Below are positions 1 through 59,586 of a stretch of DNA of 59,586 nucleotides, piece after piece. The translations under genes and the position numbers were made by a program. A model generated the notes under the pieces. That model worked only from the letters and a program-made list of their open reading frames with translations. It was not told where the DNA came from and did not search any database. Source of the stretch: Candidatus Chloroploca sp. Khr17 (lineage in GTDB: Bacteria > Chloroflexota > Chloroflexia > Chloroflexales > Chloroflexaceae); contig NZ_RYFF01000020.1 in assembly GCF_004138165.1 (NCBI RefSeq), positions 33,982-93,567 on the forward strand, given 5' to 3'. Position 1 is the first letter of the stretch. Each line of letters starts with the position of its first letter.

Positions 1-3000
1 CCGGCGGCGGGGAACTGGGTCTGGATTCGCTTCATGCCGGAGAGTGCGGGGAGTCATCTGCGGTATGTGCGGGTGAGTTATGGCGGGAATACCTACGGGC
101 GCAGTCTGGACGTGCAGACAAGCGCCCTGCTGGTCGAAGACAGTACGATTGTTCGGTCGAATGGTAGCGGTATCTATAACGAAGGCGGCACCGTCACGGT
201 GCGCAACAGCGCTCTGCTCGACAGCACCAGTGGGGCGCAGGTCAGCGGGGGCCAGTTGCTGATCGAAAATAGCTTGATCAGCGGCAACAGTGAGGGTGTT
301 GCGGTCAGTGGCTCGCCTGCGGTGACGATTACCAACAGTTCGCTGGCTGACAACAGCAGTTATGGAGTCAACAATAGCAGTACGACCGTGATGGTGCAGG
401 CGGGGAATAACTGGTGGGGCGCGGCTTCGGGGCCGTACCACCCTACGCTCAATGCCGCTGGTCAGGGCGCCCGCGTGAGTGACCGGGTTGTCTTTAGCCC
501 GTGGCTTGGCGCGCCGCCCGCAGGCGTCGAACGACGCTATACCGTTGGTGGGCGGGTGACTTTCGACGGAGTTGGGCTGGCGGGCGTAACCGTCTCGGAC
601 GGTACGCGCAGTGCGGCGACCGATGCGAGTGGAGTCTACCTGCTGAATGCGGTGCCGGTGGGCGACTATACCCTAACCCCGGCCCGCGCTGGCTACAGCT
701 TTACCCCGGCAACCCGGGCGATCAGTGTCACGAATGACCTGAGTGGTCAGGACTTCAGTGCGACGACGACGAGTGGGCCGTCGCCAACGCCGACCGCGAC
801 AGCAACGAGTGTGCCGCCAACGGCGACATCTACCTCTACGGCAACGAGTGTGCCGCCGACGGCAACATCTACCTCCACGGCAACGCCGACGACAACCAGT
901 GTGCCGCCAACCCCAACTGCGACGGCAACTGGTGGCCCGTCGGCGACGCCGACACCAACGATTGTCGCTGCGCCAATCTGTGGCGCAACGGTGCAGGAAG
1001 TCAACGGGACGATCAATGGAGTGGTCACCTGGACGGCGGGCACGGTCTATGTGCTCAACGATGTCTATGTCAACAGCACGGCCACGCTGATCATTCAGCC
1101 GGGTACCGTGATCAAGGGGCGGGCCAACTCGCGCCTGCGGGTTGATGGACGCCTGTTCGCCGATGGAACGGTTGCCAATCCGATCTATTTCACTTCGTAC
1201 TACGATGATAGCCTGTGTGGTGACACTGATGGCAATGGAGCTTTGCCTCCGCCGGCAGCGCAGGACTGGGGCTTCATCCAGTTCAACTCGATCAGCAACG
1301 ATACGAGCAGTTTGACGCGGGCGGTGTTGCGTTATGGTGGCAAGGGTCAGGACACGGCGGCAAGTGGCGTTGTTCGGCTGGTTGATGCCGGGCCGAACCT
1401 GGCGAATCTGAGTATGAGCCAGAACTATCGCAATGGGGCTGAGTTGGTTTATACCGGGTCGGGTTGGAATACCACCACGCTCAACAGTCCCAGTGTCGTC
1501 TACTGGCTGAGCAGTGCGCTGGTGGTGAATGCCAACCAGACCTTGACGCTTGGGCCGGGGGTGAAGGTCAAGGGGGCGGCTCTGTCACGCCTGATCGTGA
1601 ATGGCACGCTCACGGCTGATGGTACCGTGCAAGCACCGCTGGTCTTTAGCTCGGAGAAGGATGACACCGTCTGTGGCGTTGGCGCGTCCGATGAGCCGGT
1701 CTGCGACATGGACAATGCCGTAGCGACACCGACGGCCCAGAACTGGGGCTACATCCAGTTTGGCGCGGGCAGCAACGATATCAGCAGTCTGACGCGGGCG
1801 GTGCTGCGTTATGGCGGGCTGGGCCAAGACACGGCGGCAAGCGGGGTGGTGCGGCTGGTGGATGCCGGGCCGAACCTGGCGAATCTCAGCATGAGCCAGA
1901 ACTACCGCAACGGGGCCGAGTTGTCCTACACCGGGGCGGGCTGGAATACCGCCACGCTCAACAGCCCCAGTGTCGTCTACTGGTTGAGCAGTGCGCTGGT
2001 GGTGAATGCCAACCAGACCTTGACGCTCGGGCCGGGGGTGAAGGTCAAGGGGGCGGCCCTGTCACGCCTGATCGTGAATGGCACGCTCACGGCGGATGGC
2101 ACGGCCCAGGCACCGCTGGTCTTCACCTCTGAGAAGGACGATACCGTCTGCGGCGTTGGCGCGGCTGATGAGCCGGTCTGCGATATGGACAATGCCGTGG
2201 CGACCCCGGCAACCCAGGACTGGGGCTTCATCCAGTTTAGCGCGGGCAGCAACGATACGAGCAGCCTGACGCGGGCGGTGCTGCGTTATGGCGGCAAGGG
2301 TCAGGATACGGCAGTGGGTGGGGTCGTGCGGCTGCTTGATGCTGCCCCGACCTTGAGTTACAACCTGCTGCGCACAAACTATGGTGGCGTCGAGTTGCTC
2401 AACGGTGCGTTGCCAGCACTTACCTGCAACGACTTCGAGCAGAACCAGCAGTTTGGCATGCGGAACGCGCTGCCGGCCACGGCGGTGACCGCCGAGAACC
2501 AGTGGTGGGGCCGTGCGACCGGGCCTACCCACGCCGGCAATGCGGGCGGCAATGGCGATGTGGTGTCGGATGGTGTGGACTACAACCCGTGGCGGAGTAT
2601 GCCGTGTACCTATACCGGTGAGCCAACCCCGACGCCGACCGTGACCACGACGAGCCAGCCAACCGCGACGGCGACGGCAACGAGTGTGCCGCCAACCGCG
2701 ACAGCGACGGCGACGAGTGTACCGCCAACCGCTACCGCGACGAGCGTGCCACCGACGCCAACATCCACGGCAACCTCGACCACTGTGCCTCCGACGCCGA
2801 CGGGCACAGCGACCGCCACCGCGACGAGCGTGCCACCGACTGCGACGGCGACCGCTACCGCGACGAGCGTGCCGCCAACCCCGACAACAACACCGATGCC
2901 AACGGTCGAGCCGGGTACCTGGCAGGCAACGGGCAGCATGCAGACCGGACGGGCCTGGCATACGGCTACGCGCCTGGCCGATGGTCGCGTGCTCGTTGCT

Positions 3001-5646
3001 GGTGGAAGTGCCGGTGCGTGGGGCACAGGGCTGCAGAGCGCCGAGATCTATGATCCGGCCACAGGAACCTGGACGCCCACGGGCAATATGAGCCAGGCTC
3101 GTTTTGCCCATACAGCGAACCTGCTGCCCAATGGCAAAGTGCTGGTTGCTGGTGGTGAAGGTGCTGGTTGGCTTGCCAGCGCCGAGATCTATGATCCGGC
3201 GACGGGCACTTGGAGTAGAACCGGTAATTTGCAGCGTGGACGGTCAATGCATACGGCAACGCTGTTGCCCAATGGCAAGGTGCTGGTTGCTGGTGGGTAC
3301 GGCGGCGGCGATCTTGCTAGTGCCGAACTCTATGACCCGGTCACTGGTCAGTGGAGCACCACCGGGAGCATGAAGACGGCGCGGATGCGCTATCCGGCGG
3401 TGCTGTTGACGAACGGCAAGGTGCTGGTTGCTAGTGGCTCGCAGTTTGGCGGGGGCACCTATCCAACGACGACTGGCGCCGAGATCTATGATCCCGCAAC
3501 TGGTCAGTGGAGTGACACCGGCAGCCTGAATATCTCGCGCCACCATCATCAGGCAGTGGTGTTGCCCAATGGCAACGTGCTGGTCGCCGGCGGCCAGAAT
3601 CTTCCGAATGCGAATAACGTGTTGAGCGCCGAGTTGTATGATCTGGCGAGCGGTCAGTGGAGCATGACCGCCTCGATGCAAGAGCCTCATACCAATATTG
3701 GTCCGATGGCGGTGCTCTTGTCAAATGGTCAGGCGCTGATGAGTGGCGGTGGGGCTCAGGAGTTGGGCAACGCGATTGTGCTGAGTGAACTCTACAATGC
3801 GACGACAGGTACCTGGAGTCGTACTGGTGATCTGCGTGAGGGTCGAAGTTCGCATGCGGTGGTGGTGCTGAACAATGGCTTGGTACTTGCTTCTGGTGGC
3901 TTCACAACCTATGGCGTTGGCCTGGCTACGGCCGAACTCTATGCGGTTGCGCAGAACCCTGGGGCGATCACGGTTGATGCCATCACACCACGCGAAGGTT
4001 CCGCCGGTCAGACGATCCGCGTGACGGTGCAGGGCACTGGTTTTGCCACGACACCGCCACCGACGGCGCGGCTCGTTGGGGTGGCAGGCTCATTTGCGCT
4101 GACCGAGGTCACGGCGCAAGGTGCGACCAGTTTCGCGGCAACGGTGCCGGCGACGGTGCCGCCTGGTGCATATGATCTGGTGGTGGACACAAATGGGCAG
4201 ACCGCGACCTTGCCCAACGCCTTCACGGTGCTGGCCGCCGCCCCGGCGGTGACCAGTGTCTTGCCACCGTCGGCGCTGAATGATGTTGAGACCGAGATGC
4301 TGGTGCAGGGGCGCAACTTTGCGGCAGGCGTTGGCGTGCGCCTCGGCACGACCAATCTTGAGACGACGCGCATTGATGGTGCAACGCTGCTCGCGGTGGT
4401 ACCGGCGGGTCTTGCGCCGGCAATCTACGACGTGGTCGTGACGAATCTCGGTGGTGGCGAGGCGCAACTTGCGCAAGCCTTCACCGTGGTTGATGCGACT
4501 GATGCAACCTTCGATGACCTCTTTAGCAGCAGCGATCAGCTTTGGATCAACCCGGTCTTGCCACGGGCGAATGAGCCTTTTGAGGTGGGTCTGGTGGTGC
4601 AACGCAGTGGGGGCAAGACGACCCTCACTGATATACCGGTCACCTTCCGCCGTGACTCGGTGACTGGCCCAGTCTTGGGCACGGCGACGGTGCCGTTCCT
4701 CGATCCACCGGCGAGCAGCGAGAGTACCACGCCGCTGAGCATCACGCTGCCAAACGCTGGGATCGTGACGCTCTATGCGATCATTGATCCCGAGGGCACG
4801 CTCACCGAAAGCACGACGACCAACAATGTGATCAGCCGGACGATGCTGGTGGCGGTGGCCGCCCGTGACCAGACGCCACCAGTCGTCACTGGCATTGGCA
4901 TCAATGGGGGTGCCGCGACGACCGTCGTGACCCGCGGCATAACGATCAATATCAGCGCTCTTGACCCATCGCCAAATGCCAGCGGGGTGCGGTCAGTCCA
5001 TGTGATCGAGTATGTCTACAACGAAGGCGCGCAGCGCTGGGTGCCGATGGCGAGTTCGGGCTGGTTGCCCTACAACCAGACGCCCGAAAGCTACCGCTGG
5101 ACCCTGGCACCGTTGCCAGGCATGCACTACCTGCAGGTACGGGCGCGAGACATGGCGAACAACATCTCGATCGGCCAGGCGCGTCGCTTGATCACCTACG
5201 AACCAGCAACTGACCGGATCAGGCGACGCCAGACGCGCATCTACCGCTATGAGGTCGGGGCGGGCCAGGAATTCCGGGTCAACCTGGATGTACTCTCGGG
5301 CGATGCGGATCTCTATGTCTGGTCATCTGATCCGCAGCAATCGGCCTGGGTGAGCAACCTGCCAGGCAGCGCCGACGAGCAGGTGAGCATCCCGGCTAGC
5401 CAGGTGGTACCGGGAGTGTACCAGGTCGAGGTCTACGGCTACACGGCGGCAGAATACCTGCTGACCACCTCGCTTGGCGGTACTCCGGCGTCGGCGCAGA
5501 TGTTGGGTGGTGGACTGGCCCAAGCGAAAGATTTGCCTGTAGCACCGTTGTTGCCAGTGAATGCGCAGCCGGATGCGCTGGTAGGCGATGTACCGCCAAT
5601 CGAAGCCGAGGTCTATCGGGTGTACTTGCCGTTGAGCTTGCGGTAA
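1..5646 (+). CDS. Giant secreted multidomain protein. The 5' end is truncated by the window edge, since the frame is open from nt 1. It contains parallel beta-helix repeats, a carboxypeptidase-regulatory-like fold, Thr/Pro linkers, a ~160-aa module duplicated 2.3x, a six-blade Kelch-like propeller, IPT/TIG-like Ig domains and a pre-peptidase C-terminal (PPC) domain. Its C-terminus is ...VYLPLSLR.
   Basis: Single 5.6-kb ORF with strong high-GC codon bias. Beta-helix repeat motifs of the NSxLxDxxSGAQVSGG type; Kelch-like blades (GRAWHTATRLADGRVLVAGG...) repeated about 6x; (TSVPPTAT)n linkers; a PPC-like block YRYEVGAGQEFRVNLDVLSGDADLYVWSSD. Confidence 0.8.
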   Translation, partial: PAAGNWVWIRFMPESAGSHLRYVRVSYGGNTYGRSLDVQTSALLVEDSTIVRSNGSGIYNEGGTVTVRNSALLDSTSGAQVSGGQLLIENSLISGNSEGVAVSGSPAVTITNSSLADNSSYGVNNSSTTVMVQAGNNWWGAASGPYHPTLNAAGQGARVSDRVVFSPWLGAPPAGVERRYTVGGRVTFDGVGLAGVTVSDGTRSAATDASGVYLLNAVPVGDYTLTPARAGYSFTPATRAISVTNDLSGQDFSATTTSGPSPTPTATATSVPPTATSTSTATSVPPTATSTSTATPTTTSVPPTPTATATGGPSATPTPTIVAAPICGATVQEVNGTINGVVTWTAGTVYVLNDVYVNSTATLIIQPGTVIKGRANSRLRVDGRLFADGTVANPIYFTSYYDDSLCGDTDGNGALPPPAAQDWGFIQFNSISNDTSSLTRAVLRYGGKGQDTAASGVVRLVDAGPNLANLSMSQNYRNGAELVYTGSGWNTTTLNSPSVVYWLSSALVVNANQTLTLGPGVKVKGAALSRLIVNGTLTADGTVQAPLVFSSEKDDTVCGVGASDEPVCDMDNAVATPTAQNWGYIQFGAGSNDISSLTRAVLRYGGLGQDTAASGVVRLVDAGPNLANLSMSQNYRNGAELSYTGAGWNTATLNSPSVVYWLSSALVVNANQTLTLGPGVKVKGAALSRLIVNGTLTADGTAQAPLVFTSEKDDTVCGVGAADEPVCDMDNAVATPATQDWGFIQFSAGSNDTSSLTRAVLRYGGKGQDTAVGGVVRLLDAAPTLSYNLLRTNYGGVELLNGALPALTCNDFEQNQQFGMRNALPATAVTAENQWWGRATGPTHAGNAGGNGDVVSDGVDYNPWRSMPCTYTGEPTPTPTVTTTSQPTATATATSVPPTATATATSVPPTATATSVPPTPTSTATSTTVPPTPTGTATATATSVPPTATATATATSVPPTPTTTPMPTVEPGTWQATGSMQTGRAWHTATRLADGRVLVAGGSAGAWGTGLQSAEIYDPATGTWTPTGNMSQARFAHTANLLPNGKVLVAGGEGAGWLASAEIYDPATGTWSRTGNLQRGRSMHTATLLPNGKVLVAGGYGGGDLASAELYDPVTGQWSTTGSMKTARMRYPAVLLTNGKVLVASGSQFGGGTYPTTTGAEIYDPATGQWSDTGSLNISRHHHQAVVLPNGNVLVAGGQNLPNANNVLSAELYDLASGQWSMTASMQEPHTNIGPMAVLLSNGQALMSGGGAQELGNAIVLSELYNATTGTWSRTGDLREGRSSHAVVVLNNGLVLASGGFTTYGVGLATAELYAVAQNPGAITVDAITPREGSAGQTIRVTVQGTGFATTPPPTARLVGVAGSFALTEVTAQGATSFAATVPATVPPGAYDLVVDTNGQTATLPNAFTVLAAAPAVTSVLPPSALNDVETEMLVQGRNFAAGVGVRLGTTNLETTRIDGATLLAVVPAGLAPAIYDVVVTNLGGGEAQLAQAFTVVDATDATFDDLFSSSDQLWINPVLPRANEPFEVGLVVQRSGGKTTLTDIPVTFRRDSVTGPVLGTATVPFLDPPASSESTTPLSITLPNAGIVTLYAIIDPEGTLTESTTTNNVISRTMLVAVAARDQTPPVVTGIGINGGAATTVVTRGITINISALDPSPNASGVRSVHVIEYVYNEGAQRWVPMASSGWLPYNQTPESYRWTLAPLPGMHYLQVRARDMANNISIGQARRLITYEPATDRIRRRQTRIYRYEVGAGQEFRVNLDVLSGDADLYVWSSDPQQSAWVSNLPGSADEQVSIPASQVVPGVYQVEVYGYTAAEYLLTTSLGGTPASAQMLGGGLAQAKDLPVAPLLPVNAQPDALVGDVPPIEAEVYRVYLPLSLR
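1261..2340 (+). repeat. Intragenic tandem duplication of about 477 bp per unit, 2.3 copies, with units starting at about 1261, 1738 and 2215. Nucleotide identity is above 90%.
   Basis: Near-identical DNA blocks, for example 1383-1670 against 1863-2150. They encode the repeated protein module QDWGFIQF...VCDMDNAVATPTA. Confidence 0.85.
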
Positions 5647-5675
5647 GAGTGCGTTTGGATGCCGTGCGTACGGAG

Positions 5676-5703
5676 GCCAGGGTAACTGGCCTCCGTACGT
5701 ACG
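5676..5703 (+). terminator. Perfect GC-rich hairpin 30 nt after the stop of the first giant gene: cgtacggaggccag-ggtaa-ctggcctccgtacg. There is no clear U-tract.
   Basis: 14-bp perfect stem with a 5-nt loop, read directly from the sequence. Confidence 0.5.
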
Positions 5704-5828
5704 AGGGCAACGGCATTATACGAAACCGGATACAACGGGGCACCCGCAAGGGGTACCCGTACCGGGGTGGGGCACCCGCCAGGGGTGCCCCTACAGGGCC
5801 GGGGGGCGGGCCCGGTGTAGGGGCACCC

Positions 5829-5958
5829 CTGGCGGGTGCCCTGGCGGGTGCCTTGGCGGGTGCCTTGGCGGGTGCCTTGGCGGGTGCCCTGGCGGGTGCC
5901 TTGGCGGGGTGCCCTGGCGGGTGCCCTGGCGGGTGCCCTGGCGGGTGCCCTGGCGGGG
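5829..5958. repeat. Tandem array of about 11 copies of the 12-nt unit CTGGCGGGTGCC(Y), with two 13-nt variants. An inverted copy of the same motif lies immediately upstream (5767-5830), forming a long hairpin or cruciform.
   Basis: Direct read of ctggcgggtgccctggcgggtgccttggcgggtgcc... The same 12-mer in reverse complement sits at 5772-5790. Confidence 0.8.
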
Positions 5959-6184
5959 TGCATACACGGAAGATGCAATCGCCCTGCGTACGATGTGAGC
6001 TATCATTGACACGAGAACTATAATAAAGATATGATGGCTCATCAGGTGATGAAAGGAGACACAACGCACTCAAATCCAGTTGGTTGTAACACACTCACAT
6101 GCATTTATATATCTTTCTCGCTGATGTGAGGTCAGTGATACCTGTTTCTGGGCAGATACCACGGCCACAAACAAGGTGAATATC

Positions 6185-9100
6185 ATGCAAGCCTCGTCGC
6201 GCCCTTCTCTTTCACCACGTTCATTGATCTTTTTGGGTCTGCTTGTTGTTGGTCTTGTGCTTGTTGGCTTTGCGCCCTTTGCCAGAGCCGCGCCGGGCTT
6301 CCCTACGGCCCCCGAGACGTTTGATGGTACCAGTCTTCCTTCTGGCTGGACTGTCGTCAATGTCCGCACTGATGCCCCCTATCCGATTGATGACCCCTAT
6401 CCCTTGCCCAATGATAGCCATGGATGGCGCTTTGATAACCCCGGAGCACGCCGGAATGTGACTGGTGGCACGGGTAATTTTGCCATTGCTGATAGCGACC
6501 ATGCTGGTCGTGGCAAAACGATGGATACGCAGTTACGCACGCCAACGTTCAGCCTCGAGGGCGTTGCTGCGGCCCGTCTCCAGTTCAATACCACCTTTCG
6601 TGCCTATGATCAGTCGACCGGCGATGTCGATCTGAGCATTGATGGTGGGCAAACCTGGACGACGATCTGGCGTACGACGAGGACGGTGCATGGGCAAGTC
6701 AAGGTCACCCTGCCCGCCAGTGCGCTCAATCAAACCAAGGTCAAGGTACGCTTCCGCTACTATAATGCCACCTGGGACTGGTACTGGGCCATTGATAATG
6801 TTGCCATTGTTATGGTTAATCTCCCCAATCCACCCGATGGCTTGCAGGCGACGCTCAAGGGTAGCGAGATTCAGTTGAACTGGAATGCCGCGCCCAATGT
6901 AAGCCGCTATGTCATCGAGCGTTCGCCTGATGGCACGAACTGGGCGACGATCGCTGAGGTTTTTGGTTCCCAGACACGGTTCACCGATACGCAGGGCTTG
7001 GTCTGTGGCCTCCCTTATCGCTATCGCCTGCTGGCGCGCAATGTGGCCGGCCTGTCACAGCCAAGCGCACCCGTAACCGCGACGACCGCCTCGTGTGATC
7101 GCCCGACGACGCTCAATGAGACTTTTACGGCCACCACGCTGCCTAATGGCTGGACAGTCGCGCCATCCTCGGGGGCGACCTGGTCGTTCAATAATCCGGG
7201 TGGACGCTTGAATTGGACCGGGGGGACAGGCAATTTTGCGGGTGTCGATAGCAACCGCGCTGGTGGTGCGTCGGTGGATGCCTCACTTGTCTCGCCTTCC
7301 CTCAACCTGAGCGATCAACCCAGTGTTGTCTTGCAATTCAAGACTTTTTTCTGGGCTTATCGACGGGCGACCGCTGGGGTTGATGTCAGTACCGATGGCG
7401 GAGAAACCTGGGTCAATGTCTGGCGACGAACCGGGTTGTTTTGGGGTCCCGTCACGCTCGATCTCTCTTCACGGCTGGCCGGCAAGAGCGTAGCGATGGT
7501 GCGCTTCAGCTACTCCACTCATGCGTACAATAATTCGTACTGGCAGGTTGACGATGTGCAGTTGCTGGCGATGAGCCCACCTGTCGCGCCGACCAATTTG
7601 CGTGGTTCCCTCCTGACTTCAGGTGACATAAGTCTCACCTGGGATGGCCGTGGGAGCCAGACCTTTGAACTGGAACGGGCGCTCGGCAGCAGTGGCAGTT
7701 TCCAGAAGATTGCCGAACTTGATCACGGCGTCACGAGCTTTATTGATACGACGGTTGCCTCGGAAACGCTCTATCGCTACCGTGTTCGTTCACGCAACGC
7801 GGTCGGCGTCTCGGCTTATAGCAATCTTGTTTCGCTCACCAGTGGCAATCGCAATGTACGAATGATTGACATAACAATTTCGTATTACGCGAATAGTGCG
7901 ACGGCACAGGCTCGCCGCCAGGCGATCGAAGCGAACGTGCGCTACTTTGCCGATAGCATCTACGAGATGTCCAACGGGGCGAATAAACTTCGTCGGGTGA
8001 CGATCTATACGGGTGGTGCCTTTGCCAATCAGGCGGATATTGTCTGGGTCGCGAATTGCTGGCCCAACGCCCATCTTTCAGGCTATGGCACGCCAGGGTT
8101 GCGCATTCAGCACTGTGATACGTTCCATGCGGCCAATTTCATGAACAGTGAGGTTGGCTATCGTCAAGGTGGCTATGTCCTTGGTCATGAAATGGGCCAC
8201 TACTTCTACTCGGTCTACGATGAATATCGGGGCAGCAGCCCGTCGACAGCCTGGATTGGTTTTCCGCGCTTGACTGATACCCCGGTGAATAACTCAGTAA
8301 TGAATAGTCAGTGGTATGCTGTGGACGGCAATCTCAACTGGCTCAACTTCTCGACTCTACGCAACAATACCGGCAATACGGCGCAGCACCGGGTCTATGC
8401 TGCCAGTGCCTGGCAAACCCTTGCCCGCCCCTTGTACCAGGATCCACGCAATGGTACACGGATGACGGCACCGGTGCGCCTCTTCCATCCTGAACTGGCG
8501 GCGGTTGCGCCGGCATTAGGGCAGGCGCCACGGATCGATCTGACCAGTCCCACTGCCCAGGCCAATGCACGCAACGCATTGAATTTCGTCTGGGTTGGCC
8601 AGTCAGGGAGCCCGCGCCTGCAGCAAGCCAATGCTGAAATGGCACTGCAGTTTGTGGTGGACACCTCGACGCAGATGAGCGAGGCGCAACTGGCTTCGAT
8701 CAAGGCGAATCTGAAGAATCTGGTTGACCAGGCGGCTGACACGACGATGATCGGCCTGCTGACCTATGCCGATACGGTGACGGTTGTGCAGCAGCCGGTG
8801 CTGCTCGACAGCGAGGCGAGCCGTACCGCGCTCAAGGCAACGCTTGATGGTCTGATGCTGAGCAATAGCGCTGCCGTGTTGACCGGCGAAGCGTTGGAAG
8901 CCGCGCTGGGGGTTGAGGGTGCTGCCGGTATTCCCGACAACGCGGTGCGTGCGGTCTATCTCTTTAGCGCCGGGATGTATACGGGCGCAAGCCATCCTTT
9001 TGCGCAGGTTGGCGCGTATCAAGATGCCGCCGTTACGCTAGAGACCTTTGATCTGGGACGCGATCCGCAACTTGCGGCAGAACTCTTCCAGATCGCGACG

Positions 9101-10432
9101 GCAACTGGCGGCGACTACTTTAGTGTCGCCGATACGACCGCCCTGCAGATGGGCTTGCGTGACGTGACCCATCGTGTATCACCCGTCGTTGACGTAGGCA
9201 TCGCCACCGGCTCGGGTGAGATGACGAATGGCACGCCGTATGAGGCGACCTTCTATGTTGATGCCAGCCTTGGCACCCTTGATCTCGATGTGATCTTCAG
9301 TGGCCTGCCCGCTGAGGCTACGCTCACGCTCACGCGACCTGATGGCACTGCGAGTGGAGCCATCTTTGCAACCTCTGGTGTTGATGATGGTTTTGGTGGT
9401 CAGTTTACGCTGGCCAGCACGCGCATCACTAATCCCGCCCTTGGTACCTGGACAGTGCGGGTGACCACAACGAGTGCCCGCAGCCGTGTCGCCTTCTGGG
9501 CTGACGGTGCGCCGCAAGCCGATGAAGGCACGTTCTTTGCCCACGTTCGTTCGCTGACGGGCAAGACAATCGCCGCCCCTGAGGCGCTCTTGATCGATGC
9601 GATGGTTGCCCAAGACTTCCCGATCACTGGTGGTGGTATCCGTGGCGAAATCACGCTGCCTGACGGCACGACCGTGCCGGTGGTCTTTACCGATGATGGC
9701 GTGGCCCCCGACTTCCTGGCGAATGATGGGCACTACAGTGCACTGATTGATTACCGGGGTGACGGTGCCTATTCCATTGCGGCCTTTTTCGATAACGACA
9801 ACGGGCAAGCCGTCTTTACCGAAGAGGCGGTTGCCCCATCCACGGCGCCCGATGGCTCCGTCCGGGAAGCTCAGACCTACCCGGTCGAAGGCAACTTCCA
9901 GCGGTACGCCACCACGAAGGTCTTTGTGACGGGATGGCAACCTGACGATCACGCGGATGATATGTTCGCGGCAACGCAGGTGTCGCCCGATAACACCCCG
10001 TTTGATGGGCGCATTGATCGTGCCGGCGACGTTGACATCTTCAAGGTTGACGTACCGGCTGATTACAGCGACGCGCTGGTACTGCGCATCGCGCAACTGG
10101 CCTTGGGCATGGATCCGGTTCTGACCGCCTTTGACACCGATGAGACCTGGTCAATCGACCGCTCGCTCGCCGATGCCACGGGTGACATGATCAGTGTCAG
10201 CCTGCCGAATAGTGCAGGGACAACGGTCTATATTGCGGTCAAGCATCACAACGCCGCCGCAACCACTGGCCTCTACGAGCTATCGGTGGGGCCACTGCTC
10301 GCCAATGAAGTGCCGGGTAACCTTGATCCAAAAGGTGCAGAGAATGCAATCTTCCTGCCCATGCTCCGGGTACCGGCACAAGGTATCCCGAATGCAGTGC
10401 ATGCGGTCTATCTGCCGCTTACGCTCCGGTGA
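6185..10432 (+). CDS. Secreted multidomain zinc metalloprotease. It has a signal peptide, MAM/FN3-like beta-sandwich domains, a zincin HExxH catalytic domain, a possible vWA-like domain and a PPC domain. Its C-terminus is ...VYLPLTLR.
   Basis: ATG at 6185 follows an AAGG Shine-Dalgarno sequence. The ORF track starts at GTG 6176. N-terminal hydrophobic signal LIFLGLLVVGLVLVGFAPFARAAPG; zincin motif VLGHEMGHYFYSVYDEY; PPC-like block GRIDRAGDVDIFKVDVPADYSD. Confidence 0.8.
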   Translation: MQASSRPSLSPRSLIFLGLLVVGLVLVGFAPFARAAPGFPTAPETFDGTSLPSGWTVVNVRTDAPYPIDDPYPLPNDSHGWRFDNPGARRNVTGGTGNFAIADSDHAGRGKTMDTQLRTPTFSLEGVAAARLQFNTTFRAYDQSTGDVDLSIDGGQTWTTIWRTTRTVHGQVKVTLPASALNQTKVKVRFRYYNATWDWYWAIDNVAIVMVNLPNPPDGLQATLKGSEIQLNWNAAPNVSRYVIERSPDGTNWATIAEVFGSQTRFTDTQGLVCGLPYRYRLLARNVAGLSQPSAPVTATTASCDRPTTLNETFTATTLPNGWTVAPSSGATWSFNNPGGRLNWTGGTGNFAGVDSNRAGGASVDASLVSPSLNLSDQPSVVLQFKTFFWAYRRATAGVDVSTDGGETWVNVWRRTGLFWGPVTLDLSSRLAGKSVAMVRFSYSTHAYNNSYWQVDDVQLLAMSPPVAPTNLRGSLLTSGDISLTWDGRGSQTFELERALGSSGSFQKIAELDHGVTSFIDTTVASETLYRYRVRSRNAVGVSAYSNLVSLTSGNRNVRMIDITISYYANSATAQARRQAIEANVRYFADSIYEMSNGANKLRRVTIYTGGAFANQADIVWVANCWPNAHLSGYGTPGLRIQHCDTFHAANFMNSEVGYRQGGYVLGHEMGHYFYSVYDEYRGSSPSTAWIGFPRLTDTPVNNSVMNSQWYAVDGNLNWLNFSTLRNNTGNTAQHRVYAASAWQTLARPLYQDPRNGTRMTAPVRLFHPELAAVAPALGQAPRIDLTSPTAQANARNALNFVWVGQSGSPRLQQANAEMALQFVVDTSTQMSEAQLASIKANLKNLVDQAADTTMIGLLTYADTVTVVQQPVLLDSEASRTALKATLDGLMLSNSAAVLTGEALEAALGVEGAAGIPDNAVRAVYLFSAGMYTGASHPFAQVGAYQDAAVTLETFDLGRDPQLAAELFQIATATGGDYFSVADTTALQMGLRDVTHRVSPVVDVGIATGSGEMTNGTPYEATFYVDASLGTLDLDVIFSGLPAEATLTLTRPDGTASGAIFATSGVDDGFGGQFTLASTRITNPALGTWTVRVTTTSARSRVAFWADGAPQADEGTFFAHVRSLTGKTIAAPEALLIDAMVAQDFPITGGGIRGEITLPDGTTVPVVFTDDGVAPDFLANDGHYSALIDYRGDGAYSIAAFFDNDNGQAVFTEEAVAPSTAPDGSVREAQTYPVEGNFQRYATTKVFVTGWQPDDHADDMFAATQVSPDNTPFDGRIDRAGDVDIFKVDVPADYSDALVLRIAQLALGMDPVLTAFDTDETWSIDRSLADATGDMISVSLPNSAGTTVYIAVKHHNAAATTGLYELSVGPLLANEVPGNLDPKGAENAIFLPMLRVPAQGIPNAVHAVYLPLTLR

Positions 10433-10455
10433 AAGATGGGCGCTGCGTTAGATCC

Positions 10456-10510
10456 ATAATGAATGGGTGGAGACGAGGGGCGTAGCTCCTCGTCTCCACC
10501 CATTCATTAT
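10456..10510 (+). terminator. Long hairpin with a 23-bp stem, 24 nt after the metalloprotease stop.
   Basis: ataatgaatgggtggagacgagg-ggcgtagc-tcctcgtctccacccattcattat. Confidence 0.6.
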
Positions 10511-10637
10511 AGGCTCATGGTACAATACGAGCCAGCAAGAATTGTGCAAGAAAGATCCACCGAAACGCGCCAATGATCAGCATACGGGCCGGCCAGATGA
10601 GCGGAACAGCGGTGGAACGTGAGAAACAGAGAAGCGT

Positions 10638-13433
10638 ATGAGCGAATGGCTGCAGTTTCATGGCCCCAATGCGGGCTACTTGATGGAGTTGTACGAACGC
10701 TATCAGGCCGATCCTGCGTCGGTTGATGCGGCAACCCGCGACTTTTTTGCGGCGTGGACGCCTCCCGGGGCCGAGGTGCGCGATAGCGAGCACGGGGCCG
10801 GGCTTGATGTGACGCGCATTGTTGGCGCGGCACGCCTGATCCGCTATTTGCGTGAATTGGGTCACGTGGCGGCCCGCATCGATCCGTTGGGGAGTGACCC
10901 GCCCGGCGATCCGGGGTTGGAATTGATCTCGCATGGGGTGACCCAGGCTGACCTCGCGATGTTGCCCGCCCATATTATCCGCGGGCCTGTGGCGACCCAT
11001 GTCCGCAATGCCGCCGAAGGGGTCGAGCGTTTGCGCCAAATCTATTCGGGGGCGATTGGCTATGAGACCGATCAGATCCAGAACTGGGAAGAACGGAACT
11101 GGATCCGTGAGTCGGCTGAGAGTGGTCGCTTTGGCTTTGATCTCGATACCGACCGCCAGCGTGAGTTGCTCGACCGCCTGACTGAGGTCGAGACCTTCGA
11201 GCGCTTTTTGCATAAAACCTTCCCCGGCCAAAAGCGGTTTTCGATCGAGGGCACCGATATGCTGGTGCCCGTGATTGATGCGATTATTCGCAATGCCGCT
11301 GCTGGTGGTACCCGTGAGGTCGTGATCGGCATGGCTCACCGTGGCCGGATCAATGTGCTTGCCCATATTCTTGGCAAACCATATTCGTCAATTCTGAGTG
11401 AATTTCATACGCCAGATTATACAAAAGATACCTATCTGGGCTGGACGGGTGATGTCAAGTATCACCTTGGCGCACGCAAGGCCTATCGTGAGAGTGGTGT
11501 CTCTGAGATGCCGATTACCCTCGCGCCCAATCCGAGCCACCTGGAGTATGTGAATCCGGTGATTGTCGGGCGTGCCCGCGCTGCCCAAGAGAAACGTACG
11601 CGCCCTGGCTATCCCGAGGAGGACGAGAAGGAGTCACTCGCCATCCTGATTCACGGCGATGCGGCCTTCCCCGGGCAGGGGATCGTCGCCGAGACCCTCA
11701 ATATGTCGCGGCTGGAAGGCTATCACGTTGGCGGAACAATCCATATTATTTTAAATAATCAGATCGGTTTTACCACCGATTATCAAGAATCACGCTCAAC
11801 GCTCTATGCTTCTGATCTTGCCCGCGGCTTCGAGATGCCGGTCGTGCATGTCAATGCGGATGACCCCGAGGCGTGCATTTCGGTCGCTCGGATGGCCTGG
11901 GCGTACCGCGATAAGTTCCAGAAGGATATCTTGATTGACCTGGTCGGCTACCGGCGTTGGGGCCACAACGAGGGTGATGAGCCGGAATTTACTCAGCCCC
12001 GGATGTATGAGAAGATCCGCAATCACCCGACAGTACGTGAGATCTGGGCCCGTGAGTTAGAGCGCCGTGGTGTGATTACCCACGAAGAGGCCCAGGCCCG
12101 CGTCGAGGCCGTGATGCAGCGGCTGCAACAAGCATTTGATACGGTGCGTGAGCGTCAGCGCCTCGCGGCCAGCCTGCCACCGACCGAGGAGTTGCCGCCT
12201 GCCCCTCTCGCCAACCCCTTGCGTGAAACGATCTTTGCCAAGCCGATCTCGGCGCAGAAGTTGCTTGAGTTGAATGAGGCGTTGCTCGATCGCCCCGAAG
12301 AGTTTATTGCGCACCCCAAGCTTGAACGGATGTTGCAGCGGCGGCGTCAGACGATCCATGACCACGCTGGGATTGAGTGGGCGCATGCCGAGGCGCTCGC
12401 TTTTGCGGCGATTCTGGCCGATGGTACGCCGATCCGTATGACTGGACAGGATAGTGAGCGTGGTACTTTTAGTCAGCGCCATCTGGTGCTGCACGATTCG
12501 CTGACAGGCGAACGCTTTGTTCCGTTGCACCATATGCCCCAGGCCCGCGCTGCGTTCGCGCTCTACAATAGTCCGCTCTCAGAGGCGGCGGTGCTTGCCT
12601 TTGAGTATGGCTATAGCACCCATGCCCCCGGTACGATGGTGCTGTGGGAGGCGCAGTTTGGCGATTTTGCCAATGGGGCGCAGGTGATCATTGATCAGTT
12701 CATTGTCGCCGGGCGCTCGAAGTGGGCCGTTGATCCTGCTCTGGTGCTCTTGTTGCCGCATGGCTACGAGGGTCAGGGCCCCGAGCATTCGTCGGCACGT
12801 CTCGAACGCTTTTTGCAACTCGCCGCCACGGATAATATCCGGGTGGCGAATCCGACCACGGCGGCGCAGTATTTCCACTTGTTGCGCTACCAGGCGTCGG
12901 CGCTGGCGCTGCATCCGCGCCCGCTGATTGTGATGACGCCCAAGAGCCTGTTGCGCAATCCGCGCTCGAATTCGTCACTTAGCGACCTGACGGCTGGCCC
13001 TTTCAAGCCGGTGCTCGATCGCGGGGCCGATGCGCCTCCTCCCGAAGATGTGACCAGGCTCATTCTCTGTAGTGGCAAGGTCGCAATTGACATGTTGGCC
13101 TCGGGCGAACTCGAACGGGCCGGGGGCAGCGTTGATCTTGTGCGCGTCGAGATGCTCTATCCGTTCCCCGAGCACGATCTGCGGACGACGCTTGAACGCT
13201 ATCCCAATCTGCTCGAGGTGATCTGGATGCAGGAAGAGCCACAAAATATGGGCGCATGGTCGTATATCGCCCCACGGTTGCAGGCGATCCTCGACCCTGA
13301 CCTGACGTTCCGTTATGTCGGCAGAGGTGAGTCGGCTTCAACCGCCGAGGGTATGCATAGTCTCCATGCCCGCGAGCAGCAGCGTATCTTGCGTGAAGCT
13401 GTCGCCGGGGTTGTGGTCAGTACGATAAGGTAA
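10638..13433 (+). CDS. sucA: 2-oxoglutarate dehydrogenase E1 component.
   Basis: 931 aa. ThDP-dependent E1 hallmark blocks HGDAAFPGQGIVAETLNMS, GYRRWGHNEGDEP and the transketolase-like C-terminal half. The length and domain order are typical of OGDH E1. Confidence 0.93.
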   Translation: MSEWLQFHGPNAGYLMELYERYQADPASVDAATRDFFAAWTPPGAEVRDSEHGAGLDVTRIVGAARLIRYLRELGHVAARIDPLGSDPPGDPGLELISHGVTQADLAMLPAHIIRGPVATHVRNAAEGVERLRQIYSGAIGYETDQIQNWEERNWIRESAESGRFGFDLDTDRQRELLDRLTEVETFERFLHKTFPGQKRFSIEGTDMLVPVIDAIIRNAAAGGTREVVIGMAHRGRINVLAHILGKPYSSILSEFHTPDYTKDTYLGWTGDVKYHLGARKAYRESGVSEMPITLAPNPSHLEYVNPVIVGRARAAQEKRTRPGYPEEDEKESLAILIHGDAAFPGQGIVAETLNMSRLEGYHVGGTIHIILNNQIGFTTDYQESRSTLYASDLARGFEMPVVHVNADDPEACISVARMAWAYRDKFQKDILIDLVGYRRWGHNEGDEPEFTQPRMYEKIRNHPTVREIWARELERRGVITHEEAQARVEAVMQRLQQAFDTVRERQRLAASLPPTEELPPAPLANPLRETIFAKPISAQKLLELNEALLDRPEEFIAHPKLERMLQRRRQTIHDHAGIEWAHAEALAFAAILADGTPIRMTGQDSERGTFSQRHLVLHDSLTGERFVPLHHMPQARAAFALYNSPLSEAAVLAFEYGYSTHAPGTMVLWEAQFGDFANGAQVIIDQFIVAGRSKWAVDPALVLLLPHGYEGQGPEHSSARLERFLQLAATDNIRVANPTTAAQYFHLLRYQASALALHPRPLIVMTPKSLLRNPRSNSSLSDLTAGPFKPVLDRGADAPPPEDVTRLILCSGKVAIDMLASGELERAGGSVDLVRVEMLYPFPEHDLRTTLERYPNLLEVIWMQEEPQNMGAWSYIAPRLQAILDPDLTFRYVGRGESASTAEGMHSLHAREQQRILREAVAGVVVSTIR

Positions 13434-13480
13434 GCCGTCTCCAAGCTAAACTACTCACCGGTGTGGACAGTTTAGCCCCC

Positions 13481-13534
13481 GGGAGCGCGGGCGGCTCGCC
13501 CGCAAGTGCTTGCGGGCAAGTCGCCCGCGCTCCC
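13481..13534 (+). terminator. Imperfect 26-bp GC-rich hairpin between sucA and sucB. It could be a partial terminator or attenuator.
   Basis: gggagcgcgggcggctcgcccgcaag-tgc-ttgcgggcaagtcgcccgcgctccc, with 2 mismatches. Confidence 0.4.
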
Positions 13535-13599
13535 AGGCGAAGGGTGAACAGTTACGCTTCAAATAGGGTGTTTTGTGAGTGACTTTGCGGAGCAAGCAT

Positions 13600-14928
13600 A
13601 TGGCATATGAGATCAAAGTTCCAGCGCTTGGTGAGTCGATTGTGGAAGCGATTGTGGCACGCTGGTTGAAGCAAGCGGGTGAAGCGGTTGCCGCTGGTGA
13701 GCCAGTCGTTGAACTTGAAACCGATAAGGTGAATCTTGAAGTTGCGGCTGATCATGCCGGGGTGATCGGGGCGCTGCTGGTGCAAGAGGGGGCGACGGTC
13801 GGCATTGGCGATGTCCTGACGACGATTATCCCCGGTGCTGCCACGACGATCGTGCCCCCGCCGCCTGCCGCTATCGCGCCCCATAGCGAGAATGGTGCGC
13901 ACGCCACGCAAGAAGAAGCGGTGAGTATGCCCGGTGGGGTTGTCGCTACCCCAACGGCCCAGAAAGTGGCCGCGCAGCATGGCATTGACCTGCGTACGCT
14001 CAGCGGAACTGGTCCTGATGGGCGCATTACGAAAGAGGATGTCCTGCGGAGCGTGGAGGCGCCTGCGACCAGTACCATTGCGGTACCTGTGGCACCTGCG
14101 CGCCCCCAACCAGTTGCCCCCCCACGAGCGGCACCGGTAGCACCTGTTCCTCCCATTGCTGCCCCGGCCCCGACCCCTATCGAGTATGCACCAACGCCAG
14201 CCCCAGTGGTCGCGTCGGGGGGCGATGGTCGCCGTGAGGAACGGCAACGCCTGACCCGGCGCCGCCAGACGATTGCCCGTCGCCTGGTCGAAGCGCAGCA
14301 GACCGCTGCGATGCTCACAACCTTTAATGAGGTTGATATGAGCAGCGTGATGGAGTTGCGCAAGCGCCATAAGGATGGCTTCAAAGAGCGCCACGGGGTC
14401 AACCTCGGGTTTATGTCGTTCTTTACCAAAGCCGTAGTCGGGGCACTCAAGGCCTTTCCGACAGTCAATGCCGAAATTCAGGGCGAAGAGGTGGTGATTA
14501 AGTACTACTACGATATCGGGATGGCGGTTGGCGTTGAAGAGGGCCTGGTGGTGCCGGTGGTGCGCGATGCTGACCGCAAGAGCTTTGCGCAGATCGAGCA
14601 AGAGATTGGCGTGCTGGCGGGCAAAGCTCGCAATGGTACGCTGAGTCTCGCTGAATTGATGGGGGGCACGTTCACCATTACCAATGGTGGCGTCTATGGC
14701 TCACTGATGTCCACGCCTATTCTCAATGCGCCGCAAGTTGGCATTCTCGGTCTCCACAAAATCGAAGAGCGCCCGATTGTGCGCGAGGGTCAGATTGTGA
14801 TCCGCCCGATGATGTACCTGGCACTTAGTTATGACCATCGTCTGATTGATGGGAGTACGGCGGTGCGCTTCCTCGTGCGACTCAAAGAATTGATGGAAGA
14901 TCCTGAAGCCTTGCTGCTTGAGGGATAA
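13600..14928 (+). CDS. sucB: Dihydrolipoamide succinyltransferase E2 component, with a single lipoyl domain.
   Basis: Lipoyl-lysine motif ETDKVNLEV; Ala/Pro linkers; E3-binding PSBD block [31 protein letters not shown]; catalytic DHRLIDG. ATG at 13600 follows a GGAG Shine-Dalgarno sequence. The ORF track's GTG at 13579 is probably not used. Confidence 0.92.
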
Positions 14929-14934
14929 TCCGTT

Positions 14935-14982
14935 TGTGCGTCGTGCGCGGTGCCAGCAAGCTGGCACCGCGCACGACGCACA
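14935..14982 (+). terminator. Perfect 22-23-bp stem hairpin between sucB and lysA.
   Basis: tgtgcgtcgtgcgcggtgccagc-aag-ctggcaccgcgcacgacgcaca. Confidence 0.6.
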
Positions 14983-15021
14983 GGGTAGTCGAAGCGATCG
15001 GCCTATTGAGGAGCAACACTG

Positions 15022-16323
15022 ATGTACGTGTGGCCCGAGACGGTTGCGGTGGGTGATGGGCGGCTCGCGGTTGGGGGATGCGATCTGGTTGCGCTGGCTG
15101 AACAGTATGGGACGCCGCTCTATGTCTTTGATGAGGTGACGCTGCGCGGCGCGATGCGCACCTATCGGGCGGCGTTTGCCGAAGCCTACCCGGCGCAGCA
15201 TCGCGTCCACTATGCAAGCAAGGCGTTGCTCAATACGGCGCTGGCCCAGATTGTTGCCGAGGAGGGCCTCGGCTTGGATGTGGTCTCGGCGGCTGAGTTG
15301 TGCGTGGCCCAGCGAGCCGGGGTGCCGATGGGGCACGTGCATCTGCATGGCAATGCGAAAAGTGAAGCCGAATTGGTGCGTGCGATGACATGGGGCGTCG
15401 GGGCGATCGTCGTTGATAATCTCGATGAGCTTGGCTTGCTCGAGGCGTTGACCAGGCAGTGCGAAGAACCGCAAGGGGTGTTGCTGCGCCTCGCCCCCGA
15501 TATTGCCGCCCAGACGCATGCCCATATTGCGACCGGTAGCAGTGACGCCAAATTCGGTTTACCACGTGAGGCGCTTGACACCGCCGTTAGGCGCATCCTG
15601 GCGGCCCCTGGACTGCATTTGCTTGGTCTGCATGCCCATATTGGCTCGCAGCTCTTTCGGCTTGATCAGTTGCAGGCGACGGTGCAGGTTCTGGTCGAAG
15701 CGGCGGTACAGGTGCGTGATCAGTATGGGTATACTGTGACCGAGTTGAGCCCCGGTGGTGGCCTGGGGGTTCCGTATACGACCGAGCAACCGCCGACGGA
15801 CCTTTGTGGCTACGCGACGATGCTTGCCGCGACCCTGACAGATGCGTGTACGCGGGCGAACTTCCCCCTACCCAGGTTGACGATCGAGCCGGGGCGTTCC
15901 ATTATTGCGCGGGCGGGCGTTGCGCTCTATCGAGTCATCGGACGCAAATATGCGCCCGATGGACGGCTGCTCTACCTGCACGTTGACGGCGGTATGGCCG
16001 ACAATTTACGCCCGGCGCTCTATGGGGCGCAGTATAGTGCGCTGCTGGCCAATCGTGCCGACGAGCCAGCGGATACGGTCGTGGCGGTCGCAGGCCGGTA
16101 CTGCGAATCTGGTGATATTCTGTTGCGTGAGATAGCCCTGCCATCCGGCGCACCTGGCGACATCGTAGCGATTGCTACCGCAGGTGCGTATACGTTGAGC
16201 ATGGCGAGCAACTACAATCTTGTTCCACGCCCCGCCGTGCTCTTGCTCGATGCTGGAACAGTTCGGCTGATCCAGCGCCGCGAGACCGAAGAGGAGTTAC
16301 TTGCGCGTGACATCGTGCTGTAG
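15022..16323 (+). CDS. lysA: Diaminopimelate decarboxylase, a PLP-dependent fold-III (alanine-racemase-like) decarboxylase.
   Basis: 433 aa. PLP-Lys block YASKA; GGGLG; EPGRS; CESGD. GAGGAG Shine-Dalgarno sequence upstream of the ATG. Confidence 0.85.
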   Translation: MYVWPETVAVGDGRLAVGGCDLVALAEQYGTPLYVFDEVTLRGAMRTYRAAFAEAYPAQHRVHYASKALLNTALAQIVAEEGLGLDVVSAAELCVAQRAGVPMGHVHLHGNAKSEAELVRAMTWGVGAIVVDNLDELGLLEALTRQCEEPQGVLLRLAPDIAAQTHAHIATGSSDAKFGLPREALDTAVRRILAAPGLHLLGLHAHIGSQLFRLDQLQATVQVLVEAAVQVRDQYGYTVTELSPGGGLGVPYTTEQPPTDLCGYATMLAATLTDACTRANFPLPRLTIEPGRSIIARAGVALYRVIGRKYAPDGRLLYLHVDGGMADNLRPALYGAQYSALLANRADEPADTVVAVAGRYCESGDILLREIALPSGAPGDIVAIATAGAYTLSMASNYNLVPRPAVLLLDAGTVRLIQRRETEEELLARDIVL

Positions 16324-16334
16324 CGGGGTAGGTG

Positions 16335-17681
16335 ATGCAAAATCATTTCTTTTATCGTGGCCCGATCCGTGATCGGCGCTACCTCTATGGGCGCGAGCCG
16401 CTGCTCGAGCGTGCGCTCGCCTTCATTACCTCTGGACAGAGTGTGGCGCTGATTGGCCCGCGACGCATTGGCAAGACCTCGCTGCTACTTCAGCTTGGTG
16501 ATCCAGCGTTATATGCGCAGATCGGGCATGAGGTCAGCAGGCTCCATTGTGTCTACCTCGACTGCCAGAGTCTCATTCAGGCTAGCCCTGAGATGATCTA
16601 TGGGCGGCTACTTGCCGCGATCGGCGAAGGATCGGAGGCTGCTTCAGCGGGGTGCCGTGCGGATGGCAGCGAAGGCGTAGCGTTTGCCCAGTTCGAAGCA
16701 GCCATTGAGTACGCCAGCTCCAACGGCTATGCGTTGATTTTTTTGCTCGACGAGTTTGAGAGTTTGCTTGCGAATACGCAGCTTGATCATGCTTTCTACA
16801 CGAGTCTGCGGGCACTAGCTACAACGCAGAGGGTCGTCTATGTGCTTGCTTCGTCGTGCCCCTTGCTTGAACTCGACCATGTGCATCTTGAGGCGTGGAA
16901 CGTCGCGTTGCTCAACGACTTTGCAGTTATTCACCTGGGGTTACTCTCGGTTGAAGCGAGTCGTCTGCTGTTGCAAGAGTTGTCAGCGCGAAGTGGTTTT
17001 GCCTTTGATGAACCGTTGATCGAACAGTTGCTTGAACTGGCCGGCTGCCATCCTCTCTTGCTCCAGATCGCCGGTTACCATGCGATCGATTTGCTGAAGA
17101 CCGATGAGCTCCAGCATTCTTGTGATGTGCAGATGCTCGAGCGTGCCTTTCTGAGCGAAGCCGCCGCACAATGGAGTGCCATGTGGCATCGGTTGAACCT
17201 TGAGAGTAAACAGATGCTGGCCCTCTTTGCGCTGCTCGCCCCGACCTATCCAGCTGCGGTGCGTCGCCTCGAAGCCTGTGGTCTTGTGATGCAGGGGGCC
17301 GATGGGCAACCAACGCTGCTCTCGGTAGCCTTTCGTCGTTTTGTCGCGGAACAAGAGGTTCCCGGCGTGATCCAAGTGCCACCGGTGACGCTTGTGCCGT
17401 CACTCAAGACAGCCCTGTTGCGCGGTGAGCCATTGCCCTTGCCGCCGCAGCAGTTTGAGCTCTTGAGCTATCTGGTCGAGCATCGCCAGCGCATCGTCTC
17501 ACGTGAAGAATTGACCGCGGCGCTCTGGGGGCGTTACGATGCAGCGAGCCTTGAGAGTCTGCGTACCGCGTTGCGCAGTCTGCGCGAGGCGCTGGGCGAA
17601 GACCAGGGCTGTATCCAGATTCTCCGCGGGCACGGCTGCCAGTTTGTTGCGCTCGATCTTCCGGTTTTGCTCCTCCAATGA
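16335..17681 (+). CDS. AAA+ (ORC/Cdc6-like) ATPase fused to a C-terminal OmpR/CadC-type winged-helix DNA-binding domain. It is a putative transcriptional regulator.
   Basis: Walker A GPRRIGKTSLL; Walker B IFLLDEFE. C-terminal block QFELLSYLVEHRQRIVSREELTAALWG is trans_reg_C-like. Starts 12 nt after the lysA stop. Confidence 0.7.
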   Translation: MQNHFFYRGPIRDRRYLYGREPLLERALAFITSGQSVALIGPRRIGKTSLLLQLGDPALYAQIGHEVSRLHCVYLDCQSLIQASPEMIYGRLLAAIGEGSEAASAGCRADGSEGVAFAQFEAAIEYASSNGYALIFLLDEFESLLANTQLDHAFYTSLRALATTQRVVYVLASSCPLLELDHVHLEAWNVALLNDFAVIHLGLLSVEASRLLLQELSARSGFAFDEPLIEQLLELAGCHPLLLQIAGYHAIDLLKTDELQHSCDVQMLERAFLSEAAAQWSAMWHRLNLESKQMLALFALLAPTYPAAVRRLEACGLVMQGADGQPTLLSVAFRRFVAEQEVPGVIQVPPVTLVPSLKTALLRGEPLPLPPQQFELLSYLVEHRQRIVSREELTAALWGRYDAASLESLRTALRSLREALGEDQGCIQILRGHGCQFVALDLPVLLLQ

Positions 17682-17950
17682 TCCGCCAAACTTCCCTGTT
17701 TGCTCCCTCCACAAACTGAGCGGCGATGGGCTATCATAGACTCAATCCCAGCAAAACATTGCTTCCAGATCGCTCCTTGTTCGTGTTTTGGACACTCTTA
17801 TGCTCAGCGAGCCTCCCTGGTTGAGGTGCAACTGCCGCGCCTTCTGCCACTCCCCCTCCGTTGCCCAGGTGCCCCCTTGACAGGGCTTGCAGTTGCCCCA
17901 AACGCCAGCAGCAAGGCCCTGATGAGTACAGCGCAAAGGAATGGGTCAGC

Positions 17951-20134
17951 ATGGGAAGGGAGCAACCCCGTCGGTTCTCTGGTCGCACGTCGGGTCGTTT
18001 GATCGGGTTATGGCTGCTTGTGGTGCTGCTTGGGGGCGCGTTGGCCTTGCCCTCGCTCTTGGCTGCAGCGTCACGTCAGGCGAGTCTCGCCAGTTGTGCC
18101 CAGGTTCCCGTGGTCGAAGCGGGTACCGAGTTGGCGCAGTCTTTCGCCCAGACGGCCTCAGGGGCAGCCTGGGTTCGTTTGATGGTCGAACAGGATCAGC
18201 GCTATCGGCTCGAGGTGAGTGAGGCTGCCGCGCTGCAACTGAGTCTCTATGACCATTGTAGCCGTGGTGGCGCATCGTTTGCATTATCGAATGGCACGCT
18301 TGAGTTTACCGCGCTGCGTGATGGACCACTCTTTTTGCTTGCCGAGCGCAACGGGCGTGCTGTGGCGAGTGAGGCGAGTTTTGCCGTCAGTCTGGCCCCC
18401 GCCGCGCCGCATCGCCCGAACCTCGCCCAGAGTCAAGAGGTGCCCGAGGCGGTGCAACGCCGGGCGATTGAGTTTCTCGAAGAGTTGCGCGGCAGCGACC
18501 TTGCCCCGGAATGGGTCGAGGCTCGCCTGAGCCGCGATGTGCGCATCATCTATCGCCCTGATCTGCAAACTCCAGCCTATTACGAATTTAGTGTTGAAAA
18601 ACCAGGGCCAAATGGCTATGATCCGGCTGGGTTTATTCAGCTTGCCGCCGGCGAGCATGATTATCCGGTAGCGCACTGGGATGTCTCGGGCATGTCGCCG
18701 ACCCAGGAGTTGGCCGAAATTGCGCCGCTCGGGGCGAGACTGACCGAGTTTTACAAGCTCGATGCGCTCTCGTATGCCTCGGAGTATGAAGCGATCACGC
18801 CGGTGGGGATCAGCGCCGTGGTCGATGATGTCGTGAACCTTGGCGATCTGCCGCAACGCATTCCGGGTCTGAGCGATCTGCCGCAGGAAGAAGCCGAACT
18901 GGTGACCGAAGGCGTCGACTCGGAGGGCAATGTGGAGCGTGAAGGCCCCGAAGAATTGCCGCTGAGCGAACAGGAAGAGTGGCCTTCATGGGAAGCGTTG
19001 AAGAAGGAGTATGAGACCGCCTACGCACCGTTGCTTGCCGCCCAGACGCAACGGGTCGAAGAGACCTGGAAACTGGATCAGAACCTGCGCACCAACGGCG
19101 AGACGTTGATTCGTGGGGATCTCCGTGAGGTCTTTGGTTTGCCGAATCAGCCGATTACCGCGATCAATGTGACGGGCGACGGTACCACAGCGCAGTATCT
19201 CCAGCAGGAGCAACTGACCGAAGAGACGCAGTTGCGCGGTGTTCGGCTGGTGGTGCTTGATGAGCCCACCGATCCCGCAACGCTGCTGCCGGTCAATGTT
19301 GAAATTACTTATGGAAGCGGTCTTTCCGAGACAGTCAAGTATGCGATTGCCAACAGTCAGGCCCTTGGTCTGACGGGAAGCAATGTCGTCTATTTGCCGG
19401 TCGTCACGCAGGGTGGTGCTGGTACCGCTGAAGTTGCGCTGAGCCAGACCGGGGCAGAGCTCAACGGATGGGGCCCGTGGCAATACTGGTGGGCCGACGG
19501 CAATGCTGGCGGCATTCGCTACGGCCAGTTTACTACCGGCGGTTGTGCCAGCGGCTGTGGTGCCACGGCCTGGTCGATCCTCTTTGCTTGGGTTGACCGA
19601 CGGGCAGCCGAGAATCACCCGCTCTGGCGCAATCACTGGGGGCTCTACCGCGAAAATGGTGGCCTCGGCAGCAATGCTGTTGCACCGTTGAGCCAGGATA
19701 CCGGTGTGCGCAATATGACGAGCGAGATCCGTGGGCAGATAGGCACCTTCTGTATTGCCGGCAGTGGGGCGACCTGGCCGTGGCGGATGATTGATGCGTC
19801 CAAGTATGTGCGGCCACGGGCAAGCACCTCGTGGCGCATGAATACGCGCTATGATCCGACGGGGCTCTGCTGGTTTGGGGCATGTGACCGCAACCGCAAC
19901 CTTGCCCGTGATCAGATCATCAATCGGCGTGCGCCAGCCGTGGTTGGGACCGGCTGGTTGCAACATTACCCGGTCGCCTATGGCTACGCCCAGCGCCGCA
20001 AGCGCTCATGCTTCCTCTTTATCTGCAATACGAGCTATCAGCGTAGCTTCTATGTCAACAACGGCTGGTATGGCAACAATAACGGCTGGACAAGTGCCGA
20101 TGTCTGGTTTGCTGGGGTCTATAATAATCCGTGA
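17951..20134 (+). CDS. Secreted or membrane-anchored hypothetical protein of about 727 aa. The C-terminal region has a Cys/His-containing block reminiscent of papain-fold thiol peptidases. That assignment is speculative.
   Basis: Start placed at the ATG before a hydrophobic segment (GRLIGLWLLVVLLGGALALPSLLAAA). The ORF track's earlier M at 17861 lacks any signal-like features. C-terminal motif GGCASGCGATAWSILFAW ... HYPVAYGYA. Confidence 0.55.
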   Translation: MGREQPRRFSGRTSGRLIGLWLLVVLLGGALALPSLLAAASRQASLASCAQVPVVEAGTELAQSFAQTASGAAWVRLMVEQDQRYRLEVSEAAALQLSLYDHCSRGGASFALSNGTLEFTALRDGPLFLLAERNGRAVASEASFAVSLAPAAPHRPNLAQSQEVPEAVQRRAIEFLEELRGSDLAPEWVEARLSRDVRIIYRPDLQTPAYYEFSVEKPGPNGYDPAGFIQLAAGEHDYPVAHWDVSGMSPTQELAEIAPLGARLTEFYKLDALSYASEYEAITPVGISAVVDDVVNLGDLPQRIPGLSDLPQEEAELVTEGVDSEGNVEREGPEELPLSEQEEWPSWEALKKEYETAYAPLLAAQTQRVEETWKLDQNLRTNGETLIRGDLREVFGLPNQPITAINVTGDGTTAQYLQQEQLTEETQLRGVRLVVLDEPTDPATLLPVNVEITYGSGLSETVKYAIANSQALGLTGSNVVYLPVVTQGGAGTAEVALSQTGAELNGWGPWQYWWADGNAGGIRYGQFTTGGCASGCGATAWSILFAWVDRRAAENHPLWRNHWGLYRENGGLGSNAVAPLSQDTGVRNMTSEIRGQIGTFCIAGSGATWPWRMIDASKYVRPRASTSWRMNTRYDPTGLCWFGACDRNRNLARDQIINRRAPAVVGTGWLQHYPVAYGYAQRRKRSCFLFICNTSYQRSFYVNNGWYGNNNGWTSADVWFAGVYNNP

Positions 20135-20165
20135 GACAAGGGGGCCATAGGCCCCCTTGTCTCAC
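20133..20165 (+). terminator. Hairpin immediately at the stop of the preceding gene. A second hairpin follows at 20188-20208 (gtgggggcc-tac-ggcccccac).
   Basis: gagacaagggggcc-atag-gcccccttgtctc. Confidence 0.55.
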
Positions 20166-20240
20166 GTTCAGCCTTCGGCTAGGGAGGTGGGGGCCTACGG
20201 CCCCCACGCCCTGCTGGGATAGCGCAGGAGAAGCAGCATC

Positions 20241-23200
20241 ATGACACGGATGACCTCGTATGCGCTTGGGATCACGATGGTGGGCTTGATCGGCCTGCTG
20301 GTAAGCCTGGGAACCGCACTTGGGGCGGCATCGAGTCGTAGCGGGACTCAAGCCTTTGCGCTAGCCTCAGGTATACGAGCGCCCCTCTCTCCTGCCCCTA
20401 TCGGGACGCCCATCGCTGTATCGCACGGTGTGGCGGATACGACGTTGCCGGATCTGGTGATTACGGCGCTTAATCTGACGCCATCCGACCCTGGCGAGGG
20501 AGGTACTGCCGATATTGAGGTGGTGGTCAAAAATCAGGGCACCGCCGCAACGTCGGGCCGCTTCACTATCTATCTCTATGTTGAACCGACCGATGAACCG
20601 CCAACTGAGCAGACTGAGTATACGACCTTTGCTGGCTATGCGCTGACGTTGCCCCCCGGGGGGACGTTTAGCTTTACCCGGTTTGACCAGCAATTTACGC
20701 GCACACCGCCGACGGTCTATGCCTGGGTTGATCCGCCATGGGAAAATTTCATTACCGAGTTAAATGAAGCAAATAATCTCTTTCCACAGGTTGCTACTGG
20801 GGTTGATACCTTTGAAGATGATGATACGTGTGTTCAGGCGAAACCCATTCTAACCGATGGGACGCCACAGAGTCGCAATTTCTTTCCGAATTCGGGGCGT
20901 GAACGTGATGTTGATTGGGTGACGTTCAATGCGGTCGGTGGTGTCACCTATGCGGTCGAAGCGAGTCCGACCGGCGTTGATGCTGATCCAATTATTGAAC
21001 TCTACAGTACCTGTACAGGGGCACCGAGTTTTAGCAATAAAGTCATTACCGAATTCACTGCCCCTGCCGATGGCCCGATCTTTTTGCGGGTTCTTAATAA
21101 CAAGACCGACGCTGGGCCTGATCATCCTTACACGCTTCAGGTAACGAACGATAGCGCCTGCCCGAATTATTTCGAGCCAAATAATAGTGCCGCTACCGCT
21201 GGCGATTTGCCGCTTGCGACCGTGCAAACTCACAGCTTTTGCAAGCCTGCCGATCACGACTGGGTACGCCTGGCGGTTGAGGCGGGGGCCAGTTATCGTG
21301 TGGTTGCGACGAACGTCGGGCCACGAGCGAACGCGATCCTTGAACTCTATCGTACGCTTGAGGCGGCAACGAGTGCGGCAAGCGGGGCTACCATCGAGTT
21401 TATTGCGGCAGAAACCGGCCATGTCTATCTCAAAGCGGCCCAGGTTGAGCCTGAGGTTGCTGGTAGTGGCACTGAATATACCCTGCGCGCCGAGCGTCTG
21501 AGTGCCTCGGGGTGTACGCCGGATAGCTTTGAAGATGACGATACGCTTGAACAGGCCGGTTCAATTGCGGCTGATGGAACCACCCAGACGCGCAATGTCT
21601 GCCCTGAAGGCGATCTGGATTGGATCAGTTTTACGGCCAATGCGGGAACGACCTATACCATCGAGACGCTGAATCTGGGTGAAGCGGCTGATACCGTGAT
21701 GTGTCTGCATACCAGCACTGGTGAACAGATCGCGTGTGATGATGATGGCGGCACCGGCAAAGCCTCGCGCCTGAGCTTTGAACCGCCCGTGAATGGCAGC
21801 TATCTGTTGCAGATCAAGGATTTCTCGCCAACTGTTGCGGGTGATCTGACCAACTACGATCTCAAGGTGACACAACGCATTTGTCAGCCCGATGTCTTTG
21901 AGGATGATAATAGCCGTGATAGTGCGCGGGTCGTTGTTGTTGGAAGCGCAGCAACCAACCGCAACTTCTGCCCGGCAGGTGATGAAGACTGGATCGCCTT
22001 TGTCGCTGACGAAGGCAAAAATTATCTGGTCGATGCGATTGCGCTCGGTGCCGAAGCCGATACGCTCGTTGAGTTGTACGACGCCAACCAGGTCTTGCTC
22101 GCGCTCAATGACGATTTTACCCCCGGTACCAGTTCGCAGGTGAGTCTGGCCGAGGCTCGTGCAGGCAACTATTTTGTCCGGGTACGCCAGTATAATCCGA
22201 GCTACCAGGGCATCGGCACCGAATATTCGTTGCGTGTCCGCGAAGGTACTGCGGTACCTCCGCCGACGCCTTCCCCTGGCCCAACCCAGGGACCCTCGCA
22301 ACCCCCAGGGGAGACCGACGTGCGGACGTTGATCCTCTTCAACGAGACGCGTTTTGGGCAGATCCATAGTGTCGTCGAGGCCACTGAAGTTTTGACGCGC
22401 CTTCAGGCTTTAGCGCAACATCCGCAGGTGAGCGGCGAGCTTGTTTTGCTTGACGATAATGCCCAGGTTCAGGCTGCTTATGCCGCCTGGACGGCCGATC
22501 TTGGCAATGTCGAAAAAGCGAATCAGGTGACGGCCGCCATTCGTGCGGTTGTTCTGACCTATCAGCAACAGCGGAGTGGCCTCGCATATCTGGTGCTGGT
22601 TGGCGATGATCGGGCGCTTCCGATGCGGCGCATCTTCGATACCACCCCACGCTCATCAGAACGAACCTATCCGCATGTCAGTACGAACAATCCCGCCGGA
22701 GTGGCCCTCAAGGAGAACCACTATCTCACCGACGACTACTTTTCAGATCGCGAGCCAGCCGAGGTTAACGGGCGCGAGCTCTTCATCCCTGATCTCGCCA
22801 CCGGACGCCTAGTTGAAACGCCTGCCGAGATCATCGCTCAGCTCGACGCCTTTCTCGCACGCCAGCGCACCACAGTGACCAATACCTTGATCACTGGTTA
22901 CGATTTTGTGCAGGATCTTGCCGCGGCCGATTGCGACGACTGGCGAGCCGATCTGGGCATTCCCCGCATTGATTGCACGCTGATCGGCGATACCTGGACG
23001 GGCGATCAACTGCGTGCGTTGCAACCACGCACAACGTCGCCGTTTAATATTCAAATCTTCAATGGTCACGGAACCCACTATGCCCACGGGGTACCGGTGG
23101 GCAATGCGTTGCGCGCCAACGAGGTTGCCGAGGGCACCGCCGATCTACGTGGTGGCCTGATCTATTCGCCCGCCTGTCATGCTGGACTCAATTTGCCCCC

Positions 23201-24395
23201 GGCCAATGAAACGAACCCGCTTGATCTGCCGCAGGCCTTTGCCGGTCGCGGGGCCAGTTATATTGGCAATACCGGCTATGGCTGGGGTATGCGCAGTGCC
23301 GTCGGTCTCTCGGAACGCATGATCCGGCTCTATACGCAAGAACTGCTCAAAGGCACGCGGGCGAGCATGGGCCAGGCGCTGGCGACAGCAAAAAGCCTCT
23401 ATTTTCAGCAGGGCCAGTCTTTTTCCAGTTATGACGAAAAGGTGATGCAGCAACTGGTCTTTTATGGCTTGCCGATGTATGAAATCGAGACCGGGGCGGT
23501 GCTCTCGGGCCCGGGCAATGAATTCCCCGGGGTCGGGTTCACCCCGATCCTGCCGGGTGGCGGCGCCGCACTGATGAGCAATGGCTCAGTCTTGACCGGC
23601 TCGGTGGCGATTGACTTTCGCAACGCCGAGAATCTTGCGCTGTCAGAGACCGACGATGGCGGCTATTATGCGTTGAATGGTTCGGTGCAGACGGTACCGG
23701 GCTTGCCAGTGCAGCCGTTGCACTTTGGCAACGTGACGGCCCCCAACCTGGAGGCTCGCGGAGTCTTGTTGCTCGAGGCGACCTATCAGGAAGCCGAGCC
23801 GTTCGATCCGCTCATTGCGGCCCCCTTCAACGAATATCAACCCGATAATGAGCCTGGCGAGCTGGCCCAGGCCCGTGGGCTCTTCCCGCTTGTCCCAGTC
23901 TCGATCCAGCGCCATAACCAAACGTCGAGCCTGGTAACGCAACTTGGCCAGTATGATGCGGATCTGGGATCTTTGCGCCTGCTGAACGACGTCAATGCCG
24001 AAATCTACTACAGCCTCTCAGAGGAGCAGTTTTCACGCGAAACGACCGTCATTGACGGCATTACCCGTGTTGGCACTCCTCAGGTCGAAATTAAAGTTGG
24101 TACTGTTGAAGTTGCCGGGATCGAACGAGTTGTCTTGTCGTATATTCAAGACATCAACCAGGCCGCCCGCCAACTGCAATCAATGGATCTCACCTACGAT
24201 CCACGCTCACAAAAATGGGTTGGCTCGTTCCAGGGTGACACCAACTCGCGCTATCTCGTTCAGATCGTTGACAAGGCGGGCAAGATCACCGTTGCCGCCA
24301 ACAAAGGCCAGTATTACACTCCGGGCCTCGTGACTGCCGCACCGGATACGTCGTGTACCGGCCGTTGTGTGTTCCTCCCGCTGGTGAGTCGTTGA
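20241..24395 (+). CDS. Giant secreted protein. It has a signal peptide, a CARDB-like domain, five tandem PPC-like beta-sandwich domains, and a C-terminal clan CD (caspase/gingipain/CHAT-like) cysteine peptidase domain. Its C-terminus is ...CVFLPLVSR.
   Basis: AGGAGA Shine-Dalgarno sequence then ATG. The His-Gly ... Ala-Cys dyad is present (FNGHGTHYAHG ... GGLIYSPACHAG). The repeated PPC blocks each begin with FEDDDT/FEPNNS/FEDDNS. Confidence 0.8.
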   Translation: MTRMTSYALGITMVGLIGLLVSLGTALGAASSRSGTQAFALASGIRAPLSPAPIGTPIAVSHGVADTTLPDLVITALNLTPSDPGEGGTADIEVVVKNQGTAATSGRFTIYLYVEPTDEPPTEQTEYTTFAGYALTLPPGGTFSFTRFDQQFTRTPPTVYAWVDPPWENFITELNEANNLFPQVATGVDTFEDDDTCVQAKPILTDGTPQSRNFFPNSGRERDVDWVTFNAVGGVTYAVEASPTGVDADPIIELYSTCTGAPSFSNKVITEFTAPADGPIFLRVLNNKTDAGPDHPYTLQVTNDSACPNYFEPNNSAATAGDLPLATVQTHSFCKPADHDWVRLAVEAGASYRVVATNVGPRANAILELYRTLEAATSAASGATIEFIAAETGHVYLKAAQVEPEVAGSGTEYTLRAERLSASGCTPDSFEDDDTLEQAGSIAADGTTQTRNVCPEGDLDWISFTANAGTTYTIETLNLGEAADTVMCLHTSTGEQIACDDDGGTGKASRLSFEPPVNGSYLLQIKDFSPTVAGDLTNYDLKVTQRICQPDVFEDDNSRDSARVVVVGSAATNRNFCPAGDEDWIAFVADEGKNYLVDAIALGAEADTLVELYDANQVLLALNDDFTPGTSSQVSLAEARAGNYFVRVRQYNPSYQGIGTEYSLRVREGTAVPPPTPSPGPTQGPSQPPGETDVRTLILFNETRFGQIHSVVEATEVLTRLQALAQHPQVSGELVLLDDNAQVQAAYAAWTADLGNVEKANQVTAAIRAVVLTYQQQRSGLAYLVLVGDDRALPMRRIFDTTPRSSERTYPHVSTNNPAGVALKENHYLTDDYFSDREPAEVNGRELFIPDLATGRLVETPAEIIAQLDAFLARQRTTVTNTLITGYDFVQDLAAADCDDWRADLGIPRIDCTLIGDTWTGDQLRALQPRTTSPFNIQIFNGHGTHYAHGVPVGNALRANEVAEGTADLRGGLIYSPACHAGLNLPPANETNPLDLPQAFAGRGASYIGNTGYGWGMRSAVGLSERMIRLYTQELLKGTRASMGQALATAKSLYFQQGQSFSSYDEKVMQQLVFYGLPMYEIETGAVLSGPGNEFPGVGFTPILPGGGAALMSNGSVLTGSVAIDFRNAENLALSETDDGGYYALNGSVQTVPGLPVQPLHFGNVTAPNLEARGVLLLEATYQEAEPFDPLIAAPFNEYQPDNEPGELAQARGLFPLVPVSIQRHNQTSSLVTQLGQYDADLGSLRLLNDVNAEIYYSLSEEQFSRETTVIDGITRVGTPQVEIKVGTVEVAGIERVVLSYIQDINQAARQLQSMDLTYDPRSQKWVGSFQGDTNSRYLVQIVDKAGKITVAANKGQYYTPGLVTAAPDTSCTGRCVFLPLVSR

Positions 24396-24424
24396 CCTAA
24401 GCTTTGTGACAAAGGGTGACTGTT

Positions 24425-25918
24425 ATGCGTATGTTATTCACGGCCGTGCTGGTCTTTGCCGTCGTTGTGCTCGTTGCGACGACGCGCTATCCAGCCGAAG
24501 CTCAGGGAACCTTGAGCGCCAGTACCAGTTTCAACTACCAGGGTGTGCTGACGACTGATGGAGCACCAGCCAGTGGAAGCTTCGATCTGCGCTTCATTCT
24601 CTACACTGCTGCCACCGGCGGCTCGCAAGTTGGTGCGAGTCTTTTGCGCGAGGATGTCACGGTCAACCGTGGGCTCTTTGTGGTAGCGCTTGATTTTGGA
24701 GATGTCTTTGATGGCGACCCGCGTTTTCTCGAAATTGCGGTGCGCCAGGGTGGTTCCACGGGTGAGTTTACGATCCTTTCGCCCCGCCAGGAACTGACCA
24801 GCGTGCCGATGGCGATCTTTAGCCAGAATAGCGTCAACAGCCAGAATAGCGTCAACAGCCAGAATAGTGTCACGAGCGAAAGCACCAATGCTTTGCGTGA
24901 GCAACCCATCGCCGAGACTGCGCCAACCAGCGGCCAGGTCTTGAAGTGGAACGGGACAGCCTGGTCACCGGCGGCTGACAATAATACAACCTACAGCGCT
25001 AGTACCGGGTTATCGCTTGCAGGCACCACCTTTAGTGTCAACTTTGGTGGCAATGGCAGCTCGAGCCTCATAGCCCGGGCGGATCACACCCATCTTGGCT
25101 CATTGTGGCGCGGTGATGTTGGGTTCACCGCGCTGTGGGTCGAAAACCAGTCGACGGTGAGTGGCGCTTCGGGGGTGGTCGGCATCAGTGTCGCGGCGAA
25201 CGGCTTGAGTGGGCGGAGCACGTCGGGCAACGGCGTGAATGCGGTCAGCACGTCGGGGAATGGGGTGAATGCCAGCAGTTCCACAGGTACCGGTGTGCGT
25301 GGCGTCAGTTCGGCTGACAATAGCGTCGGGGTCTGGGGTCGCAATAGTTCCGGGGGATGGGGTGGCTATTTCGAGGGTCGTGTCACCGTGGTGGGCACCT
25401 TGAGCAAGTCGGGCGGCTCGTTCTTGATTGATCATCCGCTCGATCCGGCCAATCGCTATTTGAGTCACTCGTTTGTCGAGTCGCCCGATATGATGAATGT
25501 CTACAATGGCAATGTCGTGCTTGATGCCAACGGACGCGCCGAGGTCACGTTGCCCGACTATTTCGAGGCGCTCAATATCGAGTACCGCTATCAGTTGACG
25601 CCGATTGGCGGCGCGGCCCCCAATCTGCATATTGCCGAAGAGATCGTTGACAACCACTTTGTGATTGCCGGGGGTTCAGCGGGGCTCAAGGTCTCGTGGC
25701 AGGTGACGGGCATTCGCAATGACCCGTGGGCACGCGACAACCGGATCATTGTTGAGCAGGAAAAGATCCCGGCCGAACAGGGCACCTTCCTCTATCCAGG
25801 GGCGAATCCTGACGTGACAGTACAGCCGCAAACAACGCCTGGCGAGCCAGGGCCAATGGTCCCGGCTTCATCTGGTACGACGGTAGATGTCCCTGCGCCT
25901 GCTGATGTGTCCCGCTAG
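24425..25918 (+). CDS. Secreted hypothetical protein with short peptide repeats (SQNSVN x3; SGNGVNA x2) and a conserved-looking C-terminal domain of unknown function.
   Basis: N-terminal signal MRMLFTAVLVFAVVVLVATTRYPAEA. An 18-bp DNA tandem repeat lies at 24826-24879. No recognisable catalytic motifs. Confidence 0.6.
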   Translation: MRMLFTAVLVFAVVVLVATTRYPAEAQGTLSASTSFNYQGVLTTDGAPASGSFDLRFILYTAATGGSQVGASLLREDVTVNRGLFVVALDFGDVFDGDPRFLEIAVRQGGSTGEFTILSPRQELTSVPMAIFSQNSVNSQNSVNSQNSVTSESTNALREQPIAETAPTSGQVLKWNGTAWSPAADNNTTYSASTGLSLAGTTFSVNFGGNGSSSLIARADHTHLGSLWRGDVGFTALWVENQSTVSGASGVVGISVAANGLSGRSTSGNGVNAVSTSGNGVNASSSTGTGVRGVSSADNSVGVWGRNSSGGWGGYFEGRVTVVGTLSKSGGSFLIDHPLDPANRYLSHSFVESPDMMNVYNGNVVLDANGRAEVTLPDYFEALNIEYRYQLTPIGGAAPNLHIAEEIVDNHFVIAGGSAGLKVSWQVTGIRNDPWARDNRIIVEQEKIPAEQGTFLYPGANPDVTVQPQTTPGEPGPMVPASSGTTVDVPAPADVSR

Positions 25919-25937
25919 CGATGGAAAGGCAAGCCTC

Positions 25938-28157
25938 ATGCAACGCACATCGCTTTTCGGGGTGATTATTGGTGGCTTGTTGCTCGTGCTGACGATCACG
26001 ATGGTGGCGGCCCAGGCCGGTTTTGGCTTGCCGTGGGTAGCGGTCAGTGGTGGCGGCGGCACGAGTAGCAGCGGCTCGTTTGCGGTTCAAGGTTCGGTTG
26101 CATATGACAGTAGCCCACCCCTGAGCAGTGGCGTCTACACGCTGACCGGCGGTTTCTGGCCCGGCCTCAATGACGAGGCCCCGATGTTGAGTGCCGTCGA
26201 GCCCACGGCAGCGCGCAGTGTGGTGCCAGTTGCGTTGGCGCTGACGGGCAACTATTTTCAAGTTGGGGCGACCGTGACGCTCGGCACGACGGCGCTGGAA
26301 AATGTGACGACGATCAGCGCCTCGCGCATCGAAGCGGTGATCCCCGCCGGGGTAGCTGCCGGGGTCTACGCGCTTGAGGTGCGCAACCCCGACGGGCAGA
26401 GTGTCACGCTTGATGATGCCTTTACCGTCGAATTGCCCAACCTGCGCATTTTGCAAGTCCAACCTGATCAGGGTGCCAATCAGCAACCCGTCGAGATTGT
26501 CATTGCCGGCGAGGATTTCTCGCCAGCGGCTGAGGTTCGGCTTGGTGAAACGCCGCTGACCGTCATCCACGATAGCACGACCCGCATGCGCGCAACGGTG
26601 CCGGCTGGACTTGACCCGCAGGCCTATCCATTGACCGTGATCACGCCCGGGGTCGCTCAGGCAACGCTTGAGAATGCCTATACCGTCGTGGTACAGGCTT
26701 CAGCGGGGGCCGACAATTTTGAGCCAGACAATACCTGTGCGACCGCAAAAACGATTAGCATTGACGGCGTCGCCCAGGCGCGCACGTTTCATCGTACCGA
26801 AGATGTTGACTGGGTCGCCTTCAGCGCCGAAGCAGGACGGCGCTATCTACTGGTAGCTCGCCCACCCGCAGGTTCCCCCGCCAGTCTTGCGGTCGAACTG
26901 TATGATCGGTGCGAGAGCGACCCAACAGGTGGGCAGAATAACACCTTTAGCAACGGCGTCAGCATCTCGTTTGATGCTGCAATCACAGGCACGATCTACC
27001 TCAAGGTGATCAACCGCGATCCAAGCATCTTCGGATCAGAGGTCGCGTACGACCTCTCGGTGCGCGATCTCACGACGATCACCACCGCTGAGGCGCGAGG
27101 TGCAGTGATCATTGTTGCTGGCAAGTTGCGCGACAATGATGATGTGCAACAGCAGATCCACGGGGTCGCACGCAATGCCTATCAACTCTTCCGCGCCAGC
27201 GGGTATGACGACGATCATATTCAGGTACTGGCGACTGATCCAACGCTGGATGGGTACGATGCCCCGGCCACGCTCACGAACCTGCGCAACGCGATCACCA
27301 GCTGGGCGCGTGAACGGGTCGTCTCGAGTAGCCCCCTGACCATCTACATGGTTGGCCATGGTGACGAAAATCGTTTCTATGTTGATGAGACTGCGGGGCA
27401 GCAGCGTCTCGAACCCGAGCAACTCAACGAGTGGCTGAATCAACTCGAAACAGCCCGCCCCGGACTCAAGGTCAATCTGATCATCGAAGCCTGTTTCGCC
27501 GGCAGCTTCATTCTCGACCCGGGCAGCCTCAGCAAAGTCGGGCGGGTGGTCATCGCCTCATCGCCTGCCGACAACGTGGCCTATGCCTCGCCCGAGGGGG
27601 CCTATTTCTCGGATACCTTCCTTGCGTCACTCGCCTCATACAGTCTCTACGAGAGCTTTCTTGACGGCAAAGCGATTGCCCGTGCGACCTATCCCGACCA
27701 GATCGCCTGGCTGGACGATAACGGGAATCGGGTGCCGAACGAAGCCGCCGACGGGCAAGAAGCGCAGCAGCGGAGTTTTGCGCTTGCAACCCTGAGTGAC
27801 GATCTCAACTTCCGCCCGCTCATTGTCGAAGCGACCTTTGTGCGCACCGAGGGCAGCAATGGTACCATCAGTGCGGTGGTACGCGACGATCATGGCGTCG
27901 AAGAGGTCTTTGCCCAGATCTTCCCACCCTCATACCAACCACCCGATCCACAGTCAGGGCTGGTCACGGTAGCCGTACCCTTTGTCACCCTGACCCCGCT
28001 GGGCAATGATCGGTACAGCGTAAGCTACGACGGCTTCACCGAAGAAGGTGACTATCGCCTTGTCATCCAGGCCCGCGACAATGACGGATCCAATGCCTTG
28101 CCCGCTATTGCCACCACGGGCGGGCAGCGGGTCTATTTGCCATTGACGATCAGGTAG
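25938..28157 (+). CDS. Secreted legumain-like (family C13, clan CD) cysteine peptidase. It has a signal peptide, two IPT/TIG-like domains, a PPC domain, and a C-terminal Ig-like region. Its C-terminus is ...VYLPLTIR.
   Basis: Legumain signature blocks IYMVGHGDENRFYVDE (His) and NLIIEACFAGSF (Cys; compare legumain EACESGS). PPC block NFEPDNTCATAKTI...DVDWVAFSAEAGRRYLL. Confidence 0.75.
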   Translation: MQRTSLFGVIIGGLLLVLTITMVAAQAGFGLPWVAVSGGGGTSSSGSFAVQGSVAYDSSPPLSSGVYTLTGGFWPGLNDEAPMLSAVEPTAARSVVPVALALTGNYFQVGATVTLGTTALENVTTISASRIEAVIPAGVAAGVYALEVRNPDGQSVTLDDAFTVELPNLRILQVQPDQGANQQPVEIVIAGEDFSPAAEVRLGETPLTVIHDSTTRMRATVPAGLDPQAYPLTVITPGVAQATLENAYTVVVQASAGADNFEPDNTCATAKTISIDGVAQARTFHRTEDVDWVAFSAEAGRRYLLVARPPAGSPASLAVELYDRCESDPTGGQNNTFSNGVSISFDAAITGTIYLKVINRDPSIFGSEVAYDLSVRDLTTITTAEARGAVIIVAGKLRDNDDVQQQIHGVARNAYQLFRASGYDDDHIQVLATDPTLDGYDAPATLTNLRNAITSWARERVVSSSPLTIYMVGHGDENRFYVDETAGQQRLEPEQLNEWLNQLETARPGLKVNLIIEACFAGSFILDPGSLSKVGRVVIASSPADNVAYASPEGAYFSDTFLASLASYSLYESFLDGKAIARATYPDQIAWLDDNGNRVPNEAADGQEAQQRSFALATLSDDLNFRPLIVEATFVRTEGSNGTISAVVRDDHGVEEVFAQIFPPSYQPPDPQSGLVTVAVPFVTLTPLGNDRYSVSYDGFTEEGDYRLVIQARDNDGSNALPAIATTGGQRVYLPLTIR

Positions 28158-28181
28158 GGGCACGGCGGTGCCATGACCCAA

Positions 28182-28193
28182 CGGAAGAATTGG
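28182..28193 (+). promoter_or_regulatory. Candidate extended -10 element (TGgTATAAT). A hairpin at 28248-28282 follows in the 5' leader of the membrane-protein gene.
   Basis: aattggtataatagag, followed by tgtgtgctcgtgg-ctctg-ccacgagcacgcaca. Confidence 0.3.
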
Positions 28194-28299
28194 TATAATA
28201 GAGCCATGGCGTTCGCACCCCTTACGCGGGGATGGAAAAGGTGGTATGTGTGTGCTCGTGGCTCTGCCACGAGCACGCACATACCACCTTCACAATGAT

Positions 28300-30030
28300 A
28301 TGTTCTATGCGATTGGCGTGCTTGTTCGGGCACGTTTGCAGATCACACGCAATAATCTCATCCGAAGCTCGCTCGGCAACAAAATTGGCCTGGCTTTCCT
28401 CTTGGTGTTAGGCAGCCTGGCGATGTTGGGGCTCTATAGTTTCACCCGTTTTACGGTGAGCCTTTTACGCGATCCTGAGTTCGCGGCGCTTTTGCGTGAG
28501 GCCGCCGAGACGACCCCCGGGTTGCCTACGGCGATCGCGCCGTTGCTGGCGGCTGTGCCGAGCATGATTATGCTCATAGCGCTGACCCTGCTGATCTTTT
28601 CCAGTTTTACCAGTCTGCTCAATTCCCTCTATTTGGCGGGTGATCTTGATATGTTGCTGGTCGCGCCGGTGCCGATGCGGGCGGTCTTTGTGGTGAAGTT
28701 TTTTGGTGGTTTGCTCACGCAGTATCTCATCCTCTTTGTGCTGCTCGCCCCCGTGCTCGTTGGCTATGGGCATGGGATGGCCTACGGGTTTTTCTATCTC
28801 GTCAGTGTCTTGGTAGCCTTGCTCGTGGTGCCTTTTTTGCCGGCGGGGTTGGGGGCGATGCTGGTGATGGGTGTGGTTCGCATCATCCCCGCCCGTCGCG
28901 CCCGCGAGTTGGTGAGCATCCTGGGCGGGCTCATCGGGGTGACGTTCTTTCTCTTGTCGCAGTTCAGTCGACAATTCATCGCTTCAGTTGCTGGCCCCGA
29001 TACACTTGCCCTGCTGTTGCTCCTTGATATGCCGCTGTTGCCCTCGACCTGGGCAGGCCGTGCGCTCGTGGCGTCCGGCGAAGGTCAGTGGCTGACTCTG
29101 CTCGGGTATGGTTCGCTCTTTCTGGGCACGTCGCTGGCTGTTTTTGCCGCCTGTCTGGTGCTGGCTGAACGACTCTACTATGATGGCTGGAGCAACCTCG
29201 CCAATCAGGGGGGCAAGCTACGGGCGCGCAAGGCGATCGAGCGGAACGCCTGGCTGCCGGGGCGCACCCTGGTCGCGCGGCTCCTCCCGAGTGAAGCCCG
29301 GGCGCTGCTCGCCAAAGATCTGCGGCTCTTTTTTCGCGATTTGCGCAATCTACAGGCGCTCATCTTTCCGCTTGCGCTCGCCGGGATCTGGACGTTCCAG
29401 GCGCTGACCACGCCAAATACGCTTGAGTCCCCCGCCGTCGCGTGGGCGCTCCCATTTGTGCAACTGCTCAGTGCTGGCATTGCTTTTTTCATCTGTCTCA
29501 GCATTTCAAGCGTGCTTGCCGGTACCGGGATCAGCCGCGAGGGCAAGGCCTTCTGGCTCCTCAAACTTGCCCCGATCAGCGCCAGCAGGCTCTTGCTTGG
29601 CAAGATGACCCTGGCCTTCCTGCCCTTTCCGGTGATCGGGACGGCCTTTCTGTTGATTCTGGCGCTGGTTGGGCATCAATCGCCTGGCATCTTCGTGCAG
29701 CAGTGGGTTCTCTTGATGCTCGTAGGGCTCGGCTGCGCCGCCTTTGGCATCGGCCTCGGCGCGGCGTTCCCCCGGCTCGACTGGGAAAATCCACAGCAAC
29801 AGGCGACCTGGCAGAGCGGGTGCCTCAGCACGATCTTCTACCCGCTCTACCTCGGGTTGATGCTGCTGCTCGTCGCGGGTAGCGGGTCGCTCGGTGTGGT
29901 GCTTGGCGGCGGCGTCGCCGGCTTTGGCATCCAGCTCACTGGCTGGTCGGCTGCCGCGATCGTTACGCTGGGTGTGATCTGGAGTGGTCTGAAGATCGGG
30001 GTAAAAGGGTTAGACCGGATCGAATTGTAG
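28300..30030 (+). CDS. Polytopic integral membrane protein of about 577 aa with at least 10 predicted TM helices. It is possibly an ABC-2 or putative-ABC-exporter-type permease. No ATPase partner is adjacent.
   Basis: Long hydrophobic helices throughout. Start set at the ATG after the leader hairpin; the ORF track starts at 28246. Confidence 0.6.
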   Translation: MFYAIGVLVRARLQITRNNLIRSSLGNKIGLAFLLVLGSLAMLGLYSFTRFTVSLLRDPEFAALLREAAETTPGLPTAIAPLLAAVPSMIMLIALTLLIFSSFTSLLNSLYLAGDLDMLLVAPVPMRAVFVVKFFGGLLTQYLILFVLLAPVLVGYGHGMAYGFFYLVSVLVALLVVPFLPAGLGAMLVMGVVRIIPARRARELVSILGGLIGVTFFLLSQFSRQFIASVAGPDTLALLLLLDMPLLPSTWAGRALVASGEGQWLTLLGYGSLFLGTSLAVFAACLVLAERLYYDGWSNLANQGGKLRARKAIERNAWLPGRTLVARLLPSEARALLAKDLRLFFRDLRNLQALIFPLALAGIWTFQALTTPNTLESPAVAWALPFVQLLSAGIAFFICLSISSVLAGTGISREGKAFWLLKLAPISASRLLLGKMTLAFLPFPVIGTAFLLILALVGHQSPGIFVQQWVLLMLVGLGCAAFGIGLGAAFPRLDWENPQQQATWQSGCLSTIFYPLYLGLMLLLVAGSGSLGVVLGGGVAGFGIQLTGWSAAAIVTLGVIWSGLKIGVKGLDRIEL

Positions 30031-30090
30031 CGTCGCATTTCGCATGGCCCACAAGCCAGTGACGCCGCGAGCAACCGGGCGGGCACCCGT

Positions 30091-30126
30091 CAGACCTCAC
30101 AGGTCTTGCAGACCTGTGAGGTCTCG
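30091..30126. terminator. Palindromic hairpin of the R1 family (agacctcacaggtct-tgc-agacctgtgaggtct), about 60 nt after the membrane-protein gene.
   Basis: 15-bp perfect stem. The same core recurs at 55021-55060. Confidence 0.5.
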
Positions 30127-30185
30127 CCCGTGTTACCCATACCGGATTATGTACTGAAAACCATAAGTAGTTTGGAACTAAATCT

Positions 30186-30290
30186 CCCGGTAGCGCCGCC
30201 GACCACGAAGAACCCTCACGAATATACGAAGCCAGGCTTTGTGACGCAATTATTCGTTGTTTCGTGGCCCCAATTCGTGGACGGCAACAC
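30186..30290. repeat. Copy A of a ~100-bp nested palindromic repeat (R2 family: CCGCCGACCACGAA...TTCGTGGACGG).
   Basis: Outer arms ccgccgaccacgaa / ttcgtggacgg. Related copies at 31866-31970, 59217-59312 and a half-copy at 53915-53960. Confidence 0.8.
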
Positions 30291-30321
30291 CCTTTGCGCC
30301 TTTGCGCCTTTGCGTCAAATC
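30291..30321. repeat. R3 repeat: CCTTTGCGCC(TTTGCGCC)TTTGCGTCAAA.
   Basis: Also at 56213-56251 and in reverse complement at 54985-55005. Confidence 0.7.
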
Positions 30322-30324
30322 ATC

Positions 30325-31791
30325 TCAGAGACTCGTCACCAAGCCGGGTCGTACGATCACATTCTGCCAGACTTGCTGGCGATCATTCTGCGTTACGACG
30401 ACCGTGTAGCTCCCTGGGGGCAATTCAACGGCCCCAAACCAGCCATCGGCGCTGGCGGTAAGATCGCGCAGCCAGGTGCCTTCGTGGATGAGCGTAACCC
30501 GCGCATCGGGCGTGAGCACGCCGTCAATGGCGGCCATGCCTTGCAGATGGCCGGCGGTCGGGGCGACGATCCAGGGCCAGTCGGGGGCGCGGGCTGGTTG
30601 GGCAAAGACGGTGGCGCGCAGTTGATCCATAAAAGCCCGGCGCGACTCGTCATTGCTGCCGGCAAAGGCCCCTGCATACGAAAAGAAGGCGACCCCAGAG
30701 AGCACGCGCCCTTGCTCATCAGGCGTCAATGCACGGGCAACCTGGCTGATATTCTGCTCGGGCGTATTAAGCCACGAGCCGATCCCAGCGACAATCGTGC
30801 GCCGTCCAGTATTGGCGCGATCAAAAGCCAGCCAGCCATCGTACCACTCACGTGAACGCGGCACGCCTTCGGCAAAATAGTGCATCGGGATCGCCACGTC
30901 AATGATGCCCTCGGCCAACCAGGCAGGCCAATCTTGAAAAACTGTGCTATAGGCCGACGAACGCCCCCAGTTGCCATCGTTGCCCAGGCTCCCCCAGGTA
31001 ATCGTGGCTGCACTCACCTCGATGGATGGCTTGATCGCCTTGGCCCGTAGATAGAGCCGTCGCGCCAGTTCGGTGACACGATCCCGCCGCCACTGGCTCC
31101 ACGCCGGATCACTCGGCTCTGGCCGGCTGTTGAGCGGGCGGCCCGTCGCCCGGTTGAAGCGCTCGACGCTCACCTGATTGTAGCCATAGCTTTGCCCCCC
31201 AAAACGAATATAATCCCAGTGGAGGCCATCGAGCGTAGGGTACGCCCGCAGCAGATGTTCGACCACCCGCTCGGTATGGATAATCGCCTCGGGATGCCCA
31301 AAATCAAAATCGCCGATCTGCTGCCCCGCATACGTCGCCGTCGTCCAGCGGGCCGTGCCCTGCGCCCGTGGGCCGTGGGCAGTACAGACATGATCCGGAT
31401 GGCCCCAGAGCCGATCCGAGGTACGACAGACAACCGAAACGACCAGCCATGCATGAACGCGCAACCCCTCTTCGTGGGCGCGAGCCAGCAAATAGCCAAG
31501 CGGATCAAACTCGGCGGCAGGGGCGAGGCGCGGATCGGCCGCCCGGGGTTCGATGGCATTGTTATACCAGGCGTCCCCGTGGCGACGCACCTGCACAATG
31601 ATCGTATTGGCCCCGGCCCGCTTCACATTCGCCACCAACTCATCGACCTGCGGATGATTATGGAAACCGGGATTGAGACTATCAACCCAAAAGGCCCGCA
31701 TCTGCTGCACCGGCTCTTGTGCCTGTACCCCCGGGGTGGGCAACGCCGTGATCAGCAGCACGAACACGAGCAACGAAAGAATGAATCGCAT
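30325..31791 (-). CDS. Secreted glycoside-hydrolase-like family 10 (GHL10/YngK-type) protein.
   Basis: N-terminal signal MRFILSLLVFVLLITALPTPGVQA. MRAFWVD ... NTIIVQVRRHGDAWYNNAIEP blocks typical of GHL10 proteins. The ORF track's TTG at 31812 is an alternative start. Confidence 0.65.
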   Translation of the reverse strand: MRFILSLLVFVLLITALPTPGVQAQEPVQQMRAFWVDSLNPGFHNHPQVDELVANVKRAGANTIIVQVRRHGDAWYNNAIEPRAADPRLAPAAEFDPLGYLLARAHEEGLRVHAWLVVSVVCRTSDRLWGHPDHVCTAHGPRAQGTARWTTATYAGQQIGDFDFGHPEAIIHTERVVEHLLRAYPTLDGLHWDYIRFGGQSYGYNQVSVERFNRATGRPLNSRPEPSDPAWSQWRRDRVTELARRLYLRAKAIKPSIEVSAATITWGSLGNDGNWGRSSAYSTVFQDWPAWLAEGIIDVAIPMHYFAEGVPRSREWYDGWLAFDRANTGRRTIVAGIGSWLNTPEQNISQVARALTPDEQGRVLSGVAFFSYAGAFAGSNDESRRAFMDQLRATVFAQPARAPDWPWIVAPTAGHLQGMAAIDGVLTPDARVTLIHEGTWLRDLTASADGWFGAVELPPGSYTVVVTQNDRQQVWQNVIVRPGLVTSL

Positions 31792-31865
31792 AGAGATTAG
31801 CCTTTGCGCCAAATCATTACAAAACGTACGTTACAGGCTACTTACTGGTCTGTCAACAGAGTTTT

Positions 31866-31970
31866 CCGATAGCACCGCCGACCACGAATACTGATCACGA
31901 AGAAACGAATATGGGCGTTGCGGTGCGGTATTCGTTTCTTCGTGCCCCCAATTCGTGGACGGCTGAGGAC
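31866..31970. repeat. Copy B of the R2 nested palindromic repeat.
   Basis: caccgccgaccacgaatactgatcacgaagaaacgaata...tattcgtttcttcgtgcccccaattcgtggacgg. Confidence 0.8.
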
Positions 31971-32000
31971 GCCAGAAAACTTAATTCACAAACTACGTAC

Positions 32001-34742
32001 CTACCCGGTTGAACCGAGCCCATCCGCAATCGCGTTGACCGTCAGCAACAGCCGGGTGAGCAAGGTGGCGTCGACTTCAGTGCCTGTGGCCCGCTTGGTG
32101 CGCCACTCACCGAGCAACGTGACTTGCTGACGGTGCAACAGGCGTAGCCCCGGCGTACGAACCTGGATCATGGCATGGACGTTGGGCCGTCGCTGGTCCA
32201 GCGGTGCGCCATAGATCTCTTCCAGAAGCGTGACGGTGCGGTCGTACTCGGTCAAAATGATCTTCTCCAAGCGTTCGCGTAGTGCGCGCTCTTCGACAAG
32301 ATCGCTGTACCAGCCCATAACTTCAGTATCGGCGGTAGCGACGCTGGTAGCTGCGTTGCTGAGGATGTAGTGCAGGGGTGCCCAGGTAATCAGGTGTTCG
32401 CTCAGCGCCGCAAAAGCCGCTTGATCTTCACTTTTCAACCGTTCGAGGGCGCTTCCAACTCCATACCACCCAGGCAGAAAAAAGCGCGCCTGGCTCCAAC
32501 TAAAGACCCACGGGATCGCGCGCAAGTCAGCCAGGGTAGCCTGACCAGACCGACGGGCCGGGCGCGAGCCAATCCGGCTCTCTTCCAACACATCGACGGG
32601 CGTGGCCTGACGATAAAAGCGCAGGAATCCGTCACTACTCAGCAGCGTCGTATAGGCCTCACGACTCCAAGCGGCTAGGCGATCCATCGCCGGTTCGAGC
32701 GGATGGGTTGTCGCCGTACCGAACCGCTCACGCATTGTGGTACGGGTGACACCAGCCAGAAACAGCTCAAGGTTGTAGCTTGCCGTGACGGGGTTGGCAT
32801 ATTTTTGCGCAATCGTCTCACCCTGTTCGGTAATGCGCACATCGCCACCAACTGATCCGGCGGGTAGCGCCTTGAGGAAGCGATGCGTCGGCCCGGCCCC
32901 TCGACTGATCGTGCCACCGCGCCCGTGGAAAAAGCGAATCCGCACGCCCCGCGCCAGGCCGACGGCAGCGAGGGCCGCCTGAGCACGATAGAGCGCCCAC
33001 AGGCTCGCGATCAGGCCCCCATCTTTGTTACTGTCACTATAGCCAATCATCACCTGCTGGATAAGATCCGCCGCGCCGGTCTGGCGCCGTTGCTCTTCCA
33101 GACTGCGCTGGGTCATTGGATGATCGAGAAAGGCTGCAAGAATGCTCGGGCTGCGCTCGAGATCTTCAATCGTCTCGAAGAGGGGCACCACCGACAGCGG
33201 GCAGGCAAGACCATCCGGGGTCGCAACGAGCAAGCCGGTCTCACGCGCAAAGAGATAGACGGTGAGCAAGTCAGCGACATTGCGGGTCATGCTGACGATA
33301 AGCCCGCCCAGACCCGCCGCGCCATAGGTGTGCAAGGCAATCCGGATCGCCCGATAACTACTGAGGATCATATCGGCTTCGGTGCCGACGCCTGCTCGCG
33401 CACGGGTAAAAGGCCGTGGCGAAACGAGTTCGCGGGTCAACAGATCCATCCGACGTGCGACATCCCAGGTTGTCACATCATGATCAGCAAAACCGGCGGC
33501 AGCGAGCAATTGCGCAAGCGCACGGTCGTGAACCGCACTATTCTGGCGAATGTCGAGCCGCGCGAGGTGGAAGCCAAAGGTATGAACATTACGGATAACT
33601 GGTGTCACCAGATGCGCCACGAGGCTCCCTGCCCCGATCATCTCCAGGGACTGCGCGAGGATCTGCAGGTCGCGCACCAGTTCCTCGGCGCGCTGATAGA
33701 CGTGCGCCGCAGGAGCATCAGGGAGGCGTGCGAGCATCAGATTGATCCACTGACGCCACGGCTCATTGGGATTACGGGCAAGCGCGTGCGCCCCTCGTTC
33801 GCCCAATTGGGAGGCGGCGATCGTCATCTGATCGACCAAGAGCTGCGGGGCAGCCTGCAACTGATCAGAGAGACTCAAGTAGCTCGCCAGATCGCTCAAC
33901 TGGTCGTGGAGCAGACCAAGCGCCTGGCGGCGGAGCTCTGCAAGTGTCTCGGTTGTCACCTCGGCGGTCACCAGCGGATGCCCATCACGGTCGCCACCGA
34001 CCCAGGTACCAAACTGGAGCGACGGAAGGGCCTCGGGAGCCTGGAGCAGCGTCGGATTGAAACCAGCTGCTTGCCAAGCCTGGCGCACCCGTGCATCGAG
34101 CATAGGAAGAACGGAGGGAAAAACCGTCCGCAGATAATGAATAATATTGCGTCGCTCTGAAGCAACATCCGGCTTCGCGAGAAAGATCTCGCCGGTACGC
34201 CAGAGCGCAATCAGACGAATCACCGCCTCGTCACGGATCGCCTGCTGCTCATAGGGGGTCCAGTGCGGATTAGCGCGCTTGAGCAACAGCAGATAGAGAG
34301 CACGGTGATGTTCAAGCACCGTCGCACGTTTCGCCTCAGTCGGATGCGCCGTCAGCACAATCTCAACGCGCATCGTTGGCAACGCCGCAGCCAGCGCCGC
34401 CTCATCGAGGCCGTGGGCCTGTAACTGCGCCAACGCCTCACCCCAAAGCGCAGGCACCGCCGCGAGACCAGCGCGGGTCTCGGTCGTACGGCGATACTGT
34501 ACAGCAGCGCGTTGTTCAACCATACTCAACAACTGAAACGCGATCGAAAGCGCCTGCACCAACCGCTCGGGCGGCAAATCGGCGCGAGGAGGATCATCCT
34601 GCGGCGGCGTAATCCAGGGCAACACCCTAGCAAGATCCGGCTCACCAGAGTCAAGCAACGCCTCACGCAGACAATCCATCAGAAAAGAAAGCTCGTCGGA
34701 AAACGTCGCCGGATCAACGGTCGACAAATTCACCAGGGTCAT
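32001..34742 (-). CDS. ppc: Phosphoenolpyruvate carboxylase.
   Basis: About 913 aa. PEPC signature blocks VLTAHPTE and FHGRGGTISRGAGP. GGGAGGA Shine-Dalgarno sequence 7 nt before the ATG at 34742. Confidence 0.93.
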   Translation of the reverse strand: MTLVNLSTVDPATFSDELSFLMDCLREALLDSGEPDLARVLPWITPPQDDPPRADLPPERLVQALSIAFQLLSMVEQRAAVQYRRTTETRAGLAAVPALWGEALAQLQAHGLDEAALAAALPTMRVEIVLTAHPTEAKRATVLEHHRALYLLLLKRANPHWTPYEQQAIRDEAVIRLIALWRTGEIFLAKPDVASERRNIIHYLRTVFPSVLPMLDARVRQAWQAAGFNPTLLQAPEALPSLQFGTWVGGDRDGHPLVTAEVTTETLAELRRQALGLLHDQLSDLASYLSLSDQLQAAPQLLVDQMTIAASQLGERGAHALARNPNEPWRQWINLMLARLPDAPAAHVYQRAEELVRDLQILAQSLEMIGAGSLVAHLVTPVIRNVHTFGFHLARLDIRQNSAVHDRALAQLLAAAGFADHDVTTWDVARRMDLLTRELVSPRPFTRARAGVGTEADMILSSYRAIRIALHTYGAAGLGGLIVSMTRNVADLLTVYLFARETGLLVATPDGLACPLSVVPLFETIEDLERSPSILAAFLDHPMTQRSLEEQRRQTGAADLIQQVMIGYSDSNKDGGLIASLWALYRAQAALAAVGLARGVRIRFFHGRGGTISRGAGPTHRFLKALPAGSVGGDVRITEQGETIAQKYANPVTASYNLELFLAGVTRTTMRERFGTATTHPLEPAMDRLAAWSREAYTTLLSSDGFLRFYRQATPVDVLEESRIGSRPARRSGQATLADLRAIPWVFSWSQARFFLPGWYGVGSALERLKSEDQAAFAALSEHLITWAPLHYILSNAATSVATADTEVMGWYSDLVEERALRERLEKIILTEYDRTVTLLEEIYGAPLDQRRPNVHAMIQVRTPGLRLLHRQQVTLLGEWRTKRATGTEVDATLLTRLLLTVNAIADGLGSTG

Positions 34743-34981
34743 AGGCACATCCTCCCGCAGTCAAACCGAGCGCAAAGGCACATCTCTCACGCTATGATGC
34801 CACATTCTGGTAGTTCATGCCAGGGGCATTTGCCTGGTGGGAGGGGCGGCAGGCACGAACAGAAGCTGACATCGCTGAGGTTGGAAGAGACCTGTTTCGT
34901 CGATTCGGCGCTGCACGAGAGTGAGTTGGATCTGGGACGAGTCATTCAAAGCCGAGCCAACGCAACAGTTGTTACGCTCCA

Positions 34982-35455
34982 TTATCCCGATGATCTTCTA
35001 TAAGGGGCGCAGTGCCTGGACGTATTCGCTGCAGTGACCGCCAGCGTCATGCCGATCAAACCAGCGGCGAGCAGCATCGCCGCTGGTTCCGGCAAAAAGA
35101 TCCAGGGGATCCCGCTCGCTGACAAGAAAAAGACCAGGATGAGCGGGATGCTGAGGATCACCAGGGCTGCAAAGGCGATCAACGCGATGGTCGCCAGGCT
35201 GTAGAGCGTTGGATCAACCGTTGCAATGACCAGCGCCGAACGCCATTGCGCACGCGAGGAGATATAGCTGAAGCCCAGGGCTACCAGGATGACCGCCATG
35301 AAGAGCCCGTGTGCCAGGGCGGTCGGCAAAAGTACCAAAATACCGAGACTTTCGTGGCCTCCGGGTTCGCCATCCGTAGAGAGCCCATAAATGCAATGCC
35401 TAATCCGGGGTGTGGCATCTTTATTGATGATGCCACACCCTCTCTGGATCGTCAT
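34982..35455 (-). CDS. Small hydrophobic membrane protein, hypothetical. The start is uncertain.
   Basis: The ORF has 3-4 hydrophobic helices and no recognisable motifs. Confidence 0.35.
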   Translation of the reverse strand: MTIQRGCGIINKDATPRIRHCIYGLSTDGEPGGHESLGILVLLPTALAHGLFMAVILVALGFSYISSRAQWRSALVIATVDPTLYSLATIALIAFAALVILSIPLILVFFLSASGIPWIFLPEPAAMLLAAGLIGMTLAVTAANTSRHCAPYRRSSG

Positions 35456-35600
35456 CGGCCCATTGCAACAACAAACTAGAGATAAGCTAACGGTAGCGTA
35501 ATGAGGACGTGTGCGTGTCTTTCACCATTCAGCAATCTCATTCGTGATGATCTTCTGCTTGTGGCGGTGGCCGACAACCAGAATTTTCTCTAGTCTCATG

Positions 35601-36896
35601 CTATCGCCAATCGGCGATCATAATAGCGCTACCTCTGGAAGGAATGCCTCCTCCGCCAGCAACTCTTCGGCCATTGCCGTCGAGAACAGTAATAGTCACT
35701 TCTTGACCTACTTGCAAACCACATAAACGAGCATTCCCACCAGTATCAAAGCGACCACTTAGACCAATTCCATCCACCACGAAGTACCAACCTGCAGGAG
35801 TAATACCATTAATTTTAACCGAGATGCAACGAGGATCGTCATTGTAATTCACTACTCTGAACCGAAGCCTCTTAGCTTCAGGTTGAGGTGCTGGTACGGG
35901 TGTTGGTGGAGGTCTGAGACGATCTAAGGCTGCTTGCGCAACTGATGTATTTGAAATAGGGAGAGCGACAGCTTTGGCATAGATGCGTCGAGCATCACTA
36001 AGATTACCTTGCCGTTCGAGTTGTTCGCCATATGCAATGTATGCATCATAGAGCAGAGCATTGCTATCAAGAAAATTCGCTTGTATTGCAGCTAACTCCT
36101 CGAACTTAATTGCTGCATCACGCCATTGACGCTTCTTGTTCAATGCTACTCCATCAAGGTAGAGTACTAAGATTTGCTGCTGAGCAAGAGCCAACTGATG
36201 TGACGGATCAACGGCAAGCGCTGCATTGAATTTATCAAGTGCATCAACTGGCTGCTCTCCCCTAATGAGTTGAATTCCCCAATTGTAGTAGGTAGAACTC
36301 AACTTTTCGGTTACATCTAGATAGTTTCTGTCACTCTGGTAAATGGACTGAAAAGCATCGGCTGCATCACGCCATCGCTCTTTGGTGTAAGCATCGACTC
36401 CTTTCCTATAGTTTAGTGCGTTTACCGTTCGGGTATCTGGGGTTGGAGATCGTGCCGCGATAGAGGTTCTGGACGGAGAAGTTCTGGGTGTAGCTGAGGG
36501 CCTTTGTTGCTCTGGTCTAGAGGTCGGTTGAGTGCGCACCGGTGTAGCGGTATCAGCGCTGGCTACTACTACAGCAGCTGGCTCACGATTAGGCGACTGG
36601 CTAACCTCGGGAGGAGGTGTGCCATTACGCCCAATGATTACACCAATCAGCACCCCCACAATGAGCAAGACACCAACCCCGATTGCGATCACAATTGGTG
36701 GAAAAGTTCGTTGTGCTATGCCTCGTGTAGGCGGTGTTGACCGTTGAACCTGCTTTTCAGGAACATCAATCGGCCCCACCTCTTTCTGCTGGAGATACTG
36801 TTGATACTCTTCATCATTAGCATCGATCTCACCGTGTTTGTTAAATGTGGGCATAAACATCCTCGCCTGGCAAAAACGTGCGGTTAATTCCACCAC
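35601..36896 (-). CDS. Single-pass membrane protein with a Pro/Thr-rich linker and TPR-like repeats. It is the last gene of the minus-strand island.
   Basis: TM segment FPPIVIAIGVGVLLIVGVLIGVIIG, followed by TPR-like helical repeats. GC content is lower than the flanks. Confidence 0.55.
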   Translation of the reverse strand: MVELTARFCQARMFMPTFNKHGEIDANDEEYQQYLQQKEVGPIDVPEKQVQRSTPPTRGIAQRTFPPIVIAIGVGVLLIVGVLIGVIIGRNGTPPPEVSQSPNREPAAVVVASADTATPVRTQPTSRPEQQRPSATPRTSPSRTSIAARSPTPDTRTVNALNYRKGVDAYTKERWRDAADAFQSIYQSDRNYLDVTEKLSSTYYNWGIQLIRGEQPVDALDKFNAALAVDPSHQLALAQQQILVLYLDGVALNKKRQWRDAAIKFEELAAIQANFLDSNALLYDAYIAYGEQLERQGNLSDARRIYAKAVALPISNTSVAQAALDRLRPPPTPVPAPQPEAKRLRFRVVNYNDDPRCISVKINGITPAGWYFVVDGIGLSGRFDTGGNARLCGLQVGQEVTITVLDGNGRRVAGGGGIPSRGSAIMIADWR

Positions 36897-36931
36897 AACT
36901 GACTACAGATAAGAATACATAAGCGTACAAA

Positions 36932-37774
36932 TCAACGTGTTAAAGCGCGTTGAACCATTGCCGAAGGGCGCAGAGCTTGATCACTCTCGAGAAACGCCCG
37001 CGCCATCCGCATGGGTTGGTAGCGGCGCGAACCTACCACCACGACACTATCCTCAAGCGGATCCGCTAGATCCCAACGCCCCAGTCCATGACGTACCAGT
37101 ACCTCGCCGATGTAAGCACCAAATGTACGTACATTGGCTGTAAGCAGATCTTCATCCCGTAGGAATGTACGATGTTCATTGTCTACATTGAACTCGAAAC
37201 GTTCCAGGCTCTCGACGGAGTAGTCGAGAGCAAGATCTTCATAGAGTGCCGTACGAAAACGTTCAGCTAGGGTAGCCGGTTCGAGCTCTTCCGCATCCGT
37301 GTCTTCATCATACGTATCACCATTGAAGGCACGGTAGATGAGCTCAATGGTAGCTTGGAGGTGCGCTATCGTCTGAGTCACTGTTGCGGCCGTGAACGTT
37401 GGTAGTGGACGATCACAGATCAAGCAGAGGTCACGATCATGATCGAAAGATAGACATGCATCCACTAAGTCATTGTTCATTTGGCTCATTATCAATGCAA
37501 GGGGACTGATATCTTCCCCTTCCTCAGCCGCATACAAGGGCGTTATGCAAAAACGCACATACTCATCGCCAAGTGGCCCTATCTGGGGATATGCCATAAG
37601 ACGGAATGTGCCGCTCGTAGTAGGCCCAATCGGACACTCGATGTCGAAATAGATAATAGGTTGATCGCTATCAGGATCTTCAACGTCGTAGACAAGCCCT
37701 GCTGTGGTGAAAGCAGTCGTAAAAGATATAGACACAGGCTTACTCCTATTACGGTATCTGACGAATTTCCACAT
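36932..37774 (-). CDS. Acidic cytoplasmic hypothetical protein of 280 aa.
   Basis: ORF with reasonable codon usage. No recognised motifs. Confidence 0.5.
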   Translation of the reverse strand: MWKFVRYRNRSKPVSISFTTAFTTAGLVYDVEDPDSDQPIIYFDIECPIGPTTSGTFRLMAYPQIGPLGDEYVRFCITPLYAAEEGEDISPLALIMSQMNNDLVDACLSFDHDRDLCLICDRPLPTFTAATVTQTIAHLQATIELIYRAFNGDTYDEDTDAEELEPATLAERFRTALYEDLALDYSVESLERFEFNVDNEHRTFLRDEDLLTANVRTFGAYIGEVLVRHGLGRWDLADPLEDSVVVVGSRRYQPMRMARAFLESDQALRPSAMVQRALTR

Positions 37775-38390
37775 TTTTACGCTTCGCGGCTGTAATACGC
37801 TGCTTGATTATCGCATTTTGTTCAGGTGTGGTGTTCTTTGGCTTTGGAACCGCGACAACAAGATTGCTATTCTTGCTGGATAAAGCGTTTAATTCGGGAT
37901 TTTTATTTGATTTAAACTTCTTGTCCTTATAAGATTTGACTTGTGATATCTTTCTGTTGAGATTTTTTTGATCAACACCAGCGATACCCTTTACCGGTCG
38001 ATAATTTTCAATCAATTCAAATTTAAATTTTTTCGGATCAGTACTCCGCTTTAGCACCCTAAGTGTGTCAACACGTTTTCTATTCTCAAGTGCTACTTCA
38101 GAGAAAACATCTCCGCGCTTAATTTGCTTATAGTTTGGCGGTGTTTTTCCCTGCAAAGTAGTTGCAGACTTCGGTTTGCGATTGTGTAATTTTGCATGGT
38201 AATTTGTGGAGATTTTGTTGAATTTATGTCCATTAGCTGTATTTCGCCGCAGTTGTGTTCGCTTAAGCTCATTTGACGAAGAGACATTGCGTGCGGCAGC
38301 TTTCATTTTTGTTTTGGAGATCGGAACGGAGATGCTACTTCTATTTACTTTGGGTGTGCCATGCGTAGATTTGCTGCCAACTTTTTTCAT
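37749..38390 (-). CDS. Extremely Lys-rich basic low-complexity protein of 213 aa.
   Basis: MKKVGSKSTHGTPKVNRSS... with over 20% Lys. The coding DNA is only about 37-40% GC against the ~62% genome background. Confidence 0.5.
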   Translation of the reverse strand: MKKVGSKSTHGTPKVNRSSISVPISKTKMKAAARNVSSSNELKRTQLRRNTANGHKFNKISTNYHAKLHNRKPKSATTLQGKTPPNYKQIKRGDVFSEVALENRKRVDTLRVLKRSTDPKKFKFELIENYRPVKGIAGVDQKNLNRKISQVKSYKDKKFKSNKNPELNALSSKNSNLVVAVPKPKNTTPEQNAIIKQRITAAKRKNVEIRQIP

Positions 38391-38410
38391 TTCACACCCC
38401 TATACATTCA

Positions 38411-38977
38411 TTACTTCTTACGCACAATCTTTGGTCTGCCCTGGAAACGTCCGAGCCGCCGCGCCTGTTCGATATGCTGTTCGTTGCGCTCTTGCATCTG
38501 TGCAGCTTCAAAATCGCGCAGGATCTCGTCGGGTTTCTGTAGTGGTTCGGCATGGGGCATAAACATGCTGCTGAGTGCTGCCAACCCCACGAGACCATCA
38601 ACTGTCTTCACCGCAGTGTAGGCTTTGGCCTGATTGAACTTGCCTTTGAACCAATTTAGTTTAGATATTTGATTCGGTGTGGGGGATTTTGGCTGATTCG
38701 AGCCACGAACAGTAGGGTGCTGCAGACCTCCTCGCACGTTGCGTGTTGGCAACGTACTGCTTGGCTTCGCCTTAACTTGTTTTAGTGGTGGCGTCCGAAC
38801 CTTTGATGTTGGGTGCTTCGCCAGTTTGCGTGTCGCTTGCTGCAACTTGACTGGTGTAACCCGCTGCCGGGCGGTTGTTGAAGCAACTGGTTGTAGAGCA
38901 CGTACTGGCGGCGTAGGCTTTGGGGTATTGGGGTTGCTCACACCTGCCCCACTTTTAGTACTCCGATTAACCTTCAT
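38411..38977 (-). CDS. Basic Lys/Pro/Thr-rich protein of about 188 aa. It is a probable paralogue of the preceding gene (shared KVNRS N-terminus).
   Basis: Its ATG overlaps the TGA stop of the upstream ATPase gene (ATGA), which indicates translational coupling. Confidence 0.5.
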   Translation of the reverse strand: MKVNRSTKSGAGVSNPNTPKPTPPVRALQPVASTTARQRVTPVKLQQATRKLAKHPTSKVRTPPLKQVKAKPSSTLPTRNVRGGLQHPTVRGSNQPKSPTPNQISKLNWFKGKFNQAKAYTAVKTVDGLVGLAALSSMFMPHAEPLQKPDEILRDFEAAQMQERNEQHIEQARRLGRFQGRPKIVRKK

Positions 38978-41787
38978 GCGCCTGCTCCAATCAACATTTG
39001 CAGCACCTGGGCATCTACGGGTAAGCCCGAGTTGCGCATCCAATCAGCAGCCAAACGCAGGTAGACCCGTCGCACTTCGGCGTAGCGCGGGTGCGCACCA
39101 AATCGTGCCGTACAGATCTGCTCAATCTGGGTATGGTCCAGGGCACGATCTCCATAGCCCCCCAGAACATCTTCAATCGTTTCAGGCAAGCTATACCCAT
39201 CTTGTGCAAGCACCCACTTAGCTGCGGCATGGGGATCGTCCGGTAGGATGCTAACGGTCTGCACTTGGTTTGGCATCGGTGGCTGCCAGAGCGCCGCTGG
39301 CGGCATCTGCAACGGGCGGCGGGCCATCATCGCCTTCACGGCCTCATCGGAGTCATCAAAGATCGGGCGATCATCGGGCGTCTGAAAACGATCCAGGTAG
39401 TTGCCAACCTGCACGAAGATCGGGCGACTATCGGGGCCTCGTACAATCACTTGGCCCTGCCCGAGTGAGCGTACGTATTCGCGCTGACGCTCATTCAGGT
39501 TCATCACCTCACAGAAGAGCTTAAAGCTCTCCTGATCTTCGAGCCGATGCATGATTTTGAGGTTCGTATTGCCTAGCGCACCATTGACCAGTTGGGTTGG
39601 GATCTGCTCAGCGATCAAGATCCCTTCCCCAAACCCGCGCACCTCAGCCAAAATATTGGCGAAATCCTCTCCACCACGACTCCGTGCGTCAGCAAGATCT
39701 TCGCTACCCTTGTGTCCAGCCGACATAAGCCGATGGGCTTCTTCGATCAGAGTCATGTGCAGTTGTTTGCCGCGTTGTTCGGGTGGGAGGCGTTTGTAGC
39801 GGCTCTGCAATTCTTGGGTCAGTTGTACCAACAAAAAGGCCATAATCAGGGCGCTATCTTCGGGGGAGCCAACCCTTCCTAATTCCATGACGGTTGGCCG
39901 TGAGAGCACTACACTGAGCGGGGCTGGAGCCGTGGTATTGACAATTGTCCCTGCATTGAGCAGAAGATCACGCATGCGAATTTCGGCTGATTGGCGTACC
40001 CGGTCTTTGGCCTCCTCATCAAAGCCCGCCGTCATCAACTCGCTCACCGCAACGAGCGTCGTGTAGAACGCAGCCAAGGTGGGGGTGCCTACCCCCGGAT
40101 CGCCCCCCTTGCCCTGTTCGAGATTCCAACCTGCATCGGTATAGACCTGACGCAGGGCTGCGCGATAAATCGCTGGCAGAGGATCCCACATCGAGAAGGC
40201 GGCCATAAAACAGCGCATCAACAAACTGAGATGGGTCTTAAGCAAGATCCCCTCTGCCACGTAGAAGGGGTTGAAGCGGAAAGGCGTGGTGGTTTCATCA
40301 CCCAGCGTAAAAATTAGCAGATCGTCGGCCATTTGTGGGTCGGCCATGAGTAGCCGATAGTCCGGTTTGTCAATTGGGTACATCACCAGGAATGGTACCT
40401 GGTGGTCGGCCCAAAGTTGGGCCAGCATGTGCAGGCATGTGTTAGTTTTACCGCTTCCCGTAGCCCCTGCGATGAGACCGTGGCGGTTAAGGTCACGGAT
40501 CGGAATTTGCATATACTGGCCAGTACGCGTGCCACGATGGATGATCTCACCGAGGTTCAAACAGGGCACGTTGGTGAGCAGGCGATCGGTTGGCAAAACG
40601 AATGGCTCGTCGCGTACCTCAAGCCCGGGTAGATAACCACTCTCGGGGGGGATCGGCAGACGGAAGGCCCCCGCCGCTTGGTCGGTACTGACGAGATAGC
40701 GCAAGCGTACTGTCGCCTGATCAACGCGTGTTGGCCCCCAGGCTCCGTACTCAAGAAACGCAAAGTTATAACGTGCAATCGCCAGATCTTGATCATCCTT
40801 AGGGCTTTCGCTGGCCCATTGACGTGGCTCCGGCGTATTGTTTTGAATCAACTCGGAACCCAGCGCTTCCATTACATCATTAGGTGCATAATCCGATCCT
40901 ATCACTTGGATTTTTATGCGGAATAAATGATTTCTTTTGTTGATCAGAGGCATAAAGGTACGGGAAATATCATCAAAGCGTTCACGGCGATACAAATCAA
41001 ACCATGATTTGGACTCAACTTCTGCTGTGAGATTGCGATAACGTGAGAGCAGTAAGTTAATCTGGAGTAGCTCTTCGTGGAAGAGCACTGTTGGTCGCAA
41101 GCAGATGCTTGCGACACAGGTTTGCTCTTGTTGCACCAGCGTTTCTAAGAAGCGGCCAAAAGCAGAAGCATCAAAAACTGGACTAAAGGGATGTGGGAAG
41201 TAGCCAATGGCATCAGTACCTGCGTATGGATCAAAATCCTCAAACTTGCGAATCTCGACCAATTGGTTCATGCCTACCTGTTCAATGGGAATAGGTAACA
41301 TTGAACGCATGAAGTCGTCTTCGCCTAACGGCTCTAATGGGTAGTTGAAAGGATCTTCGAGAGGGTAGTGACTACGAAACTTGCACCAGAGCTGCCAGCA
41401 CAGATTTTTGGCGCGATTGCGGTTGGGATGGAAAGCCTTGCCAAGAAAGACAATCTCAATGGTTGGGCGATGTCCTGTCACTTGACTTGGTCGAGCAATA
41501 AACCGCAGATCGAAGGCGGCACTACCCTCGGCAATCATCCGAGCGTTGATCAAATCATTCAGGAAGCGGATTTGACGCAGCGTAATCAACCGAATACGAC
41601 TCAGTTCACCTCCACTGAGCGTACGCGTGAAATCGCTGGTTAAAAAACTAGGAATGAACGGCACCCGTGCTGCAAAGATAGCGTGCGCCCCCTGCTGGCG
41701 AGTGACTTGCACCCCACTACCCCCCCAACTCTCGGCATAGTGGAACTCATCGGGATTGCTGACGTAGATGAACGGCTCTTGCAACAT
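38974..41787 (-). CDS. HerA/FtsK-superfamily (DUF87/AAA_10-type) P-loop ATPase of 937 aa with a large N-terminal extension.
   Basis: Walker A GATGSGKTNT; Walker B plus EAH block HMTLIEEAHRL; sensor KIMHRL. AGGAAGG Shine-Dalgarno sequence upstream. Confidence 0.75.
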   Translation of the reverse strand: MLQEPFIYVSNPDEFHYAESWGGSGVQVTRQQGAHAIFAARVPFIPSFLTSDFTRTLSGGELSRIRLITLRQIRFLNDLINARMIAEGSAAFDLRFIARPSQVTGHRPTIEIVFLGKAFHPNRNRAKNLCWQLWCKFRSHYPLEDPFNYPLEPLGEDDFMRSMLPIPIEQVGMNQLVEIRKFEDFDPYAGTDAIGYFPHPFSPVFDASAFGRFLETLVQQEQTCVASICLRPTVLFHEELLQINLLLSRYRNLTAEVESKSWFDLYRRERFDDISRTFMPLINKRNHLFRIKIQVIGSDYAPNDVMEALGSELIQNNTPEPRQWASESPKDDQDLAIARYNFAFLEYGAWGPTRVDQATVRLRYLVSTDQAAGAFRLPIPPESGYLPGLEVRDEPFVLPTDRLLTNVPCLNLGEIIHRGTRTGQYMQIPIRDLNRHGLIAGATGSGKTNTCLHMLAQLWADHQVPFLVMYPIDKPDYRLLMADPQMADDLLIFTLGDETTTPFRFNPFYVAEGILLKTHLSLLMRCFMAAFSMWDPLPAIYRAALRQVYTDAGWNLEQGKGGDPGVGTPTLAAFYTTLVAVSELMTAGFDEEAKDRVRQSAEIRMRDLLLNAGTIVNTTAPAPLSVVLSRPTVMELGRVGSPEDSALIMAFLLVQLTQELQSRYKRLPPEQRGKQLHMTLIEEAHRLMSAGHKGSEDLADARSRGGEDFANILAEVRGFGEGILIAEQIPTQLVNGALGNTNLKIMHRLEDQESFKLFCEVMNLNERQREYVRSLGQGQVIVRGPDSRPIFVQVGNYLDRFQTPDDRPIFDDSDEAVKAMMARRPLQMPPAALWQPPMPNQVQTVSILPDDPHAAAKWVLAQDGYSLPETIEDVLGGYGDRALDHTQIEQICTARFGAHPRYAEVRRVYLRLAADWMRNSGLPVDAQVLQMLIGAGA

Positions 41788-41806
41788 ACGGGTGCCTTCC
41801 TGATCA

Positions 41807-43195
41807 CTAAGCGTAAGCGGTCATAACGGCTTCGACCAGCACAAGTAGATCGCACTGGGGCGTCCAGTTAGCGAGCGGTTCAGGCATGAAGCGCTGCTCT
41901 TGTCCATCGAACTCTACAAACATAGTTGGAGCCTCTTGGGGATACCGAGCCGTACAACTAAAATAGATGCCGAGGGTGTGCCCAAGCTGATCACGCAGGC
42001 TGACACTGACCAGGAAGACGTTCGCATCTTCGTGTAGGGCGGCGTTTAGTCCCTGTGCTAGCATTGCGCCTATCTCGTTGCGCAGGCGTTCGCCAGCACC
42101 TGCGCCGCTGAAGCGTGCGACGGGTGACGGTAAAGCGGGAACAGTCACACCATACATCCCTCCGAGAGTAGCTGTAGGTGGGGCTACGGCCTGTCCGGTG
42201 AGCGCCCCAAGCAACACCTGTTGAAGGTCATTGCTACCTGCCGCCGATGTCCCCATCGGCAGCATCCCCGCCTTCGCCATCTCGGTCAGGGCCAGTAAGC
42301 GTTGTCCATCTGTTTGCGCTTTATCACCAAAGACACGCGTGTACATGTCTGGATTGGTCAGCAAGAGATATTGCGGTGTCAATTCAATCATGCGCGAGAT
42401 ATTCATCTGTGTGAGCGCCTGTGCCATCGCAATCTCGGCCTGCGAGTTCGCCTGGATCTTCGCGACCTCGGCATCAGTTTGCGCCTCGCGGGTACGCATA
42501 TAAACGTCACGTAATTTCTTGTCCAGTTCTTCAGCACCCGCAATACGCGTGATCTGGACGTTCGAGACTCGTATTCCCAAGTTGTCTTCAATGCCGCGTT
42601 GCTGCAATTGCTGTGCAACCATGTAACCTGCATGACCGCCCGCCTGGAAATCCTGGTATTTAGCAATTGATGCAGTGATCGAACGAATTGATTCCATCAC
42701 CGTATCATAGAGCCTCGTGAGCGGCTGTTCGACGACAAGCGCAACGTGTTCAGGATGAATTATCTGATAACTGACTGCAACATCGAGATCAACTGGCAAT
42801 GCAATCTTCTCACCCTGGGGCGGCTGATAGAAAATCGTAAACTCCTTCGTCGTTGTTATATCCAGCGTGCGCTCACGCGTATTGACCACGTAGAGATCAA
42901 TGCGATTCATCACGGGAAACGAGAGCGCGTGATAACTCCCTTCTTGCAGCACTTCGAGCACTCTGCCATCCCCGGTCACAACGACGGTAGTGCCAGCCAT
43001 AACCCGAAAGATACGAAAGATACTGGTGAAGACATTGTTATGAACACGTACTGGACCAAAGACAAGGGGTGAATTACTTAGATCAGCAAACGGTTCACGC
43101 AGGAAGTCATCAAGCGAGCCCTGTCTGCTCGCTGCTTCCTTATCGTTAACGTGACGACGGTTTAGGGGCATGGTCTGGTCACGGTTAGTTCCCAT
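41807..43195 (-). CDS. SPFH/band-7 (stomatin/prohibitin-like) domain protein with a C-terminal UEV/RWD-like (inactive E2) domain.
   Basis: SPFH core VVVTGDGRVLEVLQEGSYH...DLDVAVSYQI plus a coiled-coil segment. C-terminal block GIYFSCTARYPQEAPTMFVEFDG carries the YPxxxP flap and lacks a catalytic Cys. Start placed at the ATG with an AGGAAGGAG Shine-Dalgarno sequence at 43195. Confidence 0.7.
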   Translation of the reverse strand: MGTNRDQTMPLNRRHVNDKEAASRQGSLDDFLREPFADLSNSPLVFGPVRVHNNVFTSIFRIFRVMAGTTVVVTGDGRVLEVLQEGSYHALSFPVMNRIDLYVVNTRERTLDITTTKEFTIFYQPPQGEKIALPVDLDVAVSYQIIHPEHVALVVEQPLTRLYDTVMESIRSITASIAKYQDFQAGGHAGYMVAQQLQQRGIEDNLGIRVSNVQITRIAGAEELDKKLRDVYMRTREAQTDAEVAKIQANSQAEIAMAQALTQMNISRMIELTPQYLLLTNPDMYTRVFGDKAQTDGQRLLALTEMAKAGMLPMGTSAAGSNDLQQVLLGALTGQAVAPPTATLGGMYGVTVPALPSPVARFSGAGAGERLRNEIGAMLAQGLNAALHEDANVFLVSVSLRDQLGHTLGIYFSCTARYPQEAPTMFVEFDGQEQRFMPEPLANWTPQCDLLVLVEAVMTAYA

Positions 43196-43229
43196 ACGAG
43201 CCAACTCCTTCCTGAGGCGCACAAGGTTG

Positions 43230-44453
43230 TTAGGTTTGATTGGGTAATATGCTAAGCTGAATGACCGGAAGATCAGCCAAGATGTCCGAAGCTTCGGCGG
43301 CTGCTTCTTGTTCACTCATCTTGAGGCTTTCGGCTACGAAAGCTGAATAGTTGCACACCGGACATTGAGCATTCTTCGGCACATCAATGAAGAGGCTCTC
43401 TAACGGCTGTTGAAAGATCCACTCCGCACGATTACCGAAGAGGAGCCAGTTCGTCGGCAGATCCGGTAGCGTGTTCTGCTTATCGCGCAGAAGCGTTAGT
43501 AACGCCATACGCGCCATTAACAGCGCAATCATACCCACATCAACCCCTAGACCTGGCTGAGCCAGTAATTCTTCCATACGTGCGGGATCTTCGTAACCCA
43601 GCGAGAAATCCTGTGTAGCGGCAGGGGGAGGGCCAAAAAAATCGGCAATGACGGTCTGAAAACAGGCGTAGCAAGCACCCTCGGAGGGAATTGCACGGAA
43701 GATATCACCCCCAAAGGCGCGATTGTAGGCTGCGGCATAGATAGCCGGGATCCCTCTTGGCCAGCACACGGTATTGACCGCCAACTTTGAGTCTTCATGA
43801 TCAGTAGCGACCACAACCAGATCACACCCGGTAACAATGGTAGCTAGTTGATCCTCATGGCCTAACACGTTCAACTCGTAGGTCTCGACGGTAATTGCGG
43901 GCGAGATGTCGTAGAGCAGATCGCGCAGGGCACGGGTCTTATAGCGCCCGATATCGTGGAGGCCACACGCATGACGTGCAATATTGTGAACTTTGAGCCG
44001 ATCAAAATCCACCAACCGCATCTGCCCTACTCCGCAACGAGCAAGCTGGCTCGCCACCACTGAACCACCTGAGCCGAGGCCAATCACGGCAATGCACGTA
44101 TTGGCGAGGCTGCTCACTTCAAAGATGCCGTGCATACGTGAGGCATAGTCAGTATGCAAACGGATGACGTTGCAGGAAATCGTTTCCCATCCAGTAGCCT
44201 TGCTTTGCCAACCAGCAACCTGATCTGGCAACTCATCGTCAATGTTGAGGACTATTTCTTCCGGGGCCAGTTCTGTTGTTGGCGGTACAGGGCTGCGATA
44301 CCAGCGACCTAGGTACGCACCGGACGCCTCAAGGATTCCCCTGATTTGCACGACATCGCCATCGTCATAACGGTAGCCGTAGAGCTTGCCCTCTGTCTGT
44401 GCAGCAGTACCAAGCAACTGGTTAATCAAGCTATCAGGAACGGTAAGAAACAT
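43230..44453 (-). CDS. E1-like ubiquitin-activating enzyme of the ThiF/MoeB/HesA family, with an N-terminal extension and a C-terminal Cys cluster.
   Basis: VIGLGSGGSVVASQLARCGVGQMRLVDFDRLKVHNIARH (GxGxxG plus a D-x-D ... NxxR block); LVVVATDH; CPVCNYS. Confidence 0.8.
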   Translation of the reverse strand: MFLTVPDSLINQLLGTAAQTEGKLYGYRYDDGDVVQIRGILEASGAYLGRWYRSPVPPTTELAPEEIVLNIDDELPDQVAGWQSKATGWETISCNVIRLHTDYASRMHGIFEVSSLANTCIAVIGLGSGGSVVASQLARCGVGQMRLVDFDRLKVHNIARHACGLHDIGRYKTRALRDLLYDISPAITVETYELNVLGHEDQLATIVTGCDLVVVATDHEDSKLAVNTVCWPRGIPAIYAAAYNRAFGGDIFRAIPSEGACYACFQTVIADFFGPPPAATQDFSLGYEDPARMEELLAQPGLGVDVGMIALLMARMALLTLLRDKQNTLPDLPTNWLLFGNRAEWIFQQPLESLFIDVPKNAQCPVCNYSAFVAESLKMSEQEAAAEASDILADLPVIQLSILPNQT

Positions 44454-44464
44454 CGGCAGACTCC

Positions 44465-45865
44465 CTATTGCAGTGGCTTCCCTTGATCTGGTTGAACCGA
44501 TGTTGGAAATACATAGCTGCGGTTGAACTCAGCGCAGAGGTCAGCCGCACTACGACAGGCCAGTTCAACTTGACGTACGATCAGACGACCTTGAAATTCG
44601 AGCAACTCACCAATGCGCTGGGATGGACGTGGTTGGGTCAAGGTTTCAAGCACATTGCGCACTACATCACGTAGGCGTATATGGGTACGCCAACCACCAG
44701 GAAAGAGTTGTTCAGTCACAATACGTACTACGTTATCATCACTCAACACGACTTGGACTTCAGGCGCTTGCTGCGGAAACTGTGAACCAGGATCAAGCTT
44801 AATAGCTTTGATCTGTAGCGGCTCTGTTTGCGCAACTGGCGCGACATTTACCATCCCCTCCGGCGTTTGCTGGGGTGCTGGGATTATCTCAGGGATATTC
44901 AGGGTCATTAGGGGCGGATGCGTAAAGGTAATCGTATACCAAACTCCGTTATCATCGCGCGTATGTACCTCCAGATGCGCCCCAGATCGCAAGGTCTGGC
45001 AGTACTGTTCCAGATCCTGTTGTTCGCGTGCAAAGCGGCCAGGAAGGGGAGGGATTGGCGGAATGCTTGCATCAGGTGGTGAACCTGAGAAAGGTGGTAT
45101 TTCAGGCGGCACGAAATCAGTCGCTGAACGACGAGTGTAAGAGGAACTTTCTAGATCGATGACCTCCAGGGTATCAGGAGGTTCCACATCTAGTGTGTAA
45201 GGTGAGGTATGTGGCTGCACCGGAGGATGGGAATGCAGATTGGCCCGGGCAGCACGGAGATCGGCCGGGTTGACTCCCCAGCGATCAGCAGTTCCTGATG
45301 TTGCGTGAGGAGGTTTTGGCGCAACTGTCTGTTGTTCTAGCGCAACCAGACCATCCAACAAGACGCGAAGGTCGCCTTCGACAAGCTCACATGGCACAGG
45401 CGTCGCACTCATCGTCTCACGGGGATAGTAGTGCCCATGGAGCAGAAATGTACCATCTTCAATGGTTACAAGTGGGGTGAAGATACCGTGGGGCAAATGA
45501 TAGGACTCATCGCTCAAGATATCGACCACCTGAAGCGTATCACCCGAACTTGGCCGATGCAAACCTGGCGGATGCTTATGCCACTCACCAACATAATCAA
45601 CGTGGTAGGTGGCGTAGTGCTGACGCCACGTTTCCAGGTCGCGTTGGCGAGCAAGTGCATCTGGAGCATAGGTATGCGCCCGTCGGTCGGCATTGCTACC
45701 AGGACCAGAGGCTGCCACAACGACGAGGTGGAGTCCATCGGGGAGTTGGAACATACGTCCAACCAGGATGCCGCCGGTCTCACGTCCAGGGCTCGTACAT
45801 GCCTCGTCGTACATCCGCTGATAGACATCTTGTTGGGCCAGATAGACGGTATTTGGTACTGGCAT
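44465..45865 (-). CDS. JAMM/JAB (MPN+) metalloprotease, a deubiquitinase-like protein, with a long Pro-rich C-terminal extension.
   Basis: ETGGILVG (Glu) and GEWHKHPPGLHRPSSGD (HxHx7SxxD). The start follows the E2 stop by 1 nt. Confidence 0.8.
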   Translation of the reverse strand: MPVPNTVYLAQQDVYQRMYDEACTSPGRETGGILVGRMFQLPDGLHLVVVAASGPGSNADRRAHTYAPDALARQRDLETWRQHYATYHVDYVGEWHKHPPGLHRPSSGDTLQVVDILSDESYHLPHGIFTPLVTIEDGTFLLHGHYYPRETMSATPVPCELVEGDLRVLLDGLVALEQQTVAPKPPHATSGTADRWGVNPADLRAARANLHSHPPVQPHTSPYTLDVEPPDTLEVIDLESSSYTRRSATDFVPPEIPPFSGSPPDASIPPIPPLPGRFAREQQDLEQYCQTLRSGAHLEVHTRDDNGVWYTITFTHPPLMTLNIPEIIPAPQQTPEGMVNVAPVAQTEPLQIKAIKLDPGSQFPQQAPEVQVVLSDDNVVRIVTEQLFPGGWRTHIRLRDVVRNVLETLTQPRPSQRIGELLEFQGRLIVRQVELACRSAADLCAEFNRSYVFPTSVQPDQGKPLQ

Positions 45866-45866
45866 G

Positions 45867-46322
45867 TTAGTCTGCCTCAATTCCAGGCCAATAGGTTTTC
45901 CCTGACTCAAGCCAGGTTTCGTAGGCAAAGAACCAAGCGGCGGCTACCGCGATCACGGTTGCTGCCGTGGTTTGCTGGGCAAACGAACGATCACCAGGGT
46001 AGTAGAGGCATAGGTGTCCATCGTTATACTGGTGCTTGAGGCGGCCTGCTTGCTCGTCCTTCCAGACGGTAATCGCTGGGTTAATGGGATAAACTTTAGG
46101 CGGATCATCGGGAAAGTTGTCAGGATAGTAGAGTGCAATCTCATAGCGCCTTTCGCGATTACTCTCTAAGGTGCCGATCCAGACCAACTGGTTACTATCA
46201 CGCACGAGCTGAAACTGGGGAAAGCGCGTTTCCATAGCTCTCTTTTCCAGTACGAGTCGTGCGGGATTAAGGTCATACCACGCTGCATACCAGCGCATCG
46301 GACGGAGAATAGTTTGGCCCAT
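45867..46322 (-). CDS. E2-like ubiquitin-conjugating enzyme with a prokaryotic UBC fold and a catalytic Cys.
   Basis: ALYYPDNFPDDPPKVYPINP flap plus HQYNDGHLCLYYPGD. This is analogous to the UBC HPN...GxICL active site. Confidence 0.75.
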   Translation of the reverse strand: MGQTILRPMRWYAAWYDLNPARLVLEKRAMETRFPQFQLVRDSNQLVWIGTLESNRERRYEIALYYPDNFPDDPPKVYPINPAITVWKDEQAGRLKHQYNDGHLCLYYPGDRSFAQQTTAATVIAVAAAWFFAYETWLESGKTYWPGIEAD

Positions 46323-46387
46323 CGTAACTACCCTTATTCGTTGCTGCTTAACAGTGCTTTAGATGTCTATGTCCACAAGTGGATCGT

Positions 46388-46588
46388 TTATGCTCGTGTA
46401 AATAGGGCAAACCAGCGCTGCGGTTTAAGCACTGTCTTGCTCTGTGGATCGGTCTGCGCGACCTTGGGATCTTCTGGGACGTGCATCTTGCCATCCGGAC
46501 TGACGACAACTTCCTGTGCGGTGGCAAGACGCTTCTTAAGTTCTTCCAGGCTGGATTGTGGGCTACGAGGGGGTTGTGGCGTGCTCAT
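46388..46588 (-). CDS. Small hydrophilic ORF of 66 aa in the 318-nt gap between the membrane UEV gene and the E2 gene. Its coding status is doubtful.
   Basis: MSTPQPPRSPQSSLEELKKRL... There is no beta-grasp-like hydrophobic pattern and no C-terminal GlyGly. Confidence 0.2.
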   Translation of the reverse strand: MSTPQPPRSPQSSLEELKKRLATAQEVVVSPDGKMHVPEDPKVAQTDPQSKTVLKPQRWFALFTRA

Positions 46589-46640
46589 GGTGGTGTACCT
46601 CCTGGGATTTGCTGACACGACTGGTATACGTACAAGGGAA

Positions 46641-47357
46641 TTAGATAATACGTTCGGTATATTGTGCCCAAACCGACTGTTGCGTCGGTGGCTGGTTCGT
46701 GACTTGAGCATAAGAAATGAGGCCCAAAAGGTTGTTGACCACTGCCAGCAGTGAACTATTGCCATTCCAACTGCGCAGAACAGACGAATCAAGTGCGAGG
46801 TGATGTTCGGCTAGTTCACCACAGGCATCAAACCCGAGCATGGTGGCAATGAGCTGCGGTGCGATAATTGGATAGTCATCCGTACAAATGAGATGGATCG
46901 AGACATTCTCCCCATCACTCCGTGCCACCCGGATCTGAACACAGTACTCTTCGACATCCGGGCGCCCGGCGAGGCTCACCGCCTCGTAACCATTACTGCG
47001 TAACTTCGCTACTTCTTGCGTCAAACGTTGCACCACATTTATTGGGGTAACATCAATCACTTGGCGACTTGCAACTGGGGTTCCGGCTGGTGTAAAACCA
47101 CCCGCGCCGGAACTCCAGGTTGGTACCTGCGATGAAAGCGTCGAAGTGTCTTCATGGATTGGCATTGGAGGCGGGCGCATGGTGGGACTAGCCGGTGGGA
47201 GAATGAACGCTTTACCCTGTTTTGATGTTACTTCTGATTGGCTCGTTGTGGCGCGTCGCCCACTCCCGCCTCGTTGGAGTACGAAGACAACGAGGATCAG
47301 GACGACGAGAACGAGGACGCCCCCACCAGCAATGATCAGCAGAATTGATGTATCCAA
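46641..47357 (-). CDS. N-terminally membrane-anchored protein with a C-terminal UEV/RWD-like domain.
   Basis: TM segment ILLIIAGGGVLVLVVLILVVFVL. The UEV-like block EEYCVQIRVARSDGENVSIHLICTDDYPIIAPQL has no Cys at the catalytic position. TTG start preceded by an AGGAGG Shine-Dalgarno sequence. Confidence 0.6.
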   Translation of the reverse strand: MDTSILLIIAGGGVLVLVVLILVVFVLQRGGSGRRATTSQSEVTSKQGKAFILPPASPTMRPPPMPIHEDTSTLSSQVPTWSSGAGGFTPAGTPVASRQVIDVTPINVVQRLTQEVAKLRSNGYEAVSLAGRPDVEEYCVQIRVARSDGENVSIHLICTDDYPIIAPQLIATMLGFDACGELAEHHLALDSSVLRSWNGNSSLLAVVNNLLGLISYAQVTNQPPTQQSVWAQYTERII

Positions 47358-47365
47358 GACGCCTC

Positions 47366-49150
47366 CTAGCGGGGTATGATGCGTACCAGATAAGTCGCAC
47401 TGGTACTCAGATCCAGGTTCGCTTCGCCTACCATCGGCAATTCCGCCAGGCTCAGCAAGTAACGTCCACTGGGTAGGGCCGCACTCGCGACACCTGTCTG
47501 ATCAGTCACGATCTGGCGATTGCCGCTCGATCCCACAAGGTTGAGTACCAGATTAGAGGTAGGTGCAATAATCAGCAGATTGACCGGATCGCCATTGATC
47601 TGCGTTGCGAGACGACGATCCGTAAGCAAACGCGTCCATTCAGATGCATCGAGTCGGGTTGTAATGATTTGATAGGCACTCGTGCTTGCAAGCAAAGCTT
47701 CGGCTTCGCGCTTGAGTTGGCGCGCACTTTCCCCACGATCCTCTGCAACCTGAGCAAGGCTAAGTGCGGCGTTGGCCTGAGCGAGCGCGTCGGTGCCAAC
47801 TGTCCCGCCGCGTTCGAGCAAGGCTAGACCGTAACCGACATAAGAATCGTAGAGCCACTGCTCGACGGTGCGTACCGCAGGGTCGCTTGTGTTAGGCCTT
47901 AATTGCACGGCCTGTTCAAGTTCGCTGATCAGGGCGGGCCATGTAGCGACACTTGCATCGCGGAATTGTGTCGCCCGTGCAATCCACTTCAAACGATCAG
48001 CTAGTCCTTCAAGATCTTGCTCCAGAGTTGCAGCAAGTACATAATGCTCGTGAGACTCAATGACATCCGTGGCAAAGAGGAGGTCACCCCATGCCAGCTG
48101 GGCTTGTGCCAAGCGGGTCTTGACGCCTATCGCTGCTTCAGGACTCTGCGCTTCAGGGTGGAGAACATGGATCTGTTCAAGCAGGGCTACTACTTGTGCC
48201 CAACTTGCCGTGGTATTCACTGCCCATAGTTGCTCGGCCTCAGTCCAGAGCGTCTTCGTCCGGGCTTCGATAACAGCAACTAGTCCAGCCTGAGCATCAG
48301 AGGAGGCTGGATCAAGCGCGAGAGCCTGGCGAAACATGGCTTCCGCCTGATCAAGTTGGTTCGCTTCGAGGAGTGCGGACGCATAACGCTCATAGGCGGT
48401 GATGAGCGGGATTGGATTGGCAACCAGGCTACCGCAACTACCACCCACCCCGCTCTGACCACGGTTGTGCATTGCTTCGAGGGTATGGGTTACTTGCGCG
48501 AGGGATTCGCGATCACCGACTGCATAGGCTTGAGCCACGAACTGCTGCTCGGAAGCGCACGGATCGTAGAGCAAGGTATAGTAGAGTAGCAACCCCCCGG
48601 CAATGAGCAGGGTGACACCTCCACCTACCACGGCTAAGATCTTCCCTGTGGCGGAACGACGCGTTGGGGTAGGAAGGGGACGTTCTTCACGAGGTGGCAA
48701 CTCCTTAGGGAATGGCACATCAAGTGGTGGCATGGGGGCCACCGGTTCAGCAATGCGTGCAAGCCGTAGATTGGAACTCTGTACGCTGTCCTGGACTTCC
48801 AGAACGATTTCGTAGAGCATCTGGCGACTCGACCAACTGAGACGGGTTTTTGACTCGACATCAATCGGGAGTTCTTGTAACTCGCCGTAGCTTGTTGTGC
48901 CGGGTGTGGTCACGGTGACCACAAGATTGGGCGCCGTAGCTGGAAAATTTGCATCAAGCTGGAAGTAGAGATGCACCGGCTGTGGCCCTTCGTGCGTGTC
49001 ACGAACCAACTCTACTGTTAAGTAGTAGCGCTGAGCACTCGCGTCCTGCTGGAGGTCGCAAGCATAGCCCATATCACGGATGGCCTTGACCTCTTGACCA
49101 ATGCGCTCAGCGTGACTTTGGTCAGCGGCCATGGGGGGGAGGGATGACAT
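47366..49150 (-). CDS. N-terminal UEV/RWD-like domain, then one TM helix, then an extracytoplasmic TPR-like helical-repeat region. 594 aa.
   Basis: YYLTVELVRDTHEGPQPVHLYFQLDANFPATAPNLVV; TM segment ILAVVGGGVTLLIAGGLLLYYTLLY; TPR-like repeats. Confidence 0.65.
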   Translation of the reverse strand: MSSLPPMAADQSHAERIGQEVKAIRDMGYACDLQQDASAQRYYLTVELVRDTHEGPQPVHLYFQLDANFPATAPNLVVTVTTPGTTSYGELQELPIDVESKTRLSWSSRQMLYEIVLEVQDSVQSSNLRLARIAEPVAPMPPLDVPFPKELPPREERPLPTPTRRSATGKILAVVGGGVTLLIAGGLLLYYTLLYDPCASEQQFVAQAYAVGDRESLAQVTHTLEAMHNRGQSGVGGSCGSLVANPIPLITAYERYASALLEANQLDQAEAMFRQALALDPASSDAQAGLVAVIEARTKTLWTEAEQLWAVNTTASWAQVVALLEQIHVLHPEAQSPEAAIGVKTRLAQAQLAWGDLLFATDVIESHEHYVLAATLEQDLEGLADRLKWIARATQFRDASVATWPALISELEQAVQLRPNTSDPAVRTVEQWLYDSYVGYGLALLERGGTVGTDALAQANAALSLAQVAEDRGESARQLKREAEALLASTSAYQIITTRLDASEWTRLLTDRRLATQINGDPVNLLIIAPTSNLVLNLVGSSGNRQIVTDQTGVASAALPSGRYLLSLAELPMVGEANLDLSTSATYLVRIIPR

Positions 49151-49207
49151 AGCAACTACTCTCTTGTAAGCGACGCGAATGCCCAGCGTTGACGAGCCTT
49201 ACGAAAC

Positions 49208-50017
49208 TCAGATCCGGCCATAGAGATCAGTAACAATCGTTGCCAGACGACACGAACCGTCCCAGGGGAAGAAGATTCCGGAACCAATATTGAGCGAGGT
49301 GCCATGGCGCTCGACAACCACGGAAGGTGGTTGCTGAGGGTAAGTTGGCTCACACACCATATAGATCGTCGTCCCATCCTGTGGTCGGGTAACGGTTACG
49401 CAGCACGTGCCGTCTTGGAGGGTATTGATCTGGACGGTGCCAAATTGGGCCAGTGCTATGCGCTCACCAGCGATACGCTCGGCGAGATCCAAACTAGGAC
49501 GAGGTGTGGCTCCCCCTACCGTCTGGTGCGGGCTAGGTGGTGGATCAGGTGGTAGTAATGGCCCCGAACTACGTAGCCCAGCAGTAGGGGAGGCGTTCGT
49601 TCTAGCTATGAGTCCGCTCGTCCGGAGATTGCCGTCCGACCTAGAGGCTATAGTAGGCCCGCGGCCCATTGAACTGCCAAGCACGAGGCCAAGCAGTAGG
49701 CCGGGAGCTGTCCCAAGCAGCATTGCCACACTGTACATACGCAAACTCCCAAGGGCTAGTCCTAGATTATCGCTCAGCAGCATATTTAGGACACCACAAA
49801 GCAGCACAAAGACGAGCGCACTAGCTGCGGGGCCAACGAAGATCGCCCAGTGGTAACCTTGTGCGACACGCCCGCGTAAGAGTAGACCTCCACCCAGGCC
49901 CCCGATGATCAGCCCGATCATTGCCAGAGCTAGAACCACCAGCGGGTTCGTGCTGATCAATAGGCCCATGCCCAGGAAGAAGAGACAACTGACGATGATA
50001 ACCATTGCTGCAAGCAT
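49208..50017 (-). CDS. Four-TM membrane domain fused to a C-terminal UEV/RWD-like domain.
   Basis: N-terminal 4 hydrophobic helices. C-terminal block TTIYMVCEPTYPQQPPSVVVERHG. Confidence 0.6.
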   Translation of the reverse strand: MLAAMVIIVSCLFFLGMGLLISTNPLVVLALAMIGLIIGGLGGGLLLRGRVAQGYHWAIFVGPAASALVFVLLCGVLNMLLSDNLGLALGSLRMYSVAMLLGTAPGLLLGLVLGSSMGRGPTIASRSDGNLRTSGLIARTNASPTAGLRSSGPLLPPDPPPSPHQTVGGATPRPSLDLAERIAGERIALAQFGTVQINTLQDGTCCVTVTRPQDGTTIYMVCEPTYPQQPPSVVVERHGTSLNIGSGIFFPWDGSCRLATIVTDLYGRI

Positions 50018-50020
50018 GGG

Positions 50021-52735
50021 TTATTCCTCCAGGCTAACAGTAATTTTGTAGTATTTCGATTTCTCGAAGCTAAACTCAATTGCTGTTGATCGAATTTTTG
50101 TTTCACCACCTACTGATTCCACTGTCAGTCTATTGCGGCCATCAATATTCATAAACTTAAAGCTTACACGAATTTCAGAATCTCCTCCTCTTAAAATTGC
50201 ATCACTAGGCCCTACGAGAAGTACATTAACATTTGGAGGCGGCGTTCCACCATTGGCTTCGGTCATCTCATTCTCTGAAATTTCACTAATTGCGATTCTA
50301 TATAGGGGCCATGTAGCTTCCTCAGCCGTTTGGGTTTGGGTTTGGGCTTGCGCCAGAGCCTCCGCTTGTGCGGTAGCAGCAACAGCAGAGGCTGTGGCTT
50401 CAGCATTAGCGGTGGCACTAGCAGCAGCAGCAGCAGCAGCAGTAGCGCTGGCCTGGGCCACAGCCGTGGTCGTTTGCGCCTGTGCGGTTGCGGCGGGGTT
50501 AGGTGTGGGGCGGGGTGTAGAGACATCAGCAGCCAAGGCACGATTAGCACTTTCCTTTAGCTTGGCAACTGTCTCTGCTGTCTCTGCTGTCTCTGCTGAG
50601 CTCGGCCTGACGGCTTCACTACCAAAGTCGTCGAGTTGCTCCAGCAAGCTTAATGCGTCTAAGACCGCACGCCAATCAGTACGATTGAGCGCCTCTTCAA
50701 CTTCAGACCATAACTCATCGGCCTGCGTCTGGGTAGTATTGGCATCATCAATGGACTGATCTAATGCATCATCACCACGCTCATTCGTACGCAAAAAATC
50801 TGCATTTACCCTGGCTTCATTGATCTGAGCCTGTGCATCGTCAAGCTTCCCATCCCGCCAGAGAGCACGGGCATATTTTAGGCGGGTCTCAGACTGGATT
50901 TTAGCCACGTCTGATATGCGTGGATCACCTCCTTGAAATGCAACAGGATCCGGTAAAAGGCCAGTAGTTGCTACAATTTCGTCAAGGATCCTCACCGCCT
51001 GTTGCCAATTACCATCGTCTACTGCTTTATCGTAGCTGGCCCACTCGGCCTCTAACCGCTGCACGTCACCAAGAGCATCAACAGCTTGACGGATCTCAGT
51101 ACGTAGTGCGCTGAGTTCCTCCTGTAAGGAGCGCGAGATTTGGCTGTCATTGCCTTCCGGCCAATTAGTAGATAACAGCGTTCGTGCCTCTACCAGTTTC
51201 TGTGCTTCCACGTTTTCAGTATCAATCTTTGTACGCACCTCGGCCATGAGCACTTTCACGAACCAATCGTTAGCTCGTTGCTTCGCTTCGTCATCCATAC
51301 TCAAAGCAGCACGCTGAGCCTGCTTCGCTACCTCGCGTGCGAGGTCGAACTCAGGTGGCTCAGCAGCAAGATAATCGTTGATTAACAGTAGGCGCGCATC
51401 ATGGATCAATTGCGTGATGTCGCGTCCTCGTGGGTCCGTAGTTTCACCTTCTTTAAGTCGTTCCTGTAACTTAGCAATGCGCTCTGAAAGCGAGAGGTTA
51501 GGATTATCTATTTCGATCCACATAGCGATGGCGGTCTGGGTTTGGGTAGCCTGAAGAGCAGCAGTCGCCGTTGCGTCGCTCGCTGTCTGATCCAGAGTTA
51601 AAGTTGCGCTAGGTGTCTGTTCGATCCCAGTCAATGGTTCCTGGCCCTGTGGTTGACCAACCTGCTCACCACTGGACCAGATCTGCCAACCGACAAAGCC
51701 AAATAAACCAAGCGCTACGAGTGATAAGGCCGCAACGAGAACAACAAAGCCTCCATTCTGGCGTTTCCTTGCCGCAGTTCTCGATGGCGGCGAAACCGGG
51801 CTAGGCGTTGATGGATGCACGACAGGAGCAATGGGCAGTGCAGCGGCGACGGGCATCGCACGAAGAACGCCCTCGACTACATCAACCAAGTGTGAATTGC
51901 CGTTATGATAGGTCCACTGGTTAATCACACCATCATCGTTCTGTGGCAACGCAGTGCCAGCCCGTTCAATGGCTACCAGGGCCGGTGGTACTCGTGGGAA
52001 GTCATTCGGGGCCATCAGATAGATCGTGAGATCAGGATGCTGGTTCGTGCGGACTTCAAAGAAGAAATTCGTATCTTGGCTCTTCAGCGTCACCTGATAG
52101 CCCCGCTCACGAAGCAAACGATGCTCTTCGCCAATACGATCATTGATCGGTGGGCTGCTTGCACCATCAGCTCGCTCGCGCTGGATCAGAGGATGCTCAT
52201 CATCAATTTCATGCACACGTGAAGCCTGAATTTCTACAAAAGGCTCACGCCGTTGCGCCATTTGGCGACTCATGTAGTAGTAACGGATGGTAAACTCACC
52301 GCGATCAACCCAGACAATCGGGTTAATGATCTCATTGATTTTATAGGCCGGATCGCGAAAGACGGCATGGGCAGTGGCGACATCACCCGCACTAAATGTC
52401 TGGTAACGTGCAGGATGTTTATGCCATGTGCCGATATAATCTGTTTTCGGGTAGCGGGCGTGATATTCTTGTAACTTACCGTTAACATAGTCAATGTCGG
52501 GATTAAATTCCACCGGATGGTGATACGCATTTTCACCCGGCCCAGTGGCTGCAATGATCAATAGCTGAACGATCTCTTCCCCATCAAGACGTCGTCCAAC
52601 CAGGATGCCCCCAGTCTCATTTTCCAAACTCGTTGTACTACCTCGCCGGGCTTCCTCTTCAATCAGGCGGCGGGCTGAACGCGTGATATAAATCTTACCA
52701 GGGAGCGGTGACTTCTGGGTACTGAGCTGTGACAT
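50021..52735 (-). CDS. First gene of the island, 904 aa. It has a JAMM/JAB protease domain, a UEV/RWD-like domain, one TM helix, and a long coiled-coil/Ala-rich extracytoplasmic region with a small C-terminal beta-domain.
   Basis: ETGGILVG and GTWHKHPARYQTFSAGD (JAMM); FFFEVRTNQHPDLTIYLMAPNDFPRVPPALV (UEV flap); TM segment FVVLVAALSLVALGLFGFVGWQIW. The last 270 nt are very low in GC. Confidence 0.75.
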   Translation of the reverse strand: MSQLSTQKSPLPGKIYITRSARRLIEEEARRGSTTSLENETGGILVGRRLDGEEIVQLLIIAATGPGENAYHHPVEFNPDIDYVNGKLQEYHARYPKTDYIGTWHKHPARYQTFSAGDVATAHAVFRDPAYKINEIINPIVWVDRGEFTIRYYYMSRQMAQRREPFVEIQASRVHEIDDEHPLIQRERADGASSPPINDRIGEEHRLLRERGYQVTLKSQDTNFFFEVRTNQHPDLTIYLMAPNDFPRVPPALVAIERAGTALPQNDDGVINQWTYHNGNSHLVDVVEGVLRAMPVAAALPIAPVVHPSTPSPVSPPSRTAARKRQNGGFVVLVAALSLVALGLFGFVGWQIWSSGEQVGQPQGQEPLTGIEQTPSATLTLDQTASDATATAALQATQTQTAIAMWIEIDNPNLSLSERIAKLQERLKEGETTDPRGRDITQLIHDARLLLINDYLAAEPPEFDLAREVAKQAQRAALSMDDEAKQRANDWFVKVLMAEVRTKIDTENVEAQKLVEARTLLSTNWPEGNDSQISRSLQEELSALRTEIRQAVDALGDVQRLEAEWASYDKAVDDGNWQQAVRILDEIVATTGLLPDPVAFQGGDPRISDVAKIQSETRLKYARALWRDGKLDDAQAQINEARVNADFLRTNERGDDALDQSIDDANTTQTQADELWSEVEEALNRTDWRAVLDALSLLEQLDDFGSEAVRPSSAETAETAETVAKLKESANRALAADVSTPRPTPNPAATAQAQTTTAVAQASATAAAAAAASATANAEATASAVAATAQAEALAQAQTQTQTAEEATWPLYRIAISEISENEMTEANGGTPPPNVNVLLVGPSDAILRGGDSEIRVSFKFMNIDGRNRLTVESVGGETKIRSTAIEFSFEKSKYYKITVSLEE

Positions 52736-53202
52736 GCATCCTCCGAGACGACATGGGGTGCGAACGTTAGGACATCACTTTCTGATGAACATAATCTTGA
52801 TTCTTGAATAAGGTTCAGCGTCTTAATCTTGGTGAGCGATCTCTCTCTATAATCTTAGTAACAATCTTTGGAGGTTTGCGCTTGTGTTTTTTGCTCTGGT
52901 TGATCAAGGTGGTCAGGCTTGAACGCAGGGAAGCAGCGCACGCGGGCATGGTGACCGTGGTCGCTCGGTGAACGAACGAGATTCTTCAGTTCTTGGTTCG
53001 CATATGTACCGCAATTGCAGCTTCGGGCCGTGAACCGCGCGGCTTGTGGGCAGCGAAGGCTACCTGCGTGGCCTGATCCAGCCGACGAAGGTCGGCTTTG
53101 CCATGCGTCGCCGCCGCGTTGACGCCGACGGTCTGGGCGGATGGGTGCGTTCTGCCGGTTGGGGAATTTGCGCGCCTGGCTTTAGTGTCGTATCATGATA
53201 CT

Positions 53203-53469
53203 ATGGAGCTAAGCAGTCGCCACCGCAAGATGCTACGGGCCGTTTTTGCTGATCCCGTTCGCGCTGACGTGAAGTGGGCGGACGTTGAGACGCTGCTGCA
53301 TGCGCTTGGTGTCGACATTGGCGAAGGAAGAGGGTTACGCGTCCGGATCCAACTCAACGGTGTGCGCGCCGTCTTTCATCGACCGCATCCTATCCCGGAT
53401 ACCGACAAAGGTGCGCTTAGGTCATTACGACGGTTCCTAATAGAAGCAGGTGTGAAGCCGGAGGAATGA
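53203..53469 (+). CDS. hicA: HicA-like (YcfA family) type II toxin, an mRNA interferase.
   Basis: KMLRAVFADP...DVETLLHALG...GVRAVFHRPHP...ALRSLRRFLIEAGV fits the HicA pattern GSH...HP...vtvPhP...l..aGl. Start uncertain; the ORF track begins at 53098. Confidence 0.6.
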   Translation: MELSSRHRKMLRAVFADPVRADVKWADVETLLHALGVDIGEGRGLRVRIQLNGVRAVFHRPHPIPDTDKGALRSLRRFLIEAGVKPEE

Positions 53470-53472
53470 GCC

Positions 53473-53793
53473 ATGCTGCAGTATAAGGGCTATACGGGTC
53501 GCGTTGAGCTTGATGATGAGGCTGGCATTTTCCATGGAGAGGTGCTCGACCTCCGTGATGTGGTCACCTTCCAGGGAAGGAGTGTGGACGAGTTAGTCCA
53601 AGCCTTTCGTGACTCGATCGATGACTATCTCGACTTCTGCAAAGAACGTGGCGAGGAACCGGATAAGCCTTTCACGGGACGGTTGATGCTTCGCCTGCCG
53701 CCTGAATTGCATCGGAAGGCCTATGTTCGGGCGCAGCGTGAGGGCAAGAGTTTGAACCAGTGGATTAGTGATAAGCTGGCGGAGGTCAGCTAA
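53473..53793 (+). CDS. hicB: HicB-family antitoxin, with an RNase-H-like fold and a C-terminal ribbon-helix-helix.
   Basis: Starts 4 nt after the hicA stop. Blocks MLQYKGYTGRVELDDEAGIFHGEV...FQGRSVDEL and a C-terminal SLNQWI. Confidence 0.7.
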   Translation: MLQYKGYTGRVELDDEAGIFHGEVLDLRDVVTFQGRSVDELVQAFRDSIDDYLDFCKERGEEPDKPFTGRLMLRLPPELHRKAYVRAQREGKSLNQWISDKLAEVS

Positions 53794-53914
53794 CCCTGCT
53801 TGAAAGCTGAGTGCGAAACGGTTCTCGGCTGCGCAAACACGTATAATGCAGTGCTAGGGGACTTGTTTGGGGGCCGCGCCCAAGCGACAATCACAAATCT
53901 GCAATCTACAATCC

Positions 53915-53960
53915 CCCTGCCCCTATTCGCTTATTCGTGAGGGTTCTTCGTGGTCGGCGG
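53915..53960. repeat. Half-copy (left arm, reverse orientation) of the R2 palindromic repeat.
   Basis: attcgtgagggttcttcgtggtcggcgg is the reverse complement of ccgccgaccacgaagaaccctcacgaat in copy A. Confidence 0.6.
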
Positions 53961-54152
53961 TGCTCCCAGAAAACTTTTGTTACGCACTACTACCTTGTCC
54001 CGCCTAAGCATAGTGTCTAATTCTTAACGGAATCTGCCCCTCTGCTGATGCGTTTCTGCTGTATACTTGCAGGGTAGAAAAGCACGTCTTGCCCTGCCCT
54101 TCGGCAGGGTGCTTCTCACTTCTGGCTCCGGTGTTGAGCGTCGCTTCCCAGT

Positions 54153-54956
54153 ATGAAGAGTGCACCTATGGACTATCAGCATCCCTCCGTCGATCAGATG
54201 ACGTTGCACAAGATAATTGCCCAGTGCAATGCTGAATTTGGGTGGGGGCTCAGTGCAAGTGAGCTTGAGTCTTATGCGCAGTCGCTTGTGCGCTGTCTGC
54301 CTGAGCATGTCGATCAGGTGAAGCTTACGCAGATGGTGCTGTATTATCATCAGGATCATCAGCAGGTTGCGGCGCTGCAAAATAGATCCCATCCAGACCA
54401 TGATCAGTTCTGGACGATCTGGTTGCATGACGTGGCGCAGGTGATTAACCGGGGTAAGATGGCGTCACTTGGCGATCATGCGCTTGATGCTGATGATCTT
54501 GCCCAGACGGCGCTCGATGAAATGTCACGCTCGCTCAAGAATTTCAAATACCAGAGCAGCCTGAAGACTTGGGTGTATAGATTAGTTGTGCAGACTTCCC
54601 GCCGGATGCTGCGCGATCTTCGTGCGAAGAAGCGTCCGCGTGGGGTTGCGTCGTTAGATGAGTTGCCTGAGGAGGCGTTGGCGCTCTGTGATGCTTGTGA
54701 GCCCGATGAAGAAGCATGTGGCGAGATGTTGATTGGGTTGACGTGCGCGTTGCTTGAGCGGATCAAAGATCAACGTATGGCTCAGATCTTCTATCTTGCC
54801 GCCGTTGATGACCTCTCGACTGCGCAGATCGGCAACATCGTGCATCTCCATCCGTCACGGGTGCGGGCGTTGTTGCAGCAGGCTCGCACGTTGTTGCAAG
54901 AACGCCCGGAAATTCAGGCGTGGCTCGCGGATCACGAAGCTTCCCCGTTCGTCTAA
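54153..54956 (+). CDS. Sigma-70-family (ECF-like) RNA polymerase sigma factor with an N-terminal extension of about 100 aa.
   Basis: Region-2 block DDLAQTALDEMSRSLKNFKYQSSLKTWVYRLVVQTSRRML. Region-4 HTH LSTAQIGNIVHLHPSRVRALLQQARTLL. Confidence 0.75.
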   Translation: MKSAPMDYQHPSVDQMTLHKIIAQCNAEFGWGLSASELESYAQSLVRCLPEHVDQVKLTQMVLYYHQDHQQVAALQNRSHPDHDQFWTIWLHDVAQVINRGKMASLGDHALDADDLAQTALDEMSRSLKNFKYQSSLKTWVYRLVVQTSRRMLRDLRAKKRPRGVASLDELPEEALALCDACEPDEEACGEMLIGLTCALLERIKDQRMAQIFYLAAVDDLSTAQIGNIVHLHPSRVRALLQQARTLLQERPEIQAWLADHEASPFV

Positions 54957-54984
54957 GCCCAATGCGCTGTAACAAAGATGTTTT

Positions 54985-55005
54985 TTTGACGCAAAGGCGC
55001 GAAGG
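54985..55005. repeat. R3 repeat in reverse complement (tttgacgcaaaggcgcgaagg).
   Basis: Reverse complement of ccttcgcgcctttgcgtcaaa. Shares the flanking CATCAAR with the copy at 56213. Confidence 0.7.
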
Positions 55006-55020
55006 CTTGATGTATCTCCA

Positions 55021-55060
55021 GTTAAGAGCTCACAGGTCTGCCAGACCTGTGAGCTCTTAA
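55021..55060. terminator. 19-bp perfect-stem hairpin of the R1 family, after the sigma-factor gene.
   Basis: gttaagagctcacaggtctg-cc-agacctgtgagctcttaac. Confidence 0.6.
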
Positions 55061-55280
55061 CGCTATGCCTTGCAAACCCGTCTTCGGATCTGTTTTTCTG
55101 TGCTGATTGATTCATATTACTTTGTGACCCTGAATTTCTCATGTTACTCTACGTTCAGGTTTGCAAGCGCTTTTCTGAATAAATTGTTACAAAGAAGGTA
55201 GCGAAGTAGGGTTAGTTGATGCAGCGCATGACATGTGCTATGCTACTCTACCGTTTGAGAAATGAAGATAGAGTGATCCT

Positions 55281-56084
55281 ATGAGTCTTGTAAACGATAT
55301 ATGTACGGACATTCTTGAGTGGCTCGCTGGGCGTCAAGATCCGTCTTCACTGGAATTACCCTCACAAGCGTGGTGTGACCACGTTGCTGTCTGCCCTCGC
55401 TGCCGTGCCGCGTTGCTGTTGCTGATGACGGATCTGCTTGAGGTGCCTCGCGATATAGCCGCGACGTCGTGTGATCAGTGTCAGGATGATCTGGCGGCGT
55501 ATATTGATCTGGAGCGCTACAAAGGGACGCAACAGGCCATCCGTTCCTATCCCCATGTCTGGTGGCATCTCTGGGTTTGCCGTGATTGTTCTGAAACCTA
55601 TCGGATGGTGCTCGCCCTGCAAGAGGCAGAGGCTTCGGGTTTGTTGCCACCGATGCCGCTGGATAAGATGGTTCAACCCGTGACGCCGCAGCCGACGACG
55701 CCCGTGCCTCCACCGGCGACCCAGTTACAACCAACGCTCCGCCATATTACACTGCCCCGCATCTGGTTTGCCCGCATGTTGGCGCCGCAGCTTGGGGTTG
55801 CCTGGGGAAGCGATGATGCTGAGGACGAGACGATTCTGCACGAGGCTGAAGATGCGGGGTACCAGTTCTATGTGGGTATTCACCGTACTGATGACCATTG
55901 GTTCATCGCGGTGACGATTCAACCGCCGCTTAGTGGTGATGCGCTGGTGACGTTTGGTTCAGAGCGTTTTCGTGCGCCGTTTGATCTGCGAGGTGTGGCC
56001 AAGGTTGGGCCGATTCCTCCCGCCTTGCTGACGAGCCCAATTGGCCCGGATATGGCGATTGCACTGGAGGTGGGTGGGGTCTGA
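55281..56084 (+). CDS. Zinc-finger (ZAS-type) anti-sigma factor, cognate to the upstream sigma factor.
   Basis: N-terminal Cys/His cluster CDHVAVCPRCRAALL...CDQCQDDLAAYID...HLWVCRDCSETY. Typical sigma/anti-sigma gene pairing. Confidence 0.6.
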   Translation: MSLVNDICTDILEWLAGRQDPSSLELPSQAWCDHVAVCPRCRAALLLLMTDLLEVPRDIAATSCDQCQDDLAAYIDLERYKGTQQAIRSYPHVWWHLWVCRDCSETYRMVLALQEAEASGLLPPMPLDKMVQPVTPQPTTPVPPPATQLQPTLRHITLPRIWFARMLAPQLGVAWGSDDAEDETILHEAEDAGYQFYVGIHRTDDHWFIAVTIQPPLSGDALVTFGSERFRAPFDLRGVAKVGPIPPALLTSPIGPDMAIALEVGGV

Positions 56085-56212
56085 GGGGGTTTTTAACGCA
56101 GAGGCGGTGAGGTGGGGAGGCGCAGGGATGGGGCGCTTTTTTGAACGCAGAGGCGCATCTGCCGGCGGTGACGGTTGACTCGTGTTGGCGCGAAGTTGCG
56201 CATACAGCTCCA

Positions 56213-56251
56213 TCAAACCTTCGCGCCCTTGCGCCTTTGCGTCAAATAAGG
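56213..56251. repeat. R3 repeat immediately upstream of the acetyltransferase start codon.
   Basis: catcaaaccttcgcgcccttgcgcctttgcgtcaaataagg. Confidence 0.7.
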
Positions 56252-56261
56252 ATAAGATGCG

Positions 56262-56726
56262 ATGAATATTCACTACCTCACGGCGGAGGATCTCCCGCTG
56301 ATGGATGGTCTGCTCACCATGTTTGGTGAGGCGTTCGATGATCTGGCAACCTACACCGCGCACTGTCCCGATGCAGCCTATCTGCAACGGTTGCTGAGCG
56401 ACGACACGTTTATCGCCCTGGCTGCGGTGAAGAACGGCACGGTGATCGGCGGGCTTGTCGCGTACGAATTGCGCAAATTCGAGCAAGCGCGGAGCGAACT
56501 CTATATCTATGATCTCGCGGTTGCCGCTGCACATCGCCGCGCCGGCGTTGCGACCGCCTTGATTCGGGCCTTGCAAGCGATCGCGGCCGCACGCGGCATC
56601 ACCGTCATCTTCGTGCAGGCTGACACTACCCCCGACGACGAAGCGGCGCTGGCACTCTATAGCAAGCTCGGCACGCGGGAGGATGTCGTGCATTTTGATC
56701 TGGGGGTTGAAGCAGAGGCCCAGTGA
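56262..56726 (+). CDS. GNAT-family aminoglycoside N(3)-acetyltransferase, AAC(3)-I-like.
   Basis: Strong block-wise similarity to AAC(3)-Ia (aacC1) as remembered: FIALAAV...VIGGLVAYELRKFEQARSELYIYDLAVAAAHRRAGVATALI...VIFVQADTTPDDEAALALYSKLGTREDVVHFD. Confidence 0.8.
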   Translation: MNIHYLTAEDLPLMDGLLTMFGEAFDDLATYTAHCPDAAYLQRLLSDDTFIALAAVKNGTVIGGLVAYELRKFEQARSELYIYDLAVAAAHRRAGVATALIRALQAIAAARGITVIFVQADTTPDDEAALALYSKLGTREDVVHFDLGVEAEAQ

Positions 56727-56805
56727 GATAACCCCCTACAACTGTAGTATTAGGGGCTGTCTGAAAAGGGTGGCAGCATCGTTCGCCACCACGTGGTGTA
56801 CCCTT

Positions 56806-56831
56806 GGAGGGCCGGCTAAAGCCGGCCCTCC
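56806..56831. terminator. Perfect hairpin ggagggccggc-taaa-gccggccctcc between convergent genes. It is nested inside a 14-bp long-range inverted repeat (56753-56766 / 56847-56860).
   Basis: Direct read of the sequence. Confidence 0.6.
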
Positions 56832-56932
56832 GAAGCAAACCGGCGACTTTTCAGACAGCCTTTTAGGGGCGCAGTACCTAGATCTATGAAAGGGAACTGC
56901 TCGACCCTCTCAGAACCCACCAACTCGGCCAA

Positions 56933-57145
56933 CTATGCGTGCATACACACCGCAATGTTGATCACAGCCGGTTCGTTTTCGAGGGTGCCATCGTCGGCGA
57001 CTCGGTGGCGCTCACACCCCCCGCCCTTGAAGAATTTGTCATGCATCGTTGAGACGATGATGCCATCCTCGTCGGGGCAAGCTTGCTGGTCTAACTCACG
57101 CAGAACCGCTTCGAGGCTATACGTGATCGTTGTCGCTACATGCAT
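56933..57145 (-). CDS. Small 70-aa Cys-containing ORF immediately downstream of the radical-SAM gene on the same strand. It is a candidate modified-peptide substrate, but this is very uncertain.
   Basis: Only positional evidence: 25 nt from the rSAM stop, with 3 Cys residues. Confidence 0.2.
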   Translation of the reverse strand: MHVATTITYSLEAVLRELDQQACPDEDGIIVSTMHDKFFKGGGCERHRVADDGTLENEPAVINIAVCMHA

Positions 57146-57169
57146 CGCATCCTCCTCTTGAATGAAAGC

Positions 57170-58324
57170 TCAGATGGCAAGCTCGCACAGATCACACGCG
57201 TCGAGTTGGTGATTGATCTGCTCACGCAGCATAAGTACTGCTTGCGATTCCTGCCAGATCTCGCGGAACGAACGCTCGGTCAGCCGACCGAGCGGATAAC
57301 GCGACAGCCGCTTCATCTTCAAGCAGGGCAGCAGGCGACCATCTTCGCAGATCGAAAAAAATGAGAACCCCGCTCGGCAGAGCTTCGGCCTGGGTGGTGC
57401 GGCGTTCGGTCGCGCCTGCGCACGCAGATACTCCTGCAACTGCGACGCATCAAGCCGTTCAACGAGATTGTCCGTCCCGCCGTCATCCCGGGGAAAGATC
57501 TCGGCATCAAAGTGAACCGGTATCCCCATGGGATCACCGATCTCGTCGCGCACCTTGTGGTACGTCGCATAATTCGCCTTCATCACCGAACAATTGATGC
57601 GTAAATCGAAGCCTGCTGCGCGCAAGAGATGCAGCGCGTGCAGGGTTTTGTAATAAGATCCCGGCGCATTGGTGATTTGATCGTGGATCTCTGGCTCGGA
57701 ACTGTAGAGGCTGAGATGAATCCGGTAGATATTGTTCAGTTCCTGTAGGGCACGCACGACCGTTTCGTCGATCAGGGTGCCATTCGAATTGATCCGCACC
57801 ACAAACTTCTGCGCATCCAAGTAACGCAGCAACTCAAGGATATCCTTGCGAAAGAAGAGTTCCCCCCCAGTCAGCACCAAGCCTAGCGTCCCACTGTCGC
57901 GCAGGTCATCAAGAATACGGCACACCTGTTCTGTGCTGAGCGTATCCTGTTTGGTCTCGAAAAGACCGTAACAATGGCGACAGCGCAGATTGCAGCGCGA
58001 GGTCAGTTCGAAGTGGCCGCTCAGCGGAATATGGTTCTTGAACGCCCAGAGATGCAAGGCACCGATATCAATGGTGTGCGCTTGCTCGTCGCGTGCGTTG
58101 GGGTGCGGCCTTGACGGAGGGAGTTCGGCAGGCTCGTCGAGCATACCAAGGTGTTGCAGGCGGGCATAGAGGGGATGGCGACGATCCGGCTCGTCGGCCT
58201 GGACGCACTCCTTCCAGAATTGGAGGGACGGCCCCTGGAGCATGGCGACTTGCCTGGTCTTGACATTCATCAGGACAGCAAGCGCCTCACCATAGATGCG
58301 GTAGACAACGGCTTTCGCAATCAT
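57170..58324 (-). CDS. Radical SAM enzyme with a C-terminal SPASM/twitch domain. It is a peptide- or protein-modifying maturase type.
   Basis: CNLRCRHCY (CxxxCxxC); C-terminal Cys clusters C..G...C.DG....C and CDLCE. The ORF is open upstream to 58513; the ATG at 58324 gives a plausible ~105-aa N-terminal RRE-like region. Confidence 0.7.
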   Translation of the reverse strand: MIAKAVVYRIYGEALAVLMNVKTRQVAMLQGPSLQFWKECVQADEPDRRHPLYARLQHLGMLDEPAELPPSRPHPNARDEQAHTIDIGALHLWAFKNHIPLSGHFELTSRCNLRCRHCYGLFETKQDTLSTEQVCRILDDLRDSGTLGLVLTGGELFFRKDILELLRYLDAQKFVVRINSNGTLIDETVVRALQELNNIYRIHLSLYSSEPEIHDQITNAPGSYYKTLHALHLLRAAGFDLRINCSVMKANYATYHKVRDEIGDPMGIPVHFDAEIFPRDDGGTDNLVERLDASQLQEYLRAQARPNAAPPRPKLCRAGFSFFSICEDGRLLPCLKMKRLSRYPLGRLTERSFREIWQESQAVLMLREQINHQLDACDLCELAI

Positions 58325-58630
58325 AAGCCCCCCACACGCACTAAAGAACCTGAGAAGGAACGCTGCGCGTCCATCTTGCTGGCACATGCCGCCAGCGTGC
58401 GGCGGTGTGCTGCCGTAGGTGACAGGATGGTGCGTACACAAACCTGTTGTACCAGGATGCGTAACCAGGATGAGGGCCAGAAAATCTGCTTCAAAATTGA
58501 AGACAGATTTCATGATGATTTTATCCTACTACGCTCCGTAGCTCTTGTCAAGTAGTGCGAACACAGAGCTAGGGCTGTTGCAAAGTCATTTCGATCGTTC
58601 GCAGATTACGCAGATTAGGTTTCTACCTTA

Positions 58631-59216
58631 TTGTCGCAATCTGGCTCACCTTGGCCGATGATGAGCAACCCGACAGATACCATCTACGTCAACCGTGGTG
58701 GGCCATACTTCTTTCCAGGAACCGAAGATGCCATCCAGAACTCCTGGAATATGTGGTGGACGGCGTTTGCTGTGCGCAATGGCTTGAATCCCTTTGAAAC
58801 ACCCCTGCTTTACTACCCCGAGGGCGTAGAGCTCTATCTACAAACAGTCAATTACGCGACAACGGTGCTCGTTTTACCCTTATGCGTGCGGAGCATCCGT
58901 CGCTGCTCAATCAGATCGCCCATCAGCAGCCAATCCTCGCTGGCTATGTCGCCAGGGCGCCTCAGCGTTATGATGCGATGAACTATGTCCCACTGATCAA
59001 TGGTTTGGGGCGTATGAAAGCCTGGCCTGACACTAACATTGTGGCAATGGATCAGGCAAGTTATCAAGCACAACAATGCTTTTATCGCCTACGCCACGTT
59101 GTTATAGCCGAACATCTGGTGATAGCAGACGAACGAGCCCAGGTGATGGAGGAGCACCACAGCCTTGTCGGAGGAGCGCCGCGAAGCATCGCTACCGTCG
59201 AGACGCCCGAGACTCG
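58631..59216 (+). pseudogene. Possible frameshifted or truncated gene remnant. Two overlapping ORFs of 116 and 176 aa run into a copy of the R2 repeat.
   Basis: The frame changes at about 58880. The downstream ORF reads through the repeat element. No recognisable family. Confidence 0.2.
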
Positions 59217-59586
59217 GTCGCACCGCCGACCACGAATACTGATCACGAATAAACGAATAGGGGCGGTGCGCTCTTCGTTGCTTCGTGGCCCCATTCGTGG
59301 TCGGCGGCGCGTTCATCGCCACGTCCAGGGTCACGCTCGCCCCGGCGGTGAGGTTCGGCACGACCTGCTGTGCCCGGATCACCGAGTGACTGGGACGCGG
59401 TTCGGCGGGTGAGGGGTCCGCCGCCCCCGCCTCGTCGAAGTGCTTGGCGAGCAGCGAGAAGTCGCGCAGGTTGATCACCCCATCGCCGCTGAAGTCGGCC
59501 CGCCCATCGTAGCCCGTACTGCCGCTGCTCCGCCCGAAGGTGCTCGCGAGCACCGAGAAGTCGGGCAACGAGACGCGATTGTCATT
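59089..59586 (-). CDS. C-terminal fragment of a gene that starts beyond the right window edge. It encodes dockerin-like Ca-binding repeats, and its 3' end reads through the R2 repeat.
   Basis: The frame is open to the window edge. Two dockerin-like segments: LPDFSVLASTFG and DFSGDGVINLRDFSLLAKHF. Confidence 0.3.
   Translation of the reverse strand, partial: NDNRVSLPDFSVLASTFGRSSGSTGYDGRADFSGDGVINLRDFSLLAKHFDEAGAADPSPAEPRPSHSVIRAQQVVPNLTAGASVTLDVAMNAPPTTNGATKQRRAHRPYSFIRDQYSWSAVRPSLGRLDGSDASRRSSDKAVVLLHHLGSFVCYHQMFGYNNVA
59217..59312. repeat. Copy D of the R2 nested palindromic repeat.
   Basis: caccgccgaccacgaatactgatcacgaataaacgaata...cttcgtggccccattcgtggtcggcgg. Confidence 0.8.

Follow-up and report, generated by a model that had tools for sequence, protein, structure and literature searches.

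An FtsK-HerA-superfamily ATPase, usually accompanied by an SPFH protein that ends in an inactive E2-like (UEV) domain, forms the core of a broader family of Chloroflexota gene loci in which the accessory modules, Ub-like in some lineages and built on Hsp70 in others, are interchangeable. We describe the family from a window of 59,586 nucleotides, by which we mean the whole of the analysed stretch of contig NZ_RYFF01000020.1 of Candidatus Chloroploca sp. Khr17; all of the genes discussed in it lie on the minus strand. The gene system is apparently undescribed so far. A search of the full-text literature, with subscription-only papers outside its coverage, returned no description of the combination of ATPase, SPFH and Ub-like or Hsp70 genes, in agreement with an initial sequence-only reading of this DNA, which could place the combination in no described system.

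The ATPase gene (38974–41787) encodes a protein of 937 residues, recognized from its open reading frame and by domain searches. A Walker A motif, AGATGSGK (40447–40470), and a Walker B motif with an EAH signature, HMTLIEEAH (39733–39759), place it in the FtsK-HerA superfamily; G441, G444, G446 and K447 of the former and E682, E683, A684 and H685 of the latter are invariant in 69 sequences, and the RecA-like ASCE core can be superimposed on those of HerA, VirB4 and FtsK. A family-specific alpha/beta region (residues 1–400) is followed by the ATPase domain (approximately 405–800) and a variable helical tail (approximately 850–937); there is no transmembrane (TM) segment. Pfam returned HerA_C (4e-8) and then weak matches to FtsK, DUF87, TraG and TrwB. 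Because these matches start only at about residue 413, the N-terminal region of 400 residues (40588–41787) is left unannotated, and as a profile it found no match in PDB. This region is kept across the family, is folded with confidence in the predicted structure (a monomer model) and occurs in 170 representative clusters, which include stand-alone proteins of about 400 residues and TPR fusions of about 1450 residues. The open reading frame, the motifs and Pfam thus confirm the protein as first described, a 937-residue P-loop ATPase of HerA/VirB4 type with an N-terminal extension of about 400 residues.

We conclude that the ATPase is a predicted ring-type motor of the HerA/VirB4/DptH clade with an N-terminal region of its own. 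The HerA label originally given to it stands as far as the clade is concerned and falls for HerA proper: structural comparison ranks DptH-C and VirB4 closest, then HerA; no match to a HAS-barrel was found, nor any Pfam match N-terminal of residue 413; and NurA, Sir2 and DUF4297 partner genes are absent from every locus examined. The ATPase differs from known members of the clade in its N-terminal region, to which no relative is detectable, and in its company, DptF/G and T4SS partners being missing along with NurA, and the conserved partners being the SPFH-UEV protein and charged proteins. We also considered the C-terminus (…IGAGA) as a conjugated tail like that of CBASS CD-NTases. This idea was dropped because the last ∼100 residues vary and the GAGA ending is confined to the window.

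The SPFH gene (41807–43195) ends 19 nt before the ATPase gene. Its product of 462 residues contains a Band_7 domain (residues 65–249; 34.5 bits, Pfam cut-off 23.6) and, in the AF2 model, a long coiled-coil helix, a disordered linker (310–359) and a C-terminal UEV/RWD domain (41810–42112; motif YPQEAPTMF). Foldseek searches with the model returned erlin, stomatin, prohibitin, HflK/C and QmcA at 6e-9 to 1e-7. The C-terminal domain (residues 362–462) is alpha-beta4-alpha, and the AF2 secondary structure of residues 367–461 fits a UBC-like fold; the central RWD domain of FANCL is a Foldseek match (prob 1.0, 26% identity), and the catalytic HxN...C is absent from the sequence. A single HMM, which scores this domain at 4e-29, recovers the six UEV domains together and, at 5e-6, the active E2 of the operon as well. 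The SPFH-UEV fusion predicted directly before the ATPase is real. Architecturally, the protein corresponds to the SPFH scaffolds that form cages, with an inactive E2-like domain added. It resembles HflK/C-FtsH, QmcA-YbbJ, erlin1/2, prohibitin and stomatin in its SPFH domain and long helix (∼1e-8), and, as for HflK/C-FtsH, its gene is paired with that of a predicted ring ATPase. It departs from the cage-forming complexes in its C-terminal UEV/RWD fusion and in the absence of a clear TM segment or membrane anchor from the window protein (the Chloroflexus aggregans orthologue has N-terminal hydrophobic segments); moreover, it is partnered by an FtsK-HerA-type rather than an AAA+ ATPase, and neither NfeD nor a protease is encoded.

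On its other side, the TGA stop of the ATPase gene overlaps the ATG of the next gene at 38977 (GC-ATGA-AG). The Oscillochloris orthologue shows the same 4-nt overlap, and the translational coupling that had been proposed for the ATPase and the Lys-rich gene is upheld. That gene (38411–38977) encodes a Lys/Arg/Pro-rich protein of 188 residues. Beyond it lies a gene for a 213-residue protein (37749–38390; 17% Lys) whose N-terminus is basic and disordered and whose C-terminus is a candidate nuclease-type effector domain (CDI_toxin_EC869_like, 1.5e-3, below threshold); its counterparts in other loci carry UPF0102 or WHH domains. Next comes a 280-residue acidic protein (36932–37774; cluster c12), a candidate chaperone or immunity partner whose N-terminal half is YbjN/T3SS-chaperone-like: its orthologues match YbjN/TY-Chap1 at 3.5e-5, and that of C. 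aggregans is annotated as YbjN. The gene order is beyond chance, because it recurs in many independent Chloroflexota contigs. Promoter and terminator scans gave fewer sites than in shuffled sequence, and a PHROGs search was uninformative.

The Lys-rich protein exemplifies a wider pattern: in almost every locus, what follows the ATPase is a protein whose low-complexity N-terminus is of extreme charge. We surveyed 26 loci with a downstream gene, in nearly all of which the first 70 residues of the protein that follows contain either 19–26% K+R with at most 7% D+E, or 20–40% D+E (L010 is a mild exception); the distance from the ATPase ranges from −32 to +88 nt. The downstream gene is therefore present as claimed, whereas Lys-richness does not extend to the family, since the charged N-terminus is acidic in most loci. 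These include two with E1/E2 (L011 and L029), and C. aggregans has a basic protein in the absence of E1/E2, which weakens the idea that E1/E2 use the Lys-rich proteins as dedicated lysine acceptors. Toxin domains are statistically solid in two loci only. In L011, a WHH nuclease (2.6e-18) is followed by SUKH (1e-25), as in polymorphic toxin-immunity systems, and UPF0102 (3e-5) supports the same pattern in L001; ten further downstream charged proteins had no Pfam matches, and the majority of the cargo proteins overall are likewise unmatched. An HExxH-motif protein (c4) is paired with a small c6 protein in about 11 loci. We looked, too, for charge covariation between ATPase and cargo. Position 591 of the ATPase is Glu in 5/5 basic-cargo ATPases and Arg, Lys or Gly elsewhere; the covariation is unconvincing because other columns show the reverse trend and all basic-cargo loci fall within a single subclade, so that phylogeny accounts for the pattern equally well.

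Upstream of the SPFH gene, the window operon carries the Ub-like module and UEV proteins. It begins with a JAB-UEV-TM protein with a large C-terminal region (50021–52735; domain searches, UEV HMM 2e-17), followed by a multi-TM protein with a C-terminal UEV domain (49208–50017; 3e-20), an RWD/UEV-TM-TPR protein (47366–49150; Pfam RWD 3e-3 plus TPR, UEV HMM 3e-15) and a membrane-anchored TM-UEV protein (46641–47357; 6e-21). A small conserved protein of 66 residues (46388–46588) is then encoded just upstream of an active E2 of CBASS type (45867–46322; HLCLYYP; PADLOC E2 2e-24; orthologues annotated PF26395, E2-CBASS), and the series is completed by a JAB peptidase with a C-terminal UEV domain, recognized by domain searches and the UEV HMM (44465–45928), and a Cap2-like E1 of the ThiF family (43230–44453; Pfam ThiF 5e-35, PADLOC E1-E2 6e-41). 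The 66-residue protein has nine orthologues in a family of 55–68 residues, with an invariant KPxRW[F/Y] and then a variable tail; three of the nine terminate exactly at RWF. It has no Gly C-terminus, the only small conserved gene in the window ending in KPxRW[F/Y].

Pfam and PADLOC revealed no beta-grasp Ubl gene in the window, which sets it apart from Bil/Bub-type ubiquitination, and no cyclase (CD-NTase) or cyclic-nucleotide effector profile matched any operon protein, which sets it apart from type II CBASS. The latter system has homologues of its E1, E2 and JAB in Cap2 and Cap3; here, however, E1 is encoded apart from E2, six additional E2-like domains occur that are inactive (four of the six on membrane proteins), and a conserved 55–68-residue protein adjoins the E2.

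How general this arrangement is became clear from a first census of 31 loci retrieved for the ATPase family. E1/E2/JAB are present in 7/31 and Hsp70 and/or J/zinc-ribbon membrane proteins in approximately 14, and none of the 31 has both modules; two SPFH paralogues occur in three. In the sister loci, Hsp70 and J-domain/zinc-ribbon membrane proteins take the place of E1/E2/JAB and the UEV membrane proteins, and Ub-type and Hsp70-type ATPases separate in the ATPase tree, the Ub-type forming one clade. For at least 16 E1 homologues, an ATPase homologue lies on a contig of the same length, and the co-occurrence of the ATPase with ThiF/E2 genes that had been suggested as a check is conserved. The coupling of ATPase and SPFH to E1/E2/JAB is accordingly a conserved link, but the picture of a pair simply embedded in a Ub-like operon has to be given up, the core being broader and the modules swapping. 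C. aggregans has neither module, and its minimal cluster is made up of genes for SPFH-UEV, a 4-TM protein, the ATPase, a K/R-rich protein and the YbjN-like protein. A third ATPase branch (L010/L032) carries a second, unrelated Ub system consisting of a YukD-like Ubl-E2 fusion, ThiF (E1), Prok-RING_1 and JAB; the YukD-like Ubl is confined to this branch, and SPFH is undetectable in both of its loci. No SPFH was detected in L007 and L008 either, where J/Zn-ribbon genes occupy the upstream flanks. The E1/E2/JAB/small/UEV module also stands alone, in L034.

We tentatively favour, at somewhat less than even confidence, a putative machine at the membrane by which charged effectors are handled or exported, the Ub-like and Hsp70 modules being alternative accessories. 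The ATPase and SPFH-UEV would be the conserved core of this Chloroflexota-specific machine, which would most likely unfold and then export or deploy the charged effectors encoded just downstream. An SPFH oligomer would provide the membrane platform, on which the UEV domain may dock the JAB enzymes and the membrane adaptors that likewise bear UEV domains. The charged N-terminal tails of effectors, presumably presented by the YbjN-like chaperone, would be threaded by a hexamer of the ATPase. In the window lineage, the CBASS-type E1/E2/JAB may mark or regulate either cargo or machine, the modifier perhaps being the 66-residue KPxRW[F/Y] protein; in the sister lineages, Hsp70 recruited by membrane J-domain proteins would do the equivalent job. 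No signal peptide, channel or pore component for export was identified, and the nearest structural relatives of the ATPase (DptH, VirB4 and HerA) act on or with DNA, which counts against export.

Several known systems offer partial parallels to such a machine. Type VII secretion (EssC/EccC, YukD, LXG/WXG toxins) likewise has a motor of the FtsK-HerA superfamily, and its small polymorphic toxins, encoded beside their immunity genes, resemble the candidate toxin–immunity pairs of the present loci; a YukD-like Ubl is found here in the L010/L032 branch. In Staphylococcus aureus, a flotillin (SPFH) scaffold assists T7SS assembly. The hallmarks of type VII systems (a multi-domain EssC/EccC ATPase, WXG100 substrates, EssA/B or EccB/D/E) were, however, not found. 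As in T3SS class I chaperone–effector–ATPase sets (CesT, YbjN superfamily), an acidic YbjN/TY-Chap1-like gene directly follows a basic effector-like gene near the predicted ring ATPase; here there is no injectisome and the ATPase is not FliI/InvC-like, and YbjN-family proteins have roles outside secretion too (PMC5398634).

The main alternative, which we regard as unlikely, is anti-phage or abortive-infection defence, in which the CBASS-type E1/E2/JAB would regulate a DptH/HerA-like DNA motor and the charged nuclease-type proteins would be intracellular suicide or restriction effectors restrained by their partners. CBASS Cap2/Cap3 profiles score best for E1, E2 and JAB (PADLOC; PF26395), the C-domain of the restriction protein DptH is the best structural match of the ATPase, with HerA defence complexes matching too, and PADLOC mad8 scores 1e-18. 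The GC content of the operon is lower than that of its flanks, and transposases and AbiE genes occur in related loci. There is also precedent for Ubl conjugation within conflict systems of multicellular bacteria: the FtsH ternary systems of filamentous bacteria combine a Ubl-E2 fusion, E1, prokaryotic RING and JAB with an ATPase/chaperone module (Kaur et al., 2020; PMC7159879). The L032 branch has the same enzyme set, although the MoxR, vWA, FtsH and EAD adaptor domains of those systems are missing here, the ATPase belongs to another family, and neither SPFH-UEV nor the Hsp70/J alternatives are described for them. Against defence, the window lacks a CD-NTase, a nucleotide-sensing effector and a beta-grasp Ubl, the core survives without any E1/E2, SUKH immunity genes and T3SS-chaperone-like partners typify exported toxins rather than Abi effectors (PMC3482391), and a Hsp70/J-domain membrane array is not among the known defence architectures.

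A more far-reaching reading is doubtful. E1/E2/JAB would conjugate a non-beta-grasp, largely disordered modifier of 55–68 residues, matured to KPxRW[F/Y], onto the charged effectors or the machine; UEV readers arrayed on an SPFH cage would recognize this tag and pass the substrate to the HerA/VirB4-like ring translocase, and Hsp70 and membrane J-proteins would be an equivalent, interchangeable front end. This would amount to a previously unknown Chloroflexota protein-targeting pathway and, if true, to a bacterial counterpart of the sorting at membranes that ubiquitin and UEV domains direct in ERAD or ESCRT.

Membrane-protein quality control or extraction, in the manner of ERAD or HflK/C-FtsH, would have the SPFH cage recruit the Ub-like or Hsp70/J system and a ring ATPase extract proteins. 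The cages of erlin1/2, prohibitin, stomatin and HflK/C-FtsH are the top Foldseek matches, the interchangeable Ub-like and Hsp70/J modules are both proteostasis machines, and numerous partners sit in the membrane and have their UEV or J domains in the cytoplasm; erlins, for their part, cooperate in ERAD with the p97 ATPase and E3 ligases. We nevertheless consider this improbable, given the patchy distribution of the loci inside one phylum in variable, low-GC contexts, the lack of an encoded protease and an ATPase that is not AAA+, and it accounts neither for the charged proteins, conserved as they are, nor for the nuclease domains or the immunity-like genes. That the ATPase is instead a VirB4/VirD4-like motor of a conjugative or other DNA-transfer module of a mobile element, with basic proteins that coat DNA, is very improbable: no relaxase, VirB6/8/9/10/11, pilin or integrase was recognized within 10 kb of any family locus retrieved with the ATPase (TrwC/TraG neighbours appear only at the distant locus L033), the window contains neither tRNA nor integrase, no T4SS genes are recognizably co-located with the ATPase, which has no TM anchor, the grouping with conjugative and mobile-element genes that would have spoken against the initial reading is not borne out, the genes that recur beside the ATPase encode SPFH, Hsp70 and Ub-like proteins, and the cargo is unlikely to bind DNA because most of its N-termini are acidic.

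If real, the system would add one more multi-gene machine to the short list of bacterial systems that use Ub-like chemistry, and one in which that chemistry is exchangeable for an Hsp70/J-protein module on a single ATPase–SPFH chassis; this exchange would be a natural experiment on the role of Ub-like tagging in bacteria. An SPFH scaffold, E2-variant readers and a ring ATPase jointly drive membrane-protein sorting and extraction in eukaryotes, and their combination here may bear on the origin of such pathways. It may also represent a new route of toxin delivery in filamentous, monoderm-like bacteria. The cultivated C. aggregans, with its five-gene minimal version, is open to direct testing.

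The ATPase gene of the window (38974–41787) lies in a tight minus-strand operon of ∼15 genes that runs from 52735 down to ∼35600, with intergenic gaps of −26 to +65 nt. In operon order, and all on the minus strand, the products are a JAB-UEV-TM protein (50021–52735), a multi-TM-UEV protein (49208–50017), an RWD/UEV-TM-TPR protein (47366–49150), a TM-UEV protein (46641–47357), a conserved 66-aa protein (46388–46588), an active E2 (45867–46322), a JAB-UEV protein (44465–45928), an E1 (43230–44453), an SPFH-UEV protein (41807–43195), the 937-aa ATPase, two Lys/Arg-rich proteins (38411–38977 and 37749–38390, the second of 213 aa), a 280-aa acidic protein (36932–37774) and, last, a TM-TPR protein. 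Protein matches at 100% identity assign the window to Candidatus Chloroploca sp. Khr17. The GC content of the operon region (36000–52000) is 0.48–0.54, as compared with 0.58–0.64 in the flanks (sequence before 34 kb), which suggests horizontal acquisition. Near the cluster lie two genes that encode a sigma-factor-like protein and a putative zinc-finger anti-sigma-like protein (54153–56084, plus strand; 17763–19524 in the Oscillochloris locus, L001); Chloroploca and Oscillochloris share the pair but have it on different flanks of the cluster. These genes, whose labels are putative and read off the sequence, may regulate it.

The SPFH protein exceeds the Pfam Band_7 threshold, and its model resembles those SPFH proteins that form cages, matching erlin, stomatin, prohibitin, HflK/C and QmcA at ∼1e-8. 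The C-terminal 100 residues adopt an alpha-beta4-alpha fold of the UEV/RWD type, with a YPQEAPTMF flap and without a catalytic cysteine. This domain matches the RWD domain of FANCL, and when used as an HMM seed it retrieves the operon's five other UEV domains and the active E2 (5e-6). In the ATPase, the Walker A motif is AGATGSGK and the Walker B motif HMTLIEEAH; Pfam, PADLOC and NCBIfam recognize the protein only from about residue 413, with weak matches to HerA_C, DUF87, FtsK and TraG or TrwB; its top defence-library match is mad8 (1e-18). Residues 1–400 are conserved throughout the family and fold confidently in an AlphaFold model built from 69 sequences (pLDDT 89, pTM 0.73). The ATPase stop codon and the next ATG overlap as ATGA. 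The sequence-only reading, which had described a HerA/VirB4-type ATPase with an N-terminal extension of ∼400 aa, behind an SPFH-UEV fusion and translationally coupled to a Lys-rich protein gene, is therefore confirmed in every detail.

Structural comparison of the ATPase with known motors gave 31.0 for the DptH/DndH C-domain, 30.4 for VirB4, 25.3 for HerA, 21.9 for TrwB, 17.3 for EccC and 17.2 for FtsK, and in a sequence-profile search HerA/DUF87 structures come first. These results place the protein in the HerA/VirB4/DptH branch of the FtsK-HerA superfamily. It is not HerA proper, as neither a HAS-barrel match nor a NurA partner was found. Searches with the N-terminal 400 aa detected no relative in Pfam or the PDB. 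The sequence family that this region defines comprises 170 representative clusters, among them stand-alone proteins of ∼400 aa and TPR fusions of ∼1450 aa. In the latter, the region is placed behind ∼680 aa of TPR repeats (L031, 8001–16262), and one such gene adjoins vWA and protein-kinase genes.

The ATPase has ∼270 homologues, and those with organism names are all from Chloroflexota. Comparison of 25 genome loci and further contigs by ORF clustering, tblastn and iterated HMMs revealed a conserved pair, a predicted ring-type motor and a putative cage-type SPFH scaffold with an E2-variant domain, around which the accessory genes vary. Type A loci encode the ATPase and SPFH-UEV together with an E1, an E2 of the CBASS type, one to three JABs, the small protein and several membrane proteins with UEV domains. 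This arrangement is found in the window, in Oscillochloris trichoides and in five contigs from metagenomes (7 of 31 loci in the first census). Beyond these, at least 16 E1 homologues come from contigs whose length equals that of a contig with an ATPase homologue of 54–78% identity. In ∼14 Anaerolineae loci, E1, E2 and JAB are absent, and in the complete ones the same SPFH-UEV and ATPase genes are flanked by a truncated Hsp70, up to seven paralogous J-domain/double-zinc-ribbon/TM proteins and a zinc-ribbon-TM-TPR protein. The J-domain array (L021, 4452–9910; counterparts in L012, L013, L015, L018, L020 and L022), with its 515-aa Hsp70, takes the position held in the window by the UEV membrane proteins and E1/E2/JAB. 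The two accessory sets consist largely of membrane proteins that have UEV or J domains on the cytoplasmic side, and they are mutually exclusive, occurring together in none of the loci compared. In three loci, the ATPase is followed by two SPFH-UEV paralogues. The set in Chloroflexus aggregans is minimal: an SPFH-UEV protein that has hydrophobic segments at its N-terminus, a 4-TM protein, the ATPase, a K/R-rich protein of 195 aa and a YbjN-like protein. In a neighbour-joining tree of the ATPase, the Ub clade is apart from the Hsp70 clade, and C. aggregans is nested inside the former. Transposases are present in L028, and AbiE and resolvase genes in L030.

A separate ATPase branch, type B (L010 and L032), lacks a detectable SPFH gene and carries a complete Ub system of another kind (L032, 15888–20588; L010, 15745–16827): a fusion of a YukD-like Ubl with an active E2 (HPN…C), ThiF, JAB and Prok-RING_1 proteins, one with a TM segment and one fused to Ubl. 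In L034 (4061–12198), the E1/E2/JAB/small-protein/UEV module stands alone amid housekeeping genes (ribosomal protein S16, RimM, biotin carboxylase), with no ATPase or SPFH gene within 10 kb. In L033 (982–20274), a related E1, JAB-UEV and small protein occur together with zinc-ribbon proteins and a DUF87 ATPase that is split. TraG/TrwB-like genes and TrwC relaxase genes adjoin them, suggesting that this copy is carried by a conjugative element. The Ub-like and ATPase/SPFH modules are therefore separable, yet repeatedly joined; the coupling first noticed in the window is recurrent, but its E1/E2/JAB half can be exchanged for Hsp70/J or be absent.

No beta-grasp Ubl was found in the window. A protein of 55–68 aa is encoded directly upstream of E2 in all nine readable loci of this E1/E2 type (window, 46388–46588, minus strand; L001, 5255–5443; L002, 570–734; L003, 5599–5793; L011, 4921–5103; L028, 4995–5195; L029, 4773–4958; L033, 2644–2841; L034, 8407–8613). 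Its invariant core is L-E-L-K…V-V…G…P-D-P…T…K-P-x-R-W-[F/Y]. In three orthologues the sequence stops at RWF; the rest have one to eight unconserved residues beyond this core, the pattern expected of a precursor trimmed by a JAB peptidase; we hypothesize such processing, and consider the protein a candidate non-beta-grasp modifier or UEV ligand. Peptides that end in a residue other than glycine can be adenylated by ThiF-family enzymes such as MccB.

A charged protein is nearly always encoded next to the motor gene; some of these proteins are nucleases that have a partner of the immunity or chaperone kind. Of the 26 loci with a gene downstream of the ATPase, nearly all have that gene starting −32 to +88 nt from the ATPase stop, and its product has an extremely charged N-terminus, L010 being a mild exception. 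This N-terminus is basic in the window, L001, L003, L026, L028 and L019 (K+R 19–26%, D+E ≤7%, over 70 residues), although the L019 start may be mis-called, and acidic in all remaining loci except L010 (D+E 20–40%). The L011 cargo carries a WHH HNH nuclease domain (2.6e-18), with a SUKH immunity protein (1e-25) encoded next, and that of Oscillochloris has a UPF0102 restriction-endonuclease-fold domain (3e-5); the 213-aa protein of the window has a sub-threshold CDI-toxin-EC869-like match (1.5e-3). An HExxH-motif protein (cluster c4) is paired with a small protein (c6) in ∼11 loci. The acidic protein that follows basic cargo belongs to a YbjN/T3SS-chaperone-like family and is annotated as YbjN in C. 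aggregans; the N-terminal half of the window's 280-aa protein is a member too. Most other cargo proteins had no Pfam match. Cargo is acidic in two type A loci and basic in C. aggregans, which lacks E1/E2; thus the Lys-rich protein is one form of a general charged-cargo theme, independent of E1/E2. Some downstream proteins are repetitive, with five to six near-perfect ∼42-aa repeats (RPDRPGQPGWGM-ITRS-PFDW-SNAIPP) in L032 (13856–15370) and three near-perfect acidic ∼58-aa repeats in L029 (12874–13983). ATPase residue 591 (about 40015–40017, minus strand) is Glu in 5/5 ATPases with a basic downstream protein and Arg, Lys or Gly in 18 with an acidic one, including the two closest acidic-cargo relatives, a pattern confounded by phylogeny.

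From this gene context, we tentatively favour a machine that captures charged effectors by their disordered tails, unfolds them and translocates or deploys them at the membrane. A DNA-directed defence system, suggested by the resemblance of the ATPase to DptH/HerA and by the CBASS-type E1/E2/JAB enzymes, seems to us rather unlikely, and a membrane quality-control pathway, ERAD-like or HflKC-FtsH-like, is improbable. A conjugation module is very improbable, because recognizable T4SS or relaxase genes are absent from the ATPase-family loci.

The single domains are ordinary. HerA-NurA, T4SS, type II CBASS, Bil/Bub and T7SS each have a defining partner or feature that is absent here, so the system belongs to none of them. 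The assembly, and especially the exchange of Ub-like for Hsp70/J modules on one chassis, matched nothing found in full-text searches of the open literature. The closest conceptual precedents are T7SS, the Ubl-containing FtsH ternary conflict systems of multicellular bacteria (PMC7159879), polymorphic toxin systems (PMC3482391) and the SPFH-ESCRT links noted in archaea (PMC10936438). In the effector-deploying machine that we favour, SPFH-UEV would be the platform, UEV domains would be docking modules for other UEV proteins, and the Ub-like or Hsp70 modules would be alternative means of cargo preparation or regulation.

Follow-up and report, generated by a model that had tools for sequence, protein, structure and literature searches.

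The window, a stretch of 59,586 nucleotides from the filamentous green bacterium Candidatus Chloroploca sp. Khr17, contains a single tight operon (38974-52735, minus strand). Its products include an intact ThiF-type E1, a CBASS-type E2 that retains the catalytic cysteine, two intact JAMM peptidases, and six paralogous proteins that each carry one Cys-less RWD/UEV-like UBC-fold domain. This operon type is a rare conjugation system of Chloroflexota and a few cyanobacteria. Sequence comparison suggests, at about even confidence for the explanation as a whole, that the conjugation system is tethered to the membrane, with a 66-residue protein serving as the tag and the RWD-like domains as non-catalytic docking or reader modules. 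If the candidate tag is real, the operon represents an undescribed bacterial relative of ubiquitin signalling.

The operon and its conjugation enzymes

The system had previously been placed at 41807-52735, whose bounds coincide with the stop of the SPFH gene and the start of the 904-residue gene; the operon itself continues downstream, to at least 38974 (Table 1).

Table 1. Features of the operon and its downstream neighbours, in window coordinates.
Feature	Nucleotides	Residues	Strand	Description
Two downstream genes recurring with the system	35601..37774		-	Orthologues downstream in relatives
431-aa TM and TPR protein	35601-36896		-	Orthologues downstream in L001, L002, L005, L007
280-aa acidic protein	36932-37774		-	Orthologues downstream in L001, L011
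937-aa HerA/FtsK-type P-loop ATPase	38974..41787		-	Pfam HerA_C 4.1e-8
p502	41807..43315		-	SPFH/Band 7 (residues ~105-289), helical linker, C-terminal RWD-like domain
p502 RWD-like domain	~41813-42097	407-501	-	HMM matches
E1-like adenylating enzyme (ThiF fold)	43230..44453		-	Pfam ThiF 5.3e-35
p487	44465..45928		-	JAMM peptidase (residues ~32-150), motif intact; Pro-rich linker
p487 RWD-like domain with insert	~44633-45043	~296-432	-	Followed by long C-terminal helix
Active E2, 151 aa, CBASS-associated type	45867..46322		-	Catalytic Cys105 in HQYNDGHLCLYYP
Conserved 66-aa protein, candidate modifier	46388..46588		-	AGGAGG ribosome-binding site
p238	46641..47357		-	N-terminal TM helix (residues ~5-27), then Pro-rich linker
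p238 RWD-like domain	~46707-47036	108-217	-	
p594	47366..49150		-	N-terminal RWD-like domain, one TM helix, outward TPR-like region, beta-rich C-terminus
p594 RWD-like domain	~48776-49114	13-125	-	HMM matches; Pfam RWD sub-threshold
p594 TM helix		~171-190	-	K/R count 4 inside, 0 outside
p269	49208..50017		-	Four TM helices, then C-terminal RWD-like domain
p269 RWD-like domain	~49211-49489	177-269	-	HMM matches
p904	50021..52735		-	JAMM peptidase (residues ~14-162), motif E..HKHx7SxxD intact
p904 RWD-like domain	~51845-52147	197-297	-	RWD-like HMM match
p904 TM helix (one)		~330-350	-	Flanks: 4 K/R on N side, 0 on C side
p904 outward part		~550 after TM	-	Helical, low-complexity, beta-rich

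The E2 matches the PADLOC E2 model PDLC00858 (1.9e-24) and retains the motif HQYxDGxLCLYYP, invariant in the nine orthologues checked. Its best PDB relative is the 'E2' chain 8hsb_B (E 1.3e-3), with LCL aligned. The E1 matches the E1 part of Cap2 in PADLOC (5.7e-41) and is related to UBA5, MoeB, MccB and Cap2 in the PDB. It carries a conserved N-terminal domain of about 100 residues from an unknown family, two CxxC pairs and an invariant Cys163, with invariance assessed across 13 orthologues.

Both peptidases have JAMM motifs that are intact by direct reading of the sequence, and both match the PADLOC CBASS JAB model (p904, 7.6e-18, with Pfam Prok-JAB at 30 bits against a cut-off of 25; p487, 2.3e-15). 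As deposited, p487 has 466 residues and starts 21 residues later, at about nucleotide 45865. The JAB-RWD-like fusion is not obligatory, since in some relatives the JAB is short and has no RWD-like domain, or the second JAB is missing.

The ATPase matches PADLOC mad8 (1.1e-18) and also HerA models; its N-terminal half, about 400 residues, is uncharacterised. The gene for the SPFH-RWD-like protein is followed by the ATPase gene in every locus that has the former and enough downstream sequence (the window, L001, L003, L004, L008, L009, L011 and L015). This SPFH protein, p502, scores 34.6 bits against Pfam Band_7 (cut-off 23.6) and likely starts at nucleotide 43195, giving a 462-residue form that is present in the protein library. 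Further downstream, the 431-residue protein matches Pfam TPR_2 (30 bits; cut-off 27). No recognisable effector was found in the window. The CBASS affiliation of the enzymes, the conserved 66-residue gene and the correct sixth flap block were all absent from the sequence-only reading.

Fold and predicted membrane placement of the RWD-like domains

The sequence-only reading proposed that six proteins share a block of the Cys-less RWD/UEV kind, and both the blocks and the UBC-fold assignment hold. All seven [YF]P-x2-[AP]P blocks, in the six accessory proteins and the E2, were found. The pattern occurs 11 times in the window (425 six-frame ORF translations, 58,290 residues): eight occurrences lie within the seven operon proteins and three in ORFs outside those genes, two of these on the opposite strand. 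The tentative assignment of the sixth block to YTITFTHPPLM in p487 was incorrect. That segment is strand beta2; the true flap block is IKAIKLDPGSQFPQQAPEVQVV, with its motif at residue 384, and an insert of about 35 residues separates beta2 from beta3.

Each accessory protein carries one copy of the domain, which spans about 100 residues. Five of the copies are mutually similar in BLASTP (25-40 bits). A profile built solely from relatives that share under 50% identity with the window copies recovers these five at 67-81 bits; in the window it next matches p487 at E 1.4e-5 and, at E 1.6e-4, the active E2. The family comprises 164 clusters among 1.84 billion representatives and has no entry in Pfam, NCBIfam or PADLOC. 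Genome and metagenome loci of sufficient length encode two to seven RWD-like proteins, grouped with the same E2, E1 and JAB genes.

The domain consists of an N-terminal helix, a beta-meander of four to five strands and C-terminal helices, with a flap of the YPxxxP type between beta3 and beta4. The two prolines of the flap are present in every one of the 136 domains, behind an aromatic residue. PDB searches with 5-domain and 56-domain profiles returned mostly or only UBC-fold chains. Among 56 family members, 35 match Pfam RWD and 10 match UEV, with E-values that are all weak (1e-4 or worse) and with the single match for which a score is reported falling below its cut-off. In the window, the best match to Pfam RWD (PF05773) or UEV (PF05743) is p594, at 18.1 bits against a cut-off of 22.8 (E 0.0031; profile positions 5-111 of 112). 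In hhalign, the family aligns with the operon's own E2 over alpha1-beta4 (91% probability, E 1.1e-6). The domain is RWD-like by fold and lies outside Pfam RWD/UEV membership.

The same five architectures recur throughout the family. In the window, the domain is joined to a JAMM peptidase (twice), an SPFH scaffold, a four-helix membrane module and single-pass proteins. The fusions to JAB, SPFH, transmembrane and TPR-like modules that had been proposed are present; the TPR component is sub-threshold in p594 (Pfam TPR_14, 21.2 bits; cut-off 23.5) and undetected in p904. Based on a hydropathy scan and charge counts, the positive-inside rule predicts that the four membrane-anchored copies all lie in the cytoplasm, in agreement with the predicted inner-face location. 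For p269, an RGR in the TM2-TM3 loop and an R-rich segment past TM4 predict an N-in/C-in topology, and its orthologues also have four TM helices. The companion claim, that large TPR or coiled-coil regions face outward, stands in part: the long helical or TPR-like portions of p904 and p594 are predicted to lie outside, in just two of the six proteins. Neither p487 nor p502 has a predicted membrane helix; a scan of p502 for a hydrophobic segment found none.

A candidate tag and a proposed docking role for the RWD-like domains

The best-conserved gene of the operon encodes the 66-residue protein, which is 82% identical to its Oscillochloris copy. It consists of an N-terminal SLEELKKRL..VVV..G..h.P segment, a variable linker and, at the C-terminus, LKPQRWF plus six non-conserved residues. 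Every locus long enough to contain it has a homologue immediately upstream of the E2 gene; these are the window, L001-L008 and the longer metagenome loci L009, L011, L015, L016, L019 and L020. The family comprises 52 clusters, none named and none with a Pfam domain; lengths range from 53 to 123 residues, with conserved parts totalling about 40 residues around the linker. The 66-residue protein itself has no similarity in Pfam, PADLOC or the PDB. It appears too short and too linker-rich for a beta-grasp domain.

The C-terminal boundary of the conserved region is invariant. The end motif [KR]PxRW[FY] is present in 49 of the 52 clusters, forms the exact C-terminus in 25, and is otherwise followed by non-conserved residues (0-11 across the family). 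Elsewhere, a tandem di-module occupies the same operon position, the module is fused in frame to the E2 in L022 and L023, and in L015 it is fused upstream of a CHAT domain, a caspase-like protease. By analogy, these forms show the behaviour of ubiquitin precursors. Taken together, sequence conservation and gene arrangement suggest that the 66-residue protein is probably a tag. Its conserved end is aromatic rather than glycine, a type of terminus that no E1-E2 cascade is known to use.

This aromatic end also fits another explanation, which we regard as possible if doubtful. Here, the small protein would be a detached regulatory piece of the E2 N-terminal extension that competes for, or mimics, a site on the E1 or an RWD-like domain, and the system would conjugate some other moiety, or none. 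In keeping with this, the E2 N-terminus, LRPMRWYAAWY, resembles the small protein's C-terminal motif and is matched by the small-protein HMM; many loci have [KR]PxRW[YF] at this position, and L022 and L023 encode the two proteins as one polypeptide. The residues past RW[FY] in free small proteins often start with Ala, as in the RWYAAW of the E2, and could be relics of gene fission rather than propeptides. However, L006, L007 and L008 have lost the motif from the E2, whereas the small protein keeps its own in nearly every cluster. The modules of the tandem and CHAT-fused forms each end at the motif, which is hard to square with E2 mimicry, and two JAMM peptidases require a substrate. The tag reading also has precedents: in Bub operons, Ubl-E2 fusions are cleaved by a JAB-E1 protein, and in E2-CBASS the CD-NTase C-terminus becomes covalently linked to the E2.

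If the small protein is the moiety handled by the operon's enzymes, the reaction would likely involve: trimming by a JAMM peptidase to the ...[KR]PxRW[FY] end; adenylation by the E1; and transfer to the E2 cysteine. As docking partners of the RWD-like domains, the E2 itself, its charged form and the small protein are candidates. Such docking would gather the peptidases, the membrane-spanning proteins and the SPFH and HerA-type ATPase module into a single assembly at the inner face of the membrane. More speculatively, the outward regions might signal an event at the envelope, for instance a phage attack or damage to the wall, and the output might be a conflict or stress response, as hinted by the relative with a CHAT protease fused to the small module.

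One possibility would be that the RWD-like domains are pure assembly modules, pairing with one another like kinetochore RWD proteins to build a hetero-oligomeric membrane complex with no contact to the E2 or small protein. This appears unlikely: the family is found only in this operon type, beside this set of E2, E1 and JAB; its profile resembles the operon's own E2 most closely; and canonical RWD and UEV domains have E2s or ubiquitin as partners, as in FANCL-Ube2T, RWDD3-Ubc9 and Mms2-Ubc13.

Less probable still is a role for the RWD-like proteins as conjugation substrates, with attachment of the small protein or another moiety acting as a switch for the membrane, SPFH or JAB modules. Precedents exist in CBASS, where Cap2 primes its CD-NTase, and the first acceptors observed in both CBASS and Bub were the system's own components; moreover, about half of the domains (62 of 136) lie at the extreme C-terminus of their protein. 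Against this role, Lys is conserved nowhere in the domain (at most 12% after the flap, and no column reaching 40%), and the C-terminal residues of the domain show no conservation.

The sequence-only reading stated that the domains lack a downstream catalytic cysteine, and this proves true family-wide: across 136 domains, Cys does not exceed 7% in any column after the flap. Just one Cys is frequent (64%); it sits ahead of the flap, where beta3 ends, and p904 and p594 have Ala or Leu instead. No Ser-His pair is conserved in the family, and post-flap Ser does not exceed 59% at any column. It is highly improbable that the domains are cryptic E2s using a non-cysteine nucleophile, as BubB uses Ser/His, since 41% of domains (two window copies included) have Pro, Leu, Gly or Asp in place of the most frequent post-flap Ser, no post-flap column in the 136 domains has His above 12%, and a canonical Cys E2 is already present in the operon. 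From these residue patterns we infer that the RWD-like domains are non-catalytic. A precedent for caution is the Cys-less E2-like BubB, formerly miscalled inactive: the Cys-less E2/RWD-like proteins of Bub (6e) were later shown to act through a Ser/His oxyester.

Relation to known conjugation systems

The operon's enzymes resemble those of type II and E2-only CBASS: the E2, E1 and both JABs score best against PADLOC models for those proteins, the closest solved E2 (8hsb_B) is deposited as 'Type VI secretion protein' and 'E2', and the E2 of one relative carries Pfam PF26395 (E2-CBASS). In CBASS, the activated moiety is the flexible C-terminus of another protein, with no classical Ubl. Unlike type II CBASS, this operon gave no match to a CD-NTase/SMODS or cyclic-nucleotide effector (Pfam, NCBIfam and PADLOC on operon genes; Pfam on flanking genes). 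Its E1 and E2 are separate genes, in contrast to the Cap2 E1-E2 fusion, and its two JABs carry extra domains. CBASS lacks RWD-like paralogues, an SPFH protein, a HerA-type ATPase and a small RW[FY]-ended protein, all of which are found here.

The arrangement of separate genes in the order tag, E2, JAB, E1 is shared with the Bil (Bacterial ISG15-like) operons of type I/II (type 6d of Iyer 2006), including the position of the candidate tag gene immediately upstream of the E2. However, BilA is a beta-grasp Ubl of one to three domains, whereas the small protein here is mostly linker and without similarity to a solved structure, and Bil is described as four soluble proteins without an RWD-like membrane set. 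In Bub ('6E'; type 6e of Iyer 2006), BubB is the system's single working E2 and uses Ser/His; here, a normal Cys E2 stands alongside six copies that look non-catalytic. The operon also gave no Pfam match to the DUF6527 serine protease (BubE) or to a beta-grasp tag, and its E1, E2 and JAB are separate genes where Bub has a JAB-E1 or E2-E1 fusion.

The fold is that of the eukaryotic RWD (GCN2, RWDD1-3, FANCL) and UEV (Mms2/Uev1, Tsg101, Vps37A) domains and of BRE in BRISC. With eukaryotic non-catalytic UBC-fold proteins the family also shares the YPxxxP flap that separates beta3 from beta4, and it has likewise lost the catalytic Cys. BRE chains are among the PDB profile matches of the family, and the combination of a JAMM peptidase with UEV-type domains is reminiscent of BRCC36 with BRE in BRISC. 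Unlike the eukaryotic domains, this family is bacterial and operon-bound, its sequence similarity to them falls under every Pfam threshold, and its fusions to membrane, SPFH and JAB modules are not seen there. The paralogue expansion mirrors the one thought to have occurred during eukaryogenesis, and it is plausible that the RWD-like domains arose from the operon's E2, independently of the eukaryotic ones.

Fold and catalytic status of the RWD-like domains

Each of the six accessory proteins encoded in the operon (p904, p269, p594, p238, p487 and p502, numbered by length in residues) carries one RWD-like domain of about 100 residues. The sequence-only reading had placed a flap-like block in each, and these blocks are real: the pattern [YF]P-x2-3-[AP]P occurs once as the flap, between beta3 and beta4, in every accessory protein, with a second, unrelated match in p594 and one match in E2. 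Across 425 six-frame ORF translations the window holds 11 matches: 8 in seven operon proteins, and 3 in ORFs outside these seven genes, two of them on the opposite strand. This concentration, together with independent profile scores, led to rejection of chance motif occurrence as an explanation of the flap blocks. For the 487-aa JAB protein, the tentatively proposed sixth block was misplaced: YTITFTHPPLM is strand beta2, and the true flap, beyond an insert of about 35 residues between beta2 and beta3, is IKAIKLDPGSQFPQQAPEVQVV.

Five of the window domains are related pairwise at 25-40 bits (BLASTP). Their consensus comprises: a helix, ERIxxExxxL; three strands; IYhxCxxxYPxxPP; a strand, hhVE; and then W and LxxxVxxV. 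A non-circular profile, from which relatives sharing 50% or more identity with the window copies were left out, gave five domains scores of 67-81 bits; p487 (E 1.4e-5, split over two pieces) and then the active E2 (E 1.6e-4) ranked next among the window ORFs. The five-domain alignment returned no matches in a word-indexed search, which reflects a limit of sensitivity, since an exhaustive HMMER search of 1.84 billion representatives gave 164 clusters at E up to 1e-3.

The assignment of the blocks to the UBC fold is supported by profile matches in the PDB, a structural model and alignment with the operon E2. The five-domain profile retrieved mainly UBC-fold chains: an E2 (E 2.7e-4), FANCL, BRE, the GCN2 RWD domain and VPS37A. 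A 56-sequence profile gave 66 PDB matches at E up to 1, and all 60 among the matches listed are UBC-fold. The AlphaFold2 model of the p238 domain (pLDDT 93.7, pTM 0.86) has the topology H-E-E-E-flap-E-E-h-H, and the RWD-like family aligns with the operon E2 over alpha1-beta4 (91% probability, E 1.1e-6). Among 56 family members, Pfam matches were to RWD (35/56), UEV (10/56) and Prok-E2_B (8/56), all with weak E-values; the window's own RWD match, in p594, lies below the cut-off. Neither this domain nor the small protein encoded upstream of E2 is recognised by Pfam, NCBIfam or PADLOC above their thresholds. As the PDB, Pfam, model and alignment results agree, the operon combines six Cys-less UBC-fold domains with one active E2.

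The absence of a downstream catalytic Cys, also part of the sequence-only reading, extends to the family: among 136 domains, no column after the flap exceeds 7% Cys, 12% His or 12% Lys. The only frequent Cys (profile column 52, 64% of the family) closes strand beta3, with the YP flap four residues further on; it corresponds to p238 Cys162, p269 Cys222 and p502 Cys454. It was rejected as an active site because it lies ahead of the flap and because p904 and p594 have Ala or Leu in its place; its role is probably structural. A Ser six residues before the invariant Trp is present in 59% of domains and is elsewhere Pro, Leu, Gly or Asp, including in two window copies. No partner His for it was found in the 136 domains, and it was rejected as a general nucleophile on both grounds. 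Cryptic non-Cys E2 activity is a rival with a precedent: in 6e/Bub operons, Cys-less proteins first classed as "inactive E2/RWD-like" have since proved to be functional E2s that act through Ser333/His335. Here, with no conserved Cys, His or Lys after the flap and a replaceable Ser that has no His, the six domains are regarded as predicted non-catalytic.

Operon organization, conservation and membrane topology

The genes of the operon are tightly packed, with spacing that ranges from slight overlaps to 65 nt. The p487 product is 100% identical to a protein annotated in Candidatus Chloroploca sp. Khr17, the source of the window. Between positions 35000 and 53300, promoter-like sites were fewer than shuffled sequence yields, and no terminator of informative quality was seen. 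The G+C content between about 36000 and 56000 is 0.48-0.54, with a minimum of 0.478 at 36-38 kb, as compared to about 0.55-0.65 across the first 34 kb of the window, a pattern compatible with horizontal acquisition of an island that includes the operon. The flanks hold phosphoenolpyruvate carboxylase on one side and, on the other, a HicAB toxin-antitoxin pair and a sigma factor. The Cys/His-rich protein that follows the sigma factor could be its anti-sigma factor. Downstream of the ATPase, two genes encode very basic, low-complexity products. One is conserved in Oscillochloris, at that position, over its C-terminal half. The other, of 213 aa, is not conserved there at the same position, and its weak match to a CDI-toxin restriction-endonuclease-like domain (E 0.0015, below threshold) was set aside. 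The large surface-type proteins and the housekeeping 2-oxoglutarate dehydrogenase genes in the first half of the window all appear unrelated to the operon.

Coordinates of the operon, its surroundings and two features of related loci
Feature	Position	Strand	Remarks
Operon	52735 down to at least 38974	-	Order: p904, p269, p594, p238, 66-aa gene, E2 (151 aa), p487, E1 (407 aa), p502, 937-aa ATPase
Region of the sequence-only reading	41807-52735	-	Upstream three-quarters of the operon
p904 low-complexity stretch	50260-50560		Residues ~725-825, predicted outward part; long Ala/Thr/Gln stretch (AQAQTTTAVAQASATAAAAAAASATANAE...)
Small protein gene	46388-46588	-	66 aa, between p238 and E2; AGGAGG ribosome-binding site
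E1 gene	43230-44453	-	
Basic, low-complexity product	38411-39043	-	Downstream of ATPase; C-terminal half conserved
213-aa basic, low-complexity product	37749-38390	-	Downstream of ATPase
Downstream gene recurring with the system	36932-37774		
Downstream gene recurring with the system	35601-36896		
HicA toxin/HicB antitoxin pair	53098-53793	+	Immediately upstream of operon; Pfam HicA_toxin 3.9e-7, HicB 1.4e-21
ECF-type sigma factor, then 267-aa Cys/His-rich protein	54153-56084	+	Sigma70_r2, r4_2; second protein without Pfam match
Very large secreted/surface-type proteins	34-30030	+	Kelch beta-propeller + PPC, VWA + fn3, CARDB + PPC, TIG + peptidase C13
709-aa CHAT protein (locus L015)	13147-15276		Contains small module
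Second E1 gene (locus L019)	13240-14451	+	Rhodanese-ThiF (MoeZ-like), ~1.2 kb downstream of the system's E1

Related loci comprise seven from genomes, all Chloroflexota and including Oscillochloris trichoides DG6, one from a cyanobacterium (M5B4) and 19 from metagenomes; relatives of E2 were not found on viral contigs. Every sufficiently long locus has 2-7 RWD-like proteins around the same E2, E1 and JAB genes. The family occurs, apart from fragments, in five architectures: SPFH-RWDl; JAB-RWDl-TM-long; RWDl-TM-long; TM-RWDl; and 3-4TM-RWDl (RWDl, RWD-like). An ATPase of about 940 aa follows SPFH-RWDl in every locus that has it with enough downstream sequence, and loci without SPFH-RWDl show no ATPase. 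The operon is conserved as a unit, in which the enzyme set accompanies six UBC-fold domains, predicted to be cytoplasmic and non-catalytic, on partners that stay the same. The conserved gene content and the five architectures indicate that the RWD-like "expansion" is an old, fixed feature of one rare system, and therefore not a recent amplification in this genome. Two proteins, P0001 and P0002, have joined forms: a 449-aa protein unites p594-type and p238-type halves, and a 469-aa protein unites a p904-type JAB-RWD-like part with a p594-type domain. Either a close relative has genuine fusions of this kind or frameshifts have misled the gene calling.

Placement relative to the membrane was predicted simply, from hydropathy scans and counts of K/R in 15-residue flanks. 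In both p904 and p594, four K/R residues precede the TM helix and none follow it; in p238, K/R residues follow the N-terminal helix; and p269 has four helices, as do its orthologues, with RGR in a cytoplasmic loop and an Arg-rich stretch behind the fourth helix. No hydrophobic helix was found in p487 or p502. Every membrane-anchored RWD-like domain is thereby predicted to be cytoplasmic, in agreement with the inner-face location first proposed from sequence, and this placement fits both the need of E1 for ATP and the position of the JAB in p904, which is fused on that side of the membrane. The large outward TPR/coiled-coil regions claimed alongside hold in part: p904 and p594 have large outward parts, but only these two, and TPR signal is sub-threshold and confined to p594. 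A trans-envelope signalling role is plausible. The low-complexity stretch of p904 gives rise to long spurious ORFs on both strands.

The small protein and the conjugation enzymes

The small gene directly upstream of E2 had been overlooked. Its product ends in LKPQRWF followed by 6 non-conserved residues. Homologues lie directly upstream of E2 in the window, in loci L001-L008 and in six longer metagenome loci (L009, L011, L015, L016, L019, L020), and are present in every related locus long enough to show the gene; in the cyanobacterial record the homologue was left uncalled. Between Chloroploca and Oscillochloris the small protein is 82% identical, the highest value in the operon, as compared to 78% for E2 and 37-40% for p238 and p904. 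The family comprises 52 clusters, all unnamed and without a Pfam domain. The motif [KR]PxRW[FY] is present in 49 of these, forming the exact C-terminus in 25 and trailed by 1-11 non-conserved residues in the others, after a linker of about 10 to 60 residues. A profile of the family found only chance-level matches in the PDB (BamE and NEMO coiled coils, E 0.4 or worse).

The gene organization bears on a possible role as a modifier. Tandem head-to-tail di-modules occur in three clusters, where each copy ends in KPTRWF and three residues follow the second; the one di-module examined (P0197) takes the place of the small gene ahead of an E2-CBASS gene. The small module is fused in frame to E2 in loci L022 and L023 (junction ...LKPQRWY|SWFRSNPRRL). 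The L015 copy is part of a longer protein, where it precedes a CHAT caspase-like domain (Pfam 4e-21) and closes with ...VRPIRWF|AGP. Precursors that hold several tags, fusions of a tag to another protein and C-termini that carry a cap are hallmarks of the gene organization of ubiquitin-type tags. Bacteria offer direct precedent: Bub operons encode Ubl-E2 fusions that the JAB-E1 protein cleaves, and in E2-CBASS the CD-NTase C-terminus is covalently linked to E2. The N-terminal ~100 residues of the L015 CHAT protein score weakly against the RWD-like family and may represent a seventh kind of RWD-like domain.

Other observations argue against a tag: a beta-grasp domain would need longer conserved parts than the small protein has; its conserved end carries an aromatic residue, not Gly; and the N-terminus of E2 (residues 6-17, LRPMRWYAAWY in the window) repeats [KR]PxRW[FY] in many orthologues. 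This copy suggests an ancestral small-protein-E2 fusion that may later have split. Ala is often the first residue behind the motif in free small proteins, as it is in the E2 continuation, so that such tails could be relics of fission. Against this objection, the motif is lost from E2 in L006, L007 and L008 while near-invariant in the small protein. A rival view takes the small protein as an E2-mimicking regulator.

The enzymes with which such a tag would work are E2, two JABs and E1. E2 matches the PADLOC CBASS E2 models (1.9e-24), and its motif HQYxDGxLCLYYP is invariant in nine orthologues; the nearest solved relative, 8hsb_B, deposited as "E2", aligns at the catalytic LCL. Both JABs exceed the Pfam Prok-JAB threshold, match CBASS JAB models and, as read from sequence, keep E...HxHx7SxxD. 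E1 has the ThiF fold (5.3e-35), with its best match in the E1 part of Cap2 (5.7e-41), two CxxC pairs, an invariant Cys163 and intact adenylation-site residues. The E1/E2/JAMM set is thus complete, intact and of CBASS lineage. No CD-NTase or nucleotide-activated effector was matched among the operon genes scanned. Residues 1-110 of E1 form a conserved N-terminal domain (near-invariant G22, G26, D30, G32, G49 and W51) without a family match, which might be a degenerate JAB or other docking domain. The L019 locus encodes a second E1.

Proposed scheme and relation to known systems

The RWD-like domain is about as likely as not to serve the system as a shared module for docking or reading. Eukaryotic RWD and UEV domains act with E2s and ubiquitin, and the RWD-like domain is found only in this operon type; both points favor docking or reading, whereby the domains would gather the membrane-spanning proteins, both peptidases and the module of SPFH protein and ATPase around E2, E1 and the small protein at the inner membrane face. 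Rivals to this reading are scaffold-only pairing of the RWD-like domains and a role of the RWD-like proteins as substrates.

The small protein can tentatively be proposed as a tag: a JAMM peptidase would trim it after RW[FY], E1 would adenylate it, and E2 would carry it on Cys105. Taken together, the system would be a ubiquitin-style writer/eraser/reader built around a non-ubiquitin tag with an aromatic C-terminus, with the RWD-like domains as its readers or E2 docks; this composite scheme is judged less likely than not. It would involve: a tag composed of a short N-terminal module, a flexible linker and a ...[KR]PxRW[FY] end, not a beta-grasp fold; its excision from tandem or fusion precursors by the JAMM peptidases; activation by the ThiF-type E1 and transfer to the CBASS-type E2; and six RWD-like domains that would equip membrane sensors, a scaffold protein and peptidases with dedicated tag readers or docking sites for E2. 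More speculatively, an envelope event may be sensed by p904 and p594, through their outward regions, and by the TM-TPR protein encoded downstream, with a conflict or stress response as output. Hints in this direction are the CBASS-type enzymes, the L015 CHAT fusion, the adjoining toxin-antitoxin pair, the low-G+C island and the patchy distribution.

If the tag proposal holds, E1-E2 chemistry would not be bound to the beta-grasp fold or a Gly-Gly end, and a conjugated small protein would mean an E1-E2 system acting on a non-ubiquitin-fold substrate with its own reader family. The adaptor proposal alone, if true, would supply a compact, testable model of UEV/RWD adaptors organizing conjugation at a membrane.

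Real protein conjugation has recently been demonstrated for bacterial E1/E2/JAB operons (CBASS, Bil, Bub), which provide the best view on the origin of ubiquitin signalling. To our knowledge, each system in the families described so far relies on a single E2-fold protein, and "readers" occur in none of them. Operon types 6a-6e were described by Iyer et al. 2006, with RWD-like Cys-less E2 domains already noted in type 6e; Kaur et al. 2020 makes no mention of this operon, and as the literature covered is incomplete, an earlier description is possible. Later work characterised CBASS Cap2/Cap3, E2-CBASS, Bil and Bub. In contrast to this operon, their published descriptions lack multiple non-catalytic E2-fold paralogues, membrane anchoring, SPFH/HerA partners and this small protein. 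Features that define CBASS and Bub are absent here, and the small protein shows no Pfam, PADLOC or PDB similarity that would make it a beta-grasp tag like that of Bil operons; the operon thus probably belongs to none of the three, and it is filed among bacterial ubiquitin-like conjugation operons with CBASS-lineage enzymes. Within the literature searched, what is new for bacteria is: six non-catalytic E2-fold paralogues, an expansion otherwise tied to eukaryogenesis (RWD, UEV, kinetochore RWDs); machinery physically coupled to membrane-spanning proteins, an SPFH scaffold and a HerA-type ATPase; and a candidate tag that is ubiquitin-like in gene organization, not in sequence or size.
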